UHGV virus genome: UHGV-0341897
Length of the DNA stretch: 23,469 bases
DNA from: a virus
Reading direction: 5' to 3' (one strand)
Shown here: one piece after another, positions 1 to 23,469 of the stretch
How the letters are laid out: every line of letters begins with the position of its first letter
Position numbering within the stretch: the stretch's first letter is position 1
Position numbers and translations under genes: made by a program
Notes under the pieces: model-generated
Told to the model about the DNA's origin: nothing
The model's database searches: none
The model's input: only the letters and a program-made list of their open reading frames with translations

Positions 1-156
1 CAGGTCAACATGCCAGCCGCCACCAACACCACCTGGATGACATGTGGCGATCCCTGTGATTCCGCACTGCGTATCTGGGGCGACACCGTTGTCGAGTGTG
101 TGCTTAACAAACTCTGCCCGTCGCATACCTACGTAATTTTTAAATATCCGGAGTAA
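1..156 (+). CDS. 3' end of an upstream phage tail/baseplate-region gene (partial, 5' end outside window)
   Basis: Frame 1 is open from position 1 to TAA at 154-156 (ends ...[13 protein letters not shown]) and sits immediately upstream of the tail-fibre ORF. Function inferred from position only. Confidence 0.35.
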
Positions 157-159
157 TCC

Positions 160-744
160 ATGCATCGTATAGACACGAAAACCGCGCAGAAGGATAAGTT
201 CGGCGCGGGTAAGAACGGTTTTACCCGTGGTAACCCCCAGACCGGCACACCTGCCACCGATCTGGATGATGACTACTTTGACATGTTGCAGGAGGAACTT
301 TGCAGTGTTGTGGAGGCATCCGGTGCCAGCCTGGAGAAGGGGCGGCATGACCAGCTGCTTACAGCGCTTCGTGCGCTGCTGTTAAGCCGCAAGAATCCGT
401 TTGGCGATATCAAATCGGATGGCACGGTGAAAACGGCTCTCGAAAACCTTGGTTTGGGAGAAGGTGCTAACTGGGTTATGTTACCTGGAGGAATGATAAT
501 TCAGCGTGTTTATCTTGGATTTCCTATTGGCACTAATGTAAGACATATAACTTTCCCCCGGTCGTTTACAACAACGAACTATTCCATCTCAATTAACTGG
601 AATGATATCGGTACTGTAACAACTGAAACACAATCACCAGCAAATGTGGCGGTTGTTCATCAAACAAAATCATTAACAGGGGCCAGCATCTGGCAGGCAG
701 GTCCCGGGGGATTTAATGTGGACATTATAGCGGTGGGGTATTGA
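160..744 (+). CDS. stfP: Side tail fibre protein, variable segment (StfP-like)
   Basis: 194-aa ORF starting [21 protein letters not shown]..., followed directly by a tail-fibre assembly gene. Resemblance to e14 StfP is recalled from memory, not searched. Confidence 0.65.
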
Positions 745-745
745 T

Positions 746-1174
746 ATGTACGTATGGAGCGCTAAAGCAAATGGCTTTTTCCCCATATCGGAGAAAGAAA
801 AATTTGAGGCATCAGGTCTGTGGCCTGATGATGGTGTAATAGTCAGTGAGGAAGAACATAAAAAGTTATTTATGGATATTCCACCAGGAAAACAGATTGG
901 AACACTGAATGGAAAACCAGCACTGATAGATATTCCTCAGCCGACCAAAAAGGAATTAATAGCTATTGCTGAAGTTAAAAAATCCCAATTACGGGAAAAG
1001 GCTGACAGTGAAATATCCTGGCGTCAGGATGCTGTTGATGCTGATATCGCAACTGATGAAGAAGCTACAACTCTCACCCAATGGAAGAAATACCGTGTGC
1101 TGCTGATGCGTGTTGATACGTCAACAGCACCCGATATTGAATGGCCTACGCCTCCGGCAGTTCAGGCCAGATGA
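746..1174 (+). CDS. tfaP: Tail fibre assembly protein (TfaP-like)
   Basis: 142-aa ORF starting 2 bp after stf, with the Tfa-type C-terminal motif DTSTAPDIEWP. Its 3' end overlaps the convergent tfa gene by 29 bp. Confidence 0.7.
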   Translation: MYVWSAKANGFFPISEKEKFEASGLWPDDGVIVSEEEHKKLFMDIPPGKQIGTLNGKPALIDIPQPTKKELIAIAEVKKSQLREKADSEISWRQDAVDADIATDEEATTLTQWKKYRVLLMRVDTSTAPDIEWPTPPAVQAR

Positions 1175-1739
1175 CATCCGGCGCGGTGCTGGTATCTGTT
1201 GCCGTCACCGCGTCAATGTAATCCAGCACGGCGTTAAGTCGGGTTGTTTCTGCCTGAGTCAGTTTCCGTCCGGCCTGTAATTTCAGCTGAATCAGACTAA
1301 TGGAAGCCATTGCTGCATCAATCAGTGACTGGCGCTGTGCTTCTGCCGCGTCTACTGCGGCACTGTGTTGTGCCTCAGTGTCTGTCACCCATTTCTCACC
1401 ATCCCATTTATCGTATGGCGTTAACGGTGAAAGCGTGACATAACCGTCTTTGATGGCACCGATATAATCCACTGTAACAGCTGCACCATTTTCGATTGAG
1501 TAAACAGTCTCATTGCGATGGTCTTCCTCATGGCTCCATCCCTTACCTGTAAATACCGTCACTCTTCCCAGAATGTTTTCGCCCGGGTCAATACCAGTTG
1601 AACAGGCGGGCATACTTACGCCAGTATTAATATATTCATCAGACCAGCCCGTATACTCAGATGTTTCAGCATCATAATAAAAACAACGCATATCGCCCGG
1701 CACTGTAGCCAGCCCATTTTCATCAAAAACAGGTTTCAT
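1146..1739 (-). CDS. tfaE: Tail fibre assembly protein (TfaE-like), convergent partner
   Basis: 197-aa ORF with the conserved Tfa C-terminal motif TDTSTAPDVIWP. It lies directly downstream of a fibre C-terminal segment on the minus strand. Confidence 0.75.
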   Translation of the reverse strand: MKPVFDENGLATVPGDMRCFYYDAETSEYTGWSDEYINTGVSMPACSTGIDPGENILGRVTVFTGKGWSHEEDHRNETVYSIENGAAVTVDYIGAIKDGYVTLSPLTPYDKWDGEKWVTDTEAQHSAAVDAAEAQRQSLIDAAMASISLIQLKLQAGRKLTQAETTRLNAVLDYIDAVTATDTSTAPDVIWPELPEA

Positions 1740-2221
1740 TATTTAGCCCTCACCAGAAAGTTAAATGCAATATTTCGCGGTCTGACAGCAACAAAATTCA
1801 CACCATCACCCACAGAGTTACTGGTGAAATTAAATCGTGAAAATCCTGGCTGATTTCCGGCGATGCCATCATGAAAGTTAATTGCGTGTCCCGCACCTTC
1901 GCCTATATTCCCGGCAAACTGAGAAAAGTTTGTAGCTGCCTGCCAGCTTAATAATTCGCGACCACCATCTGCACCTCGCCCGTCATCCCAGACACGAATG
2001 AAATCACCGCGTGCGTCAGGTAATGCCAACGCCGGAAACACTTTCGCCAGCACAGGGTAATCAGTGGCAGAAAATTTCGCCCCGTTGAACTTCAAAAACA
2101 CCATACTGGACCAGCTGTCGATTACAGTATTTGGCATTGCAGCGGACGCCCAGAAGAACGGAACGCCAATAGCTGGAGCACCTTCTCCCAAACTGCGATG
2201 GCTCACTGCTGATATGTGCAA
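1739..2221 (-). pseudogene. stfE: Side tail fibre C-terminal variable segment (StfE-like), without an N-terminal constant region
   Basis: 160-aa ORF ending ...RNIAFNFLVRAK, a Gly/Asn-rich fibre-tip sequence. The ORF track start is a TTG and no full-length fibre N-terminus lies upstream. This is the alternative module of an invertible-type cassette. Confidence 0.6.
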
Positions 2222-2415
2222 TCGACGGGGAGTTCAGGATCAAGCGATATCGGACTCATCCTCAACACCACCTGATTAATTTGGAGAGCGGGAGAAGGGA
2301 GATGCTACCAGTAGATGATGACGGTTACGGTTCTGCTCCCGCGATATTCGGGGTGATTACTTACATCATTAATGATGCGAGGAACGCGGAGTTTGATGAT
2401 TGTCCGGTGATGTAA

Positions 2416-3084
2416 TCATATTGGCGTTATTAGTTCGGCGCCCTGATTTTTCACATTCCCGACGGCACGCGTTACGGCGTGCCATATAAATTTATCAGCC
2501 GGTACAACACCGTCGGCTGCAATTTCCGCTGCTTCTTTCCCTCCAACATCCTGCCTCATCCATTCACGCGCGGCTTCCGGTAGCAGTACCAGTGGTCGTC
2601 TGTCGTGAATATCAACCAGTCCTTTGTCAGCTGCAGCTGTAACTATCAGGAAACCTTCTGCTTCATCTCCACGTTCGAATGGTGTGCTGCCGATCGCCGC
2701 CATAAAAATCGGCTGACCGTCTGCCCGGTGAATAAAGTAGGGTTGTTTTTGGTCGCCTTCCTTTTTCCACTCATACCATCCATCAGCAAAGCAAATTGCG
2801 CGGCCATGCTGCCAGAGTGGTTTAAACATTCTGCTGGTGGCAGCAGTTTCAGACCGTGCATTAATGAGCGGCGGTTTATCCCACCAACCGGGGGCGTATC
2901 CCCAGATAACTGGATCAAGATGCAACTGCTCATCACGTTCGCTCAGAAGCAGAACTTTTGTTCCTGGCGCTACGTTGAATCTTCCGATGGGTTCTGGATC
3001 GTATGGAATATCGCGTTCTGATTCATCAGCGAGAAGGGCAAGATAATCTTCACGGGTCATTGACTGTGAAAAGCGTCCACACAT
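2416..3084 (-). CDS. yedK: SOS-response-associated peptidase (SRAP; YedK/HMCES family, abasic-site processing)
   Basis: 222-aa ORF starting MCGRFSQ (the catalytic Cys2 signature of SRAP proteins), the same length as E. coli YedK. A GGAGG Shine-Dalgarno sits about 7 nt upstream of the ATG. Confidence 0.85.
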   Translation of the reverse strand: MCGRFSQSMTREDYLALLADESERDIPYDPEPIGRFNVAPGTKVLLLSERDEQLHLDPVIWGYAPGWWDKPPLINARSETAATSRMFKPLWQHGRAICFADGWYEWKKEGDQKQPYFIHRADGQPIFMAAIGSTPFERGDEAEGFLIVTAAADKGLVDIHDRRPLVLLPEAAREWMRQDVGGKEAAEIAADGVVPADKFIWHAVTRAVGNVKNQGAELITPI

Positions 3085-3318
3085 AGAAACCTCCAGCCGT
3101 ATGTCAGACTGAAAGTATAGGGCAGTTAGAAAAAGTGGTGCACACCGTTAAAGATTTAAAAGGAGCATGTAAGGTAAATCGGAATGATGGTTTTGTGAAT
3201 TGATGAATTCCGAAAGTGAAAAAGATACTTAATCATTGTGTGCTAGCGATACGGGGGCAACATTTGACGGGGTTTTTCCCCTGTAATTCCCCATTGCTTC
3301 CCCGTTCAGAAAACAGGC

Positions 3319-3349
3319 AAAAAAACCAGCCGTAACAGGCTGGTTCTTC
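3319..3349 (-). terminator. Rho-independent terminator immediately 3' of the tRNA-like fragment
   Basis: Minus strand reads AACCAGCC-tgttac-GGCTGGTT followed by TTTTTTT. Confidence 0.5.
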
Positions 3350-3358
3350 GAGGATTTT

Positions 3359-3410
3359 TGGTCAGCACGAGAGGATTTGAACCTCCGCCCCCGACACCCC
3401 ATAGCGGTGA
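3359..3410 (-). other. tRNA-Pro-like 3' half (T-arm, acceptor 3' strand and CCA; no 5' acceptor strand) - probable att-site remnant
   Basis: Minus strand reads ...CACCGCTATGGGGTGTCGGGGGCGGAGGTTCAAATCCTCTCGTGCTGACCA. It has a GGTTCAAATCC T-loop and terminal CCA and resembles E. coli proL as recalled from memory. No complementary 5' acceptor strand (CAGCACG) is found upstream. Confidence 0.5.
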
Positions 3411-3598
3411 TCTACCTTCTCATCAAGGGTAACCATGTGCCAGAAGCAGCCCTTGCGCACATTGGATGGGTATCAAATAATGAAGTAGGTCAACTTTATT
3501 AAATAAAATTGTGTTGGTTCAGATGATCGAATGGGAATGAATAGTTTATTACTTTTGGTGACCGCAAGCGCGATCACCTTCGATTTGGTGGCAATTAC

Positions 3599-4567
3599 CT
3601 AGAATGATGCACAATCTTTAAGCTCTTTTTCTAGTTGTTCAACCAAGTCACAGCATTTTTTGATAACATCTTTAACTGACTCTGAATCTAACTTATGAAA
3701 ATTACCATTTTTTGTTTTACCTGCTCGATGAACTAAGTCATGCCTAATTAACACGCTTTTATAAACTTCTGTGAAAACAGGGAATTTAATACCAAAGGTA
3801 TCTCGATACATGCCACTTACTTTTGGCAGATTATGATAAAGAACACTCTTCATAGACTCTATCGCTTGAGACTCTATTTGTTCATGCCTTATAAATAATT
3901 CAGAAAGTAAGAATTTTTCTGTATTGTAATCTTTGAAGGTTTCAACAAAATTTCTCAAATTAGTTTGGCTACCATGAATTAGGGAAATAAATCTGTCACA
4001 TAAATATGTTTCCAAGGAAGTTATTGTATTGGCATATAGCATATACGACATTTGTATTTGTAAAGTGCTATCAATTTTTAACTGAGCATCATTTAGTTTT
4101 ATGGCGTTCTGCATACTATTTTGGAATGTCATATAGACATCTCGTTCAGATAGCGTTCGATCATCAGAGTACTGCATATCAATAACATCTAGAATGCGCT
4201 GTTCAATTAATGAAGGTCTATTCAACTGTAATATATCTATAGTCGCATGTCCTCGCTCAGTTAAACCTTCTAAATATCCATTTTTATTTTGTTTTATATG
4301 TTCTGAAAAACTTTCATTTAAAGGATTTAGAAGTAATGGTTTGCCATTTTCATCGAGAGGAAACTGATCTTTTTTAATCATGCTACATGCCTTACAAGCG
4401 ATGAGCAGGTTGTCTGTAGCATCTTGGAAGTCAGTATACTTTGATTTTGGGAAAAAACGATCAACATCCGCCATCAATGGTTCATAAAGTTTAGTGCCAC
4501 AGTAAGCACATTGATGCTTAAACTTCTCCCATAGTTCAAGTTTAAACGTTTTATAATTCTTATTCAT
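3599..4567 (-). CDS. Orphan HNH-like zinc-finger nuclease-domain protein with a C-terminal helical domain carrying an Rx4HxR (HEPN-like) motif; candidate defence or restriction protein
   Basis: 322-aa ORF in a very AT-rich island. N-terminus has C-A-Y-C ... V-D-R-F-F-P ... D-N-L-L-I-A-C-K-A-C-S-M-I-K-K, an HNH/His-Me finger pattern with Arg where the catalytic His is expected. C-terminus has LIRHDLVHRAG. AAGGAA Shine-Dalgarno lies 8 nt upstream of the ATG. Confidence 0.75.
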   Translation of the reverse strand: MNKNYKTFKLELWEKFKHQCAYCGTKLYEPLMADVDRFFPKSKYTDFQDATDNLLIACKACSMIKKDQFPLDENGKPLLLNPLNESFSEHIKQNKNGYLEGLTERGHATIDILQLNRPSLIEQRILDVIDMQYSDDRTLSERDVYMTFQNSMQNAIKLNDAQLKIDSTLQIQMSYMLYANTITSLETYLCDRFISLIHGSQTNLRNFVETFKDYNTEKFLLSELFIRHEQIESQAIESMKSVLYHNLPKVSGMYRDTFGIKFPVFTEVYKSVLIRHDLVHRAGKTKNGNFHKLDSESVKDVIKKCCDLVEQLEKELKDCASF

Positions 4568-4640
4568 TGAATAGTTCCTTTATATTCTTGACTTGATTGT
4601 TTGTTTGCCAATTTAAGCCAAAGACACACGACTTTAATTG

Positions 4641-4676
4641 GGCTTGAATCATAGTTATATGTAATCTATTAAGCAA
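4641..4676 (-). promoter_or_regulatory. Putative sigma-70 promoter for the HNH-like gene
   Basis: Minus strand reads TTGCTT, a 17-nt spacer, then TATGAT, about 75 nt upstream of the ATG. Sequence-only prediction. Confidence 0.3.
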
Positions 4677-5011
4677 ACACTTTTCATTAATAGCATGAGA
4701 TAACGCTCAATTCTTTATTTTCCGGGAGTGTGTAACTTCATATCCACCTCTCACTCACAGCGTACGTTATTGGCGAAAAATTTAGTTAAGCCATTGATAG
4801 TTTGTGAAAACACGCATGATTTAAAATCCCTTTGCCGTGAAGGGGCTGATAGGTACAGGCACTTGTTTTTGCCCTCTAAAACGGTTATCAAAACCAAAAA
4901 ACATACATTGATAATCAATAGGTTAGGGGAAAGATAAAAGCCAGTTGATTTACAATAAAATTATAGGATTATTTTTATTTATCATGCGGTTGTATATGAA
5001 CCATCTAACTA

Positions 5012-5176
5012 CTGCTGCGCCATATGGGCTGGACTGAAGCCGCAGACCTGATTGTTAAAGGTATGGAAGGCGCAATCAACGCGAAGACCGTAACCTATGA
5101 CTTCGAACGTCTGATGGAAGGCGCTAAACTGCTGAAATGTTCAGAGTTTGGTGACGCGATCATCAAGAACATGTAA
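5012..5176 (+). pseudogene. icd: Isocitrate dehydrogenase 3'-terminal 165-bp segment (icdC-like att homology), not joined to an icd body
   Basis: Translation [54 protein letters not shown] matches the Icd C-terminus. An in-frame TAA lies immediately upstream, and the DNA further upstream is AT-rich and unrelated. Confidence 0.85.
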
Positions 5177-5199
5177 TCTCTACATGTGTTAAATATTGA

Positions 5200-5230
5200 A
5201 ACGGGCGTATAACACGCCCGTTGTTTTATG
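5200..5230 (+). terminator. Rho-independent terminator after the icd 3' segment
   Basis: Perfect 9-bp stem AACGGGCGT / ACGCCCGTT with loop ATAAC, followed by TTGTTTTAT. Confidence 0.65.
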
Positions 5231-5242
5231 ATGATGTAAAAT

Positions 5243-5279
5243 CTTCCCCAAAACTTTCCCCAAAACCCTTCCCCAAAAC
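5243..5279 (+). repeat. Three tandem 12-bp direct repeats (C/T)TTCCCCAAAAC between the att homology and int; candidate integrase arm-type binding sites
   Basis: Direct reading gives cttccccaaaac, tttccccaaaac, c, cttccccaaaac. An imperfect inverted copy (gttaggggaaag) lies near 4922-4935 on the other side of the icd segment. Confidence 0.55.
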
Positions 5280-5289
5280 TGGCTATTTT

Positions 5290-6432
5290 CTATGCTGTTT
5301 TGATATCTACGATAATCCAGTCTTTACCACGATCATCATTGTATCGGTCGGTCATTTTTCTGGATTTATGGCCTAACAACTTTTGCGTATCCAGACCCTG
5401 TTCCCGATATAACCGTTCTGACAGAGATCGCTGCTCATGAAATGTGGGCGCAGTTCCTTGCTCCCATTTTATGCCACATTTTTCCCTGGCCTTTTTAAAA
5501 GCCGTTGTCAGAGTATTCGCAGAAACCTGGTCTCCTCTGTTTGCTTGAGAGGTTGTGTGACGGTAATGGACCAGATATTTACTAACAACAGCATCCCTGC
5601 ACTGAGATATAACTTCACGAAGGGTAATATTCAGAGCATCGCATTTCAGGTTAAGCGGAATAGCAAGTTTTGAACCGGTTTTTTCCTGAGTAATGTGCAA
5701 CATGTCGTCCCAGATATCAGAGAATTTCAAATTGCAGATATCGCCTAAACGTTGTCCAGTGACAAGAGCAAGTAGCATCCCACATTTTAAATAGGGCTGC
5801 CGTCTGCTTACGCTGTCAAATATTGCCTGCCATTCGGGCAGTGATAATCTTTGGCGGTTTACTCGATTTCGCGGTTGTTTTGTTGCCTGCGCTGGGTTAA
5901 ATCCTGGCGGAACATGTCCTGCGTGTTGTGCTTCTTTGAAGACGTCGATTAACACCATTCTCACGACTTGCGCCATCCTGTTATGACCTTCAGCCTTTAC
6001 AGCATCAATTATTTCGGCAATATCAAGTGCGGTAATATCCTTGAGGTGTTGCATTCCACAATGCTCACGGAAAAGACGAATGGGTTTGCCTTTTTGCCGA
6101 TAGGAGTTGGGTCTTAGTTCATTATGTTGCAGCCTGTCCTCCTGGATAGAAATATATTTATCAAGCCATTCTGTCACCGTAATGTCTGAGCGCCTGCCTT
6201 TCATTCTTTCCAGACGCTCATTGACGCTTAATATTTGTCGGGTACGTTGTTCAGCAATAATGATATTTGCTTCAGTAGCAACTTGTTTTGCTTCATTCTC
6301 ATCAGTTCCTAAGCTATGAAAACGACCGGATAGTGGATGTTTGTATTGCCAATATACCTTTCCGGTTCGCTTATCTAATTTGCAATATAAATTGGGTATA
6401 GAGATTTTGTGAGATCGGGGTCTAGCAGCCAT
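5290..6432 (-). CDS. int: Tyrosine recombinase, lambda-family integrase
   Basis: 380-aa ORF whose C-terminus (HEQRSLSERLY ... LLGHKS ... TDRYNDDRGKDW) parallels the lambda Int catalytic region. It is adjacent to the att homology and overlaps xis. Confidence 0.95.
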   Translation of the reverse strand: MAARPRSHKISIPNLYCKLDKRTGKVYWQYKHPLSGRFHSLGTDENEAKQVATEANIIIAEQRTRQILSVNERLERMKGRRSDITVTEWLDKYISIQEDRLQHNELRPNSYRQKGKPIRLFREHCGMQHLKDITALDIAEIIDAVKAEGHNRMAQVVRMVLIDVFKEAQHAGHVPPGFNPAQATKQPRNRVNRQRLSLPEWQAIFDSVSRRQPYLKCGMLLALVTGQRLGDICNLKFSDIWDDMLHITQEKTGSKLAIPLNLKCDALNITLREVISQCRDAVVSKYLVHYRHTTSQANRGDQVSANTLTTAFKKAREKCGIKWEQGTAPTFHEQRSLSERLYREQGLDTQKLLGHKSRKMTDRYNDDRGKDWIIVDIKTA

Positions 6433-6658
6433 CAGCGATTATCCGTTGGAGTTTTGGGTTTGCGTTTATTGGGAGTTGCGGTTCTGCAAGCGTTCCTACA
6501 AAACGGGAATTTCGGTCAATCATCCAGTAGCGACCAACTTTTATAGCGGGTGGGGCCATCATTTTCCCTTGCGCGTATTTTTTCAGAACTCGCTCACTTG
6601 GTGCTAAGTCCCCAAATTCTTCTTTAGCCCAGTCCTGTAAAGTGATTAGTCGAGACAT
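6422..6658 (-). CDS. xis: Excisionase (lambda Xis-type)
   Basis: 78-aa ORF upstream of int and overlapping it by 11 bp. Starts MSRLITLQDWAKEE, similar to lambda Xis MYLTLQEW. Confidence 0.8.
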   Translation of the reverse strand: MSRLITLQDWAKEEFGDLAPSERVLKKYAQGKMMAPPAIKVGRYWMIDRNSRFVGTLAEPQLPINANPKLQRIIADGC

Positions 6659-6797
6659 TTGTCCTCCTCTTAGCTGCTGAGGGAGTTTGTGACCGATATA
6701 TCTGACATGATATTAAGCTCATGGCAGGTACATCTCTTGACTGGTCATAGAGATAAATTTAATGCTGAGAAATGCAGTATTGAATTTATCAATTTTT

Positions 6798-7037
6798 CTA
6801 TTTCCTGCGTATGGCACGTAACTTCTTAATGTGTTCTGCCGTTTCGATCTCTTCTGCTATCCGATCTGCATCAGCTTTATTCACAGGTTCAAAGTCATGA
6901 TTAAAGCGGAACATGCTGGCGATACATGTTCTGCCTTTTCGGATGTAGTGAACTTTGTTGTGGGTAGAACGCAGGATTTTGCAGGGAGTGCCGTGGTGGT
7001 CGACGTACCAGGTGTTAGGAAAAATGATTCTGAACAT
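6798..7037 (-). CDS. Hypothetical early-left (b2/ea-region) protein
   Basis: 79-aa ORF co-oriented with the int-to-exo gene string. No family recognised. Confidence 0.45.
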   Translation of the reverse strand: MFRIIFPNTWYVDHHGTPCKILRSTHNKVHYIRKGRTCIASMFRFNHDFEPVNKADADRIAEEIETAEHIKKLRAIRRK

Positions 7038-7084
7038 TTTTACACCTCAGTTGGACGATGTTGAAATTTGCTGCTTTGAGGCCA

Positions 7085-7303
7085 TCACAGTCCCCATTGT
7101 TTGTTCTTAAGTTCGATCTCCTCCTGGCAACTTGCACAAGTCCGACAACCCTGAACGGCCAGGCGTCTTCGTTCATCTATCGGATCGCCACACTCACAAC
7201 AATGAGTGGCAGATATAGCCTGGTGGTTCAGGCGGCGCATTTTTATTGCTGTGTTGCGCTGTAATTCTTCAATTTCTGATGCTGAATCAATGATGTCTGC
7301 CAT
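7085..7303 (-). CDS. DksA/TraR-family C4 zinc-finger protein
   Basis: 72-aa ORF with C-C-E-C ... C-R-T-C-A-S-C spacing typical of TraR/DksA-type zinc fingers common in lambdoid early regions. Confidence 0.65.
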   Translation of the reverse strand: MADIIDSASEIEELQRNTAIKMRRLNHQAISATHCCECGDPIDERRRLAVQGCRTCASCQEEIELKNKQWGL

Positions 7304-7353
7304 CTTTCATTAATCCCTGAATTGTTGGTTAATACGCTTGAGGGTGAATGCGA

Positions 7354-7379
7354 ATAATAAAAAAGGAGCCTGTAGCTCC
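7354..7379 (-). terminator. Rho-independent terminator downstream of the 93-aa ORF
   Basis: Minus strand reads GGAGC-tacag-GCTCC followed by TTTTTTATTATT. Confidence 0.5.
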
Positions 7380-7401
7380 ATGATGATTTTGTTTTTCATG
7401 T

Positions 7402-7683
7402 TCACCGTTCCTTAAAGACGCCGTTTAACATGCCGATCGCCAGGCTTAAATGAGTCGGTGTGAATCCCATCAGCGTTACCGTTTCGCGGTGCTTCTTCAG
7501 TACGCTACGGCAAATGTCATCGACGTTTTTATCCGGAAACTGCTGTCTGGCTTTTTTGATTTCATAATTAGCCTGACGGGCAATACTGCGAAGGGCGTTT
7601 TCTTGCTGAGGTGTCATTGAACAAGTCCCATGTCGGCAAGCATAAGCACACAGAATATGAAGCCCGCTGCCAGAAAAATGCAT
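7402..7683 (-). CDS. Hypothetical early-left protein (possibly starting at internal Met23)
   Basis: 93-aa ORF in the gene string between exo and xis. No family recognised. Confidence 0.45.
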   Translation of the reverse strand: MHFSGSGLHILCAYACRHGTCSMTPQQENALRSIARQANYEIKKARQQFPDKNVDDICRSVLKKHRETVTLMGFTPTHLSLAIGMLNGVFKER

Positions 7684-7693
7684 TCAGTGGTTG

Positions 7694-7885
7694 TCATACC
7701 TGGTCTCTCTCATCTGCTTCTGCTTTCGCCACCATCATTTCCAGCTTTTGTGAAAGGGATGTGGCTAACGTATGAAATTCTTCGTCTGTTTCTACTGGTA
7801 TTGGCACAAACCTGACTCCAATTTGAGCGAGGCTATGTGCCATCTCGATACTCGTTCTTAACTCAACGGGAGATGCTTTGTGCAT
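7694..7885 (-). CDS. Hypothetical early-left protein
   Basis: 63-aa acidic ORF co-oriented with the operon. Confidence 0.4.
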   Translation of the reverse strand: MHKASPVELRTSIEMAHSLAQIGVRFVPIPVETDEEFHTLATSLSQKLEMMVAKAEADERDQV

Positions 7886-8046
7886 ACAGCCCCTCGTTTA
7901 TTATTTATCTCCTCAGCCAGCCGCTGGGCTTTCAGTGGATTTTGGATAACAGAAAGGCCGGGAAATACCCAGCCTCGCTTTGTAACGGAGTAGACGAAAG
8001 TGATCGCGCCTACCCGGATATTATCGTGAGGATGCGTCATCGCCAT
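7858..8046 (-). CDS. Hypothetical early-left protein
   Basis: 62-aa ORF immediately downstream of exo in the same orientation, overlapping its neighbours. Confidence 0.35.
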
Positions 8047-8717
8047 TGCTCCCCAAATACAAAACCAATTTCAGCCAGTGCCTCGTCCATTTTTTCGATG
8101 AACTCCGGCACCATCTCGTCAAAACTCGCCATGTACTTTTCATCCCGCTCAACCACGACATAATGCAGTCCTTCACGCTTCATACGCGGGTCATAGTTGG
8201 CAAAGTACCAGGCATCTTTTCGCGTCACCCACATGCTGTACTGCACCTGGGCCATGTAAGCCGACTTTATGGCCTCGAAACCACCGAGCCGGAACTTCAT
8301 GAAATCCCGGGAGGTAAACGGGCATTTCAGCTCAAGGCCATTGCCGTCACTGCATAAACCATCGGGAGAGCAGGCGGTGCGCATACTTTCGTCGCGATAG
8401 ATGATCGGGGATTCAGTAACATTCACGCCGGAAGTGAATTCAAACAGGGTTCTGGCGTCGTTCTCGTACTGTTTTCCCCAGGCCAGCGCCTTAGCATTAA
8501 CTTCCGGAGCCACACCGGTGCAAACCTCAGCCAGCAGGGTGTGGAAGTAGGACATTTTCATGTCAGGCCACTTCTTTCCTGAGCGGGGCTTTGCTATCAC
8601 GTTGTGAACTTCTGAAGCGGTGATGACGCCGAGCCGTAATTTGTGCCATGCATCATCCCCCTGTTCGACAGCTCTCACGTCGATCCCGGTACGCTGCAGG
8701 ATAATGTCCGGTATCAT
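8037..8717 (-). CDS. exo: Lambda exonuclease (Red-alpha)
   Basis: 226-aa [42 protein letters not shown]..., essentially the lambda Exo sequence as I recall it. Its start overlaps the bet stop (ATGA). Confidence 0.97.
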
Positions 8718-9499
8718 GCTGCCGCCTTCTGCTCAGTGGCTTTCTGTTTCAGGAATCCAAGAGCTTTCACTGCTTCGGCCTGTGTCAGTTCTGACGATGC
8801 GCGAATGTCGCGGCGAAATATCTGGGAACAGAGCGGCAATAAGTCGTCATCCCATGTTTTATCCAGGGCGATCAGCAGAGTGTTAATCTCCTGCATGGTT
8901 TCATCGTTAACCGGAGTGATGTCGCGTTCTGGCTGACGTTCTGCAGTGTATGCAGTATTTTCGACAATGCGCTCGGCTTCATCCTTGTCATAGATACCAG
9001 CAAATCCGAAGGCGAGACGGGCACACTGAATCATGGCTTTATGCCGTAACATCCGTTTGGGATGCGACTGCCACGGGCCGGTGATTTCTCTGCCTTCGCG
9101 GGTTTTGAATGGTTCGCGGCGGCATTCATCCATCCACTCGGTAACGCAGATCGGATGATTACGGTCCTTGCGGTAAATCCGGCATGTACAGGATTCATTG
9201 TCCTGCTCAAAGTCCATGCCATCAAACTGCTGGTTTTCATTGATGATGCGGGACCAGCCATCAACGCCCACCACCGGAACGATGCCGTTCTGCTTATCAG
9301 GGAAGGCGTAAATTTCTTTCGTCCACGGATTAAGGCCGTACTGGTTGGCGACGATCAACAATGCGATGAACTGCGCATCGCTGGCATCGCCTTTAAATGC
9401 TGTCTGGCGAAGAGTGGTGATCAGTTCCTGTGGGTCGACAGAATCCATGCCGACACGTTCAGCCAGCTTCCCTGCCAGCGTTGCGAGTGCTGTACTCAT
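8714..9499 (-). CDS. bet: Lambda Bet single-strand annealing protein (Red-beta)
   Basis: 261-aa [62 protein letters not shown]..., matching lambda Bet from memory. Confidence 0.97.
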
Positions 9500-9504
9500 C
9501 CGTT

Positions 9505-9801
9505 TTATACCTCTGAATCAATATCAACCTGATGGTGAGCAATGGTTTCAACCATGTACCGGATGTGTTCTGCCATGCGCTCCTGAAACTCAACATCGTC
9601 ATCAAACGCACGGGTAATGGCTTTTTTGCTGGCCCCGTGGCGTTGCAAATGATCGATGCAGAGTGATTCAAACAGGTGCTGGGACAGACCCTTTTCCATG
9701 TCGTCTGCCAGTTCTGCCTCTTTCTCTTCACGGGCGATCTGCTGGTAGTGACGTGCCCAGCTCTGAGCCTCAAGACGATCCTGAATGTAATAAGCGTTCA
9801 T
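9505..9801 (-). CDS. gam: Gam, RecBCD inhibitor (98-aa GamS-length form)
   Basis: [42 protein letters not shown]... matches lambda GamS. An in-frame TAA lies 19 codons upstream of the ATG, so no GamL-type extension is possible. Confidence 0.95.
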
Positions 9802-9876
9802 GGCTGAACTCCTGAAAATGGCTGTGAAAATATCGCCCGCGAAATGCCCGGCTGATTAGGAAAACAGGAAAGGGGA

Positions 9877-10287
9877 TTAGTGATTGAGGCCGTTACCGCG
9901 TCCGTCGAGAAAAACTTCCACGAGCAAATCACGGGTATAAGTGCGCTCGATGCCGCGATGCAGATAAAGCCGTCCGCGTAAATTAGCTGATGCAGTCCAG
10001 GTACCATCTTTGTGTTTGACCAGCATTCCTGGCATGACCGCACCTCGATTAACGGTCTGCGTTCCGTAATGTTGATGAACCATAAAAACTCCTGCCCGTA
10101 AGCTGGGCTGCTGAACATATAGAGACTTCTGCGCGTATTCAGGCGGTGGATGGCCGCCGGTTGTCATAACTAAGCCGCCTCGTTGAAGCGACTGAGGTAT
10201 GAGGTGTTGAGTTGATTTCAGCTGGTCACACCGACGTTCACGCGTCCGCTTCACCCCTCGCACTCCCCGGAGCCTGCTGAAATTCAA
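9877..10287 (-). CDS. Hypothetical first gene of the leftward operon, with an arginine-rich N-terminal segment
   Basis: ORF track start is a TTG. N-terminus [10 protein letters not shown] resembles the lambda N arginine-rich motif, but the rest is unlike N. An internal ATG at 10167 would give a 96-aa product. Coding status is uncertain. Confidence 0.4.
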
Positions 10288-10353
10288 GCTGCGGATCTAA
10301 GCGGTCATCGCAACGGTGAATCAGGTGATTGCCGTATCGTTGTGTTGTTGCGA

Positions 10354-10405
10354 CATGGTGATAATAGCTATTGCTATTGACTATATCAATACTTATTGCT
10401 ATTGA
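10354..10405 (-). promoter_or_regulatory. Putative pL promoter with overlapping operator-like repeats (oL)
   Basis: Minus strand reads TTGATA, a 17-nt spacer, then TATTAT. The 17-bp inverted repeat TATTGACTATATCAATA and two copies of ATTGCTATTGA overlap it. Confidence 0.45.
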
Positions 10406-10529
10406 TTGATGTGTTTTGATATTAACTGTTTGATAGCAAAAAGAATTAATTTTGTGACTTGCATCGCATAGCGATAACTGAAGCGAGGTCGTGGTGGTTT
10501 TTTGAACGGTTTATGTGATGAGGGGAGGC

Positions 10530-10557
10530 AAAAGAAAACCCGGCACGACGGCCGGGG
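10530..10557 (-). terminator. Rho-independent terminator 3' of the 287-aa gene
   Basis: Minus strand reads CCCGGCC-gtcgt-GCCGGG followed by TTTTCTTTT, directly after the stop codon at 10561-10563. Confidence 0.55.
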
Positions 10558-10560
10558 AAA

Positions 10561-11424
10561 TCATTTCGCATCTACAATAAATAACCTGTTTATCTGGCCT
10601 TTTTTAACAGTAGCCTTTGCGGTTATAGTGAATACTGCAGATGGATCACCTTTGGTTGATATATATGCACTAAGAGCTCTAATATACGGGTTATTCTTCT
10701 TTCCTGCAGCTGGATCGCTAATTTCAGCAGTGATTCTCTTTTTTGAGTCATCACCATCTAAAATTATTTTAGCTGTCATATTTTGTGCATCAAATTCTGT
10801 AAGAAAAGCACGATACTCACGAAGACCGAGAACTTCATCATCATCAAGCCTATCAATTTCAGCTTTATCTCTCTCGTTAACTTTTAGAAGGCAGCCGTCA
10901 ACATTTGTTGCAACACTTATCTGATCGCAAGTATTACCAATAGGTGATACTGCCTGCCTTACAGAGGGGCGAAGCTCTACAGCCATTCGGTCAATCAAAG
11001 AGATCAACTTATCAATGGTTCCAGCATCCTTGTTTCCTAGTGCCTCTATGGCCTTTTCAAGTGACTGCTGCAAAGCTTTCATTTCATCTTTCTTGTTAGA
11101 ATTTCTCGCAAAAATATATTGTAGTATTGCGCCAAGTATAGTTGCGGCGATCCCCGAGAACAACTGGTTCTGAGTGGCGAAGTTAAGAACTGCTTCAAGA
11201 GTAAAGCAGTTAGCTTTTGCTTCGCGTGCGTAAACCTTAACTTCCTGATAATTAATGTATTTACTATATTTTTGTGTAACAGAGAAAGAAGCTGCTGTTG
11301 AGAGAACTTTAGAAAAACCCTTTAGGGATTCTCCTAGGCAGTTCAAATCTATTTCATGATTTAAAGCATCTTTTCCGTCATACCTAAGAGAGATTTTTAT
11401 ATCCTGTAAAGCGTCACAATCCAT
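10561..11424 (-). CDS. Uncharacterised 287-aa protein at the rexAB-equivalent position downstream of cI; candidate exclusion or abortive-infection protein
   Basis: Long AT-rich ORF 66 bp downstream of cI and co-oriented with it, ending at its own terminator before oL/pL. Contains one hydrophobic helix ([19 protein letters not shown]) followed by a charged coiled-coil-like stretch. No family recognised. Confidence 0.75.
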
Positions 11425-11490
11425 AAATCGCTCTCGTCTAATTCTAATTAAATTTACTATCCCCTAAACGACTCATCAGCACAGTACTGA

Positions 11491-12183
11491 TTATCCATGT
11501 TTCCTGTACGTCTGGGGCATGCTCCCAATAACCTTACCGAAGATGAACACCCGGTTCATCTCGTCTTTCTCGATCGGGTCCCACGGTGAGTAGCTCTTGT
11601 TATCAGAGATAACCAGCAGCTTATCCTTCATCATTTGCAGGCGCTTTACATGGGCGGTGTCGTCGTACAGAAACGCATAGATGCCATCACCGTCGAAAGA
11701 TTTAACCGTGATATCAACGAACAGAAGATCACCAGGTTCAATCGTTCCTGACATGCTGTCACCGCGTACGTTAATGATGCGGATATTTTCTGCCTTCCTA
11801 CCATCGAACATGTGACGAGCATCGTCAAACGAGTACTCAACCGAGCGTAGAACTTCTACAAACTCACGGTTGATGACTCCCGGCCCGGCACTCACTTCTA
11901 TATCAAGAACGTCAATCTTGAAGTATTTGGGATGGTTGGCAGTAGGCTTCCCTAATTGTTGACCGTCATTTCTCATCGGGCCTATGCCTGATGAGAGCCA
12001 CTCTGTTCGAACACCCAATGCATTAGCTATTTCAACAATTTTTGTTGAGCCGCGCGCGTTGCCGCTTGTCAGTCTCCAGATTGTGGGTTGAGCTACGCCA
12101 GACGCCTTTGCAAGAGCGCCTTGAGACATTCCAGATTGTTCCATCGCTAGGTTTAAGCGATCAGCAAGAGTTTCTTTTTTCAT
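11491..12183 (-). CDS. cI: Prophage repressor, cI-type (HTH-XRE plus LexA/S24-like autopeptidase domain)
   Basis: N-terminal helix-turn-helix (QGALAKASGVAQPTIWRL) and C-terminal S24 peptidase signatures (GDSM ... VKR). Start placed at the ATG for MKKETL (12183); the ORF track begins at an upstream TTG (12219). Divergent from cro. Confidence 0.9.
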   Translation of the reverse strand: MKKETLADRLNLAMEQSGMSQGALAKASGVAQPTIWRLTSGNARGSTKIVEIANALGVRTEWLSSGIGPMRNDGQQLGKPTANHPKYFKIDVLDIEVSAGPGVINREFVEVLRSVEYSFDDARHMFDGRKAENIRIINVRGDSMSGTIEPGDLLFVDITVKSFDGDGIYAFLYDDTAHVKRLQMMKDKLLVISDNKSYSPWDPIEKDEMNRVFIFGKVIGSMPQTYRKHG

Positions 12184-12293
12184 AAGTTTTAATTTATACG
12201 CTTGCGTATTGATGGTCAAAACACGTTTTGCTATTGCTGTGATTAATACGCATTGCTATTATTTATTCATTGTAATACCAATAGGAATTAATA
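12184..12293. promoter_or_regulatory. oR/pR/pRM-type divergent control region between cI and cro
   Basis: Contains the 14-bp inverted repeat ATACGCTTGCGTAT, two TTGCTATT-core repeats shared with the oL region, and a plus-strand TTGCTG, 17-nt spacer, TATTAT promoter about 30 bp upstream of cro. Confidence 0.55.
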
Positions 12294-12521
12294 ATGACAA
12301 ATCAAACCATTCAACTCGCAATCAGTATTACAGGTAGTCAAAAACGACTGGCAGATCTATGCGGTGTAGCCCAGCCCACTGTTTGGCGTTGGCTACACGG
12401 TGGCGGAATTGATGCCCGCTATGTAATGAAAATTGTCTCAGCCACTGGTGGAAAGATTAAACCAGCAGATATTCGTCCCGACCTCGCACCATTGTTTAAC
12501 GCGAGTAATTCTGCCGCCTAA
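12294..12521 (+). CDS. cro: Cro-like HTH regulator (YdaS-type)
   Basis: 75-aa ORF divergent from cI with HTH segment QKRLADLCGVAQPTVWRWL and an AGGAA Shine-Dalgarno. Confidence 0.8.
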   Translation: MTNQTIQLAISITGSQKRLADLCGVAQPTVWRWLHGGGIDARYVMKIVSATGGKIKPADIRPDLAPLFNASNSAA

Positions 12522-12545
12522 TCTGCGGCGTTAACTGATAAGGCA

Positions 12546-13091
12546 ATGACTATGCAACCACTTACATACCAACAGACTAGCGGATTTAGCCCGACTGCGG
12601 TGATAAATCGTTCTCAAACAAAACAGGCGCCAGGCCACGAAAAAATCCGTGATGCCGTTCGCGCCTGGTCGGCTGCAGATAATCAGGATGTTGTTGCCGC
12701 ACTCATTGTGAATGAGTATCGGGAGCAGGGCGGCGGCACCATCGATTTCCCTGATGATGTCAGCCGTGCACGCCAGAAGCTGTTCCGCTTCCTCGATAAC
12801 AAATTCGATTCTGAAAAATACCGAAATAACGTGCGTGAACTGACCCCGGCAATTCTGGCGGTACTACCGCTGGAATATCGCGGCCACCTGGTTGAGCAGG
12901 ATAGCTTCATGGCTCGGCTGGCTGAAATGGAAAAGGAACTCAGTGAGGCAAAACAGGCTGTCATTCTCAACGCACCACGCCACCAGAAACTGAAGGAGAT
13001 GAGTGAAGGCATTGTGTCGATGTTTCGTGTGGACCCGGATCTGGCTGGTCCACTGATGGCGATGGTCACCACCATGCTGGGGGCAATATGA
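12546..13091 (+). CDS. CII-position regulator (possibly YdaT-family)
   Basis: 181-aa ORF between cro and O. Assigned by position only; YdaT-like identity is a guess from memory. Confidence 0.5.
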   Translation: MTMQPLTYQQTSGFSPTAVINRSQTKQAPGHEKIRDAVRAWSAADNQDVVAALIVNEYREQGGGTIDFPDDVSRARQKLFRFLDNKFDSEKYRNNVRELTPAILAVLPLEYRGHLVEQDSFMARLAEMEKELSEAKQAVILNAPRHQKLKEMSEGIVSMFRVDPDLAGPLMAMVTTMLGAI

Positions 13092-13177
13092 CAGGTTCGG
13101 AAATGGCGAAAGCCGGTCTGCGCGAACAGAACCGACTTTCAGGTGCAAATCGTAACACACTCATTGCGGGAGGAATT

Positions 13178-14107
13178 ATGGCAAACACTGCTGAGATATT
13201 CAATTTTCCAGTGCCGGATGTGGCACAAAAGGAGCCGCGCGTGGCAGATCTCGATGATGGTTATACGCGCATTGCAAATGAGTTGCTGGAAGCTGTGATG
13301 CTGGCCGGATTAACACAGCACCAGCTTCTGGTCTTCCTGGCTGTCATGCGCAAAACATATGGCTTTAATAAAAAACTGGATTGGGTGAGCAACGAGCAAC
13401 TTTCCGAGTTGACCGGGATATTGCCGCACAAGTGTTCTGCTGCAAAAAGTGTTCTGATAAAGCGTGGGATTTTTATTCAGAGCGGGCGGAATATCGGCAT
13501 TAATAATGTGGTCAGTGAATGGTCAACATTACCCGAATCAGGTAAGAAAAATAAAGTTTACCTGAAAGAGGTAAATTTACCTGAATCAGGTAAGAAAAGT
13601 TTACCCAAATCAGGTAAAGACGTTTACCCGAATCAGGTAAACACAAAAGACAAACTAACAAAAGACAATATAAAACCTTTTTCGTCCGAGAATTCTGGCG
13701 AATCCTCTGACCAGCCAGAAAACGATCTTCCTGTGGTGAAACCGGATGCTGCAATTCAGAGCGGCAGCAAGTGGGGGACAGCAGAAGACCTGACCGCCGC
13801 AGAGTGGATGTTTGACATGGTGAAGACCATCGCGCCATCAGCCAGAAAACCGAATTTTGCAGGGTGGGCTAACGATATCCGCCTGATGCGTGAACGTGAC
13901 GGACGTAACCACCGCGACATGTGTGTACTGTTCCGCTGGGCATGCCAGGACAACTTCTGGTCCGGTAACGTGCTAAGTCCGGCCAAACTCCGCGACAAGT
14001 GGACCCAACTCGAAATCAACCGTAACAAGCAACAGGCTGGCGTGACAGCCGGAAAATCAAAACTCGACCTGACAAACACTGACTGGATTTATGGGGTGGA
14101 TTTATGA
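13178..14107 (+). CDS. O: Replication initiator, lambda O-like (origin-binding)
   Basis: Start at MANTAEIFNFPV with a GGGAGG Shine-Dalgarno; the ORF track extends to 13088. Has the lambda O N-terminal motif VADLDDGY, internal iterons, and a C-terminus overlapping P. Confidence 0.9.
   Translation: MANTAEIFNFPVPDVAQKEPRVADLDDGYTRIANELLEAVMLAGLTQHQLLVFLAVMRKTYGFNKKLDWVSNEQLSELTGILPHKCSAAKSVLIKRGIFIQSGRNIGINNVVSEWSTLPESGKKNKVYLKEVNLPESGKKSLPKSGKDVYPNQVNTKDKLTKDNIKPFSSENSGESSDQPENDLPVVKPDAAIQSGSKWGTAEDLTAAEWMFDMVKTIAPSARKPNFAGWANDIRLMRERDGRNHRDMCVLFRWACQDNFWSGNVLSPAKLRDKWTQLEINRNKQQAGVTAGKSKLDLTNTDWIYGVDL
13529..13641 (+). repeat. Replication origin iterons: five copies of about 19 bp (TTTACC-N7-GGTAA) inside O, followed by an AT-rich stretch
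   Basis: Direct reading gives ttacccgaatcaggtaag, tttacctgaaagaggtaaa, tttacctgaatcaggtaag, tttacccaaatcaggtaaa, tttacccgaatcaggtaaa. The AT-rich tract cacaaaagacaaactaacaaaagacaatataaaacc follows at 13642-13680. Confidence 0.8.
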
Positions 14108-14805
14108 AAAACATCGCCGCACAGATGGTTAACTTTGACCGTGAGCAGATGTGCCGGATCGCCAATAACATGCCGGAACAGTACGACGAAAAGCCGCAGG
14201 TACAGCAGGTAGCGCAGATCATCAACGGTGTGTTCAGCCAGTTACTGGCAACTTTCCCGGCGAGTCTGGCTAACCGGGACCAGAACGAACTGAACGAAAT
14301 CCGCCGCCAGTGGGTTCTGGCTTTCCGGGAAAACGGGATCACCACAATGGAACAGGTTAACGCAGGAATGCGCGTAGCCCGTCGGCAGAATCGACCATTC
14401 CTGCCATCACCCGGGCAGTTTGTTGCCTGGTGTCGGGAAGAAGCATCCGTTACCGCCGGGCTGCCAAACGCCAGCGAGCTGGTTGATATGGTTTACGAGT
14501 ATTGCCGGAAGCGTGGCCTTTATCCGGATGCAGAGTCTTATCCATGGAAATCAAACGCGCATTACTGGTTGGTTACCAACCTGTATCAGAACATGCGAGC
14601 CAATGCGCTGACTGACGCGGAATTACGGCGCAAGGCTGCCGATGAACTGACCTGTATGACAGCGCGAATTAACCGTGGTGAGGCTATACCTGAACCAGTA
14701 AAACAAATTCCTGTCATGGGCGGTAGACCTCTAAATCGTGCACAGGCTCTGGCGAAGATCGCAGAAATCAAAGCTAAGTTTGGGCTGAAAGGAGCAAGAG
14801 TATGA
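14104..14805 (+). CDS. P: Replication protein P (DnaB helicase loader), lambda-like
   Basis: 233-aa ORF MKNIAAQMVNFDREQMCRIANNMPEQYDEKPQVQQVAQIINGVFSQLL..., near-identical to lambda P as I recall it. Confidence 0.97.
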   Translation: MKNIAAQMVNFDREQMCRIANNMPEQYDEKPQVQQVAQIINGVFSQLLATFPASLANRDQNELNEIRRQWVLAFRENGITTMEQVNAGMRVARRQNRPFLPSPGQFVAWCREEASVTAGLPNASELVDMVYEYCRKRGLYPDAESYPWKSNAHYWLVTNLYQNMRANALTDAELRRKAADELTCMTARINRGEAIPEPVKQIPVMGGRPLNRAQALAKIAEIKAKFGLKGARV

Positions 14806-15104
14806 CGGGCAAAGAGGCAATTATTCATTACCTGGGGACTCATAAGAACTTCTGTGCGCAGGACGTTGCCGCGGTAACAGGCGCAACCGTAACCAGCATA
14901 AATCAGGCTGCGGCTAAAATGGCGCGGGCAGGAATCCTGGTCGTTGATGGTAAGGTCTGGCGAACGGTGTATTATCGGTTCGCTACCAGAGAAGAACGGG
15001 AAGGAAAGGTGAGCGCGAATTTGATTTTTAAGGAGTGTCGCCAGAGTGCCGCGATGAAACGGGTATTGAGGGTATATAAAAGAACATCAATGGGTACACA
15101 ATGA
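14802..15104 (+). CDS. ren: Ren (Rex-exclusion protection protein)
   Basis: 100-aa ORF MTGKEAIIHYLGTHKNFCAQDVAAVTGATVTSINQAAAKMARAG..., matching lambda/DLP12 Ren from memory. Confidence 0.9.
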   Translation: MTGKEAIIHYLGTHKNFCAQDVAAVTGATVTSINQAAAKMARAGILVVDGKVWRTVYYRFATREEREGKVSANLIFKECRQSAAMKRVLRVYKRTSMGTQ

Positions 15105-15171
15105 TGAAACAGGTGAGTTGAGTTCAAACTGTAGTACAATTCTCTCCAGTTTGAACAGGAAAGAATATGCT

Positions 15172-15504
15172 ATGAACCCTTATATTTATCTTGGTGGTGC
15201 AATACTTGCAGAGGTCATTGGTACAACCTTAATGAAGTTTTCAGAAGGTTTTACACGGTTATGGCCATCTGTTGGTACAATTATTTGTTATTGTGCATCA
15301 TTCTGGTTATTAGCTCAGACGCTGGCTTATATACCTACAGGGATTGCTTATGCTATCTGGTCAGGAGTCGGTATTGTCCTGATTAGCATACTATCATGGG
15401 GATTTTTCGGCCAACGGTTGGACCTGCCAGCCATTATAGGCATGATGTTGATTTGTGCCGGTGTGTTGGTTATTAATTTATTGTCACGAAGCACACCACA
15501 TTAA
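15172..15504 (+). CDS. emrE: Small multidrug resistance efflux transporter EmrE
   Basis: 110-aa product from Met19 of the ORF track entry (MNPYIYLGGAILAEVIGTTLMKFSEGF...), with four hydrophobic helices. Matches E. coli EmrE, known from DLP12. Confidence 0.95.
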   Translation: MNPYIYLGGAILAEVIGTTLMKFSEGFTRLWPSVGTIICYCASFWLLAQTLAYIPTGIAYAIWSGVGIVLISILSWGFFGQRLDLPAIIGMMLICAGVLVINLLSRSTPH

Positions 15505-15759
15505 AAATAATTTATTTTTAAACGACTAAAATATGGAGGTTCGTATATTTGTATGGGCCTCGTTTTATGCTTTTTGTTAATGTCTTTAGTTTTTATTCAT
15601 TCTTTTGAACTTTCAAGATTATGGTGTAAGAAAATTGCAATACGATTATTGTTGTATATTCAAGATAATGTGACCTTAATTGTCTTTTTAAATAAAAATT
15701 AAACAAAAATCATATCTCACCACTAAGGTTTATAAAAGCATACTTTAGCAGGTGTCACC

Positions 15760-17286
15760 ATGAAAAAAGCCATAGCATATATGCGATTTTCATCACCAGG
15801 TCAGATGTCTGGTGATTCATTAAACCGCCAGAGAAGGCTTATTACTGAATGGCTAAAGGTAAATAGTGATTATTACCTTGATACCGTAACGTATGAAGAT
15901 TTGGGGTTAAGCGCATTCAATGGAAAGCATGCACAATCAGGAGCTTTTTCGGAATTTTTAGATGCTATAGAACATGGTTACATATTGCCAGGGACTACAT
16001 TGTTAGTTGAAAGTCTGGACAGACTTTCAAGAGAAAAAGTCGGTGAAGCGATTGAGCGTCTGAAATTGATTTTGAATCACGGTATTGATGTTATAACTCT
16101 TTGCGATAATACAGTCTATAATATAGACTCATTGAATGAGCCATATTCATTAATAAAAGCCATACTTATAGCACAAAGGGCAAATGAAGAAAGCGAGATA
16201 AAGTCAAGTCGGGTTAAATTATCATGGAAGAAAAAACGGCAGGATGCACTGGAATCAGGCACGATTATGACGGCGTCTTGTCCGAGATGGCTCTCATTGG
16301 ATGACAAAAGAACAGCTTTTATTCCAGACCCCGACAGGGTGAAAACGATTGAGCTAATTTTTAAACTCAGGATGGAAAGGCGATCATTGAATGCAATAGC
16401 TAAGTATTTAAATGATCATGCTGTAAAAAATTTTTCAGGAAAAGAAAGTGCATGGGGGCCTTCTGTAATTGAAAAATTATTAGCGAATAAAGCTCTGATA
16501 GGTATATGCGTACCTTCATATCGTGCAAGAGGGAAAGGGATAAGTGAAATCGCTGGCTATTATCCCAGAGTCATATCAGATGATTTGTTTTACGCTGTAC
16601 AGGAAATTCGGTTGGCACCTTTTGGTATTAGCAATAGTAGCAAGAATCCTATGCTAATAAATCTACTTCGAACAGTTATGAAGTGTGAGGCTTGTGGTAA
16701 TACCATGATTGTTCATGCGGTATCTGGACGTTTGCATGGCTATTATGTTTGTCCGATGAGAAGATTACATCGATGTGACAGGCCATCAATAAAAAGAGAT
16801 TTGGTTGATTATAATATCATTAATGAATTGCTTTTTAATTGTAGCAAAATTCAACCAGTTGAAAACAAGAAAGATGCTAATGAAACTTTAGAGTTAAAAA
16901 TTATTGAGCTTCAGATGAAAATTAATAATTTAATCGTTGCATTGTCTGTCGCGCCTGAAGTTACCGCTATAGCAGAGAAAATAAGACTATTAGATAAGGA
17001 ATTACGAAGGGCTTCGGTATCATTAAAAACTTTGAAGAGTAAAGGGGTGAGTTCACTTGGTGATTTTCATGCTATTGATTTAACTAGTAAAAATGGGCGA
17101 GAGCTATGTCGTACACTTGCCTATAAAATATTCGAAAAAATTATAATTAATACAGATAATAAAACCTGTGATATCTATTTTATGAATGGCATTGTTTTTA
17201 AACACTATCCTTTAATGAAAGTAATATCCGCCCAGCAGGCGATAAGCACTCTTAAATATATGGTTGATGGTGAGATTTATTTTTGA
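15760..17286 (+). CDS. ybcK: Large serine recombinase (resolvase/invertase-type catalytic domain; YbcK-like)
   Basis: 508-aa ORF with the N-terminal serine-recombinase motif AYMRFSSPGQ and a cysteine cluster (C-E-A-C ... C-P-M ... C-D) typical of the zinc-ribbon region. Flanked by AT-rich non-coding DNA. Confidence 0.85.
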   Translation: MKKAIAYMRFSSPGQMSGDSLNRQRRLITEWLKVNSDYYLDTVTYEDLGLSAFNGKHAQSGAFSEFLDAIEHGYILPGTTLLVESLDRLSREKVGEAIERLKLILNHGIDVITLCDNTVYNIDSLNEPYSLIKAILIAQRANEESEIKSSRVKLSWKKKRQDALESGTIMTASCPRWLSLDDKRTAFIPDPDRVKTIELIFKLRMERRSLNAIAKYLNDHAVKNFSGKESAWGPSVIEKLLANKALIGICVPSYRARGKGISEIAGYYPRVISDDLFYAVQEIRLAPFGISNSSKNPMLINLLRTVMKCEACGNTMIVHAVSGRLHGYYVCPMRRLHRCDRPSIKRDLVDYNIINELLFNCSKIQPVENKKDANETLELKIIELQMKINNLIVALSVAPEVTAIAEKIRLLDKELRRASVSLKTLKSKGVSSLGDFHAIDLTSKNGRELCRTLAYKIFEKIIINTDNKTCDIYFMNGIVFKHYPLMKVISAQQAISTLKYMVDGEIYF

Positions 17287-17610
17287 GTAATAATCACTTT
17301 TTCAACCGTGCTATGGTATGAAAGTAAAGTAACTACTATGATATTAACTATCTTGAACGAAGCGCCCTGAGCTATAGTTTTACTATAGGCACTGCCACTG
17401 GATGTTGGCATTCTCGCTCTAGTAGCTCAACAATACCCAATCACAAAACAATTCACTGATAACAAACTTTGTGCACGTGCTTAGTTATGGCGAACAGGTG
17501 ATGTTAACCTCCTGCCAGAATGCCACTCCACTTCATTAAGTATCTGAGCACCGAGAGGCTGGTCACGCCCCCATTAAAAATAATTTCTTTTGAATCGAGT
17601 GAAATAGGTT

Positions 17611-17638
17611 AGCCCGCATAAGTGCGGGCTGCTTTTTA
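17611..17638 (+). terminator. Rho-independent terminator (plus-strand sense) abutting the esterase stop codon
   Basis: Stem AGCCCGCA-taag-TGCGGGCT followed by GCTTTTTAC. Confidence 0.45.
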
Positions 17639-18679
17639 CAGGTCAGCGTTTGTTTTTTGTTGTTGGGTAGCGGTTTTTATGGGGGTTCCCAGGTTTTTAG
17701 TAAACCACTCAACAACTCTGTTTATAATAATTGGCTGATACCATGTATTATCACCATGCTCAGCCCCTTCTACCAGAACGTACTCAGCGTTATCGCCGTT
17801 CTTCTTCAACATCCTGAATAGTTTGGCGCTTTGCTCAGGTGAAACCAGAGTGTCTTTGCTACCATGCATAATAAGAAATGGGGGTTTTACTCCTTTCATA
17901 TGTCCGATTGGACTGGCGTTTAGCGCTTTTTCTTTTGACGCTGTGATGGGGGCTCCCGCAAAATTTCTGAATGCAGGGCCATTGATCATTAAGGCTTCGG
18001 TTACGGCAGGAGAGCGATGAACCTCCTGCACTGATTCAGGGAACCCCTCGCCAATATTCAACAAGTCAGAAATCCCATAAAGTGTGGCAACTGCCTGAAC
18101 ATCTGAGGATTGCTGAAGAAAGTCACCTTTATCAAAGGTTTTGTCACCATTTGTAGTTCCCATCATCTGAGCAAGCCATCCACCGGCAGAGTCACCCAGA
18201 ACTCCGATTCTTTGAGGATCAATCCCATAATTGCTGGCATGCTCTCTCAGGTAACGTATTGCAGCTTTTCCATCCTCAACTGGTGCTGGAAATGTATCAG
18301 GAATTGTTCTGTATTCTACAGCGGCCACAACAAAACCAGCTTCTGCCAGAGCCATTCTCATTTCAATAAATTTGTCATGTTCAGAAGACATGAATCCGCC
18401 GCCGGGATAATAAATAATGGCTGGTTTTAAATCATTTGTTCGCGGGACAAGAACTGACATGTGAAGCTGTCTGACAGAACGAGTTCCTTTTATCTGGGAA
18501 TAAACAACATCACCAATGAGATCGACCTGGTTTCTGGTCGGTGAAACACTAATGATATCTGCACCCGGGGTGTAACCAGGAAGATTAGTCTGGACAGGTG
18601 TTGCACAACTCCCGACCGACATGGCCATTGACATACCATACAATAGTGTTGCAGATGATAATATCTTGTTAATTTTCAT
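17636..18679 (-). CDS. Secreted alpha/beta-hydrolase esterase/lipase (Aes/HSL family), probable lipoprotein
   Basis: 347-aa ORF with a signal peptide ending in the lipobox-like SVGSC, the oxyanion motif YYPGGGF, and the catalytic-serine motif GDSAGG. Confidence 0.8.
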   Translation of the reverse strand: MKINKILSSATLLYGMSMAMSVGSCATPVQTNLPGYTPGADIISVSPTRNQVDLIGDVVYSQIKGTRSVRQLHMSVLVPRTNDLKPAIIYYPGGGFMSSEHDKFIEMRMALAEAGFVVAAVEYRTIPDTFPAPVEDGKAAIRYLREHASNYGIDPQRIGVLGDSAGGWLAQMMGTTNGDKTFDKGDFLQQSSDVQAVATLYGISDLLNIGEGFPESVQEVHRSPAVTEALMINGPAFRNFAGAPITASKEKALNASPIGHMKGVKPPFLIMHGSKDTLVSPEQSAKLFRMLKKNGDNAEYVLVEGAEHGDNTWYQPIIINRVVEWFTKNLGTPIKTATQQQKTNADL

Positions 18680-19126
18680 GTTTTACATGCCTTGACTTAT
18701 CGGATGAAATTCTCTTACTGAATTTAACGGCAGTTTAATAGCCGTACAACTCGTGGTAGCCAGGGAAATATCCCAGTCGTGGTTAAGGTTGTACTTGACG
18801 GCTATTATTTCAACAATGCTTAAAGTGAGAGCTTAAGGTTATGCGTATGTTTTACAGTCCGAGTAGATTCTGACCAATAGCTTCTTTGTATAATTCTGTC
18901 AGAAATAAATCTTGGCTTGCATGAAGTTTGAGACCTTATCTTGTTTGATTATGAATAATCAATTCGCCATAATTGTATCACCGGAGCCTGAACAACTCCG
19001 GTGACTTCTGCGCTAAACGGGGACGTTTATGCGCACACACAATCCAAACTCTCTTCTCCCTTCACAGATGCAGAAATGCACCTGCGTTTTTTTGCATCCA
19101 GCGTCTGACCTCTGTGGAGGTGAAGC

Positions 19127-19582
19127 GTGAACCTACCACAAGATGGCATCAAACTGCATCGCGGTAACTTCATCGCTATCGGCCAGCAGATCCAGCCTTA
19201 TCTGGAGAACGGAAAATGCTTTCGCATGGTGCTTAAACCGTGGCGTGAGAAACGCAGTCTTTCCCAGAATGCACTCAGCCACATGTGGTACAGCGAAATC
19301 AGTGAATACCTCATCAGCAGGGGGAAATCGTTCGCTACCGCAGCATGGGTAAAAGATGCTCTCAAACACACATACCTCGGTTATGAAACCAAGGACCTGG
19401 TTGATGTCGTAACCGGCGAAATCACTACTATCCAGTCGTTACGCCATACCTCCGATCTCGATACCGGAGAGATGTATGTCTTCCTGTGTAAGGTTGAAGC
19501 CTGGGCGGTGAATATTGGCTGCCACCTGACTATTCCGCAGAGCTGCGAGTTCCAGCTGCTGCGCGACAAGCCGGAGGCGTAA
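19127..19582 (+). CDS. ybcN: NinB/YbcN-family protein
   Basis: 151-aa ORF at the start of the nin-type region, matching DLP12 YbcN from memory. Its stop overlaps the ninE start (TAATG). Confidence 0.85.
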
Positions 19583-19752
19583 TGGCTACACCGCTTATTC
19601 GTGTCATGAACGGACACATCTACAGAGTACCAAATCGTCGTAAGCGTAAGCCTGAGCTGAAACCATCCGAAATACCAACACTGCTCGGATATACCGCCAG
19701 CCTGGTTGATAAAAAATGGTTGCGACTGGCAGCAAGGAGGAATCATGGCTGA
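19582..19752 (+). CDS. ninE: NinE-like small protein
   Basis: 56-aa [59 protein letters not shown], found by manual translation (below the ORF track's size cut-off). Overlaps ybcO. Confidence 0.75.
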   Translation: MATPLIRVMNGHIYRVPNRRKRKPELKPSEIPTLLGYTASLVDKKWLRLAARRNHG

Positions 19753-20035
19753 TTTGAGAAAAGCAGCACGTGGTCGGGAATGCCAGGTAAGAATCCCTGG
19801 CGTATGTAATGGCAATCCTGAAACGTCAGTACTGGCACATATCCGGCTGGCTGGATTGTGCGGCACCGGTATTAAACCGCCAGACCTTATTGCCACCATT
19901 GCATGTTCTGACTGTCACGACGAGATCGACCGTCGCACGCATTTTGTTGACGCTGGATATGCAAAAGAATGCGCGCTGGAAGGTATGGCGAGAACGCAGG
20001 TTATCTGGCTGAAAGAGGGGGTAATTAAGGCGTGA
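19745..20035 (+). CDS. ybcO: YbcO-family putative nuclease (DUF1364)
   Basis: 96-aa product from Met14 of the ORF track entry ([34 protein letters not shown]...) with cysteine and histidine clusters. Immediately upstream of rusA. Confidence 0.8.
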
Positions 20036-20394
20036 ATACTTACCATATCACACTACCCTGGCCGCCGAGCAATAATCGCTATTACCGCCATAATCGTGGG
20101 CGCACGCACGTCAGCGCAGAGGGGCAAGCATACCGCGATAATGTCGCCCGAATCATTAAAAACGCAATGCTGGATATCGGCCTGGCTATTCCTGTGAAAA
20201 TCAGCATTGAGTGCCACATGCCGGATCGCCGTCGCCGTGACCTTGATAATCTGCAAAAGGCCGCTTTTGACGCACTCACCAAAGCAGGTTTCTGGCTGGA
20301 TGATGCTCAGGTCGTTGATTACCGCGTTGTGAAGATGCCCGTTACCAAAGGTGGGAAGCTGGAGCTGACCATCACCGAAATGGGGAATGAATGA
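20032..20394 (+). CDS. rusA: RusA Holliday-junction resolvase
   Basis: 120-aa [47 protein letters not shown]..., near-identical to E. coli RusA as recalled. Confidence 0.97.
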
Positions 20395-20531
20395 TATTTG
20401 AGTTTTATATGGCAGAACGTCTTCGCCACCGCTGGATGCGCCTGCGCTTATATCGTTTTCCTGGTTCTGTTTTGGCCGATTACCGGATACTGAAGAATTA
20501 CGCCAAAACACTGAAAGGAGCATGTGTATGA
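20391..20531 (+). CDS. ylcG: YlcG-like small protein
   Basis: 46-aa [49 protein letters not shown], found by manual translation. Its ATG overlaps the rusA stop (ATGA). Confidence 0.65.
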
Positions 20532-20616
20532 AGTCAGAGATAACAATCGACTAATACTGTTTTGTTGATTTTTGCTTGTAATTGGCGTTCTGGCCTAATT
20601 TTTGTGGAGTAAGTTG

Positions 20617-21000
20617 ATGCGTGATGTTCAGATGGTTCTTGAGCGTTGGGGGGCGTGGGCAGCTAATAATCATGAAGATGTGACCTGGTCGTCCATTGCT
20701 GCCGGTTTTAAGGGATTAATTCCTTCAAAAGTAAAATCTCGCCCGCAATGTTGTGACGATGACGCGATGATCATTTGCGGGTGCATGGCCCGTCTGAAAA
20801 AGAACAACAGCGATTTACACGATTTATTAGTAGATTATTATGTATGTGGTATGACATTCATGTCACTGGCAAGTAAGCATTGCTGCTCGGATGGTTATAT
20901 CGGGAAAAGGTTACAGAAGGCTGAGGGCATAATTGAAGGGATGTTAATGGCATTAGATATCCGGTTAGATATGGATATCGTTGCTAATAATTCTAATTGA
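20617..21000 (+). CDS. quuD: Late-gene antiterminator Q (QuuD-like)
   Basis: 127-aa product from the ATG for [24 protein letters not shown]...; the ORF track starts at an upstream TTG. Matches DLP12 QuuD from memory. Confidence 0.9.
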
Positions 21001-21022
21001 TATGCAATTGTTTACTAAAAGT

Positions 21023-21050
21023 TATTAAAAATGGGGCGTGGAAACGCCCC
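21023..21050 (-). terminator. Hairpin with T-run on the minus strand (possible nmpC-side terminator)
   Basis: Stem GGGGCGT-ttcc-ACGCCCC followed on the minus strand by ATTTTTAAT. Confidence 0.35.
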
Positions 21051-21136
21051 CAAAATAAAGGGTAATATATAACAGAAGGTTTATATAGTAAGAAGCAAGG
21101 TAGTGCTTCTAAAGGAAGTGGCTTGAGGGCTCCACT

Positions 21137-21177
21137 TATATGTTGCGGAGGCAAAGCCTCCCGCAACATATCTTTTT
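21137..21177 (+). terminator. Strong Rho-independent terminator downstream of Q (tR'-like candidate)
   Basis: Stem of about 15 bp, ATATGTTGCGGAGGC-aaa-GCCTCCCGCAACATAT, followed by CTTTTT. Confidence 0.6.
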
Positions 21178-21188
21178 CGTAAGTCAGA

Positions 21189-22271
21189 TTAGAACTGATA
21201 AACCAGACCTACAGCGACGATGTCGTCGGTATCAATACCAGCTGTTTTGGTAAACTTACTATCGTCAATTAAGTTGATTTTGTAATCAACAAAAGTGGAC
21301 ATGTTTTTATTAAAGTAGTAAGTAGCACCGACATCGACATACTTGACTAAGTCTCGGTCACCATGAACACCAAGGTCTTTACCTTTTGACTGAAGGTAAG
21401 CAACAGATGGGCGCAGACCGAAGTCAAACTGATATTGTGCTACTGCTTCAAAGTTTTGTGCTTTGTTTGCAATATGGTTATTACCAAAAACGGTCATATT
21501 CTGAGTTTCAGAATATGTGGTAGCCAGATAGATATTGTTCGCATCATATTTCAGGCCTGCAGCCCATACTTCCGCATTTTTGCCGGAGGCATTGAATTTG
21601 CTCTTACCATAGGCGACCTGACCGTCAGTGCGATCTGATTTAGCATAGGTTGCACCCACGCCGAATCCTTCATACTCATAAGTAGTGGAGAAACCGAAAC
21701 CATCACCATTGGCTTCAGTTACGTCAGTGCGGTCATTTTTACCCTGATACTGAGCAGCAAAGTTCAGGCCATCGACCAGACCAAAGAAGTCGTTGTTACG
21801 ATAAGTTGCAACACCAGTAGTGCGACCAGTCATGAACACATCTGTTTGGGTCCAGGTATCACCACCGAATTCTGGCAGAACGTCAGTCCACGCACCGATG
21901 TCGTATGCTACACCGTAGTTACGGCCGTAATCGATTGAGCCGTAATCACCAAATTTCAGGCCTGCAAATGCAAGACGGGTTTTGTCTTTGGAAGAACCTT
22001 GAGATTCAGCACGGTTGCCTTTGAATTCATATTCCCACTGACCGAAACCAGTCAGTTGATCGTTGATTTGGGTTTCACCTTTGAAGCCAAGACGGGCATA
22101 AGTAGTATCACCATCATCTGCATCATTAGAGGAGAAGTAGTGCTTGGCATTAACTTTCCCGTATAGATCCAGCTTGTTACTGTCTTTATTATAAATTTCA
22201 GCTGCCTGAGCAGACATCGCCATCAGTACTGATGCAGCTACAGCAGAAATTGCCACTGTTAATTTTTTCAT
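21189..22271 (-). CDS. nmpC: Outer-membrane general porin (NmpC/OmpD, OmpC family), intact
   Basis: 360-aa product from the internal Met ([23 protein letters not shown] signal peptide, then AEIYNKD...). Ends ...VGLVYQF with the beta-barrel C-terminal Phe. Not interrupted by any insertion sequence. Confidence 0.9.
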
Positions 22272-22697
22272 TGTACGCCCTTTTTTTGAACTATTATTAA
22301 AAAATGATGTCACTGCGCGATAAATATTCATCTAATCAATGTGATTATTTCAAGATGTAAGTTTTAGTTTCTCATTTAATTTGTGAAGTAGATCTCTATT
22401 TTTATCTGAACCTTTTCTATCTAATCCTATTCATGGCTCTTGTTTGAACGAAAATAAATCTATTAGCTAATTTATATTAATGGCACTTATTTATAAGCGC
22501 TCTATAATTCTTTAGCTTAATTTAAACAAACTAAAAATAACATCGGAAATTATTCATTGGTTATTTGTTGAAGTTTTCTTATGTATTTGTGGTGGTGTTT
22601 TGAACACTCGGTGGCATTCTCACAAATATCATTTAGTAGTTTACGTACGTAAAAAATTGGTTATGCTGTTAAGAGTGGTTACTTCGTCACACAGCTT

Positions 22698-22730
22698 AAA
22701 CCCGCCGTCGAGCGGGTTTTTCCATTTTTT
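22698..22730 (+). terminator. Rho-independent terminator upstream of the holin gene
   Basis: Stem AAACCCGC-cgtcga-GCGGGTTT followed by TTCCATTTTTT. Confidence 0.5.
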
Positions 22731-22859
22731 GAGTCTCGATATTAGCTGATAACCCAATACCTGAGTTATTCACTGACTCCGAATCTGTTACGTTTCTGCC
22801 TTTATTGCGATACGTAGTATCCCCTTAATTTACACCCGCTTTGTCTGCGAGGTGGGGTT

Positions 22860-23075
22860 ATGAAATCCATGGATAAGTTAACAACGGGTGTCGCCTATGG
22901 TACCTCAGCAGGTAGTGCCGGGTACTGGTTTTTACAGTTGCTCGATAAAGTCACGCCCTCACAGTGGGCGGCAATAGGTGTGCTGGGTAGTCTGGTATTT
23001 GGCTTGCTGACGTATCTGACAAACCTTTATTTCAAGATTAAAGAAGATAAGCGTAAGGCTGCGAGAGGTGAATAA
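22860..23075 (+). CDS. essD: Class II (phage 21 S-type) holin
   Basis: 71-aa [56 protein letters not shown]..., matching phage 21 S / DLP12 EssD from memory. Its stop overlaps the next ATG. Confidence 0.9.
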
Positions 23076-23469
23076 TGTCGCCATCATTACGCAAGGCTAT
23101 TGCTGCTGCTATTGGTGGTGGGGCTGTTGCCATAGCGTCTGTGCTCATCACTGGTCCGAGTGGTGACGATGGCCTGGAAGGTGTCAGCTACATACCATAC
23201 AAAGATATCGTTGGCGTATGGACTGTATGTCACGGACACACCGGAAAAGACATCATGCTCGGTAAAACGTATACCGAAGCAGAATGCAAAGCCCTCCTGA
23301 ATAAAGACCTTGCCACTGTCGCCAGACAAATTAACCCGTACATCAAAGTCGATATACCGGAAACAACGCGCGGCGCTCTTTACTCGTTCGTTTACAACGT
23401 GGGCGCTGGCAATTTCAGAACATCGACGCTTCTTCGCAAAATAAACCAGGGCGATATCAAAGGCGCATG
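23075..23469 (+). CDS. rrrD: SAR-type endolysin (phage 21 R / RrrD-like), 3' end truncated by the window
   Basis: Manual translation gives [61 protein letters not shown]..., with an N-terminal signal-anchor-release segment and lysozyme motifs. The ORF continues past 23469. Confidence 0.9.

Follow-up and report, generated by a model that had tools for sequence, protein, structure and literature searches.

The window, by which we mean the whole stretch of DNA analysed here (23,469 nucleotides of the virus genome UHGV-0341897), opens with tail-fibre genes (160-2221) and an AT-rich cargo stretch (2416-4567), which lead through a copy of the 3' end of icd (5012-5176) directly into int and xis, the order that an initial annotation of the sequence had described. 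The features to the left of the icd copy are as follows.

1-156, plus strand: 3' end of a ymfQ-family baseplate/tail gene, cut at the window edge (99.9% identical to E. coli fEC.1 L001 12001-12156, annotated as a YmfQ family protein)
160-744, plus strand: tail-fibre gene, StfP-like (Pfam Gp53-like_C; PHROG tail fibre)
746-1174, plus strand: tail-fibre assembly gene, TfaP-like (Caudo_TAP, E=6.6e-33)
1146-1739, minus strand: alternative tail-fibre assembly gene, TfaE-like, within the invertible segment (Caudo_TAP, E=3.8e-27)
1739-2221, minus strand: alternative tail-fibre C-terminal segment, StfE'-like, up to the truncated right crossover site (PHROG tail fibre, E=2.8e-49)
2177-2193, no strand: right Pin-type crossover site, surviving half and deletion scar (by comparison with fEC.1)
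2416-3084, minus strand: cargo gene, SOS-response-associated peptidase of the SRAP/YedK family (Pfam SRAP, E=6.8e-51; NCBIfam PRK09951, 464 bits)
3358-3416, minus strand: 3' fragment of a tRNA-Pro gene, 59 nt (90% identical to the chromosomal tRNA-Pro gene of every E. coli genome)
3599-4567, minus strand: AT-rich cargo gene, solitary HNH nuclease, 322 aa (PADLOC PtuB-like, E=1.1e-23, residues 6-156; mREase_IV, E=2.3e-11)
4876-5012, no strand: P arm of an e14-like attachment site (identical to the left arm of the fEC.1 attR; aligns to the arms of K-12 e14, 82.0311 and PEC131)

The window thus carries ymfQ, an invertible stf/tfa segment, cargo and a P arm up to the icd core, the right-end layout of an e14/SfV-like element. 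E. coli fEC.1 carries a complete, myovirus-tailed prophage of the e14/SfV-like type, and positions 1-5229 match its right end at 99.4-99.9% identity. That prophage is 42 kb long, lies between icd at one end and icd' with host iraM at the other, and encodes at its far (attL) end an IntE-type integrase 94% identical to K-12 IntE. The order of genes is collinear with fEC.1 and with K-12 e14 (ymfQ, stfP, tfaP, tfaE, stfE', pinE, mcrA, icdC), and the proposal that the cargo occupies the pinE/mcrA position of K-12 e14 is supported by the layouts of K-12 e14, fEC.1, 82.0311 and PEC131.

An inverted repeat (452-468 / 2177-2193) was detected across the tail-fibre segment, and the left Pin-type crossover site lies at about 437-462 inside the StfP-like gene (CTCTCGAAAACCTTGGTTTGGGAGAA). 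The right site reads TTCTCCCAAACC/AACGTTTATGAAAA in fEC.1, and it is in the middle of this site that a deletion of 1,503 bp relative to fEC.1 begins, removing the pin invertase, dinI and an S24 fragment and fusing ...CCCAAAC to fEC.1 L001 position 15696. The fEC.1 counterpart of the StfE'-like segment is itself annotated as an incomplete phage tail protein. A Pin-family invertase, expected beside the invertible segment in an e14/SfV-like right end, is therefore absent from the window; its loss has no effect on the e14/SfV-like identity of the element.

The junction and the right-hand element

From the icd core rightwards the window carries a second set of features.

5013-5022, no strand: putative core (strand-exchange region), TGCTGCGCCA, left edge of the block common to all icd attachment sites
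5012-5176, plus strand: icd 3' copy, 165 nt, 54 codons and stop (translation equal to the last 54 residues of Icd; compared with K-12 MLRHMGW...IENM and stop)
5200-5222, plus strand: icd transcription-terminator hairpin within the duplicated block, which ends at 5229 in the attachment-site alignment
5244-5279, plus strand: three direct TTCCCCAAAAC repeats right of the core, putative P' arm-type Int binding sites of the lambdoid
5290-6432, minus strand: lambda-family tyrosine integrase, phage-21/NC-SV-like (Arm-DNA-bind_1, E=1e-28; Phage_integrase, E=8.9e-24)
6422-6658, minus strand: excisionase (Pfam Exc, E=6.7e-06; annotated as excisionase in all matching genomes)

Positions 5013-23469, which include approximately 17 kb of early and lysis genes, match the left end of a phage-21/NC-SV-like lambdoid prophage at 98.8-100% in SE15 (98.8%), Z0117EC0036 (99.3%, and 100% over the icd copy) and NC101, the NC-SV host (100% over 5013-5400). 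Full icd precedes the match in both SE15 and Z0117EC0036, and in SE15 the module runs on into heads and tails of lambda type, those of a lambda-like siphovirus. Given that both segments of the window are 98.8-100% identical over kilobases to named prophage ends, chance resemblance is ruled out. The integrase is 60% identical to K-12 IntE and shares 98.9-99.7% identity with its counterparts in the sampled free lambda-like phages (28 phage records reach at least 95%); the placement of an icd 3'-end copy and terminator directly beside a lambda-family int/xis is found in the window and in free phages 3W and 4A7. No phage 21 record was among the matches listed for the Int/att region, and the link to phage 21 is taken from a passage of PMC12803456 that names the icd site as the phage 21 attachment site and places prophage NC-SV there.

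No icd body lies to the left of the copy, as had been proposed at the outset, since the icd frame upstream (4862-5011) contains five stop codons; the DNA there matches the right end of the fEC.1 prophage. The most plausible origin of the 165-nt copy is the lambdoid itself, from the P' side of its attP, and not a displaced host icdC, because the single lysogens Z0117EC0036, NGF1 and NC101 carry, next to the same int, a copy that matches it at 100%. The host-side icd copy in 82.0311 is also 100% identical to the window's copy.

Similarity to icd loci extends over 217 bp (5013-5229), comprising the coding tail and the terminator hairpin, and is 93-100% among all attachment sites of the locus. In an anchored alignment all 12 of the 12 attachment sites are alike from 5013 onward, and at 5012/5013 the window passes over from e14-like to lambdoid arm. 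Differences between K-12 attL and attR begin at the equivalent of 5023, which places the exchange, by inference, within 5013-5022. Variants within the repeat do not divide cleanly into phage and host copies, and the window data therefore do not pin the exchange point.

The arms on the two sides of the core are of different origin. To the left a single e14-type motif, GGTTATCAAAAC, stands at 4883-4894, approximately 130 nt from the core, the spacing found in K-12 e14. To the right the TTCCCCAAAAC repeats (three matches, against 0.67 expected by chance) probably represent the P' arm Int sites of the lambdoid; the same triplet is present in the attP of free phage 3W, where a fourth copy lies 129 nt left of the core. 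Each type of motif is positioned as in its parent attP or attachment site, and the site is thus a hybrid, composed of the left element's P arm, the shared core and the right element's P' arm.

Proposed array formation at icd and its precedents

Judged from sequence, we consider it likely, with a probability of roughly 85%, that two prophages form an array at the icd integration site of E. coli and that positions 1-6658 contain the attachment site internal to it. The left member would be an e14/SfV-like temperate phage with a contractile tail, of which the window holds the right end (tail-fibre inversion module, cargo genes and P arm), and the right member a phage-21/NC-SV-like lambdoid, of which it holds the left end (its own icd 3' copy and terminator, P' arm sites, int and xis). 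Their related lambda-family integrases, 60% identical, would recombine at one common core, the 5' edge of the 217-bp block that copies the end of icd. When the first phage integrated, the core would be remade at both of its ends, and the second would then integrate into one of the two recombinant sites flanking the first prophage, leaving a hybrid of e14-like P arm, core and lambdoid P' arm. Each prophage would be expected to remain capable of independent excision with its own Int and Xis, since each would retain its own matched arm pair. The window edges fall within the two elements, and the full icd at the left and a third icd copy at the right would lie beyond them in the source genome.

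That a second icd-targeting lambdoid lies beside a resident e14-like element, as the initial annotation had suggested, agrees with the finding that each half is the end of an independent icd-integrated prophage elsewhere. Its more specific version, a lambdoid inserted into an icdC-type attR, holds for the adjacency to the e14-like element but not for the origin of the copy, which is best taken as the lambdoid's, nor for the order of arrival: insertion of the lambdoid into the attR of the e14-like element and insertion of the e14-like element into the attL of the lambdoid give an identical internal junction, and the first arrival can therefore not be read from the window.

The same kind of hybrid junction is present in 4 of 5,426 complete E. 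coli genomes (82.0311, 82.0312, PEC131 and PEC165). The array of 82.0311 (NZ_CP122454.1) is resolved, with three icd-derived sites in the order icd, e14-like, icd', lambdoid, icd', host, and PEC131 (NZ_CM168022.1) represents a second lineage with other cargo. In 82.0311 and PEC131, as in the window, e14-like tail fibres and cargo are followed by icd' and then by lambdoid int/xis, and 82.0311, SE15 and Z0117EC0036 share one and the same lambdoid Int protein (WP_000741335.1). They differ from the window in cargo (pinE, GIY-YIG and an mcrA fragment in 82.0311; an acyltransferase and GIY-YIG in PEC131) and in a diverged e14-like P arm, the 525-bp junction region (4876-5400) being 90-91% identical. 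Prophage NC-SV of NC101 and free phages 4A7, 3W, 1W, Perceval and ev017 share the icd copy, P' repeats, int and xis at 98.5-100%, but they are single lysogens or free genomes, with an icd body or their own P arm left of the core.

Two different prophages side by side at the icd hotspot is a rare arrangement, but a well understood and previously described one, and tandem arrays of e14 and phage 21 at icd are known from the literature. Wang et al. 1997 (J Bacteriol 179:5705), cited for icd in PMC7192596 and also cited in PMC12803456, name in their title a common attB for the insertion of phages 21 and e14. The pair in K-12, as far as that source's title and citation convey, resembles the window in having distinct, related lambda-family integrases with the same icd core, and in that each element carries its own copy of the icd 3' end, which places them side by side with a shared internal attachment site; it differs in that here the lambdoid is on the attR side. 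In contrast to K-12 e14, the e14-like member of the window apparently derives from a full-size prophage lineage rather than from a 15-kb remnant, and carries SRAP and HNH nuclease genes in place of pinE and mcrA. The formation of tandem arrays of integrative elements is described in a passage of Mageeney et al. 2020 (PMC7192596), in which, as would hold for the window, the core is restored at both ends, a second element enters one of them and three related attachment sites result; the window shows no difference in kind, only a protein-coding target and an unusually long (217-bp) duplicated block.

The main value of the finding is one of annotation, and the current understanding of site-specific integration is unaffected. 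An array of this kind tends to be reported by prophage callers as a single oversized element or with its ends misplaced, and the internal icd fragment is the true boundary marker between array members.

Alternative origins of the junction

The 217-bp block, being common at 93-100% identity to every attachment site of such a locus, could lead a short-read assembler to misjoin arms, and it is conceivable, if unlikely, that the contig is a chimera of two prophages that are both present, the true order being reversed or one element extrachromosomal. The opposite order (lambdoid, then e14-like) is indeed known in five genomes, one of which is an engineered K-12 insert, with a near-duplicate record assumed to be the same, and no junction that joins the HNH cargo arm to this int in exactly this way was found in the complete E. 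coli genomes, GTDB species representatives or JGI metagenome contigs searched. Against a misjoin, both the order and the kind of hybrid junction recur in the complete genomes 82.0311, 82.0312, PEC131 and PEC165, and a chimera would hardly alter the biological conclusion, since two elements both integrated at icd are necessarily neighbours, whatever their order. The same repeat, at this length and identity, would suffice for RecA-dependent homologous exchange, as might follow transfer from another lysogen by transduction or conjugation, and repeat-internal variants are shuffled among sites and strains; we nevertheless think it very unlikely that this route, rather than integrase, made the tandem. 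The e14-like parent is followed to 5012-5014 and the lambdoid parent from 5013, which would place the exchange where the repeat begins on its far left, at the integrase core, and not at a random point in the 217 bp, although the argument is weak, as it depends on the identity of the true parents.

It had also been proposed that the sequence is an unintegrated or circularised genome or a tandem lysogen, in which case 4876-5290 would be the attP of one phage possessing the tail-fibre and cargo genes and this int. In a circular or tandem phage genome the late-gene end does adjoin int, and the outer ends are beyond the window. However, 24 free lambda-like phages with this int, xis and icd copy are similar to the window only from 5010 rightwards, and we therefore reject a circular-phage junction as highly improbable. 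Left of the core these phages carry a different P arm of their own, located on the sitABCD side and bearing an arm motif of lambdoid type (TTCCCCAAAAT), and they have neither the HNH cargo nor the tail-fibre genes of the window. In the left part of the window, phage matches were confined to the tail-fibre segment (1-2193) and to the SRAP region (about 2441-3392), and no phage record matched the HNH gene, the P arm (4600-5012) or the int junction. The left arm motif, moreover, is of e14 type and is not that of the adjoining Int; the left module's phage has its own IntE-type integrase in fEC.1 and in 82.0311; and the right module continues in SE15 into lambda-type heads and tails. A tandem lysogen is thus upheld as two different phages, an e14/SfV-like myovirus on the left and a lambda-like siphovirus on the right, but not as a same-phage tandem. 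We give equally little credence to a reading in which 4876-5290 is the working attP of a genuine recombinant phage, or in which both elements are mobilised together as a composite. The recombinant phage would unite contractile-tail structural genes of e14/SfV-like type with the early region of a lambdoid and an integrase of the 21 type, and its attachment site would be a hybrid, the P arm bearing the arm motif of the other integrase family; were it real, arm-site specificity between the two icd integrases would be looser than reported, and icd tandem arrays would be a source of new viable mosaics.

The cargo slot

Returning to the left member of the proposed two-prophage array, GC content is 0.33 over 3501-5000 against about 0.5 in the tail-fibre genes. 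The HNH nuclease gene, for which no Pfam match was obtained over 3599-4567, occupies the position of mcrA in K-12 e14, and its fEC.1 counterpart is annotated as an HNH endonuclease. The region flanked by the tail-fibre inversion module and the e14-like P arm is a variable slot, occupied in most strains examined by a different nuclease-type gene (for example mcrA, GIY-YIG or the PtuB-like HNH of the window), which makes it a reasonable site in which to search for defence genes. The 59-nt tRNA-Pro fragment, at which ARAGORN found no complete tRNA, is probably a fossil attachment site; it falls in a 121-bp unit (3284-3404) that is duplicated in fEC.1.

Gene order and anatomy of the junction

The initial annotation had described the left part of the window as tail-fibre genes, AT-rich cargo and a 3' copy of icd (the integration target gene) lacking the icd body, leading straight into int and xis, and this order was borne out by the ORF map, the composition profile, domain searches, translation and upstream stop codons.

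Features of window positions 1-6658
160-1174, + strand: tail-fibre genes (ORF map)
1146-2221, inverted: alternative tail-fibre genes (ORF map)
2416-3084, - strand: cargo gene, SRAP (ORF map, domain search)
3599-4567, - strand: cargo gene, HNH nuclease of 322 aa (ORF map)
5290-6432, - strand: int (lambda Arm-DNA-binding and Phage_integrase domains)
6422-6658, - strand: xis (Exc domain)

Domain searches returned Caudo_TAP twice, Gp53-like_C, SRAP, the lambda Arm-DNA-binding and Phage_integrase pair, and Exc. GC falls to 0.33 across 3501-5000. On translation, 5012-5176 gave the C-terminal 54 residues of isocitrate dehydrogenase, ending at the stop codon, and upstream of 5012 the icd frame is closed by five stops. 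A repeat search within the window found no second att copy, and neither ARAGORN nor Rfam at the gathering threshold found RNA genes in the window.

We aligned twelve att sites, anchored at the start of icd homology: that of the window, sites from the E. coli genomes fEC.1, K-12, SE15 and 82.0311, the attL of Z0117EC0036, and the attP of the free lambda-like phage 3W. The block common to all twelve corresponds to window 5013-5229, made up of 164 nt from the end of the icd coding sequence and a further 53 nt in which the icd terminator hairpin lies (5200-5222). Three kinds of arm occur to its left in these sites (icd body, e14-type P arm, lambdoid P arm) and three kinds of flank to its right (host DNA, e14-type P' arm, lambdoid P' arm). 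The left arm of the window is e14-type and identical to that of fEC.1, and its right arm is lambdoid and identical to that of Z0117EC0036.

The motifs repeated in these arms, which on sequence grounds are putative arm-type integrase binding sites, are divided in the same way. K-12 e14 carries GGTTATCAAAA(C) twice in the P' arm and once in the P arm, about 130 nt left of the core, and the window holds a single copy (4883-4894), 130 nt left of the core. In phage 3W the P' arm contains three copies of TTCCCCAAAAC, and a single TTCCCCAAAAT lies 129 nt left of the core; of these the window has the triplet only (5244-5279). Given that differences between K-12 attL and attR start at the equivalent of window position 5023, strand exchange would fall within TGCTGCGCCA (5013-5022), the leftmost part of the shared block. 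Variants inside the repeat are shuffled among sites and strains, and they neither tell phage copies from host copies nor fix the exchange point.

We consider it highly probable (roughly 0.85) that two phages form an array here, at an integration hotspot that has been well studied, and that the junction is the ordinary hybrid att site between them.

The two elements and their relatives

In a megablast search of window 1-7000 against 5,426 complete E. coli genomes, no genome covered the whole query, and the matches fell cleanly into two families. In the first, fEC.1 matches window 1-5229 in three collinear pieces at 99.4-99.9% identity, and in that genome the matching region forms the right end of a ~42-kb prophage that begins after icd. 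This prophage encodes an IntE-type integrase, xisE, an HK97-type head and a contractile tail (sheath, tube, baseplate J, YmfQ), and its final part holds tail fibres, cargo and a 168-nt icd pseudogene, beyond which lies host iraM. Its layout matches that of K-12 e14, which runs ymfQ, stfP, tfaP, tfaE, stfE', pinE, mcrA, icdC, iraM.

Between icd and the e14-like int, fEC.1 (locus L004, 7037-9508) also contains a third, diverged icd 3' copy (7944-8117, 82-84% identity) that adjoins an integrase pseudogene, which suggests a decayed remnant of another icd-targeting element, and hence that icd arrays gather remnants too.

In the second family, SE15 and many other strains match window 5013-23469 at 98.8% identity, Z0117EC0036 matches it at 99.3% with an icd copy that is 100% identical, and NC101 is 100% identical over 5013-5400. 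In strains of the SE15/Z0117EC0036 type a complete icd runs into the segment that matches the right side of the window, and is followed by int, xis, exo-bet-gam, a repressor, O/P, Q, lysis genes and lambda-type head and tail genes; in SE15, sitABCD and another icd fragment close the prophage, and ycgX follows. The Int of the window is 60% identical to K-12 IntE, as against 94% for the e14-like Int of fEC.1, and judged by these identities the two are related yet distinct integrases.

Alternative origins, precedents and order of arrival

The initial annotation had left three alternatives standing: an unintegrated or circularised phage, a tandem lysogen, or a second icd-targeting lambdoid phage beside a resident e14-like element. 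A free or circular phage genome with a junction of the 4876-5290 type is contradicted by 24 sequenced lambda-like phages, which share its icd copy, int and xis (98.5-99.5% identity) but resemble the window only from 5010 onwards, with an arm of their own to the left. Among phage records, the HNH gene, the P arm (4600-5012) and the junction with int went unmatched, and matches on the left side were limited to the tail-fibre segment and the SRAP region. Because the same free-phage flanks and phage-record mismatches apply to tandem copies of one phage, that form of tandem lysogen is excluded as well. The third alternative is the right one, given an e14-type arm on the left, a lambdoid arm on the right, and a kind of junction that is known in complete genomes.

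Misassembly across the 217-bp repeat is the main residual doubt: a gapped pattern running from a 23-mer of the left arm to a 20-mer of the right arm had no match in GTDB species representatives or JGI metagenome contigs, but a like junction is present in 4 of 5,426 complete genomes. Homologous recombination within the repeat would yield the same structure as integration, although the apparent exchange at the extreme edge of the repeat weakly favours integrase action.

The four precedents for the hybrid att site were recovered with a query built so that 80% coverage could be reached only by a hybrid junction, e14-like and then lambdoid, and are 82.0311, 82.0312, PEC131 and PEC165. The 82.0311 array is fully resolved, reading icd, e14-like prophage, icd' (a duplicated icd 3' copy), lambdoid prophage with sitABCD, icd', ycgX, and PEC131, with different cargo, represents a second lineage. 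With the mirror-image query we recovered five genomes of the opposite order (lambdoid arm, then icd', then e14 arm), three of them natural isolates and two near-duplicate K-12 records. In the K-12 record that we inspected, what lies between icd and e14 is an engineered insert; we assumed its near-duplicate to be alike. With both orders found, the window is silent on which phage came first, since either history yields the same internal site.

In the inspected K-12 derivative (NZ_CP174267.1, locus L013, 1976-6300), the engineered insert contains luxR, has a lambdoid-type P arm and lies at the icd-proximal e14 site. A looser pattern (e14 arm motif, gap, two lambdoid arm motifs) matched only contig NZ_JANEWG010000080.1 of Citrobacter sp. 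Awk 4, in which 684-2320 of locus L011 holds an SRAP homologue of 77% identity, an e14-type arm motif, an 81% icd 3' copy and TTCCCCAAAAC repeats, with no integrase ORF adjoining the icd copy. Similar att-end modules thus exist outside Escherichia.

Counted on chromosomes, the 217-bp block itself has 7,332 occurrences in the 5,426 genomes (median 1, maximum 4 per genome). In 60 evenly spaced genomes, two copies, equivalent to one element at icd, were present in about a third, and three copies in one. Mageeney et al. 2020 (PMC7192596) treat how tandem arrays of integrative elements form, and cite Wang et al. 1997, for icd, on the preference of each integrase for particular ones among the recombinant att sites of an array. 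By its title, the cited paper has phages 21 and e14 inserting at the same attB. Prophage NC-SV, whose host is NC101, is placed by PMC12803456 at the icd site of phage 21. Arrangements of this kind are thus on record already, and specifically for this pair of element families. Wang et al. are also reported to have found that excision of an adjacent 21 prophage by e14 is much poorer than the excision of e14 itself.

Cargo slot and accessory genes

The proposal that the cargo genes occupy the position of pinE and mcrA in K-12 held when we compared the slot that separates the inversion module from the P arm, a slot that is variable among strains.

Contents of the cargo slot
K-12: pinE, mcrA
82.0311: pinE, GIY-YIG, mcrA fragment
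PEC131: acyltransferase, GIY-YIG
fEC.1: pin, dinI, S24 fragment, SRAP, hypothetical gene, HNH
Window: SRAP, HNH

Compared with fEC.1, two deletions are evident in the window. The first, of 1,503 bp and including pin, begins inside the right Pin-type crossover site, at its centre and 1-2 nt from the central dinucleotide (2177-2193; fEC.1 locus L001, 14167-14218 and 15683-15710), and leaves one TTCCCCAAAC-type half retained as TTCTCCCAAAC; the left site, at about 437-462, is complete. Because pin is lost and the right site is cut, the invertible tail-fibre segment is frozen. The deletion itself possibly arose through an aberrant Pin reaction. The second, of about 1.05 kb, lies between two copies of a 121-bp unit that in fEC.1 is present on either side of a 1.05-kb insert carrying one hypothetical gene. 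Within window 3284-3416 (- strand), this unit holds a 59-nt tRNA-Pro 3' fragment that is 90% identical to the chromosomal gene. The fragment is probably the fossil att site of a small tRNA-Pro-targeting element in the e14-like cargo region.

The solitary HNH gene (3599-4567, - strand) takes the place that mcrA has in K-12 e14. The N-terminal 156 residues of its product resemble PtuB-type and type IV restriction HNH domains, and matches to its C-terminal ~165 residues were limited to PHROGs of unknown function. The gene has no PtuA partner nearby, the protein had no Pfam match and no sequence relative in the PDB, and a single-sequence AlphaFold2 model was unusable (mean pLDDT 38).

The only part of the lambdoid prophage in the window without a match in SE15 is an AT-rich gene for a DUF7946+DUF7947 protein (PHROG 5147, function unknown).

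The gene and its neighbour
10561-11424, - strand: DUF7946+DUF7947 protein
11491-12219: CI-like repressor, adjoining

This is a variable slot, at the position of lambda rexAB, and is filled by ASCH and one hypothetical gene in SE15, a PP2C phosphatase and Ser/Thr kinase in 82.0311, and DUF3037 and one hypothetical gene in PEC131.

We had suspected a second integrase in the 380-aa ORF at 21189-22331 from its length, equal to that of Int, and rejected it, as the product is an OmpC/NmpC-type porin, whose gene has Q on one side and the lysis genes on the other. Further accessory genes, for an EmrE-like SMR transporter, a YbcK-type large serine recombinase (508 aa) and a BD-FAE alpha/beta hydrolase, occupy the stretch between the replication and nin regions (15118-18679), and the recombinase is flanked by a 38-nt direct repeat (15496-15533 and 17569-17606, 84% identical).

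Follow-up and report, generated by a model that had tools for sequence, protein, structure and literature searches.

The moron concept is reportedly owed to Hendrix and colleagues, and the locus considered here resembles such morons, as it does the b region of lambda and the defence hotspots of P2 and P4, in its conserved flanks, its swappable accessory or defence cargo beside att, its unusual composition and its self-contained transcription units. Hotspots in prophages and satellites, as described for P2/P4, hold defence systems (Rousset et al. 2022, PMC9122126). The e14 element of E. coli K-12 has a related arm at its right end, where the invertible stfE/tfaE segment is followed by pinE, mcrA and the icd' fragment. 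Phages integrating at tRNA-Pro (proL), of the GE3, Eeyore and Flotzy types, provide another, with the order pin-dinI-umuD(C)-SRAP-terminator-att core. We compare with these the interval between positions 2222 and 5011 of a stretch of viral DNA of 23,469 nucleotides, hereafter the window.

This interval very probably represents the accessory ('moron') arm next to att in a defective, decaying e14-family prophage, built in layers and later eroded. It consists of four traceable pieces, a umuD-like remnant, a 978-bp block, a 1,327-bp cassette and an icd-type att arm (Table 1), and is a mosaic in that the separate pieces have different nearest relatives. The first layer would be the right arm of an e14-family/Eeyore-like phage integrating at tRNA-Pro, the old att of which would survive as an internal fossil. 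The second would be a self-contained AT-rich cassette of 1.33 kb, encoding a PtuB-like HNH + HEPN protein, set between the fossil and the working icd-type att arm. Erosion would then have comprised a deletion of 1.5 kb (D1) together with the absence of a 1.17-kb segment (D2). The interval thus offers a worked example of how a prophage cargo arm may be built, an old att being left as a fossil upon a change of integration module, a foreign cassette being dropped between the old att and the new, and the arm then decaying, with one deletion seemingly issuing from the cleavage site of the invertase. An att-proximal variable region is of an already known kind, and the interval leaves the current understanding of prophage evolution unchanged.

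Table 1. Features of the interval and its surroundings (positions in the window).
Feature	Position	Strand	Basis
Left pix crossover site of the invertible fibre segment, intact (CTCTCGAAAACC TT GGTTTGGGAGAA)	437..462	+	inverted repeat 452-468 / 2177-2193
Truncated right pix site, the D1 junction; 11 nt of the inner half-site TTCTCCCAAACC remain	2183..2193	+	alignment with both fEC.1 parents; BLAST
3' remnant of umuD/humD-like S24 peptidase gene (44-aa ORF at 2281-2415)	2193..2415	+	identity to fEC.1 and HumD
SRAP (YedK-type) gene, intact, 222 aa	2416..3084	-	Pfam PF02586; NCBIfam PRK09951
Rho-independent terminator downstream of the tRNA-Pro fragment; phage arm of att region	3320..3349	-	terminator scan
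Fossil att, tRNA-Pro(GGG) 3' end; core of 46 nt at 3359-3404, similarity to 3416 (up to 58-59 nt)	3359..3416	-	core comparison
Discrete AT-rich cassette, 1,327 bp (194 nt upstream + ORF + 164 nt downstream)	3435..4761	-	shared ends across contexts
HNH-HEPN ORF, 322 aa	3599..4567	-	profile matches
AT-rich arm of icd-type att site, 245 nt	4767..5011	+	conserved flank
icd 3' fragment with terminator (ORF 5024-5176; terminator 5200-5222)	5012..5229	+	Pfam Iso_dh C-terminus; terminator scan
Lambda-type integrase of the next lambdoid prophage	5290..6432	-	Pfam Arm-DNA-bind_1 + Phage_integrase

In the window an e14-family prophage and a phage-21-like lambdoid prophage sit in tandem at icd, a layout matched by that of the tandem prophages in strain 82.0311. 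The icd fragment is the hybrid att that joins the two; it is matched in all E. coli genomes and also in phage-21-type phage genomes, directly before int. The integrase that follows, 99.6% identical to those of the icd-integrating lambdoid phages 4A7, 3W and 21, belongs to the neighbouring lambdoid prophage and lies outside the cargo. The first-pass annotation was right in finding neither invertase nor integrase gene within the interval, and went too far in treating the whole of it as cargo, the last 245 nt being conserved flank. In PCP07014, whose icd prophage is unrelated, this att arm is present at 91.8% identity from 4767; it is conserved from 4876 in 82.0311, and recurs in K-12 e14 at 4878-4919 and from 5002 onward.

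The ymfQ gene and the constant part of stf in K-12 e14 are 97% identical to the window, and the left flank as a whole (1-464) is 96-98% identical in K-12, HS-01, 82.0311 and GE3, similarity to other e14-type elements stopping at 464. An invertible fibre cassette with pix sites, the att arm and the icd' fragment are common to K-12 e14 and the window, and both carry a nuclease gene in the att-proximal slot. In contrast to K-12 e14, the window lacks pin and mcrA, its slot being occupied by the umuD remnant, SRAP, the fossil tRNA-Pro att and the HNH-HEPN cassette, while the 3' neighbour is a second prophage instead of iraM. The nuclease gene is not an mcrA, which encodes a type IV restriction endonuclease with an N-terminal domain that binds modified cytosine, the interval being without similarity to that of K-12 e14; against McrA-like models it gives a domain-level HNH match only (PADLOC mREase_IV, 2.3e-11). 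With fEC.1 the window is colinear at 99.4-99.9% identity, except for the deletions D1 and D2.

The intact SRAP gene and the tRNA 3' fragment with its terminator, both recognised from the start, are contiguous within one block of 978 bp (2442-3416), in which SRAP and the terminator are joined by 46-59 nt from the 3' end of tRNA-Pro and which matches, at 93.5% identity, the end of the complete e14-family prophage that strain GE3 carries at proL. The arm of that prophage reads pinE-DUF3037-HipA-DinI-UmuD-UmuC-SRAP-tRNA-Pro. Since the block is single and colinear, SRAP and the tRNA fragment were acquired together, from a tRNA-Pro-integrating relative, and this colinearity shows the origin of the first layer. 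From the GE3-type arm the window differs in the absence of umuC and in its umuD, a truncated copy from another source. The latter is 99.8% identical to the 3' part of a frameshifted 'S24 family peptidase' in fEC.1 and 87.5% identical to HumD of PCP07014, and it adjoins the truncated pix site. The initial description of three unrelated items of different composition and orientation accordingly needs revision: the SRAP gene, terminator and tRNA piece form one block, the umuD remnant had been overlooked, and the minus strand carries the SRAP gene, the tRNA piece and the HNH gene alike. Composition sets apart the HNH cassette and the att arm and not the SRAP block; the interval is AT-rich, as had been said of it throughout, from 3417 to 5011 (GC 0.32-0.41), and matches the fibre backbone (GC 0.48) from 2193 to 3416 (GC 0.49).

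The 46-nt core spans the anticodon loop to the CCA of tRNA-Pro(GGG). Across the GE3 tRNA-Pro gene, the GE3 attR, the attP sites of Flotzy and Eeyore and both fEC.1 copies it is invariant bar one indel and one substitution, and the adjoining terminator is conserved in the GE3 attL, in the attP of Flotzy and Eeyore and in UTI89. In the isolated phages Flotzy and Eeyore the order is fibre, (invertase), DinI, UmuD, the same core with its terminator, and integrase. Judged by its core, which is the attP core of live phages, the tRNA fragment is the fossil att site of an e14-family/Eeyore-like phage lineage; it counts as a fossil because no cognate integrase lies between 3359 and 5011 and the next one is of the icd type and the neighbouring prophage's own. 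Whereas in Flotzy, Eeyore and GE3 the core is a working att followed by the integrase or the tRNA gene body, in the window it is internal and is followed by a foreign cassette and the icd-type att. Its 5' side (3405-3434) is like the tRNA body and unlike the P arm of Flotzy and Eeyore, so that the fossil may have been fixed either from an attP or from an attL-like junction. In having a fossil att inside it, the interval also departs from hotspots of the P2/P4 type. A functional tRNA-Pro gene was considered and rejected, there being no complete cloverleaf and no possible pairing of the acceptor stem (5' GGTTACC against 3' strand CGTGCTG), so that this is a piece of tRNA without tRNA function; over the interval ARAGORN reports no tRNA and Rfam no tRNA or other RNA family, with two chance-level matches only. 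The window holds no second copy of the att fossil and no other long repeat.

The cassette, placed exactly between the fossil and the icd-type att arm, is a discrete unit, its ends being shared by six mobile elements unrelated to one another. Relatives of 83-86% identity are found in a Serratia P4-like satellite, an Enterobacter lambdoid prophage, a Proteus island, beside a P4-type integrase and on a P1-size viral contig. Its GC content of 0.32 and the GC3 of its ORF, 0.26, mark it as foreign against the SRAP block (GC 0.49-0.51), so that for this piece the compositional profile bears out the first-pass annotation. It is present in 8 of 5,426 complete E. coli genomes, was absent from the phage and plasmid collections searched and gave no match in metagenome pattern scans; species-representative genomes yielded mostly HEPN-only relatives, and more distant homologues share the coding sequence only, their borders not being comparable. 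The route by which it arrived at the slot we infer.

Mobile insertion cassettes and MITE-like elements are, in ISfinder usage, transposase-less and bounded by terminal inverted repeats. The cassette resembles them in carrying a passenger gene between fixed ends in many contexts and in having such a repeat in one copy (L110), where an imperfect 27-bp terminal inverted repeat matches at 23 of 27 positions, a value reached by none of 500 shuffles; diverged traces occur in other copies. It differs from them in that neither a target-site duplication nor a cognate transposase is seen and in that the window copy lacks the outer part of the L110-type repeat, its own ends showing no significant terminal repeat (below shuffles). 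Target-site duplications, integron attC-type and dif-like ends were sought at the borders and none was consistent. Insertion into a palindromic target accounts for the inverted repeat as well as MIC-like ends do. That the cassette is a transposase-less mobile unit bounded by inverted repeats, carrying a putative single-protein defence (a PtuB-like HNH DNase-HEPN RNase fusion) and hopping across Enterobacterales between the att-proximal cargo slots found in prophages, in P4-like satellites and in P1-like phage-plasmids, is a tentative proposal that we ourselves consider doubtful.

The gene within the cassette, correctly picked out as HNH-like, encodes a protein with an N-terminal PtuB-like HNH domain (residues ~1-157) and a C-terminal HEPN domain (~165-320) with invariant R275 H276 D277..H280 R281. 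The latter domain has the helical fold and the conserved R-x4-6-H motif of HEPN proteins, its Pfam RiboL-PSP HEPN match falling below threshold (E 0.011). Since there is no PtuA partner and the NCBIfam PtuB model gives 32.7, a score well short of its cut-off of 150, this is not a Septu system; PADLOC matches to PtuB are likewise domain-level only. A PtuA ABC-type ATPase, a retron reverse transcriptase and an msDNA gene are all missing from the cassette, the interval and its vicinity. In contrast to PtuB of Septu and to the effector with an HNH domain that type I-A retrons (Ec78/Eco7) encode, the HNH domain is here fused to HEPN. From HEPN RNase toxins (HEPN-MNT, RnlA/LsoA, Csm6) it differs in having no antitoxin or MNT partner, and its activity is predicted from sequence; all small ORFs in the untranslated parts of the window copy of the cassette, where a partner or antitoxin was sought, are below 42 aa.

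Homologues lie in defence-island and att-proximal neighbourhoods, often beside integrases, with type I R-M, AAA_15/21, Mrr, retron, NACHT, SIR2-HerA and GAPS4 genes and a Vibrio superintegron-like array among their neighbours. Anantharaman et al. 2013 (PMC3710099) predicted a defence role for fusions of HEPN with endoDNase domains, and we found no paper on the combination of RiboL-PSP with HNH. The product is most likely a single-gene anti-phage nuclease, albeit a putative one, and the cassette a compact and easily cloned defence candidate. In other e14 elements the slot filled by this gene is held by McrA or PD-T4-3.

The idea of a variable hotspot built by successive recombination, lying between the fibre/pin cassette and icd', holds because icd prophages with these flanks in common vary widely in what lies between them. 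In the icd-site e14 elements the slot contains mcrA in K-12, nothing in HS-01, PD-T4-3 (2.4e-140) with an mcrA fragment in 82.0311, and dinI-umuD-SRAP-att fossil-ORF261-HNH/HEPN in the fEC.1 type. To these four different contents the proL and ssrA arms add more, as does the non-e14 icd prophage of PCP07014 with gtrABC-humD at the same att-proximal position; the survey covers about ten inspected loci and is not a census. The comparison across icd-site prophages proposed at the outset thus reveals fixed flanks and a gene set that is not conserved: of 5,426 complete E. coli genomes, only 8 carry the gene set of the window and not one its exact arrangement. With conserved flanks, differing content and known or candidate defence cargo, the region has the features of a moron/defence hotspot. 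No paper in the literature searched described a defence hotspot in the pin-to-att slot of the e14 family, and having yielded mcrA, PD-T4-3 and HNH-HEPN the slot is a place in which to seek defence genes.

The cargo had been thought to replace pin, but in the closest relatives pin is still there, left of the same cargo; the window lacks it because of the secondary deletion D1, in which dinI and the 5' portion of umuD were lost as well. The junction lies at the end of TTCTCCCAAAC, within the right pix site TTCTCCCAAACC AA CGTTTATGAAAA; in BLAST against fEC.1 the alignments run 1-2193 and 2193-3404, so that two unique sequences are joined with an overlap of 1 nt only. The left breakpoint is 1 nt from the right pix crossover core, that is, the Pin cleavage core. 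This proximity suggests a break made by Pin or an aberrant Pin recombination. Quasi-site recombination and deletions by invertases of the Din family (Cin/Gin/Pin) were reportedly described by Iida and Hiestand-Nauer in the 1980s, and D1 is like such deletions in having one end within 1 nt of the central dinucleotide that these enzymes cut. It is unlike quasi-site events in having a partner that does not resemble pix, a junction displaced by 1 nt and an invertase gene lost in the event itself. Since the partner lacks a convincing pix-like half-site and the junction is displaced from the exchange point, the case for Pin is built on one breakpoint; as a pseudo-pix site the right partner matches at 4 of 12 positions, hence we do not claim quasi-site recombination. 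A Pin/Din invertible switch consists of two inverted 26-bp sites and an invertase gene; with 11 nt of the right site left and pin absent, the fibre inversion switch is frozen. The 1.17-kb segment absent in D2 lies in fEC.1 between two 121-bp repeats of the att fossil. We infer the mechanism of its loss, and its absence could be assembly collapse of the 121-bp repeat rather than biology. The D1 junction is absent from all 5,426 complete E. coli genomes, as is the D2 state.

Other histories of the interval can be weighed on this evidence. That the SRAP gene, the tRNA fragment and the HNH gene were inserted one by one, displacing pin and mcrA, would agree with the variability of the slot and with a cassette of foreign composition and boundaries of its own. 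It is nevertheless quite unlikely, and contradicted for SRAP and the tRNA fragment, given that SRAP, terminator and tRNA fragment are colinear with the end of a proL-integrated relative, that a single strand carries all the items, the HNH gene included, and that the nearest relatives retain pin beside the same cargo while the window has a deletion scar inside a pix site. Fragments of tRNA 3' ends typically border islands, fEC.1 has two copies of this one around a 1-kb segment, and HNH homologues often adjoin integrases, all of which could speak for 3359-5011 being an independent mobile island or satellite with the HNH gene as its cargo. Yet no integrase, excisionase or replication gene lies within those limits, the window has the fragment only once, joined without a break to the SRAP arm just as in a phage attP or attL, and the cassette ends stay unchanged in contexts without a tRNA-Pro fragment, so that we find an island barely credible.

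The HNH-HEPN gene might instead be selfish, a homing-type nuclease or the toxin of an addiction module, the cassette spreading for its own sake. HNH nucleases are common as homing enzymes, the ends are identical in six contexts with an inverted repeat in one, and no immunity or antitoxin gene is visible; but homing needs homologous flanks and here the flanks differ in every context, the N domain is nearest to PtuB defence effectors, the C domain retains the HEPN RNase motif and the neighbours are overwhelmingly defence genes, which makes selfishness a rather unlikely reading. As to whether the missing pin and the single att fossil are artefacts of assembling a fEC.1-type locus, the D2 state equals a collapse of the 121-bp direct repeat, possible with short-read assemblers, and neither junction occurs in a complete genome. 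D1, however, joins unique sequences at a biologically meaningful site and cannot be produced by repeat collapse, and the rest of the sequence is closely colinear with fEC.1; an artefact behind both is therefore improbable.

Joint action of SRAP and HNH-HEPN as a pair was considered and set aside, the cassette being found without SRAP in five other contexts. The SRAP protein itself matches PF02586 over residues 1-211 (6.8e-51; profile of 214 positions) and PRK09951 over 1-222 (6.4e-140, 464 bits), and it begins with MCGRF, with the N-terminal Cys2 and the family motifs in place. Proteins of the YedK type protect abasic sites of single-stranded DNA by cross-linking to them covalently. By family membership the same activity may be expected here, and the gene would then be a lysogen-benefit gene belonging to an SOS/DNA-damage-tolerance module.

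The interval 2222-5011 is the right-end accessory arm of the first of two prophages lying in tandem at icd. The first genes of the window, ymfQ (3' end) and a tail-fibre gene (constant part), come from an e14-family element whose baseplate is Mu-like, and inverted repeats at 452-468 and 2177-2193 bound the invertible fibre/tfa segment. From 5290 onward the sequence shares 99.6% identity with phages 4A7, 3W and 21, which integrate at icd, and E. coli 82.0311 shows the same order of e14-type right end, icd 3' fragment (icd') and lambdoid int. The tandem arrangement follows from this gene order, the identity to the three phages and the 82.0311 layout.

The first-pass annotation described the interval as AT-rich cargo made of three unrelated items differing in composition and orientation, namely an SRAP gene, a tRNA fragment with its terminator and an HNH-like gene. 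All three are present, as is a fourth piece that it missed, but all three lie on the minus strand, so that the supposed difference in orientation disappears. A GC profile confines the AT-rich part to 3417-5011 (GC 0.32-0.41), whereas 2193-3416 resembles the fibre backbone (0.49 vs 0.48). Neither ARAGORN nor Rfam detects a tRNA in the interval, and no recombinase gene occurs within 2222-5011, in agreement with the earlier statement that no invertase or integrase accompanies the cargo.

Features of the accessory arm and of the adjoining lambdoid prophage
Feature	Position	Strand	Remarks
umuD/humD-like gene, 3' remnant	2193-2415	+	fourth piece
SRAP gene, intact	2416-3084	-	Pfam 6.8e-51; NCBIfam PRK09951, 464 bits
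Terminator	3320-3349	-	
tRNA-Pro(GGG) core, 46 nt	3359-3404	-	anticodon loop to CCA; similarity extends to 3416
HNH-type ORF	3599-4567	-	
icd 3' fragment with terminator	5012-5176		
Lambda-type integrase	from 5290		then excisionase and lambdoid early genes
SMR/EmrE-type pump	15118-15504		DLP12-like block
Large serine recombinase, 508 aa	15760-17286		DLP12-like block
BD-FAE esterase	17636-18679	-	DLP12-like block
RusA	20032-20394		DLP12-like block
Porin	21189-22331	-	DLP12-like block

Nor are the SRAP gene and the tRNA piece unrelated, since together they form one block colinear with strain GE3 (a single 978-bp alignment over 2442-3416, 93.5% identity). GE3 carries a complete e14-family prophage in its chromosomal tRNA-Pro gene, beside yejM, with the right arm pinE - DUF3037 - HipA-like kinase - DinI - UmuD - UmuC - SRAP - terminator - tRNA-Pro. 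In the isolated temperate phages Eeyore and Flotzy the order is fibres - (invertase) - DinI - UmuD-like - tRNA-Pro core and terminator as in the window - integrase, and the 46-nt core is invariant in a multiple alignment of the tRNA gene, GE3 attL and attR, both phage attP, both fEC.1 copies, the UTI89 fragment and the window. Judged from the GE3 colinearity, the phage attP sites and the invariant core, the 'tRNA fragment' is a fossil attachment site of a relative integrating at proL (the tRNA-Pro site), stranded within the arm once the element gained an integration module of the icd type. On the 5' side the fossil is closer to a degenerate tRNA body than to the phage P arm, and its ancestor may have been attP or an attL-type junction. 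The umuD remnant derives from yet another source than the SRAP/att block: in PCP07014, an icd prophage that is unrelated, the HumD gene adjoining the att arm matches it at 87.5% identity. An 84-nt copy of the att core and terminator, present also in >100 other E. coli genomes, lies in UTI89 (L005 4001-4085), with a decayed dinI on one side and a PD-T4-3-like GIY-YIG gene on the other; this copy sits within an e14-family prophage at ssrA, and the fossil is therefore recurrent in the e14-type phage family.

The window's cargo is carried by 8 of 5,426 complete E. coli genomes, the best match being strain fEC.1 (99.4-99.9% identity), where the order in the slot is fibre cassette - pin - dinI - small fragment - frameshifted umuD - SRAP - att fossil - 261-aa ORF - att fossil - HNH gene - icd'. 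Relative to fEC.1 the window has two deletions, and neither junction state is found in any complete E. coli genome. The first, of 1,502 bp, takes out the 5' portion of umuD together with pin and dinI and leaves the junction TTCTCCCAAAC joined to TGCGATGG. Its left parent is the right pix site, a crossover site of the invertible segment (TTCTCCCAAACC AA CGTTTATGAAAA), and the break falls 1 nt away from the central dinucleotide, the cutting point of Din-family invertases; the right parent is not pix-like. We infer a Pin-made break or an aberrant exchange, and not a clean quasi-site event. The second deletion amounts to 1,169 bp, with direct repeats of the att fossil (two copies of 121 bp) on either side, and could alternatively be a repeat collapse in assembly. 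Since pin is present in fEC.1 and was removed by the first deletion, the absence of the invertase is a secondary loss, and of the two positions that the cargo had been thought to replace, pin and mcrA, only that of mcrA stands. The left pix site is intact (437-462); with pin deleted and the right site reduced to 11 nt (2183-2193), the inversion switch of the tail fibre is frozen and the 160-744 variant is the only one expressible. In fEC.1 the AT-rich 261-aa ORF, without a family match, lies between the two 121-bp fossil copies (L001 7788-9077), and this segment, absent from the window, may have been left by a second integration event at the fossil site.

The proposal of a variable hotspot holds. 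Icd-site prophages differ in content between the same flanks: mcrA in K-12, nothing in HS-01, PD-T4-3 with an mcrA fragment in 82.0311 and the dinI-umuD-SRAP-att fossil-261-aa ORF-HNH set in the fEC.1 type. PCP07014, a different, non-e14 icd phage, has gtrABC-humD at the att-proximal position, and the same phage family carries DUF3037-HipA-DinI-UmuDC-SRAP at proL and DUF262-dinI-att fossil-GIY-YIG at ssrA. The fixed right flank starts at 4767-4876, not at 5011. Such behaviour is classic for morons, and the interval is an ordinary, well-resolved case of a region type that is already known. The behaviour of the slot is likewise the classic one of att-proximal defence hotspots, with their conserved flanks and exchangeable cargo (PMC9122126).

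The only part with some novelty is a discrete HNH-HEPN cassette (3435-4761, 1,327 bp, GC 0.32, ORF GC3 0.26), the ends of which are fixed in six mobile-element contexts. The five others, at 83-86% identity with identical end nucleotides and with flanks unrelated throughout, are a Serratia P4-like satellite, an Enterobacter lambdoid prophage (directly after umuDC), a Proteus island with a retron and a NACHT gene, a site beside a P4-type integrase where an IS256-family element cuts the cassette's 3' end, and a P1-sized viral contig of 96.7 kb (IMG/VR, L110 100-1560) beside a Cre-like recombinase. This last copy is bounded by an imperfect terminal inverted repeat of 27 bp (23/27, reached by 0/500 shuffles) extending 11-15 nt past the common boundary; two other copies retain diverged traces of it, the window's copy has none, and no target duplication is seen at the cassette borders. 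In the window the cassette fits nearly exactly between the fossil att, with 3435 as the would-be first position of the tRNA gene, and the icd-type att arm, homology to which sets in at 4767. A Proteus-like IMG/VR contig (L108) has the cassette at 5325-6558 and, 2.6 kb away, icd'-like sequence (9157-9247, 80% identity), their relative orientation being the reverse of that in the window; by this layout another genus also has the cassette in an icd-associated element.

In the encoded protein (322 aa; PtuB-like HNH plus HEPN; AlphaFold model with mean pLDDT 81) the cysteine pairs C20/C23 and C58/C61 and the motif R275-H276-D277..H280-R281 are invariant among 19 homologues (38-83% identity), and H37 is nearly so (at least 90%). 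Beside the gene there is no PtuA, retron or antitoxin partner, and a Septu system was therefore rejected. The homologues occur in integrase-proximal defence neighbourhoods and a Vibrio superintegron-like array, and HEPN-endoDNase fusions are predicted defence proteins (PMC3710099); the neighbourhoods and this prediction favour a single-gene anti-phage nuclease as the most likely role. Directly before the gene of two distant homologues (65-67% identity) stands a 312-aa ORF of no assigned function (L115 2933-3871, L021 6930-7868), a hint that the system also exists in a two-gene form, not present in the window's cassette.

At 5238-5280, in the gap separating the icd' terminator from the integrase gene's 3' end, AAAAC(T/C)TTCCCCAAAAC occurs as three direct repeats (about 12-13 nt each), which may be arm-type binding sites of the integrase. 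The second, lambdoid prophage at icd (5230-23469) carries a DLP12-like accessory block.

Follow-up and report, generated by a model that had tools for sequence, protein, structure and literature searches.

The question raised by this locus is why a tRNA-Pro-like sequence should lie, together with a terminator, inside a prophage that is itself integrated at icd. The window, by which we mean the whole 23,469-nucleotide stretch of UHGV virus genome UHGV-0341897 analysed here, had been read from its letters alone as carrying a proline tRNA 3' half at 3319-3410. We found that the whole feature is broader, spanning approximately 3254-3442 on the minus strand, and that its parts follow one another 5' to 3' as a decayed tRNA 5' half, a proL-like core, a terminator and a set of GGGGAA repeats. 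These parts and the neighbouring features are as follows.

2416..3084, minus strand: SRAP (SOS-response-associated peptidase) gene (Pfam SRAP, 6.8e-51)
3254..3275, minus strand: rest of the conserved distal arm AAAACCCCGTCAAATGTTGCCCC, toward the SRAP gene (conservation with relatives)
3276..3303, minus strand: three direct GGGGAA repeats GGGGAAgcaatGGGGAAttacaGGGGAA with an 11-nt period, candidate arm-type integrase sites
3313..3349, minus strand: Rho-independent terminator with a 12-bp stem, 6-nt loop and T-run
3359..3402, minus strand: core ATGGGGTGTCGGGGGCGGAGGTTCAAATCCTCTCGTGCTGACCA, matching proL from the anticodon loop through ACCA
3403..3442, minus strand: decayed tRNA-Pro 5' half TGGCACATGGTTACCCTTGATGAGAAGGTAGATCACCGCT, aligned to the proL 5' half via intermediates
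3599..4567, minus strand: PtuB-like HNH nuclease gene, upstream and co-directional (PADLOC PtuB, 1.1e-23)
5010..5177, plus strand: icd 3' fragment (partial isocitrate dehydrogenase annotation in the AH01 locus)
5244..5274, minus strand: second triple-GGGGAA cluster, three TTTTGGGGAA repeats, between the lambdoid integrase stop and the junction 5229/5230

A decayed tRNA-Pro sequence, its terminator and its repeats

The host gene matched by the core is proL, the tRNA-Pro gene with anticodon GGG, found in E. coli C in the context yejM-proL-yejO. The core comprises the anticodon loop ATGGGGT, the variable loop, the T arm (GGAGGTTCAAATCCTCT, 3370-3386), the 3' acceptor strand and ACCA, and when aligned to proL A32-A76 it is identical at 43 of 45 positions with one gap. 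Its two lesions are a 1-nt deletion in the G-run of the variable loop and a C71 to T change in the acceptor strand, giving CGTGCTG. Even without gaps the best match to the 45-nt 3' part of proL reaches 36 positions, against at most 26 in 20 shuffles, so that the 3' portion originally predicted (T arm, acceptor strand and CCA) was borne out, and alignment to the host proL carried it back to the anticodon loop.

The same prediction held that the 5' acceptor strand was absent, and this proved wrong: beyond the interval first described, at 3403-3442, there is a decayed 5' half, which starts with the acceptor strand TGGCACA (3436-3442), the proL counterpart of which is CGGCACG. The D-arm region of this half is scrambled and expanded, its anticodon-stem 5' strand reads CCGCT, and better-preserved intermediates in AR_0128, UTI89 and IMG/VR copies link it to proL.

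All examinations of the relic as a tRNA gave the same outcome. ARAGORN called no tRNA gene at this position of the window, and Rfam reported no tRNA here at its gathering threshold; the highest-scoring hit of a permissive scan with the Rfam tRNA model takes in no more than model positions 10-63 and, at 18.9 bits, stays below the threshold of 29. The acceptor stem would consist of four Watson-Crick pairs, two G-U pairs and one mismatch, the scrambled D-arm region is expanded by 9 nt, and the minimum-energy fold of the 84-nt stretch is not a cloverleaf (z = 0.04). Compensatory stem changes were sought among 13 decayed copies and none were found, their 5' strands varying and their 3' strands being invariant, nor was a sigma-70-like promoter found upstream of the pseudo-tRNA. 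With neither a finder call or sufficient score, nor a cloverleaf, nor compensation, the relic is not a functional tRNA, in keeping with the earlier reading, which a complete, foldable tRNA called at this place would have refuted. Other weak Rfam matches were rejected: those to RNAI and isrK cover only the terminator hairpin and fall far under threshold, and one to HPnc0260 on the AR_0128 locus (L001) is likewise far under threshold and antisense to the T arm.

At the homologous position PGAP calls an 82-nt tRNA-Pro, both in AR_0128 (L001 8932-9013) and in more than 100 E. coli genomes. Because the AR_0128 copy is not called by ARAGORN and scores 15 bits in Rfam against the threshold of 29, this annotated gene appears to be a pseudo-tRNA. 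Over 52 copies ARAGORN recognized a tRNA in 5, each with a genuine host 5' half, and among approximately 20 decayed copies it recognized none.

The terminator predicted to follow the CCA was confirmed. Its hairpin (3349-3320) forms 12 pairs and runs into a T-run, with a dG of -17.5 kcal/mol and a z-score of -3.7, and none of 200 shuffles was equally stable. The hairpin is G+C-rich and its stem is kept in homologues: among 50 distinct versions the stem segment CCAGCC/GGCTGG was changed on both sides to CCAACC/GGTTGG in 6 and to GCAGCC/GGCTGC in 1, the other stem changes being 4 single ones compatible with G-U pairing and 2 disruptive ones. The terminator had been described simply as a clean one, and here the reading has to be corrected, as by its sequence it is the phage-borne counterpart of, and replacement for, proL's own terminator. 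It follows the co-directional HNH gene at a distance of approximately 250 nt, and nothing resembling a promoter was found between the two. Judged from this arrangement, its present role is likely to be that of stopping the HNH-gene transcript ahead of the SRAP gene, and termination after this gene would be the only plausible current role of the relic.

Past the terminator, the sequence is 0.86 identical to that of other decayed copies and 0.33 identical to the chromosomal proL flank, and it is therefore phage arm and not chromosomal flank. The three GGGGAA repeats found here are absent downstream of chromosomal proL, and the conserved arm continues through 3254-3275, which is shared with AR_0128, L011, L020, L064 and the phage copies. 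The pattern GGGGAA-N5-GGGGAA-N5-GGGGAA has one match in the window and none in 100 shuffles of it, and in IMG/VR contigs 42 of its 122 occurrences directly follow a proL core and terminator. On account of this position and recurrence, the repeats are candidate arm-type integrase-binding sites of the int-distal arm, their sequence pattern being that of the arm-type repeats of a tRNA-targeting attachment site. The second triple-GGGGAA cluster, at 5244-5274, is spaced differently; 500 Markov simulations of the window gave none with even one such cluster, where the window has two.

The carrier prophage and the phages that use proL

Over positions 1-5229 the window shares 99.4-99.8% identity with an e14-like prophage that has a Mu-type tail and is present in E. 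coli AH01 and 7 other complete genomes. In AH01 this prophage is bounded at one end by icd with an integrase and xisE, and at the other by the icd 3' fragment, which is the true right-hand attachment junction of the prophage carrying the relic. Counted from that boundary the relic lies approximately 1.6 kb inside the prophage, on the same strand as the SRAP and HNH genes between which it sits. The HNH gene encodes a stand-alone product of 322 aa with no PtuA partner nearby; its match to the NCBIfam PtuB model (6.6e-08) is under cutoff, and PGAP names it 'HNH endonuclease'. It occupies the position of McrA in e14. At the same position elsewhere we observed a HEPN gene in AR_0128, and in UTI89 DUF262 and GIY-YIG genes nearby.

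From 5230 onward the window is a separate lambdoid prophage, whose integrase gene (5290-6432, with a lambda-type Arm domain) lies 1.85 kb from the relic. The statement that no integrase is nearby thus failed in the letter, since this gene is present, and held in substance, as it belongs to the adjacent prophage. We rejected it as the cognate enzyme, despite the shared GGGGAA arm motif, because its identity to Flotzy Int is 25% and because it has a separate host junction, at 5229/5230.

Two further rearrangements were noted in this region. The lambdoid prophage begins approximately 52 nt past the stop codon of the icd fragment, just beyond the hairpin that follows this stop; in AH01, which is without it, the 48 nt at the insertion point (L002 12055-12102) are repeated 858 bp away (12913-12960), the two repeats being 87.5% identical and flanking iraM and ymgK. 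In addition, a 1.75-kb invertible tail-fibre segment (window 444-2193) stands in the orientation opposite to that in AH01 (L002 4642-6391), and the 1.5 kb that follow it in AH01 (L002 6392-7894), containing a Pin-type invertase, dinI, a small ORF and the start of an S24/UmuD-like pseudogene, are missing from the window at 2193/2194. Since this deletion abuts the end of the inverted repeat, the tail-fibre switch appears to be locked.

In a distant search of phage genomes, three temperate phages, Flotzy, Eeyore and Phi06_2987, proved to carry the conserved block, as did Gifsy-2. In Flotzy and Eeyore a UmuD-like gene adjoins the block on one side and the integrase gene on the other, and the Eeyore order of tail fibre, invertase, DinI, UmuD-like gene and block matches that of the window's prophage. 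From CATGGGG to CCA the phage copies match K-12-type proL with 100% identity, and they continue into a proL-like terminator and three GGGGAA repeats at 11-nt spacing. By tblastn, a Flotzy-type integrase lies immediately upstream of the block only in Flotzy, Eeyore, CX21 and L111, lies approximately 1.6 kb upstream in Phi06_2987 and L104, and was never found adjoining copies with a decayed 5' half; SRAP, DinI or UmuD-like genes were found downstream of nearly every copy.

Lysogens place the same block at the host gene, as had been proposed in the suggestion that related genomes be searched for elements integrated at tRNA-Pro. In CX21 a Flotzy-like prophage occupies the chromosomal proL, with yejO, core and integrase in this order, and the EC2641 junction reads tail fibre, invertase, DinI, UmuD-like gene, distal-arm repeats, phage terminator, tRNA-Pro and yejM, the tRNA-Pro being complete at 77 nt. 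A scan of species-representative genomes for the core with the repeats returned 13 loci in Citrobacter, Enterobacter, Serratia and Symbiopectobacterium, 9 of which are host junctions with an intact tRNA. proL has also been published as a prophage site in E. coli O121:H19 (PMC8767318).

An identity block shared with the 3' part of the host tRNA is therefore found both beside a phage integrase and at both junctions of proL prophages, and the suspicion that the window holds attachment-site material of a tRNA-Pro-targeting element was supported. The source of that material was not as supposed: it had been attributed, as probable, to a different element captured in the cargo stretch, and is instead the edge of a conserved module shared with proL-integrating relatives, with which the window's prophage has its tail-fibre and DinI/UmuD-like/SRAP region in common.

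The junctions also yielded two side observations. In L137, L140 and L141 (Serratia, Symbiopectobacterium and Citrobacter sp.) the core has GTCAGG 3' of the anticodon loop, pairing with the TGTC of the anticodon-stem 5' strand, which suggests that the phage attachment core tracks the host tRNA sequence. In L142 (DAINBV010000046.1, a MAG labelled Geobacteraceae) an Enterobacter-type proL leader is joined to a Flotzy-like prophage arm whose UmuD-like and DinI genes are 98-99% identical, and this is probably a mis-binned or contaminating enterobacterial contig.

Conservation, decay and tandem copies

Upstream of A32, the sequences of 62 copies fall into 24 unrelated clusters, and only positions -5 to -1 are partly conserved, as C.GTC. 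Since this motif is partly kept, the conserved core is CCGTC-ATGGGGT-GTCGG, in which imperfect inverted repeats flank a loop of 7 nt; this is the layout expected of the core of a tyrosine recombinase of the lambda family. In the window the left core half-site is CCGCT in place of CCGTC, with its most conserved position changed. Other copies are preceded by unrelated cargo ORFs that are nearly always co-directional and end approximately 25 nt before the T arm. Among decayed copies, mean pairwise identity was distributed along the feature as follows.

5' half: 0.60
core: 0.98
spacer and terminator: 0.90
repeat arm: 0.84
30 nt after the arm: 0.53

A recognisable damaged 5' half is retained in 13 copies, which include the window, AR_0128, UTI89, several IMG/VR contigs and Citrobacter. 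All 13 carry T1 and A7, where proL has C1 and G7, and these shared changes imply a single origin of the decayed 5' halves. By this signature many prophages of E. coli, Citrobacter and Salmonella share one full-length ancestral copy, from which the pseudo 5' half is derived. The ancestor may have been a host-phage junction that was captured, or else an ancestral attachment site containing a complete tRNA copy; the former would be expected to bring along a host leader, and when the roughly 10-20 nt upstream of the 5' half were compared with the proL leaders of Citrobacter, Enterobacter, Serratia and E. coli, no match was found.

Prophages integrated at ssrA, in UTI89 and approximately 100 related genomes, carry this relic too. 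The Salmonella phage Gifsy-2 (44204-44333; L006 approximately 4000-4130) has an unannotated and further-decayed copy that has lost the anticodon-arm 3' strand; after it comes an SRAP-like reading frame, likewise unannotated, with 86% identity over 178 of 222 aa.

In all 8 of the genomes nearly identical to the window, AH01 among them, window 3287-3404 is present in two copies, 1172 bp apart. These flank an AT-rich cassette of approximately 1.05 kb (L002 9107-10158) with a 261-aa ORF that has no match in Pfam, NCBIfam or PADLOC, and a search for the cassette elsewhere found it only in the same 8 genomes. The copy on the SRAP side has a pristine core, and the copy on the HNH side has the window's lesions and 5' half. 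Through the terminator and two GGGGAA units the two repeats do not differ, which points to homologous duplication or deletion and not to two independent attachment sites. Save for one SNP, the window is what a single homologous deletion between the AH01 repeats would produce; its single copy could be such a product or, alternatively, the ancestral single-copy state. The length of the T-run varies among the strains bearing the tandem and is not diagnostic.

Insertion of the cassette by an anticodon-loop crossover into a window-like site was considered and rejected, the core markers being reversed from the prediction. Such a crossover would put the damaged core on the SRAP side, whereas AH01 has the damaged core (5 G, CTG) with the old 5' half and the pristine one on the side of the cassette. 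Tandem modules, or an SRAP gene upstream of a decayed copy, were also noted in L017 (2621, 6076), L038, L054, L131 and L139. In the tandem contigs one core-terminator-repeat module is followed by SRAP and the next by DinI, and on the strength of such contigs module duplication recurs outside the AH01 lineage.

A probable fossil attachment-site module weighed against its alternatives

Taken together, we consider it very probable that the feature is a fossil proL-type phage attachment-site module without its cognate integrase, a decayed and ordinary evolutionary relic. It is read as a proL-type module because the block adjoins the integrase gene in Flotzy and Eeyore and forms the proL junctions in lysogens, and as one without its enzyme because the carrier integrates at icd with an e14-type integrase; no cognate integrase stands next to the site in the same element. 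In its working form, as in Flotzy and Eeyore and their prophages, the module comprises a core identical to the host proL between the anticodon stem-loop and CCA, the phage-borne terminator copy and an int-distal arm with the three GGGGAA repeats, the integrase gene being on the other side of the core. From the junction structures and sequence patterns we infer that integrase would bind GGGGAA and that strand exchange would occur in or near the anticodon loop, the host then retaining its own proL 5' half and gaining the phage 3' part with its terminator, which would replace that of proL. In the ancestry of the window's prophage the module would have been left behind when the integration module turned icd-specific. 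Its decay is visible in the two core lesions, the broken left half-site and the scrambled 5' half.

Conservation of core, terminator and arm in copies without an adjacent integrase exceeds what neutral decay would leave, and calls for either exchange or a retained function. The conserved 3' block is probably best accounted for by the adjoining SOS-gene module having undergone homologous exchange, time and again, with active proL phages, whose core would be constrained to match the host gene; retained function is the alternative account.

That the resemblance to a tRNA is due to chance or artefact is hardly conceivable. The tRNA finders do make no call, but a 43/45 match to proL with one gap stands against at most 26/45 in shuffles, on which ground this candidate was rejected, and homologues occur in the same context in hundreds of genomes and phages. 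A more serious contender is a degenerate phage-borne tRNA-Pro gene, the remnant of a tRNA that once worked in translation and was unrelated to integration, a reading akin to the truncated phage-borne tRNA that had been offered as the alternative from the outset. It would account for proL similarity that spans the full length of the tRNA, beyond the 3' part, and for the PGAP annotation of better-preserved relatives as an 82-nt tRNA-Pro in more than 100 E. coli genomes. However, not one of the approximately 20 decayed copies is called by ARAGORN, the PGAP-annotated copy has 15 of the 29 bits needed, the disruptive T1 and A7 are common to all decayed copies, and a promoter was not found. The conserved block moreover passes the CCA into the proL-like terminator and the GGGGAA attachment-arm repeats, adjoins an integrase gene in Flotzy and Eeyore, and has stayed host-identical in its 3' part while the 5' half decays, a pattern that suits an attachment core better. 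We thus regard a former translation tRNA as a quite improbable source of the feature, though it is possible as the distant origin of the 5' half.

The remaining contender, in our judgement unlikely, is that the relic is still active as a secondary attachment or recombination site at which proL-type integrases dock and cargo is swapped at the anticodon-loop boundary, in the manner of an integron-like hotspot. In its favour, the core is met at the same boundary by at least 17 upstream sequences that are unrelated to one another, most of them co-directional cargo ORFs; both AH01-type genomes and L017 have a cassette between tandem copies; and copies without an integrase beside them still conserve core, terminator and arm. 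Homologous exchange that runs out of shared sequence would, however, leave a sharp boundary as well, and in the window copy the left half-site is broken and the core bears two lesions. The AH01 marker arrangement counts against such use as well, being the opposite of that predicted for an anticodon-loop crossover, as does the identity of the AH01 repeats through the terminator and two GGGGAA units, which is suggestive of homologous duplication or deletion. In a broader form, to which we give an equally small chance, the orphan module would be kept as a docking site at the edge of the SOS-gene module, with cargo or defence genes swapped via proL-type integrases acting in trans or via homologous exchange. 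If true, this would explain why unrelated co-directional cargo ORFs share the anticodon-loop boundary, and why core, terminator and arm are 84-98% conserved beside a decaying 5' half.

As a fossil attachment-site module the relic is a clean case of integration-module replacement, with a proL module preserved inside phages that now use icd or ssrA, and it provides a marker for module exchange among the Mu-tail/Pin-type prophages of E. coli, Salmonella (Gifsy-2) and Citrobacter. It also yields a prediction for a family of Arm-domain integrases, namely GGGGAA arm sites with a CCGTC-ATGGGGT-GTCGG core. The current understanding of integration is unchanged by these findings. Temperate phages with lambda-family (Arm-domain) tyrosine integrases integrate into tRNA genes, P22 at thrW being an example, and an anticodon-loop class of such sites exists. 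The feature resembles tRNA-gene attachment sites in its identity block from the anticodon stem-loop to the 3' end, its loop-plus-inverted-repeat core and its direct arm repeats, as well as in the sibling phages that carry an adjacent integrase gene and in the reconstitution of the host tRNA after integration. It differs from them in that the window is without a cognate integrase, the site is degraded and a decayed tRNA 5' half is attached to it. The arrangement is also unlike that of lambda, in which three tandem arm sites are int-proximal, whereas the tandem repeats of the proL module are on the int-distal arm, beyond the phage-borne terminator.

With phage-encoded tRNA genes the relic shares a tRNA-derived sequence in a phage genome and relatives that PGAP annotates as tRNA-Pro; unlike them, it fails every tRNA test, a promoter for it was not found, and it is embedded in attachment-arm sequence. 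Also comparable are the cryptic-prophage remnants of E. coli K-12, ptwF/thrW' (CP4-6), pawZ/argW' (CPS-53), pauD/argU' (DLP12) and icdC (e14). Like these it is a non-functional partial copy of a target gene that arose from site-specific integration and is either annotated as a pseudogene or unannotated. The K-12 remnants lie at the boundary of their own prophage, whereas the window relic is buried approximately 1.6 kb inside its carrier and travels with a phage module between hosts and integration sites, at icd here and at ssrA in UTI89.

What the first reader, a model, noticed from the sequence alone, without database searches (positions are those of the whole stretch)
3599..4567. Orphan AT-rich gene encoding an HNH-like finger fused to a helical domain with an Rx4HxR motif, at the position where e14 carries mcrA
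A 322-aa ORF sits alone in an island far more AT-rich than the flanking phage genes, with its own putative promoter and AAGGAA Shine-Dalgarno. The N-terminus has the HNH/His-Me finger pattern, but with Arg where the catalytic His is expected. The C-terminal domain has LIRHDLVHRAG, which looks like a HEPN-type RNase motif. It lies between a tail-fibre cassette and the icd att site, which is where K-12 e14 carries the HNH restriction enzyme McrA. This is my best candidate for an undescribed single-gene defence, restriction or toxin function.
Basis: partly seen in the sequence, partly recalled or inferred. Interest (0 to 1): 0.8.

Follow-up and report, generated by a model that had tools for sequence, protein, structure and literature searches.

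The report
Prophage gene fusing HNH and HEPN nucleases
A real, horizontally mobile single gene at the end of an e14-like prophage encodes a zinc-finger HNH domain, which has lost its catalytic histidine in this allele, fused to an intact HEPN RNase domain; it is most likely an untested single-protein anti-phage (abortive-infection) factor built from known parts.

Summary
Window 3599-4567 (minus strand) is a 322-aa ORF at about 32% GC with an AAGGAA ribosome-binding site. It sits between the tail-fibre genes and an icd 3' fragment, where K-12 e14 carries mcrA.

The HEPN motif RHDxVHR and the four zinc cysteines are invariant in 55/55 members. The HNH catalytic His is kept in 46/55 and is Arg in this allele. 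The E. coli and Citrobacter copies share that Arg.

The gene travels as a roughly 1.3-kb single-gene unit. It occurs in an e14-like prophage, a satellite-like island, a lambdoid prophage, a Vibrio integron cassette and an icd-integrated defence island. No partner gene is conserved.

The best reading is a stand-alone defence or abortive-infection protein with HEPN RNase as the effector. In this allele the dead HNH finger would bind nucleic acid or regulate. No experiment on this architecture was found. It is a new variant of a known kind, of moderate interest.

The parts
3599..4567 (-). CDS of 322 aa, annotated in RefSeq as WP_032162444.1 'HNH endonuclease'; stop codon included
   Evidence: ORF list. 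It is 100% nt-identical in E. coli CDF6 and AH01. There are 60 homologues. dN/dS is about 0.2 against the Serratia and Proteus genes.
4163..4567 (-). Residues 1-135: PtuB-type zinc-finger HNH (beta-beta-alpha-Me) domain
4385..4510 (-). Span holding the four zinc-ligand cysteines (C20, C23, C58, C61) and the HNH core
   Evidence: The cysteines are invariant in 55/55 family members. The equivalent Cys4 zinc finger is essential in Retron-Eco7 PtuB (PMC12673091).
4457..4459 (-). Codon 37, CGT (Arg), at the position of the HNH catalytic His (CAC in the Serratia and Proteus genes)
   Evidence: The family consensus His aligns with the His of the IEHF motif of a solved PtuB chain. H57A in Retron-Eco7 PtuB abolishes defence. 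The Citrobacter allele P0212 also has Arg.
3602..4150 (-). Residues 140-322: all-helical HEPN domain of the RiboL-PSP (PF18735) type
3728..3745 (-). Codons 275-280, R-H-D-L-V-H: the Rx4H HEPN active-site motif
   Evidence: R275, H276, D277, H280 and R281 are invariant in 55/55 full-length members.
4575..4580 (-). AAGGAA Shine-Dalgarno, 7 nt upstream of the ATG
   Evidence: Sequence. Conserved in the Serratia and Proteus loci.
4568..4761 (-). Upstream region that travels with the gene; presumed regulatory, promoter not defined
   Evidence: About 86% nt identity to the Serratia and Proteus loci ends at 4761. Only weak sigma-70 matches, not above chance.
3435..3598 (-). Downstream region that travels with the gene; contains a conserved GC-rich hairpin at 3557-3578
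   Evidence: Homology with the Serratia loci extends to 3435. The hairpin GGTGATCGC-GCTT-GCGGTCACC is conserved in three genera.
5024..5176 (+). icd 3' fragment (attachment-site duplicate) bounding the AT-rich segment on the right
   Evidence: The ORF translation is the icd C-terminus. Annotated as a partial isocitrate dehydrogenase in the matching genomes. Equivalent to icdC of K-12.

Best explanation
The ORF encodes a self-contained two-domain protein carried as accessory ('moron') cargo at the attR-proximal end of an icd-integrated, e14-like prophage.

Domain 1 (residues 1-135) is a PtuB-type Cys4 zinc-finger HNH fold. Domain 2 (residues 140-322) is a RiboL-PSP-type HEPN domain with an intact Rx4H site. 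It occupies the place of the C-terminal helices through which genuine PtuB binds its PtuA ATPase.

The most likely function is single-protein anti-phage defence or superinfection exclusion by abortive infection. On infection the HEPN domain, probably as a dimer, would cleave RNA (tRNA, rRNA or mRNA) and stop translation.

In most relatives the HNH domain is probably a second nuclease. In this allele the general-base His is Arg, and the Asn at position 62 is Ser. The HNH finger is therefore inferred to be catalytically dead. It would act as the nucleic-acid-binding, sensing or auto-inhibitory module.

Shown: the gene is real and under purifying selection, both folds, the motif conservation pattern, the His-to-Arg change, single-gene mobility and the mobile-element contexts. 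Inferred: the defence role, RNase activity, dimerisation, the trigger and the role of the dead HNH domain.
For: - **HEPN type.** PF18735 is hit by 11/29 members. Module relatives pass the gathering score.
- **Conservation.** In 55/55 members the HEPN R275/H276/D277/H280/R281, E186 and the four zinc cysteines are invariant. The HNH His is kept in only 46/55, with R, Q, Q, N, N, N, A and S among the replacements. This marks HEPN as the indispensable catalytic site.
- **Selection.** dN/dS is 0.19 for the HNH half and 0.20 for the HEPN half against Serratia.
- **Persistence of Arg37.** The Arg37/Ser62 allele persists with an intact ORF in E. coli (463 contigs) and in a diverged Citrobacter copy.
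- **Autonomy and mobility.**
  - A 1.33-kb unit (3435-4761) is shared at 86% nt identity with Serratia and Proteus.
  - In Vibrio it is a single-gene cassette between two attC/VCR repeats.
  - Other contexts are a satellite-like island after a D5 primase, a lambdoid prophage next to xis/int, and an icd-integrated island with NACHT and Septu-like genes.
  - No partner gene is shared between these loci.
- **Precedent.**
  - Protein A of the validated system DS-33 has a homologous HEPN module (28% identity, E=6e-13). Its authors' HHpred links that module to PD-T4-2_B.
  - PtuB H57A abolishes Retron-Eco7 defence, which supports the view that Arg37 inactivates the HNH site.
- **Position.** It is the same as the defence gene mcrA in e14.
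Against: - No experiment exists for this protein or this architecture.
- No PADLOC (2023) model matches the HEPN half.
- The window protein alone is below the Pfam and NCBIfam cut-offs.
- The trigger and the RNA target are unknown.
- The allele lacks the HNH catalytic His, so it could be a crippled version of a protein that needs both nucleases.
- All E. coli chromosomal copies examined are identical in sequence, so they say nothing about selection within E. coli.
- In the 8 complete genomes a 261-aa gene of unknown function lies just downstream and is missing here. If that gene were a partner, this copy would be incomplete. However, it sits in its own repeat-flanked cassette and is absent from all other loci.
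Confidence: 0.55

Rival explanations
1. It is a DNA-targeting restriction-like nuclease, a functional analogue of McrA or a free-standing PtuB. The HNH domain would cut invading DNA, and the helical C-terminal domain would only give specificity or oligomerisation.
For: The gene occupies the mcrA position. PADLOC mREase_IV hits the HNH region at E=2e-11. RefSeq annotates it 'HNH endonuclease'. Most family members keep the catalytic His.
Against: This allele has Arg at the general-base His, and the H57A equivalent kills PtuB function. Eight family lineages lack the His, whereas the HEPN catalytic residues are invariant. There is no McrA-type N-terminal modified-cytosine-binding domain, because the HNH domain is itself N-terminal.
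Confidence: 0.1
2. This allele is a functionally dead or decaying copy. It would be a once dual-nuclease gene inactivated by H37R (plus P45T and N62S) and simply hitch-hiking in the prophage.
For: Three of the four positions where the window deviates from residues that are at least 80% conserved fall in the HNH active-site stretch, residues 37-62. The gene is rare, in 8 of 5426 complete E. coli genomes. The prophage end shows other decay, such as a frameshifted S24 peptidase and partial genes in related genomes.
Against: The ORF is intact on 463 contigs. A Citrobacter copy that has diverged by about 9 residues keeps R37, an intact ORF and all HEPN residues. dN/dS of about 0.2 in both halves on the path to Serratia shows no relaxation. 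Independent lineages elsewhere also lack the His while keeping everything else.
Confidence: 0.17
3. It is a toxin used for mobile-element maintenance or competition (addiction or exclusion) rather than host defence. It would be held in check by an unrecognised antitoxin, either a small RNA or peptide in the conserved flanks or a host factor.
For: HEPN domains are frequent toxins of HEPN-MNT pairs, which are among the closest structural matches (8xdj, 5yep, 7ae2). About 190 bp upstream and 160 bp downstream, with a conserved hairpin, travel with the gene. The gene is always found on mobile elements.
Against: No MNT gene or other conserved neighbour is present in any locus. No Rfam family matches the flanks. 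The integron cassette holds only this ORF. The distinction from abortive-infection defence is partly semantic.
Confidence: 0.12
4. It is a homing endonuclease of the kind common in phage genomes.
For: It is an HNH domain in an AT-rich insertion inside a prophage.
Against: The HNH subtype is PtuB/TIGR02646-like, not a homing type. It is fused to HEPN and lacks the catalytic His. No full-length copy is found in 50,697 phage records. It occurs as an integron cassette and as defence-island cargo rather than inside conserved phage genes.
Confidence: 0.03

Closest known systems
PtuB, the HNH effector of Septu and of type I-A retrons (Ec78/Eco7, Ec83); TIGR02646 family
   Different: There is no PtuA ATPase gene nearby. 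The PtuB C-terminal PtuA-binding helices are replaced by a HEPN domain. Scores are far below the NCBIfam cut-offs (32.7 vs 150; 17.7 vs 52.15). This allele has Arg instead of the catalytic His.
RiboL-PSP-HEPN family (Pfam PF18735; Anantharaman et al. 2013, PMC3710099), including by remote homology PD-T4-2_B and protein A of DefensePredictor system DS-33
   Same: The C-terminal 180 residues carry the R[HN]xxxH motif in a helical bundle. PF18735 is hit at family level. Pairwise identity to the DS-33 protein WP_014639476.1 is 28%, E=6e-13, and that system was validated as anti-phage. The module has interchangeable N-terminal domains, including HEPN/RES-NTD1, a Zn ribbon, PNP and a P-loop ATPase.
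   Different: The N-terminal partner here is an HNH finger. There is no second gene, whereas DS-33 and PD-T4-2 are two-gene systems. PADLOC models for PD-T4-2 and other HEPN systems do not detect it.
McrA (EcoKMcrA), the type IV HNH restriction enzyme of prophage e14
   Same: It has the same chromosomal and prophage position, between the invertible tail-fibre region and icdC. It is also a stand-alone accessory gene containing an HNH fold.
   Different: The domain order and partner domain differ: McrA has an N-terminal modified-DNA reader and a C-terminal HNH domain. No similarity was found beyond the generic HNH core. The catalytic His is absent here. The analogy is positional only.
Single-protein HEPN abortive-infection factors (AbiD/AbiF of the Abi2 clade, AbiJ, ApeA)
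   Same: The predicted logic is the same: one polypeptide with a variable N-terminal module and a HEPN RNase effector, carried on mobile elements. Anantharaman et al. place RiboL-PSP-HEPN near AbiD/AbiF.
   Different: No detectable sequence match to their PADLOC or Pfam models. The resemblance in mechanism is inferred, not tested.

Membership tests
HNH / His-Me finger nucleases | beta-beta-alpha-metal fold | tested here: met
HNH / His-Me finger nucleases | Catalytic general-base histidine (first H of HNH) | tested here: not met
   Arg37 (codon CGT) in the window. His in 46/55 relatives.
HNH / His-Me finger nucleases | Structural Asn and metal-ligand Asn/His on the helix | tested here: inconclusive
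   N53 is invariant and present. Position 62 is Ser in the window, against Asn in 40/55. That position also varies in His-bearing members, so its role is uncertain.
Septu / retron PtuB (TIGR02646, NF041761) | Score above the curated family cut-off | tested here: not met
   NF041761 scores 32.7 bits against a cut-off of 150. TIGR02646 scores 17.7 against 52.15.
Septu / retron PtuB (TIGR02646, NF041761) | Cys4 zinc finger within the HNH domain | tested here: met
   C20, C23, C58 and C61 are invariant in 55/55. This corresponds to C43/C46/C78/C90 of Retron-Eco7 PtuB.
Septu / retron PtuB (TIGR02646, NF041761) | Adjacent PtuA ABC/SMC-type ATPase partner, with a PtuA-binding C-terminal domain | tested here: not met
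   The neighbours are an SRAP gene, a tRNA fragment and an icd fragment. No ATPase is adjacent in the Serratia, Pantoea or Vibrio loci. The C-terminus is a HEPN domain instead.
HEPN superfamily | Helical-bundle HEPN fold | tested here: met
HEPN superfamily | Rx4-6H active-site motif | tested here: met
   R275-H-D-L-V-H280 is invariant in 55/55.
HEPN superfamily | Metal-independent RNase activity, usually as a dimer | not testable with these tools
   This needs biochemistry or a multimer prediction. Only a monomer model was possible.
Pfam PF18735 HEPN_RiboL-PSP | Score above the gathering threshold (28.4 bits) | tested here: inconclusive
   The window protein scores 16 bits, E=0.011. 11/29 close relatives hit at E<1e-3, best 5.7e-9. 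Module relatives P0079, P0096, P0117 and P0191 pass at 30.3-35.8 bits.
McrA-type (type IV) restriction enzyme | N-terminal modified-cytosine-binding domain plus an active C-terminal HNH domain | tested here: not met
   The HNH domain is N-terminal. The only similarity is the HNH core (PADLOC mREase_IV over residues 19-123). The catalytic His is absent.
HEPN-MNT toxin-antitoxin | Adjacent MNT nucleotidyltransferase antitoxin gene | tested here: not met
   No such gene is in the window or in five other loci.
Anti-phage defence system (generic) | Measured protection against phage | not testable with these tools
   Only context and homology to validated systems are available.

The most novel reading that the evidence does not exclude
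The family records a transition from a dual nuclease to a sensor-effector. A PtuB-like HNH zinc finger has lost its catalytic His independently in at least seven or eight lineages, including this E. coli/Citrobacter allele. It would then serve as a pseudo-nuclease that recognises a phage nucleic-acid structure and licenses an always-conserved HEPN RNase. This would give an ATPase-free, one-protein equivalent of Septu.
Probability: 0.3. Interest if true: 0.65.

Novelty: new variant of a known kind. Interest (0 to 1): 0.5.

Why it matters
If it is active, this would be a compact (about 1 kb) single-gene immunity module. It combines the Septu/retron HNH effector fold with a HEPN RNase and works without the ATPase or retron that normally controls PtuB. 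It would also add a defined occupant to the variable 'mcrA slot' of icd-integrated prophages. The natural His-less alleles offer a ready-made experiment on whether an HNH finger can be reused as a sensor. Both domains and the general idea of HEPN-DNase fusions are already known (PMC3710099), so the advance is incremental rather than conceptual.

Tried and rejected
- **tRNA and RNA families.** ARAGORN found no tRNA or tmRNA in the window. Rfam at a permissive E-value gave only chance-level hits in 3000-5400.
- **Repeats.** No direct repeats of 40 nt or more were found in the window.
- **PADLOC on the HEPN half.** The HEPN half alone, and nine module relatives, gave no defence-model hit for the module.
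- **Single-sequence PDB search.** A search with the N-terminal domain gave only marginal hits. The profile search was needed.
- **Literature.** Searches for RiboL-PSP+HEPN+HNH, 'HNH-HEPN' and WP_032162444 found nothing. PF18735 appears only in a review table. The accession is absent from the DefensePredictor supplements. The Vibrio integron screen describes other HNH or HEPN cassettes (Sirona, Nemetona, Esos), and none of those descriptions matches this HNH + RiboL-PSP-HEPN architecture.
- **P4 hotspot idea.** I first thought the Serratia locus was the P4 psu-int hotspot of Rousset et al. Reading the paper showed that the hotspot is defined between psu and int, whereas this gene follows the primase. 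I dropped that claim.
- **The 261-aa neighbour as a partner.** This gene lies downstream in 8 complete genomes. It has no Pfam or PADLOC hit. It lies in its own repeat-flanked cassette and is absent from all other loci.
- **Second 380-aa ORF.** The ORF at 21189-22331 is not a second copy of the integrase.
- **Phage and plasmid collections.** They hold only HEPN-module relatives, not the fusion.

Full report
**1. The observation**

Window 3599-4567 holds a 322-aa ATG-initiated ORF on the minus strand. GC is 0.315-0.345 from about 3600 to 5000, against 0.45-0.55 on either side. In DNA of that composition roughly 7.6% of random codons are stops. An open run of 322 codons therefore has a chance probability near 1e-11 (my estimate).

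AAGGAA lies at 4575-4580, 7 nt before the ATG. A promoter could not be substantiated. The only match upstream of the gene is TTGGCA-16-AAGAAT at 9/12, and the region has fewer consensus hits (4) than its shuffles (7.9).

**2. Chromosomal context**

To the left lie tail-fibre and tail-fibre-assembly genes and an SRAP peptidase gene. To the right lies an icd 3' fragment at 5024-5176, followed by a lambda-type integrase at 5290-6432.

Only 8 of 5426 complete E. coli genomes carry the gene. In the two whose annotation was retrieved, CDF6 and AH01, it sits at the right end of a prophage with Mu-type baseplate and tail genes. There it lies immediately before the icdC remnant and iraM. In K-12 e14 that same slot (pinE - X - icdC - iraM) is occupied by mcrA.

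In this window the icd fragment is followed by another integrase rather than iraM. Two elements therefore seem to be integrated in tandem at icd.

**3. Not an orphan**

RefSeq annotates the product as 'HNH endonuclease' (WP_032162444.1). The two genomic copies examined are 100% nt-identical to the window. The exact protein is recorded on 463 contigs.

A search of 5.8 billion proteins returned 60 relatives. About 45 are full-length (308-343 aa), at 39-83% identity, from Serratia, Proteus, Enterobacter, Pantoea, Vibrio and metagenomes.

An exhaustive profile search added more distant full-length members. It also showed that the C-terminal 180 residues form a large module family (495 representatives at E<1e-30), mostly in roughly 290-aa proteins with other N-termini.

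Among species-representative genomes the full fusion is rare and patchy. It appears in Pseudomonas koreensis, Algoriphagus, Minicystis, a Saccharibacteria MAG, Faecalimonas and Sediminicola. That pattern is typical of horizontally moving accessory genes.

**4. The N-terminal domain**

- PADLOC PtuB models match residues 6-156 at E=1e-23.
- A family profile hits solved PtuB/TIGR02646 chains of Septu and the retrons Ec78 and Ec83.
- Foldseek ranks the same proteins first.

The four cysteines C20/C23/C58/C61 are invariant in 55/55 members. They correspond to the Cys4 zinc finger that is essential in Retron-Eco7 PtuB (PMC12673091).

The family consensus 'IEHF' His aligns with the His of the same motif in a solved PtuB chain. 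In Retron-Eco7, H57A at the conserved HNH His abolishes defence.

The window protein has Arg at that position (codon CGT, against CAC in Serratia and Proteus). It also has Ser62 where 40/55 members have Asn, and Thr45 where 26/28 aligned relatives have Pro.

Membership in Septu/PtuB proper fails on three counts:
- Scores are far below the NCBIfam cut-offs.
- No PtuA ATPase gene is adjacent.
- The PtuA-binding C-terminal domain is replaced by HEPN.

**5. The C-terminal domain**

Alone, the protein only brushes Pfam HEPN_RiboL-PSP (E=0.011). At family level, 11 of 29 close relatives hit it at E<1e-3, best 5.7e-9. More distant module relatives pass the gathering threshold.

The motif R275-H-D-L-V-H280-R, together with E186, is invariant in all 55 full-length members. 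Anantharaman et al. defined 'Ribo L-PSP-HEPN' as an active HEPN family distantly related to AbiD/AbiF. They also noted that HEPN domains are repeatedly fused to R-M-type DNase domains, including HNH (PMC3710099).

Relatives of the module carry other N-terminal domains. These include HEPN/RES-NTD1, zinc ribbons, a PNP phosphorylase and a P-loop ATPase. This is the 'variable head, constant HEPN effector' pattern familiar from conflict systems.

**6. Which site matters**

Across 55 fusion proteins the HEPN catalytic residues never change. The HNH general-base His, in contrast, is replaced in about eight lineages (R, Q, Q, N, N, N, A, S; one further case is an alignment shift).

The window allele deviates from residues that are at least 80% conserved at four positions. 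Three of these (37, 45, 62) lie in the HNH active-site stretch, and none lies in the HEPN core.

Even so, dN/dS against the Serratia gene is 0.19 for the HNH half and 0.20 for the HEPN half. A Citrobacter freundii copy that differs at about nine residues keeps Arg37, Ser62, an intact ORF and all HEPN residues.

The HNH fold therefore appears to be retained under constraint without its catalytic His. That argues for a non-catalytic role, such as binding or regulation, in these alleles. It argues against simple decay, although the evidence is modest.

**7. Autonomy and mobility**

Nucleotide homology between E. coli, Serratia and Proteus covers window 3435-4761 at about 86% identity. This is the ORF plus 194 bp upstream and 164 bp downstream, and it stops there. 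The flanks include the Shine-Dalgarno sequence and a conserved GC-rich hairpin at 3557-3578.

The gene occurs in several mobile contexts:
- **Vibrio:** the homologue sits alone between two VCR/attC-type repeats of a chromosomal integron array. Shedu-like and ParE/Phd cassettes are its neighbours.
- **Serratia:** it follows the D5-type primase of an AlpA/Ash satellite-like island.
- **Pantoea:** it lies between the cI/cro region and xis/int of a lambdoid prophage.
- **Proteus:** it lies in an island that is also integrated at icd. That island carries a NACHT protein and a Septu-like ATPase plus small-protein pair.

No neighbouring gene is shared among these loci. The full fusion is absent from 50,697 phage and 72,556 plasmid records.

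**8. Experimental precedent**

No paper was found on this protein or this architecture. PADLOC 2.0 has no model for its HEPN half.

The DefensePredictor study validated a two-gene E. coli system, DS-33 (working id 'GNAT'). Its first protein, WP_014639476.1, carries a homologous HEPN module (28% identity over 181 residues, E=6e-13). The authors' HHpred links that protein to PD-T4-2_B, 'RiboL-PSP-HEPN'. Modules of this type therefore do act in anti-phage defence.

**9. Conclusion**

The thing is a real, mobile, single-gene module of the kind 'PtuB-like HNH finger + RiboL-PSP HEPN'.

I commit to the following as the most likely mechanism, at about 0.55. It is a stand-alone abortive-infection or defence protein whose indispensable activity is HEPN-mediated RNA cleavage. 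In this allele the HNH finger is catalytically dead and acts in nucleic-acid recognition or control.

The rivals are:
- McrA-like DNA restriction, at 0.10. This is disfavoured by Arg37 and by the conservation pattern.
- A dead or decaying allele, at 0.17.
- An addiction-type toxin with a hidden antitoxin, at 0.12.
- A homing endonuclease, at 0.03.

It is a new variant of known kinds, not a new category. It is worth a simple plating experiment, and the natural His-less alleles make the question sharper than usual.

Noticed in passing
window 3287-3402 (tRNA-like part about 3357-3402; terminator-like hairpin 3320-3349, minus strand): This is a roughly 115-bp segment containing the 3' half of a tRNA-Pro-like gene, from the anticodon loop to the CCA end, plus its terminator. 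ARAGORN finds no whole tRNA, and one genome's true tRNA-Pro matches at 94%. In CDF6 the segment is duplicated as direct repeats flanking a 1171-bp cassette with a 261-aa gene of unknown function (WP_038998787.1; no Pfam or PADLOC hit). The other seven gene-bearing complete genomes show a two-piece match spanning about 1.17 kb more than the query, with a 'hypothetical protein' under it, and AH01 has the same gene annotated. The window has a single repeat copy and no cassette. This looks like an integrase-less mini-island gained or lost by recombination at a tRNA-type att site inside the prophage.
   Followed up: partly
window 5024-6432: The icd 3' fragment is followed directly by a lambda-type integrase (Arm-DNA-bind_1 + Phage_integrase). 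In the 8 complete genomes that carry the gene it is followed by iraM instead. This suggests a second element integrated in tandem at the icd att site. No complete E. coli genome in the collection shows this exact junction.
   Followed up: partly
window 2222-2415 versus L001 8212-9945: Related prophages carry pin-type recombinase, dinI and a frameshifted S24 (UmuD-like) peptidase gene between the tail-fibre genes and the SRAP gene. The window has only about 195 bp there, which implies a deletion or a different arrangement.
   Followed up: no
window 3557-3578 (minus strand): A GC-rich hairpin, GGTGATCGC-GCTT-GCGGTCACC, lies about 20 nt after the stop codon. It is conserved in E. coli, Serratia and Proteus (a U-G pair in E. 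coli is C-G in the others) but has no following T-run. Its role (terminator, RNA stabiliser or recombination site) is unknown.
   Followed up: partly
L012 (Proteus sp. CD3) 9687-9880 and 9974-11077: The Proteus island carrying the homologue also ends in an icd-like fragment (81% identity to window 5010-5205) next to an Arm-DNA-bind_1 integrase. Unrelated cargo sets, including this gene, are therefore delivered to icd in different genera.
   Followed up: no
L004/L006 (Serratia) 4422-4769 and 7387-7734: A 115-aa DUF6404 gene lies just upstream of the homologue on the opposite strand, and in some contigs a second copy lies downstream. It is not seen in other genera, and its significance is unknown.
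   Followed up: no
window 21189-22331 (minus strand): A 380-aa ORF of the same length as the integrase is unrelated to it. The fragments shown in that comparison look porin-like (an OmpC/NmpC-type phage-borne porin), but this was not checked.
   Followed up: no

Follow-up and report, generated by a model that had tools for sequence, protein, structure and literature searches.

The leftward early transcript of a lambdoid prophage of the Perceval/4A7 (Bievrevirus) type contains a 99-nt structured leader RNA, here called element X (10211..10309, minus strand), which we regard as a candidate antiterminator. X lies at about +46 to +144 of the pL transcript and is its first conserved structured part. 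We put the probability that X is a cis-acting, put-like antiterminator RNA, working in the untranslated pL leader of an operon that lacks N, at roughly 0.5. An N-less design with a structured RNA first in the pL transcript is already known in kind from HK022 and HK639. Throughout, the window means the whole 23,469-nt stretch of DNA that was analyzed, and all positions refer to it.

Organization of the early-left operon

On the minus strand, the order of genes and sites is cI (11491-12219), a gene for a 287-aa DUF7946/DUF7947 protein in the rex position (10561-11424), OL/pL, the leader, kil, gam, bet, and exo, followed by homologues of orf60a, orf63, and orf61, a TraR-like gene, a DUF4222 gene, xis, and int. 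The rightward order is a YdaS-type cro, a YdaT-type cII, O, P, ren, an inserted block, the nin genes, and the Q antiterminator gene. All early-left ORFs were matched by homologues annotated in complete phages, and none between pL and int was left unassigned. The gam gene (9505-9801, minus strand, 98 aa), annotated as Gam in all relatives, is present in its short form only, as had been noted from the sequence, with two in-frame stops immediately upstream. Perceval, 4A7, the PhiR phages, and Turner share this N-less layout; the succession of pL, X, a second conserved RNA element called Y, and kil was found in at least 15 complete genomes from phages deposited as isolates.

The pL promoter (10361..10389, minus strand) consists of a -35 hexamer TTGATA (10389-10384), a 17-nt spacer, and a -10 hexamer TATTAT (10366-10361). 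A pattern scan bore out its earlier description as a good promoter, since it matches at 10 of 12 positions and was the best candidate between 5000 and 13200. Transcription is predicted to start near 10356-10354. The promoter is overlapped, as also described earlier, by the OL operator repeats (10363..10448), which are TATTGCTATTGA-type half-sites in direct and inverted orientation with TATTGCTATTGA copies at 10363-10380 and 10388-10405; the related half-sites TTGCTATTG and CAATAGG are also present at OR (12228-12292). Just upstream of OL/pL lies the intrinsic terminator of the cI and DUF7946/DUF7947 transcript (10539..10556, minus strand; CCCGGCCGTCGTGCCGGG then TTTTCTTTTG). Phages with other types of immunity share homology from 10353, which is about +1 to +3 of the transcript, through kil, with conservation of the leader starting at the transcription start regardless of the immunity type upstream.

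A pattern scan detected no terminator between pL and kil, gam, bet, and exo in the window. The first convincing intrinsic-terminator-like site of the pL operon is intergenic (7365..7379, minus strand; GGAGCTACAGGCTCC then TTTTTTATTA), with the orf61 homologue on one side and the TraR-like gene on the other, and it precedes xis and int; it is the sole candidate terminator in this operon and is a pattern match only. Because no terminator was found from pL to exo, antitermination would be needed in the window, if at all, only for the distal genes. In the rightward operon, terminator-like sites precede Q at 15536-15561 and 17610-17631.

The 136-codon open reading frame and kil

The sequence-only reading had drawn attention to an ORF with an Arg-rich N-terminus directly after pL and had suggested that it may encode a divergent N-like protein. 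The ORF exists and runs on the minus strand from TTG 10287 to a stop at 9877 (9877..10287, 136 aa). Judged from comparison with relatives, it is an artefact in which leader RNA is fused in frame to kil, and the gene proper is confined to its last 68 codons (9877-10083). In three near-identical relatives, the Arg-rich segment is parted from kil by a 5-nt insertion (AH50), a 1-nt insertion (PhiR30_1), or a 1-nt deletion (Turner). In four divergent homologues (L106, L136, L140, and L146), the Arg-rich frame contains two to five stop codons, the first of them just five codons past the TTG. Given these indels in close relatives and stops in divergent ones, we consider the upstream 68 codons to be noncoding.

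The TTG has no Shine-Dalgarno sequence and lies inside element X, in the loop of its stem-loop I, while the codons of the Arg-rich decapeptide coincide with the G/A-rich strand GGGGAGUGCGAGGGGUGAAGCGGACGCGUGAACGUCGG of stem-loop II. The apparent Arg-rich N-terminus is the G/A-rich strands of the folded RNA element read as codons. Such a patch is not unusual, because six other 12-residue windows of comparable Arg/Lys content occur in open frames of at least 40 codons elsewhere in the 23-kb window. A divergent N-type protein that starts at TTG 10287 and is made as a short peptide or as a fusion with Kil would agree with the resemblance of the decapeptide to the lambda N motif QTRRRERRAEK and with the frame being open over 136 codons in the window genome. 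However, the frame is broken in close and divergent relatives, its start codon stands without a Shine-Dalgarno sequence within a conserved hairpin loop, HMM and tblastn searches gave no relative among N and Nun proteins, the recurring Arg-rich windows lie in non-genic frames, and the nucleotides are constrained as base pairs. We therefore abandon the proposal of an N-like protein, which we consider extremely improbable.

Residues 69-136 of the ORF are a KilR/phi80-type Kil, so the earlier statement that no kil is recognizable was wrong; lambda-type kil, cIII, and ral, for their part, were indeed not found between pL and gam. The kil gene (9877..10083, minus strand, 68 aa) starts at ATG 10083, preceded by the Shine-Dalgarno sequence AGGAG (10093-10089), and belongs to the KilR/phi80-type FtsZ-inhibitor family. 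Its product matched PHROG 294 ("Kil protein for bacterial septation inhibition") with E=2.6e-38 and NCBIfam NF008465 ("FtsZ inhibitor protein") with E=1.8e-17; in the latter match, profile positions 1-70 aligned with residues 1-68, and profile position 1 aligned with M69 of the 136-codon ORF. It shares 36% identity with Rac KilR over the full length, with the start methionines aligned (BLASTP E=9e-13). On these sequence matches, membership in the family extends over the full length of the protein, with a matching start. Against NF008465 the product scores 63 bits, whereas the NCBIfam curated cut-off is 92, and the gene is therefore assigned to a related subfamily. Like kilR of Rac and kil of phi80, it lies immediately upstream of recombination genes, and it is unrelated in sequence to lambda Kil. 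RefSeq annotates the 68-aa Kil alone and nothing in the leader, and its entries WP_000233576/7 ("phage encoded cell division inhibitor protein") are exactly the 68-aa product. Several GenBank records annotate a "Kil" of 125-139 aa. Rac KilR inhibits cell division when expressed (PMC12482147).

Structure and distribution of element X

The leader between pL and the kil ATG is about 270 nt long and holds two conserved structured RNAs, X and Y. Within X, stem-loop I (10303-10259, minus strand) is closed by CGC/GCG and contains a 9-bp core helix formed by 10294-10285 with 10276-10267. Stem-loop II (10258-10220, minus strand) has a core helix formed by 10249-10243 with 10236-10230. We aligned 14 distinct versions of X (alignment A2), which were gapless over the 99 nt (10309-10211). 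In this alignment, 97.9% of cells were paired, compared with 26-37% when the partners were slid. Five base pairs change on both sides, for example from G-C to A-U or from A-U to C-G to G-U. The covariation score was reached by none of 500 shuffles, the covariation coming from about five independent lineages and the structure having been derived from the same sequences. Single-sequence minimum free energy folds of five divergent copies each gave both stem-loops. X is a conserved structured RNA with covariation. A possible pseudoknot between loop I (10283-10276) and 10222-10215 never covaries, and one of its pairs is broken in L146. The leader as a whole was not more stable than shuffled sequence (z = -0.77 and -0.72).

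A covariance model of X (R2) scored 127 bits at the window locus and found X once, and only once, in each of 51 loci and in the window, where the next-best match reached 13 bits at 268-365, outside the prophage. In the pR operon, neither short-word blastn nor the X model with filters off detected the leader or X a second time. With terminator-like sites present there and X absent, this element cannot account for early-right read-through.

The 5' leader was found in 2210 of 5426 complete E. coli genomes (approximately 41%), O157:H7 strains included. A diverged X copy in L106 surfaced in a tblastx/blastn comparison with fetched loci, and further variants were found by pattern scan in L136, L137, L148, and L149. 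Other variants come from Trabulsiella guamensis (L139), Enterobacter intestinihominis (L146), and Scandinavium hiltneri (L140). In total, the pattern scans for divergent copies yielded three enterobacterial species from a genome collection, two metagenome contigs, and three viral contigs. X is annotated in none of the records examined, is absent from Rfam, and was not described in the literature that we found.

This distribution bears on the question of whether the module is simply a decayed remnant, left in a cryptic prophage after deletion of N and nut, with an early programme that has ceased to be normal. Two features of the window would fit such a history: its X copy lacks the flanks found in HK639-type leaders, and a recombinase/esterase block has been inserted in the pR operon. 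On the other hand, the same pL-X-Y-kil module is carried by the isolated-phage genomes mentioned above, about 2200 E. coli genomes have it at 93-100% conservation, and both plaque formation and normal induction with this module are implied for Perceval, 4A7, and the PhiR phages. Real decay is exemplified by one genome in which an IS3 element has inserted in X. Decay is thus a very unlikely explanation of the layout.

Searches for N, nut, put, and known RNAs

HMM libraries recognized no N in the window, and the N-terminal half of the 136-codon ORF had no Pfam, PHROG, or NCBIfam matches. tblastn searches with lambda N, P22 gp24, phi21 N, HK022 Nun, and the phi80 "N" gave chance-level matches only. 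A scan for boxA (YGCTCTTTA-like, at most one mismatch) was empty over 9800-10420, and the leader has no boxB-type pentaloop hairpin, in line with the earlier observation that no boxA or boxB element is apparent. The hairpin loops of X are CGUGAA and AAUUUCAG and are not GNRA-like pentaloops. By sequence, then, the module has neither the N protein nor the nut site of a lambda-type system. It resembles lambda in that X is likewise the first element after pL/OL in an operon leading to gam, bet, exo, xis, and int, and differs from it in lacking an N gene, a conserved Arg-rich ORF, boxA, and a boxB-type pentaloop hairpin.

To search for put, we used a covariance model (R1) built from HK022 putL and putR and six IMG/VR homologues. 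The model gave 98.9 bits for HK639 putL, 94 bits for HK022 putL, and 48 bits for HK022 putR. In the window, its best match was 7 bits (E=1.6) and lay outside the leader; there was no match in the leader. Because the HMM, tblastn, boxA, and put-model searches were all negative, the window is considered to have neither N/nut nor an HK022-type put. The sequence-only reading had offered heavy remodelling of this module as its other option, and that option is supported, in the form of a widespread and viable design that lacks a conventional N/nut and places a structured RNA first after pL.

An Rfam scan of the window returned nothing that reached gathering scores; at E values up to 10 it gave sub-threshold noise only, and the best of these matches, to the ALIL pseudoknot, was on the wrong strand and scored 20.8 bits where the cut-off is 50. 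These negative results say little, because the same scan also misses the validated puts of HK022 and HK639; Rfam has no put family.

Two known small RNAs were considered as relatives of the leader and rejected. KilS, an annotated sRNA that precedes kilR in the K-12 Rac prophage, is unlike the leader in sequence. The O157 anti-sRNAs AgvB and AsxR, which came to mind because of the C/A-rich 5' loop described below, map downstream of pR'.

Element Y and other leader hairpins

The leader begins with a 5'-terminal hairpin (10335..10355, minus strand), in which minimum free energy folds pair UGUCG with CGAUA around a C/A-rich loop. The first approximately 35 nt of the leader vary between prophage lineages, and an analogous 5' hairpin was seen by eye in L140 and in the common start of HK639/phi80-type leaders.

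Element Y (10142..10201, minus strand) consists of two hairpins, H1 and H2, with ACAACC between them. H1 is an extended hairpin at whose base CAUA (10201-10198) pairs with UAUG (10168-10165); its stem sequence varies, with numerous compensatory changes and covariation at five pairs. H2 (GGCGG-CCAUCCA-CCGCC, 10158-10142) is invariant. Y is 85-86% identical to counterparts in phi80, HK225, and Enterobacter phages, while its flanks are much more diverged, and an exact 25-mer of Y was present in at least 119 IMG/VR contigs.

In nearly all Y-bearing contigs, Y directly follows a strong intrinsic terminator that ends a variable upstream gene. It directly follows a put in one contig (L026), and it directly follows X in the family of the window. 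Y corresponds to the sequence after the first pL terminator in the tL1-type regions of phi80, HK225, and HK639, to which it is 85-100% identical; the window differs from these regions in that its Y is preceded by X and not by a gene and a terminator. In the HK639 annotation, the second hairpin of Y is marked "terminator." Some Y variants have a U-tract after H2, and the window copy has none.

The AUG at 10167-10165, in the base of H1, opens a short frame (MTTGGHPPP...) that is here in frame with kil; across Y copies, neither the length nor the phase of this frame is conserved downstream. One idea is that Y may be an attenuator, in which a ribosome stalled on the PPP codons would hold the second hairpin open. 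Between Y and kil, a small hairpin (GCCC-AGCUUAC-GGGC) is followed by the kil Shine-Dalgarno sequence (10089..10108, minus strand), and counterparts of this hairpin appear by eye to covary before the next gene in phi80, HK225, and ENT1.

Element X in the put slot of related phages

Many lambdoid pL leaders open with the same segment (...CATCGAAACGAAACATCGACAGCTGAGCGAAGTTAGCCAGCGGCG...), and after it comes one of several alternative cassettes. In HK639, the cassette in this slot is a "putL-like antiterminator RNA" annotated in GenBank. X itself lies between ...GCCAGCGGCGAAGTGGAG and TTTACCAGCAGCTCTTTGCGAGGGGCTGACGGTAAACAA in L106, L136/L148, L137/L139 (Trabulsiella), and L146 (Enterobacter). 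The same flanks, ...GGCGAAGTGGAG on the 5' side and TTTACCAGCAGCTCTTTGCGAGGGGCTGACGGTAAACAA on the 3' side, enclose putL of HK639, and X thus replaces put in six contigs. The window copy of X lacks both the 5' and the 3' flank common to HK639-type leaders.

The X-bearing phages differ in their immunity regions, with HK022-like operators in two of them (L136 and L148). Their first genes downstream of X vary as well and include an HNH endonuclease gene, a gene for a phrog_1965 protein, and small ORFs, none of them N-like; X therefore does not travel with kil. In L136, two canonical intrinsic terminators (1918-1936 and 2219-2239 of that contig) stand between X and kil, gam, recT, and exo, and two strong terminators were likewise seen by eye in L106.

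X shares several features with the put RNAs of HK022 and HK639. It is promoter-proximal in the early-left transcript of an N-less lambdoid phage, to judge from the sequence, and it is predicted to consist of two adjacent stem-loops, as put does, though the detailed shape differs. It needs no dedicated neighboring gene, it is a single copy at pL as in HK639, which has one put at that promoter, and its carriers among the relatives have terminators downstream, as put phages do. In contrast, X has no similarity to put in sequence or by covariance model. It is approximately 99 nt long, whereas put is approximately 70 nt, its stem-loop II has a 17-nt G/A-rich strand where put has a single junction G, and the conserved put motifs CGAACGGC, GUCGG, and CAAU are missing. 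X does not match the put consensus in sequence and structure.

put RNAs act in cis on RNA polymerase without protein factors and are blocked by mutations in the zinc-binding domain of the polymerase beta' subunit (PMC9378689). By analogy, since the slot, the position in the transcript, the copy number, and the N-less setting with terminators all match those of proven put, X is probably an antiterminator. Under the following scheme, no N protein would be encoded and the approximately 270-nt pL leader would remain untranslated. X would be made first in the pL transcript, would fold into its two adjacent stem-loops, and would act in cis on the polymerase that has just made it, as put does in HK022 and HK639. 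The polymerase would thereby become resistant to terminators further down the leftward operon with no need for a phage protein. In the window, xis and int would lie beyond the first terminator to be overcome, the site at 7379-7365; relatives have strong tL1-type terminators before kil, gam, and recT/exo that would have to be overcome. We infer that X antiterminates by binding RNA polymerase. We further suggest, tentatively and at somewhat short of even odds, that X represents a second, sequence-unrelated class of protein-independent cis-acting antiterminator RNA, analogous to put.

The strongest competitor to this reading treats X, and perhaps Y, as a structured 5' UTR that serves some purpose other than antitermination, there being no early terminators to overcome. 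It could stabilize mRNA, provide an RNase processing site, control the translation or timing of kil, or function as a sponge or as the precursor of an sRNA. Tight control is known for kil genes, which are toxic, and the presence of KilS before Rac kilR would fit a regulatory leader, as would the empty interval from pL to exo in the window, the dissimilarity of X to put, and the unexceptional stability of the whole leader. However, in relatives the first genes after X vary and strong terminators come next, ahead of kil, gam, and recT; X takes the exact place of put between identical flanks; and conservation begins at +1 independently of immunity type. We consider a 5' UTR role of this kind possible but rather unlikely.

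X could also be a nut-like loading site for a trans-acting factor, such as host Nus factors, SuhB (as in rrn), or a phage protein. Cassettes of the phi80, HK225, and ENT1 types in the same slot begin with a hairpin and a boxA-like TGCTTTTTAACAA, and HK639-type X leaders carry GCTCTTTG in their shared 3' flank, both of which would be in keeping with factor loading. Yet the window leader has no boxA-like sequence, no gene consistently adjoins X, and the window offers no unassigned early gene from pL to int that could supply a phage protein. This makes a loading site an improbable explanation, and we continue to favor a cis-acting RNA of the put kind.

Implications

At the level of annotation, the outcome removes a false "N-like" or over-long Kil gene call and adds two unannotated conserved RNA elements, X and Y, neither of which is in Rfam. 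put is known from a handful of phages, and to our knowledge it is the only well-characterized RNA that by itself makes E. coli RNA polymerase resistant to terminators. If X acts as proposed, the put slot would offer a second, sequence-unrelated RNA, and the ways in which nascent RNAs reprogramme the polymerase could be compared directly. The start of lambdoid pL transcripts, over the first 100-250 nt, would then serve as a swap slot for polymerase-modifying RNA cassettes, which would include put, X, and the boxA-containing phi80 and ENT1 types.

For the host species, about 40% of complete E. coli genomes would contain lambdoid prophages with an antiterminator of the X type, and this antiterminator would explain how the recombination and excision genes are expressed in common N-less E. 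coli prophages, including those of O157:H7.

Leader RNAs of the pL transcript

Long structured RNAs seem to be swapped in and out of a slot at the start of the pL transcript. At least five alternative cassettes, each following a common 5' segment, were found among the comparison loci (phi80, L005; HK225, L006; ENT1, L007; L073; L078; and others), and those of the phi80/HK225 and ENT1 types open with a hairpin and a boxA-like TGCTTTTTAACAA. The 98-aa phi80 protein labelled "N" belongs to a PHROG of unknown function, and an arginine-rich motif is not present in it. A conserved mini-ORF, AUG AAG CAC UAA (MKH-stop), which carries a strong Shine-Dalgarno sequence (GAGGAG), lies 3' of several different leader cassettes (L140, L149, L042, L043, and L078); in Scandinavium, the cassette ahead of it is element X, the conserved two-stem-loop pL leader RNA of the window. 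Element X is naturally disrupted in one prophage, that of E. coli Res13-Lact-PEA14-20 (L015), where an IS3-family element (locus positions 1607-2913) lies inside it, past approximately column 60 of the alignment.

Between element X and kil lies element Y (window 10142-10201, minus strand), which was also located in phi80 (L005 355-411) and in L138 (3708-3781). It is widely conserved as a two-hairpin RNA, occurring in more than 100 IMG/VR loci (L017-L135), and in most lambdoid phages it is positioned directly past the first pL terminator. The stem of its first hairpin shows strong covariation; the second, GGCGGCCAUCCACCGCC, shows no variation and is spanned by a short frame, MTTGGHPPP.

Gene content of the other early regions

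Between cI and OL, in the rex position, the window encodes a 287-aa protein with DUF7946 and DUF7947 domains (10561-11424, minus strand), which weakly matches the candidate defence protein PDC-S42 in PADLOC (E = 1.5e-4). Because relatives carry quite different genes there (SIR2, ASCH, and a BamE-like lipoprotein), this position has the look of a slot for defence genes or morons.

To the right, the window has cro and cII genes (75 and 181 aa) of the same types as HK639. In HK639, an "M3-like RNA" is annotated in the interval that separates the cII-like gene from the replication genes (L150 37910-37969); in the window, cII overlaps O, leaving no space for such an RNA. Further along, ren and ninB are separated by a block inserted into the early-right operon (15118-18680), which encodes a QacE-like small ORF and a 508-aa large serine recombinase, with a 347-aa alpha/beta-hydrolase (BD-FAE/esterase) on the opposite strand. 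Two terminator-like hairpins in this block (15536-15561 and 17610-17631) would block pR transcripts ahead of Q. The Q antiterminator gene (20602-21000) is closely followed, in the opposite orientation, by a general porin gene of 380 aa (21189-22331, minus strand; Porin_1, E = 2e-151), reminiscent of the prophage porins nmpC and Lc.

Annotation of kil and its upstream RNAs

In several GenBank phage genomes, the leader read through into kil is annotated as a 125-139-aa "Kil" or "membrane carboxypeptidase" (OV696612, Perceval; PV340555, PhiR26_1; OM475428/OM475430). What disqualifies the 136-codon ORF proposed in the sequence-only reading, in which leader RNA is read in frame into the 68-aa kil, probably makes these annotations wrong too. 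In the Rac prophage of E. coli K-12, a small RNA, KilS (L016 5406-5503), is annotated upstream of kilR on the same strand. By eye, KilS shows no resemblance to element X or Y. Its annotated position suggests that regulatory RNAs are a common feature upstream of kil genes of the KilR type.

Follow-up and report, generated by a model that had tools for sequence, protein, structure and literature searches.

A DUF7946/DUF7947 cassette gene exchanged behind phage cI repressors, a candidate anti-phage gene of the lysogen

The window analyzed here is a 23,469-nucleotide stretch of DNA from the virus UHGV-0341897, in which the region between the cI-type repressor gene and the oL/pL control region harbors a single ORF encoding a 287-amino-acid protein (positions 10561 to 11424, minus strand, ATG start). 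The repressor gene is located on the same strand at positions 11491 to 12183, as delimited by its 230-aa RefSeq form, which is labeled an XRE-family regulator; its reading frame contains no stop codon back to a TTG at position 12219, and the HTH_3 and Peptidase_S24 domains of its product identify it, at the level of Pfam matches, as a CI/LexA-type repressor. The repressor ORF ends at position 11491, leaving a spacer of exactly 66 nt (positions 11425 to 11490, minus strand) ahead of the 287-aa ORF, which corresponds to the strand and distance given in an earlier, first-pass annotation of this DNA. A consensus scan of the minus strand of this 66-nt leader revealed neither a sigma-70-like promoter nor a terminator, and the sequence GAGAG is present 6 nt ahead of the ATG of the 287-aa ORF. 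Because the two genes share a strand and are separated by a 66-nt gap with no intervening promoter or terminator signal, their co-transcription, which had already been suggested, represents the natural reading of the locus.

The 287-aa ORF is followed by an intrinsic terminator (positions 10529 to 10556, minus strand), consisting of a 6-bp GC stem (CCCGGC/GCCGGG, positions 10556 to 10539) with a 6-nt loop and a T-run, TTTTCTTTTG; the hairpin starts 2 to 4 nt past the ORF stop. The 61-nt context of this terminator has a predicted folding energy of -19.1 kcal/mol (z = -3.2 versus shuffled sequences). Beyond it, as had been noted, lies the oL/pL region (positions 10361 to 10404, minus strand), which was defined by means of a promoter scan and a cluster of operator repeats, and which includes the pL-like promoter TTGATA-17-TATTAT (minus strand, positions 10389 to 10361) with 10 of 12 consensus matches. 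Six of the seven matches to the 10-nt motif ATTGCTATTG in the window fall into two clusters, one at oL (10364 to 10404) and the other at oR (12227 to 12288). The latter, placed between cI and a divergent cro-like gene, forms part of a control region (12191 to 12288; promoter scan and motif cluster) that also contains a pRM-like -35/-10 pair, the -10 element of which ends 7 nt before the cI ATG. The GC content of the 287-aa ORF is 38.4%, compared to 48.1% for cI and 52.2% for exo-bet-gam, in agreement with its earlier description as AT-rich relative to the Red genes. Comparison of the ORF with orthologs of approximately 90% identity yielded a dN/dS of 0.05 to 0.06 at a dS of approximately 0.9, and a dN/dS of this order (approximately 0.05) indicates a real gene under strong constraint.

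While the first-pass annotation had found the protein to match nothing recognizable, it belongs to a cataloged family. Its residues 11 to 191 match DUF7946 (PF25678; 3.8e-55, 187.2 bits) and residues 201 to 287 match DUF7947 (PF25679; 1.4e-18, 67.1 bits), each against a gathering cutoff of 27 bits, and both models were matched by all 41 aligned homologs. The full length of the protein (positions 1 to 287 of 287) also corresponds to PHROG 5147, for which no function is assigned (E = 1.5e-178), and an identical RefSeq entry, WP_000340376.1, is named “DUF7946 domain-containing protein.” A collection of 1.84 billion cluster representatives, searched by profile, yielded 495 relatives (clusters at 50% identity), 98 of them at an E value of 1e-30 or below; among the matches listed, almost all are approximately 270 to 300 aa in length and match both domains. 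Sources of the family include Klebsiella, Enterobacter, Serratia, Raoultella, Citrobacter, Proteus, Providencia, Morganella, Neisseria, Vitreoscilla, Chromobacterium, and Mannheimia, and a near-identical full-length copy is carried by 77 of 5,426 complete E. coli genomes (approximately 1.4%). Among 50,697 deposited phage records, phi80 is the only cultured phage with a family member, and tblastn searches of deposited phage genomes with distant members located the family only in phi80 and in one Helicobacter prophage record. Searches of the literature for DUF7946, DUF7947, PDC-S42, the accessions, and phi80 40A returned no mention, nor was any experiment or phenotype found there for a member of the family.

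The phi80 ortholog, 40A (PHI80_46, AFV29182.1; genes 40A/40B in X13065), shares 62% identity over 99% of the length, contains the same two Pfam domains, and, like the 287-aa gene, lies on the strand of cI in the interval from cI to oL/pL. It differs in its setting, with another repressor and backbone, a 133-nt leader, and approximately 300 nt ahead of oL. No function for 40A was found in its annotation or in the literature searched, and a GenBank note assigning it to the “acetate kinase superfamily” is without Pfam support. As judged by its sequence, DUF7946/DUF7947 is a widespread family of which 40A is the oldest known member, and it falls within no characterized defense family.

The boundaries of the DNA carrying this gene could be established by comparison with closely related phages. 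Lambda_4C10, Perceval, and a prophage integrated at icd in E. coli FEX669 are 97 to 99% identical to the window across both flanks, and blastn of the window against loci L097, L098, and L004 placed the breakpoints at 10556/10558 on the left, where identity of the flank extends through the terminator stem, and at 11492 on the right, within the cI stop codon. Between these breakpoints lies an exchangeable cassette of approximately 935 bp (positions 10557 to 11491, minus strand), composed of the 66-nt leader and the 287-aa gene; the leader is, therefore, part of the cassette and not of the backbone. The gene had been credited with a terminator of its own; however, since homology with the flanks of phages carrying other cargo runs through the stem, the terminator is a backbone element with a role like that of lambda tImm. 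Set against the strict definition of a moron (own promoter and own terminator), the leader offers no promoter match and the terminator lies in the common flank, and the 287-aa gene is an operon-embedded cassette.

In Lambda_4C10 and FEX669, the corresponding slot is occupied by a 1.5-kb gene pair matching PADLOC PDC-M11A (2.9e-133) and PDC-M11B/ASCH (6.8e-52), and in Perceval by genes for a 340-aa protein and a 168-aa “transmembrane protein,” neither of which has family matches. Evenly spaced E. coli genomes with the common flanks revealed further occupants, namely, ImmA/IrrE with DUF4411, DUF6932, a Panacea-domain protein, a HipA-family kinase with DUF3037, and a BamE-like lipoprotein, as well as spans with room for just approximately 150 bp of cargo, in which the slot is almost empty. 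Several of these alternative cassettes look like toxin-antitoxin or defense modules in their make-up. The slot between cI and oL is thus a hypervariable cargo site, as are the rexAB locus of lambda and the bstA locus of BTP1. For the region between cI and N, the BstA study describes a hotspot of mosaicism that is served by a lysogenic promoter of high activity (PMC8585504).

The association of the family with repressors was assessed across 8 loci from species-representative genomes and 79 from IMG/VR, using a repressor HMM built from eight repressors (seven Pfam-confirmed HTH-S24 proteins and the annotated CI of phi80). A repressor is located directly upstream and co-oriented in approximately 80 of approximately 89 loci. 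Following redundancy reduction to 17 DUF7946 clusters (90% identity) and 24 repressor clusters (60% identity), a co-oriented HTH-S24 repressor remained directly upstream in 27 of 33 distinct combinations, and the DUF7946 cluster of the window alone was found behind at least seven repressor clusters. Family members of approximately 35% identity, from uncultured sources, likewise represent the last gene of a divergent cro/S24-repressor operon, while the Chromobacterium gene, though placed in the early region of its prophage, is inverted and does not follow the repressor. As far as these genome comparisons reach, the repressor linkage extends across Proteobacteria and goes well beyond co-inheritance.

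The leader itself carries a trace of this history. In many loci, a 27-nt motif, CAGTGGCCTGAAGAGACGTTTGGGTGA, is positioned upstream of the DUF7946 gene and 1 to 6 nt past the stop codons of unrelated resident repressors. It scores 27/27 in locus L046 and 26/27 in phi80, the longer leader of which contains two copies, and 19/27 in the window, where it was found by motif scan at positions 11460 to 11486 (minus strand), 5 nt past the stop of the resident cI. Because lambda cI ends in CAGTGGCCTGAAGAGACGTTTGGCTGA, encoding ASQWPEETFG and the stop codon, the motif is recognized as the 3′ end of a lambda-type cI gene, of which the window retains a degenerate relic (QWPEETFG-stop); in a small number of loci, the repressor ORF still ends in this very sequence. 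Its presence behind unrelated repressors implies that the cassette was evidently transferred to other repressors with the end of a former one still attached, and supports a long shared history of the family and its repressors. A hammerhead-like RNA, considered for the leader on the basis of the conserved CTGATGAG...GAAA-like motif, was discarded, as that motif is the lambda-type cI 3′ end, and an Rfam search of the leader returned nothing at the gathering threshold or at an E value of 10 or below.

AlphaFold2 models of the protein, computed with alignments of 24 and 41 sequences, reached a mean pLDDT of 78 and a pTM of 0.6. The predicted N-terminal module comprises a strand (residues 10 to 16) and a long helix (27 to 50), bears the conserved motif RYDGxDAxxHxIxLxxLGxSLxG, and is followed by a low-confidence stretch (51 to 89) and by helices at residues 91 to 108, 112 to 128, 134 to 150, and 152 to 158. 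The C-terminal part (165 to 287) is beta-rich and predicted with a pLDDT of approximately 90, and structural comparison of the model recognizes in it a five-stranded OB-fold barrel, the top structural neighbors of which are the periplasmic OB proteins SilF/CusF and YgiW. The OB domain is not consistently basic (median pI, 5.35), so nucleic-acid binding or sensing by it is without support. Neither an enzymatic domain (Pfam searches of the protein and 41 homologs) nor universally conserved catalytic residues were found; a catalytic Cys-His-Asp site (D16/H23/C73) was considered and rejected, as distant members have other residues in place of H23 and C73. Searches of the PDB by sequence gave chance-level matches only, Foldseek against the PDB gave nothing at an E value of 1e-3 or below, and a fold search of BFVD retrieved uncharacterized phage proteins only. 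The N-terminal module is also common to PHROGs 3243 and 13337 and to NCBIfam LAPAL_fam, all of which are equally uncharacterized; LAPAL_fam bears the label “putative phage structural protein,” and the match to it is weak (26 bits against a cutoff of 60).

The single hydrophobic helix reported in the first pass is present at residues 88 to 106 (1.85 in a 19-residue Kyte-Doolittle window), Gly/Ala-rich and followed by a K/R-rich stretch, with the helices of residues 112 to 158 coming after it. Among the closer homologs, 39 of 41 reach a value of at least 1.6, with 3 to 4 K/R residues after the segment and 0 to 1 before it, and the weak Pfam matches seen within the family involve families that combine a transmembrane helix with a coiled coil. 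Across the family, however, only 50 of 107 full-length representatives attain 1.6 at the helix position, distant members place charged residues there, and AlphaFold2 packs the helix into a bundle with two amphipathic helices, and its role as a membrane anchor is for these reasons uncertain. Were the helix to cross the membrane, the N-terminal domain, 87 residues long and highly charged, would under the positive-inside rule come to lie on the periplasmic side, an unusual arrangement for a domain with no signal peptide.

Lambda offers the closest positional precedent. The rexA and rexB genes occupy the same slot, downstream of cI on the same strand and with a terminator before oL, and bstA of the Salmonella prophage BTP1 is likewise a single gene directly downstream of the prophage repressor. 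The first-pass suggestion that the 287-aa gene fills the rexAB slot is thus borne out, and the positional argument behind it holds and has gained considerably in support. Similarity to RexA or RexB was absent from Pfam and PADLOC at an E value of 1 or below; lambda Rex consists of two genes, RexB being a multi-pass membrane protein, whereas the present system consists of one gene with at most one hydrophobic helix. Exclusion of superinfecting phage by lambda Rex operates via loss of membrane potential. RexA and RexB are proposed here to be analogous in logic, combining a cytoplasmic sensor with a membrane-active part. BstA is expressed in the lysogen, and its linkage to a repressor is conserved across Gram-negative bacteria (PMC8585504). 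It differs, however, in its KilA-N domain, which has no counterpart in the 287-aa protein: a relationship to KilA-N/BstA, raised earlier as a point to check, found no KilA-N match in Pfam at an E value of 1 or below and no BstA match in PADLOC. In BstA, a cognate anti-BstA DNA element (aba) overlaps the 5′ end of the gene; the conserved part of the leader that accompanies the present cassette is accounted for by the cI 3′ relic.

The sole PADLOC match of the protein is to PDC-S42, through amino acids 9 to 127 and profile positions 4 to 113 of 302 (E = 1.5e-4, 19.3 bits), and similarity to any validated defense system was not detected in that database. PDC-S42 was matched by 31 of 41 family members (best E value, 3e-8). 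The two are similar in size, given the 302-position profile, and related over approximately 115 N-terminal residues, while the C-terminal half is unmatched, a pattern which suggests a remotely related N-terminal module rather than membership. PDC systems are 145 candidates nominated through guilt-by-embedding in BREX, DISARM, and type I RM loci (bioRxiv 10.1101/2024.01.29.577857). PDC-S42 was accordingly defined from cassettes embedded in defense loci and not from prophage immunity regions, and it provides a weak link to defense that does not depend on the prophage setting. Both PDC-S42 and PDC-M11 have candidate status only, and this, like the short reach of the PDC-S42 match, counts against an anti-phage reading. 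A further single-gene defense of possibly like topology is SNIPE, which acts during injection and in which one transmembrane helix connects an N terminus in the periplasm to a body in the cytoplasm (PMC13190303). It differs in possessing DUF4041 and a GIY-YIG nuclease, both absent here according to Pfam, and in the location of its transmembrane helix within the first 70 residues.

Published phenotypes of phi80 lysogens are of relevance to 40A. Phage T4 does not plate on such lysogens and the yield of P1 is reduced approximately 10-fold, with no responsible gene named (PMC2885432). The Tai defense of phi80 is encoded by orf63 and targets the tail assembly of lambdoid phages, with orf64 as the counter-defense (PMC11364771); 40A had been considered as phi80's Tai and was set aside on this basis. 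The same study indicates that HK106 infects phi80 lysogens lacking tai normally (PMC11364771), so that 40A is without a visible block of HK106, the sole lambdoid phage explicitly stated there. This observation and the weak “structural” match to LAPAL_fam are points against an anti-phage reading of the family.

Based on the above, we propose that the 287-aa gene is a horizontally exchanged cargo cassette at the distal end of the repressor operon in a lambda-like E. coli prophage. The role most likely to apply to it, although put forward tentatively and with a little less than even confidence, is to protect the lysogen from infection by other phages. This reading derives from the location of the gene within the repressor operon, the nature of the other occupants of the slot, the remote link to PDC-S42, the constraint on its sequence, and a non-enzymatic architecture in which a ligand-binding domain is joined to a hydrophobic/helical module. 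In the lysogen, the cassette gene would probably be transcribed together with cI from pRM, and transcription would be stopped at the backbone terminator ahead of oL/pL. Its product may then protect the lysogen by exclusion or abortive infection: the OB-fold domain would recognize a component of an invading phage, and the hydrophobic/helical module would act at the inner membrane, where it could oligomerize or insert and so collapse the membrane potential or, alternatively, obstruct entry. The protein would in this way constitute a one-polypeptide functional analog of RexA plus RexB. A membrane role triggered via recognition by the OB domain is our best mechanistic guess, with a non-lethal block of genome entry as its main rival. 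The specific extension of this proposal, in which DUF7946/DUF7947 is a widespread, repressor-coupled Abi/exclusion system of one polypeptide, free of enzymatic domains, that fuses an OB sensor to a conditionally membrane-active helical module, and 40A lies behind the complete block of T4 and perhaps the interference with P1, is a conjecture that we regard as possible but somewhat unlikely.

In the main rival, the 287-aa protein would reside constitutively in the inner membrane as a single-pass protein, at or near the DNA-entry route. By binding a host channel, or an ejection or tape-measure protein of the phage, it would exclude superinfecting genomes as they enter while the cell survives, much like SNIPE minus its nuclease. 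HK97 gp15 and P22 SieA are precedents for the blocking of injection. The conservation of the hydrophobic helix and its K/R-rich C-terminal flank in the enterobacterial clade would fit such a protein, as would the lack of an enzymatic domain among those searched for, the periplasmic affiliation of the OB domain's structural neighbors, and the SNIPE precedent of a periplasmic N terminus with one transmembrane helix (PMC13190303). Its transmembrane character, however, is not family-wide, and normal infection of phi80 lysogens lacking tai by HK106 also argues against it. Moreover, the family is held under strong constraint although its hosts (Enterobacterales, Pasteurellaceae, Neisseria, and Chromobacterium) differ widely in their phages and receptors, a situation which a conserved intracellular target fits better than a fast-changing entry apparatus. 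On balance, a dedicated entry block appears unlikely.

An internal function for the prophage, such as the tuning of CI level or cleavage, of induction, or of the lysis-lysogeny switch, would account for the exceptionally tight and ancient physical coupling to many S24 repressor types, for the cI 3′-end remnant in the cassette, and for the strong purifying selection. RexA has been reported to influence the switch of lambda. The cassette comparison nevertheless speaks against this explanation: the same repressor and backbone work with different cassettes or with a near-empty slot, which indicates that the gene is dispensable for immunity and induction. The pairing with at least 24 unrelated repressor clusters further argues against a specific protein-protein partnership, as does the inverted gene of Chromobacterium, which is not behind the repressor, against an internal function in general, and we consider the explanation improbable.

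Similarly improbable is a role in lysogenic conversion, whereby the strong lysogenic promoter would serve to express a factor of non-phage benefit to the host, for example, in envelope stress tolerance, colonization, or serum resistance. Lambdoid prophages do carry conversion genes, bor and lom being examples, and iss as well as an ompC-like porin gene are present in the prophage family considered here. The expression context alone would suit such a factor, but the other occupants of the slot resemble toxin-antitoxin or defense modules, the N-terminal half of the protein is remotely related to a cassette embedded in defense operons, and the hosts of the family have very different lifestyles. 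Finally, the possibility that the ORF is decaying or has no function, or is an accidental frame in AT-rich DNA, to which the low GC content, one-base indels in 3 of approximately 38 E. coli viral-contig copies, and IS1 inside the matched region in two genomes might point, is effectively refuted by the 495 clusters with their conserved two-domain architecture and by a dN/dS of approximately 0.05 at near-saturated synonymous divergence, and is further opposed by the confident predicted fold.

The 287-aa protein is thus regarded as a good but unproven anti-phage candidate and, if a defense, would represent a new variant among the exclusion genes of repressor operons. Whatever its function, the exact breakpoints and the cI tail carried along with the cassette provide a clean picture of cargo exchange behind repressors, and the list of alternative occupants of the slot is a ready source of more candidates. 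Should the anti-phage proposal hold, it would assign a first function to a cataloged but unstudied family (approximately 495 clusters at 50% identity), would add a new architecture to the small set of repressor-operon defenses formed by RexAB and BstA, and could explain the published phi80 phenotype, in which T4 fails to plate on lysogens.

A relic of the 3′ end of a lambda-type cI gene (27 nt, specifying QWPEETFG and a stop codon) is present on the minus strand of the window at 11460-11486, directly past the stop codon of an unrelated repressor and 5′ of the DUF7946 gene, which encodes the 287-aa cassette protein. The same relic occurs in the comparison loci phi80 (L001, in which it is present twice and lies upstream of the DUF7946 orthologue 40A), L046, L051, L062, L066, L078, and L084. 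As it is found behind unrelated repressors, its sequence and placement suggest that the DUF7946 cassette was transferred together with the tail of an earlier repressor gene. At the other end of the resident repressor gene, a promoter-like pair, TTGACC and TAAATT with a 17-nt spacer (within 12183-12219), ends 7 nt before the annotated cI ATG (12183); hence, transcription from pRM may yield a leaderless or almost leaderless message, as it does in lambda.

In the leftward operon, the first open reading frame downstream of pL is kil-like (9877-10287, minus strand), with an annotated kil length of 207 nt in RefSeq versus 420 nt in Perceval, a phage with a near-identical backbone and different cargo. 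Annotations of this phage group show no N-like antiterminator gene in the interval from pL to kil (10288-10360 of the window), although the long version of this reading frame has an arginine-rich N-terminal start (10 residues).

Disrupted versions of the region were also encountered. A single-base indel truncates the DUF7946 reading frame in three E. coli viral-contig copies from IMG/VR (L048, L049, and L055), while IS1 lies inside the 1.1-kb region in two E. coli genomes (H28 and H34); these differences could mean that a costly gene has been inactivated or could stem from errors in sequencing. A family member with 50% identity is carried near a KilA-N gene and with no adjoining repressor in a prophage assigned to Helicobacter pametensis NCTC12888 (record L002), a host which looks odd given the closeness of the protein to enterobacterial members.

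Elsewhere in the window, the region to the left of the integrase (1-5229) differs from that of most relatives, in which icd occupies this place, and matches a second, e14-like element remnant comprising tail-fibre assembly genes, a recombinase, an SOS-response-associated peptidase, an S24 peptidase, an HNH endonuclease, and an icd-family fragment; this arrangement was found over at least 80% of its length in only 2 of 5,426 complete E. coli genomes. The nin region harbors AT-rich cargo, i.e., an emrE-like SMR transporter, a ybcK-type recombinase, and an alpha/beta hydrolase, and a prophage-borne ompC-like porin gene adjoins the Q-type antiterminator gene (approximately 15100-18700 and 21189-22331).

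The slot between the cI stop and the tImm-like terminator (10557-11491 in the window, with equivalent positions in E. coli genome matches H53 to H90) holds at least seven alternative cargo types: the PADLOC candidate defence system PDC-M11 with ASCH, ImmA/IrrE with DUF4411, DUF6932, a Panacea-domain protein, a HipA kinase with DUF3037, a BamE-like lipoprotein, and, in Perceval, a 340-aa protein paired with a 168-aa membrane protein; in some cases, it is almost empty. In Erwinia sp. CGal63 (L005), a protein with a Tlde1 (L,D-transpeptidase-like toxin) domain is encoded between the repressor and DUF7946 genes (4188-4721), indicating that the slot is able to stack cargo. The alternative occupants listed above constitute a ready-made source of further candidates.

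Follow-up and report, generated by a model that had tools for sequence, protein, structure and literature searches.

Lambdoid phages carry morons, and the joints of their mosaic genomes lie at gene boundaries, as described in the Hendrix/Juhala model. The sites of large serine recombinases are typically 40–50 bp long, with a 2-bp crossover.

The closest described systems are the DLP12 prophage of K-12, with the order renD-emrE-ylcJ-ybcK-ybcL-ybcM-ylcH-ybcN, and the group of phages to which Perceval and 4A7 belong. Perceval produces virions, and in DMEM its induced morons include EmrE; ybcK, the esterase and the repeat treated below are not discussed in that paper (PMC9928086). In K-12, the YlcJ protein was seen by tagging (PMC6001520), and a Rho-dependent terminator in the emrE-ybcK spacer silences ybcK (PMC4150792).

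The window is the whole stretch of DNA analysed here (UHGV-0341897, 23,469 nt). Its prophage is intact, lies at icd and has no IS3 in ren, whereas DLP12 is cryptic and lies at argU. Both have ren, emrE, ylcJ, ybcK, ylcH and ybcN in the same place and order, and their nucleotide identity is ~96–98% up to and including the stop codon of ybcK, and likewise from 18944 onward. Between these points, the window has 1.6 kb (a P22AR stump, the repeat copy D1b and an esterase gene), and DLP12 has a 309-bp spacer and ybcL-ybcM. The initial annotation likened the emrE and ybcK pairing to DLP12 and took the esterase to be unexpected at that position; both points agree with K-12.

The same block, 99.5% identical, was found in the isolated phages 4A7, Lambda_4C10 and Perceval (LF82 prophage). 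A 4.8-kb query was 99.0–99.5% identical in Perceval, 4A7, Lambda_4C10, 1W, 3W, D2 and PhiR47_2; it was fully covered in seven of eight phage records, and in D2 to 96% in two pieces. The related records annotate EmrE, a large serine recombinase/YbcK and an alpha/beta hydrolase. The window belongs to the Perceval/4A7 group without any difference of substance, and both the cargo slot and the host phage group are already known.

Composition and modules of the cargo slot

The features of the region are as follows:

14802–15104, plus strand: ren, the GC-normal left flank (PHROG Ren-like exclusion protein; annotated ren in related genomes)
15172–15504, plus strand: emrE, SMR multidrug efflux transporter of 110 aa (ORF list, Pfam Multi_Drug_Res)
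15496–15567, plus strand: repeat copy D1a, with the emrE stop codon, a 15-nt core, 3' UTR, a weak terminator-like hairpin (15536–15561) and a T-run
15553–15702, plus strand: ylcJ, hydrophobic small ORF of 49 aa (ORF list; annotated in K-12)
15760–17286, plus strand: ybcK, large serine recombinase of 508 aa (three Pfam domains)
17394–17564, plus strand: decayed antirepressor-like P22AR C-terminal-domain gene, truncated at both ends
17569–17638, plus strand: repeat copy D1b, with an emrE-3'-end look-alike, the same 15-nt core, UTR, a strong hairpin (17610–17631) and a T-run
17636–18679, minus strand: predicted esterase, alpha/beta hydrolase of BD-FAE / hormone-sensitive-lipase type, 347 aa (BD-FAE/Abhydrolase_3 matches)
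19029–19130, plus strand: ylcH, the right flank, followed by ybcN/ninB (annotated in genome L001 and in K-12)
19127–19582, plus strand: ybcN (ORF list)

The AT-rich block between ren and ybcN, proposed from the sequence in the initial annotation, is real. Its GC content is 0.387 over 15118–18900, compared with 0.522 in the left flank (P-ren) and 0.507 from ylcH-ybcN onward, and it is uneven by module (emrE 0.39, ylcJ-ybcK 0.35, esterase 0.43). Pfam and NCBIfam also bore out the three unrelated cargo genes as EmrE, a serine recombinase and an esterase. The spacers of ~255 and ~350 bp around the recombinase have the sizes claimed (15505–15759; 17287–17635, 349 bp) but are not simply non-coding. 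The upstream spacer contains a terminator-like hairpin (15536–15561) and ylcJ (15553–15702). The downstream spacer contains the decayed P22AR-C fragment, a 16-nt look-alike of the emrE 3' end and a strong hairpin with a T-run (17610–17631). One terminator-like hairpin thus follows emrE, and another lies at the stop codon of the esterase gene. An Rfam search of the block gave no match at E up to 1, PADLOC matched none of the four proteins to a defence system and promoter-like matches in the block were not above chance.

The emrE ORF listed from 15118 is the same frame with an upstream TTG start. EmrE passed the EmrE-specific NCBIfam model (SMR_efflux_EmrE, NF042984) with 239.2 bits against a cut-off of 226. 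The essential Glu14 is present in the translation, and dN/dS of the gene is 0.02–0.2.

YbcK matches the Pfam domains Resolvase (68.6 bits), Recombinase and Zn_ribbon_recom, and the PHROG 95 integrase with E 6e-120. Its catalytic residues (R9, S11 and D87-R88-L-S-R91) and the zinc-ribbon cysteines (C309, C312, C331 and C339) are invariant across 26 homologues. A sequence search against the PDB matched nothing; structural relatives came from the fold search, in which Foldseek aligned the AF2 model (pLDDT 83.7) over its full length to the serine integrases 9dxd, 9iu2, 9tep and 4kis (E 3e-18 to 1e-10). The model has long helices at 346–426 and an extra beta-rich C-terminal domain of ~65 residues. 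YbcK resembles the integrases of Bxb1, PhiC31, A118/LI and SPbeta in its three-domain architecture, catalytic residues and coiled-coil-bearing zinc ribbon. Unlike the large serine integrases, it lies mid-prophage beside a separate tyrosine integrase and has only candidate att sites. The gene is intact, and its dN/dS of 0.07 indicates purifying selection.

The third gene encodes a predicted lipoprotein-type esterase of the BD-FAE / hormone-sensitive-lipase family (Pfam PF20434, 153.9 bits). The oxyanion motif PGGG92-95, the motif GDS164AG, Asp276 and His308 were read from the sequence. The N-terminus (MKINK, a hydrophobic stretch and the lipobox SVGS-C25) fits a PROSITE-type pattern by eye. PDB relatives are Lip_vut4 (6nkf, 1e-37) and acetyl-xylan/carbohydrate esterases. 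The ORF was checked for disruption and found intact, with catalytic motifs and lipobox present.

Among 5,426 complete E. coli genomes, the block was present in 172, ybcK in 1,424, the esterase gene in 682 and the K-12-type spacer after ybcK in 675. The reading of the block as one nested cassette of 3.7 kb was rejected because each of emrE, ylcJ-ybcK and the esterase was also found in the absence of the other two. At the fliE-yedF locus, emrE-ybcL-ybcM is found without ybcK. The esterase occurs without emrE or ybcK after an inverse autotransporter gene in AR_0055, where the homology begins at 17632. Every examined E. coli copy of ybcK adjoins emrE in the ren-ninB slot. Apparent plasmid copies were discarded as mislabelled, chromosome-sized records.

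The modules are joined at the ends of genes: 15512, the stop codon of ybcK, 17632 and 18944. The emrE module spans ~15095–15512, and a chromosomal emrE-only locus matches the window over 15095–15512 at 92%. The ylcJ-ybcK module spans 15513–17286, its own 3' flank reaching 17393 in the window lineage, and the independently assorting esterase module spans 17632–18943. The cargo interval starts at ~15095–15105 and ends at 18944, where homology to K-12, O157, NWU_1 and 2009C_3689 restarts in every comparison.

The ren-ylcH slot was seen with seven or more alternative fillings, one of them with a PD-lambda-1 defence gene in PhiR26_1. An empty ren-ylcH junction was found in none of the 5,426 genomes, and the smallest filling was ~750 bp (110 genomes). 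Downstream of ybcK there is ybcL-ybcM, P22AR with a hypothetical gene, or almost nothing. With variable genes, deviant GC and own terminators, the slot has the properties of a moron/cargo hot spot. As with lambdoid morons, AT-rich passengers with own terminators and gene-end joints lie between conserved genes and alternate with other cargo; unlike in the usual case, one passenger is a site-specific recombinase, bracketed by what looks like a duplicated-terminator scar.

A diverged repeat and an empty site around ybcK

The repeat search around the recombinase, proposed in the initial annotation, found a 38-nt imperfect direct repeat (D1, 32 of 38 identical) bracketing a 2,073-bp ylcJ-ybcK segment. 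A 20-mer of the repeat has three occurrences (0.01 expected). The extended alignment of D1a and D1b is 51/70 identical, a score reached by none of 2,000 shuffles. The 15-nt core of D1a is CATTAAAAATAATTT and lies within the near-palindrome TTAAAAATAA-T-TTATTTTTAA; the ATG of ylcJ sits within the D1a hairpin.

Both copies have an emrE-like 3' end and, in the terminator scan, a terminator-like hairpin at equal offset (37–38 nt). The look-alike in D1b, from 17559, reads GTCACGCCCCCATTAA compared with GTCACGAAGCACACCACATTAA in emrE, an in-frame difference of 6 nt. Judged by these sequences, D1a and D1b resemble a diverged duplication of the emrE 3' end and terminator, and not recombinase sites, and the D1b hairpin is likely to stop transcription arriving from both directions.

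The right arm of D1b and the emrE-esterase spacer of strain F467 have the same sequence. In the left arm, a 6-nt deletion and two substitutions separate D1b from all emrE 3' ends observed. An emrE allele ending in ...CACGCCCCCATTAA, which would be the plain source of D1b, was found in neither the IMG/VR nor the JGI metagenome contigs. The 15-nt pattern was too short for this search and returned random matches and 13 window-type contigs only; the lone JGI metagenome match was rejected as unrelated sequence. The P22AR stump directly adjoins D1b; its identity is 78% to the complete gene (202 aa) of strain 2009C_3689 and 81% to a 107-aa ORF of NWU_1 (locus L006).

Empty-site variants, likewise proposed as a check, do exist. 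An artificial junction of 15200–15511 and 17585–17900 matched F467 in one piece over 100% of its length with 99.0% identity. This exact emrE-esterase junction was found in F467, in one other complete genome and in four IMG/VR viral contigs. The ylcJ-ybcK segment is a clean presence/absence unit of 2,073 bp, and the F467 junction consists exactly of the D1a left arm and the D1b right arm. All five F467-type sequences have a common ren/emrE haplotype, set off from every window-type sequence by many private differences. Their esterase-side haplotype nests in the window-type diversity and is closest to L027.

The left end of the ybcK segment is common to the window, K-12 and NWU_1 types, but the right end differs. 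In the K-12 type, similarity ends with the stop codon of ybcK and an unrelated spacer of 309 bp follows; the NWU_1 type continues into P22AR without a second site. The K-12 spacer was considered as a remnant of another gene and dismissed, being confined to the K-12-type arrangement and without similarity to P22AR.

Lambdoid prophages of other genera have YbcK orthologues of 41–59% identity in the same place of the nin region, a sign of long residence and not of hopping. A contig search with one protein as query found only E. coli, one Atlantibacter locus and one 253-bp contig fragment. The core motif was absent around the orthologues and degenerate in K-12, and flanking repeats around the Atlantibacter and Yersinia orthologues amounted to short, chance-level matches. 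The ylcJ-side repeat arm is hypervariable and not conserved (the O157 allele is ~79% identical).

Origin of the arrangement

We explain the region by ordinary lambdoid mosaicism, in which three independent modules fill the cargo slot of a functional lambda-like temperate phage of the Perceval/4A7 group (probability about 0.65). The slot would be a cargo ('moron') hot spot of the early-right operon, between ren and ylcH/ninB. Its modules would be emrE with a terminator, ylcJ-ybcK, and a convergent esterase gene with its own promoter region. Most likely, illegitimate, out-of-register crossovers between related phages with different cargo gave rise to the arrangement, which afterwards spread by homologous recombination in the common flanks. 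In one crossover, an emrE-ylcJ-ybcK-P22AR phage would have recombined with a phage carrying emrE beside the esterase, the joint lying inside P22AR on one side and in the last emrE codons on the other. This would leave the P22AR stump and a second, diverged emrE 3' end with terminator (D1b), and the 38–70-nt repeat would then be a scar. As the D1b left arm matches no observed emrE, a simple crossover with an F467-type parent fails to give the exact junction, which counts against this route.

Cargo between diverged partial duplicates of a neighbouring gene, the same signature as D1, was seen at two other loci, in unrelated prophages. In L037, ybcK-KGG-DinI lies between two copies of the DUF1367 5' end (229 bp, 82.5% identical), and in L007 (2009C_3689), a ~109-bp repeat of the ylcH upstream region brackets the cargo. 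The O157 arrangement equals the NWU_1 type minus ~240 bp, and both deletion ends read CTATC. The dyad-symmetric D1 core adjoining an intact recombinase gene counts against mosaicism. With mosaicism, YbcK would still be a predicted functional large serine recombinase, retained by these phages for some substrate.

Once formed, the D1 scar could allow Red/RecA recombination to remove or add the 2.07-kb ybcK segment. The F467-type empty site may be a secondary deletion, by Red/RecA or slipped-strand events at the 15–18-nt identical D1 core; we give this clearly less than even odds. The exact composition of the F467 junction from both D1 arms is what such a deletion would leave, and these phages encode Exo/Bet. 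The F467 type is also rare (two complete genomes and four viral contigs, compared with 172 genomes), and its esterase-side haplotype nests in window-type diversity. However, the private ren/emrE haplotype requires at least one further recombination, and an ancestral state, kept in one old lineage, would explain the data no less well.

It is unlikely that YbcK itself integrates a 2.07-kb circle (ylcJ-ybcK and ~280 bp) at the core past the emrE stop codon. D1a and D1b would then be attL and attR, the F467 spacer attB, and attP would carry an emrE-like 3' end. The repeat with its 15-nt identical core brackets the only recombinase gene, which is intact and under selection, and the predicted attB was found exactly, in a lineage that has a ren/emrE haplotype of its own. 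No known emrE allele has the left arm of D1b, as if the element had brought it, and the occupied/empty comparison repeats itself, with an identical left junction, in K-12 and A42. In both the esterase and the ybcL contexts, the segment begins at the same nucleotide past the emrE stop codon and its right joint lies at most ~20 nt from emrE-UTR-like sequence, which site-specific insertion also predicts and which weighs against mosaicism.

A precise empty site exists, but the same ends in unrelated targets were not found: all examined E. coli copies adjoin emrE, and the right end is a 309-bp spacer in the K-12 type and P22AR in the NWU_1 type. Hypervariability of the ylcJ-side arm and the degenerate palindrome of K-12 and NWU_1 also speak against such an element. 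The repeats run through the terminator and are longer than, and unlike, typical large serine recombinase sites. There was no candidate for a recombination directionality factor, and the Atlantibacter and Yersinia orthologues lack comparable flanking repeats. Movement of the segment by its serine recombinase, as suggested in the initial annotation, is disfavoured by this variation, by the long residence of the orthologues and by the resemblance of the D1 copies to duplicates of the emrE 3' end and terminator. Slightly less likely still is a ~2-kb phage-borne selfish element, ylcJ-ybcK, that has hardly anything besides the recombinase, inserts into lambdoid phages site-specifically in the terminator region past emrE and restores the 3' end of its target.

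Least probable is YbcK as a second integrase or resolvase for the whole phage, with attP in the adjoining spacer, a target elsewhere in the host and cargo variation near ybcK unrelated to YbcK; we know of no second integration site for these phages. YbcK is strongly conserved, an Erwinia rhapontici orthologue lies at the very prophage end beside host lepA, a Yersinia orthologue lies just past tail-fibre genes and ybcK is co-oriented with the adjacent early-right operon in the window, Atlantibacter, Pantoea and L037 prophages, but no conserved non-coding element was found beside ybcK, the upstream spacer is variable, the downstream flank is swapped in the K-12 type and ybcK is silenced in K-12 by the Rho-dependent terminator (PMC4150792).

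Taken as lambdoid mosaicism, the region is not one nested island but a cargo slot with many occupants, in a known and active group of phages to which Perceval belongs. Through this slot, a drug/biocide efflux pump and a predicted exported esterase spread among B2-type E. coli, and both genes would serve the lysogen. About one in four complete E. coli genomes has ybcK, and so do lambdoid prophages from several genera. The pair of occupied and empty sites is a cheap and direct handle on whether YbcK acts on its own flanks.

Gene content and surroundings of the cargo block

In the window, a lambda-like prophage, the genes follow the order int, xis, exo/bet/gam, cI/cro, O, P, ren, nin genes, Q and lysis. 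Positions 12551–23469 were 99.7–99.9% identical to E. coli CU42ET-1, in which the prophage adjoins icd. The initial annotation had placed an AT-rich cargo block between ren and the nin genes, and this was confirmed by ORFs, profile searches and GC content.

Genes of the cargo block and its neighbours
14802–15104: ren, left neighbour of the block
15172–15504: emrE, EmrE-type SMR transporter (profile score above the EmrE-specific cut-off)
15553–15702: ylcJ, 49-aa ORF
15760–17286: ybcK, 508-aa three-domain large serine recombinase (profile search)
17636–18679: esterase, convergent 347-aa hydrolase of the BD-FAE/hormone-sensitive-lipase type (profile search)
19029–19582: ylcH/ybcN, right neighbours of the block

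The GC content was 0.39 in the block and 0.51–0.52 in the flanks. By module, it was 0.39 for emrE, 0.35 for ylcJ-ybcK and 0.43 for the esterase, and these unequal values argue against a single origin.

Long non-coding spacers had been described on either side of the recombinase. The lengths held (255 and 349 bp), but the spacers are not empty. The upstream 255 bp contain a terminator-like hairpin directly 3' of emrE (15536–15561) and ylcJ, the product of which has been detected in K-12 (PMC6001520). In the same strain, a Rho-dependent terminator in the emrE-ybcK untranslated region keeps ybcK silent (PMC4150792). The 349-bp spacer comprises 107 bp of ybcK 3' flank, a decayed 171-bp fragment of a P22AR C-terminal-domain gene (17394–17564, here P22AR'; strains NWU_1 and 2009C_3689 have longer copies, at 78–81% identity), a short look-alike of the emrE 3' end, and a strong hairpin with T-run (17610–17631) abutting the esterase stop codon.

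The gap from ren to the emrE start codon contains a 13-nt inverted repeat (15122–15156, GTTCAAACTGTAG ... CTCCAGTTTGAAC; 12 of 13 nt complementary, 9-nt loop), and an Rfam search of this region gave no match. The gene ninE is frameshifted according to the annotation of the near-identical CU42ET-1 record and is an intact 56-aa ORF in the window (19582–19752), a discrepancy that may stem from sequencing or annotation.

Left of the lambdoid integrase (5290–6432), a tail-fibre C-terminal ORF and a tail-fibre assembly gene on the + strand (160–744, 746–1174) converge with a - strand pair, another assembly gene and an ORF (1146–1739, 1739–2221). The genes of 160–2221 are laid out as in an invertible tail-fibre segment, for example the one of e14. 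The left region also holds an SRAP/YedK-like gene (2416–3084) and an AT-rich 322-aa ORF (3599–4567, GC ~0.32) with no Pfam match. The left-end gene layout hints at tandem elements at icd, of which the second would be e14-like.

A repeat-bounded unit and its origin

A repeat search of the window revealed a 38-nt direct repeat, D1, with 32 of 38 positions identical between 15496–15533 (D1a, emrE side) and 17569–17606 (D1b, esterase side). Its core of 15 identical nt, CATTAAAAATAATTT, lies within a near-palindrome, and a 20-mer from D1 occurs three times in the window (0.01 expected). The two copies bracket 2,073 bp that contain ylcJ, ybcK and the P22AR' stump.

A predicted empty site, built by joining 15200–15511 to 17585–17900, matched strain F467 in one piece over 100% of its length (99.0% identity). 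The F467 prophage is of the same kind, with ren-emrE followed by the convergent esterase and ylcH-ybcN. Four IMG/VR contigs and a second complete genome share the junction.

Junction sequences
emrE/esterase junction of the empty site: CACCACATTAAAAATAATTTCTTTTGAATCG
Circle junction predicted if the unit were a mobile element: GGTCACGCCCCCATTAAAAATAATTTATTTTTAAACGAC

The initial annotation had suspected a nested mobile cassette, recognisable by flanking repeats and empty-site variants. Both were found, in D1 and in the F467 junction, and the suspicion, as it was framed, is not refuted.

The repeat itself points to a scar of mosaic recombination more than to recombinase sites. The similarity extends to 15496–15567 versus 17569–17638 (51 of 70; none of 2,000 shuffles was as good), and each copy is followed by a terminator-like hairpin with T-run at the same offset, 37–38 nt beyond the core. 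The upstream arm of D1b reads GTCACGCCCCCATTAA and that of emrE GTCACGAAGCACACCACATTAA, with an in-frame 6-nt difference. Taken together, the extended similarity, the hairpin offset and the emrE-like arm mean that the unit is an 'emrE 3' end + UTR + terminator', present twice. Large serine recombinases use sites of 40–50 bp with a 2-bp crossover; the D1 unit is longer and different in kind. The P22AR' stump lies directly against D1b, and a stump beside a partial duplicate is what two phages leave behind after crossing over out of register.

The left arm of D1b matched no emrE allele found in the IMG/VR and JGI metagenome contigs searched, so the junction would follow from a simple crossover with a parent of the F467 type only after a further 6-nt deletion and two substitutions, or if some emrE allele has escaped sampling. 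Moreover, strain A42 has emrE-ybcL-ybcM and no ybcK in its chromosome, between fliE and yedF (5001–7144 of that locus); K-12 and A42 are a further occupied/empty pair that shares the left junction. These two points favour an insertion of the ybcK segment catalysed by YbcK, which we consider unlikely. Against recombinase sites, the segment lacks a conserved right end: in the K-12 type, similarity stops at the ybcK stop codon and a 309-bp spacer specific to that arrangement follows, and in the NWU_1 type ybcK is followed by P22AR, without a second site. The arm on the ylcJ side also speaks against them, being hypervariable (the O157 allele is ~79% identical and has a degenerate palindrome) between genes that are 96–98% identical. 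F467-type sequences share a private ren/emrE haplotype, and their esterase side nests within the window-type diversity; insertion and deletion are hence both possible as the direction of change.

The same pattern occurs elsewhere. In a metagenomic lambdoid contig, ybcK-KGG-DinI (ybcK orthologue 59% identical) is bracketed by a 229-bp direct repeat of 82.5% identity (4623–4851, 7609–7831). This repeat comprises the start of the DUF1367 nin gene (its first 59 codons) together with the sequence upstream, truncated in the upstream copy and complete in the downstream copy. In strain 2009C_3689, P22AR-HEPN-hypothetical cargo is bracketed by a ~109-bp duplicate of the ylcH upstream region (4001–4109, 6278 onward), 95% identical to window 18989–19097. 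In both, partial duplicates bracket cargo where a recombinase site need not be invoked. Lambdoid prophages of Atlantibacter, Pantoea and one unassigned contig have YbcK orthologues (41–59% identity) at the equivalent position, from replication genes to nin/Q, as would be expected after long residence. In Yersinia and Erwinia prophages, other orthologues are found past the tail-fibre genes.

Independent assortment in the ren-ylcH slot

A spread sample of matches and seven fetched loci revealed at least seven fillings of the slot.

Fillings of the ren-ylcH slot
K-12 DLP12: emrE-ylcJ-ybcK-ybcL-ybcM
NWU_1: emrE-ylcJ-ybcK-P22AR'-hypothetical
O157: NWU_1 arrangement minus ~240 bp, both deletion ends reading CTATC
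Window: emrE-ylcJ-ybcK-P22AR'-esterase
F467: emrE adjoining esterase, without ybcK
AR_0055: inverse autotransporter adjoining esterase, without ren, emrE and ybcK
Phage PhiR26_1, for example: other cargo without emrE, ybcK and esterase, including a PD-lambda-1 defence gene

Module joints coincide with the ends of genes, namely 15095 and 15512 (emrE), the ybcK stop codon (versus K-12) and 17632 (esterase). Position 18944 was the right boundary in every comparison. A direct joining of ren to ylcH was found in none of 5,426 complete E. coli genomes, the smallest filling being ~750 bp.

Occurrence among the 5,426 genomes
Full block: 172
ybcK: 1,424
Esterase module: 682
K-12-type spacer after ybcK: 675

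About three quarters of the esterase carriers had it in contexts other than the full block, including that of AR_0055. Isolated phages carry the 4.8-kb region at 99.5% identity (4A7, Lambda_4C10, Perceval, 1W, 3W and PhiR47_2) or 99.0% (D2), with EmrE, YbcK/large serine recombinase and alpha/beta hydrolase annotated. Perceval is the LF82 prophage and forms virions, and EmrE is reported among its morons induced in DMEM (PMC9928086).

The window allele of ybcK differs from the K-12, O157 and NWU_1 alleles by a dS of 0.14 (~0.01 among those three), and that of the adjacent emrE by only 0.04. Hence, histories differ even within the emrE-ybcK pairing. The fliE-yedF emrE is 92% identical, with a dS of ~0.37 relative to the prophage alleles. 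This second, older emrE is present in most E. coli genomes; its locus also carries a piece of the ylcH region and adjoins IS200 and SRAP gene fragments. The locus appears to be all that is left, in the chromosome, of a stranded lambdoid nin-region cargo slot.

The block is ordinary: three morons, shuffled independently of one another, occupy a cargo slot that is already known, in a phage group that is known as well. The only new details are the precise 2.07-kb presence/absence unit and the duplicated terminator bracketing it.

The esterase and YbcK proteins

The possibility of a disrupted esterase ORF was dispelled: it is intact (347 aa, dN/dS 0.07–0.2), with the motifs PGGG92–95, GDS164AG, D276 and H308. 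Its N-terminus (MKINK-hydrophobic-SVGS-C25) is a lipobox-like signal, and relatives with solved structures are Lip_vut4 and acetyl-xylan/carbohydrate esterases. Both the substrate and lipoprotein processing are predicted.

In YbcK, none of the catalytic residues (R9, S11, D87-R88-L-S-R91) and of the four zinc-ribbon cysteines varied among 26 homologues, the most distant at 29% identity, and dN/dS was 0.07 at dS 0.14 (window versus K-12 alleles). The AlphaFold model (pLDDT 83.7) matched the full-length serine integrases 9dxd, Bxb1 9iu2, PhiC31 9tep and LI 4kis; a sequence search of the PDB and a comparison with PADLOC defence models gave no match. YbcK is predicted to function as a large serine recombinase. 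In the literature, better sabinene tolerance upon ybcK overexpression is the sole phenotype (PMC7181518). At a Citrobacter koseri locus (3145–6530), an orthologue (49% identical) lies beside a 555-aa protein with a faint Shufflon_N match and adjoins TraD-like and pilin-like genes, a context that is plasmid- or ICE-like and not a prophage.

The occupied/empty unit with its duplicated terminator offers a handle for a simple experiment on YbcK, a widespread, uncharacterised recombinase.
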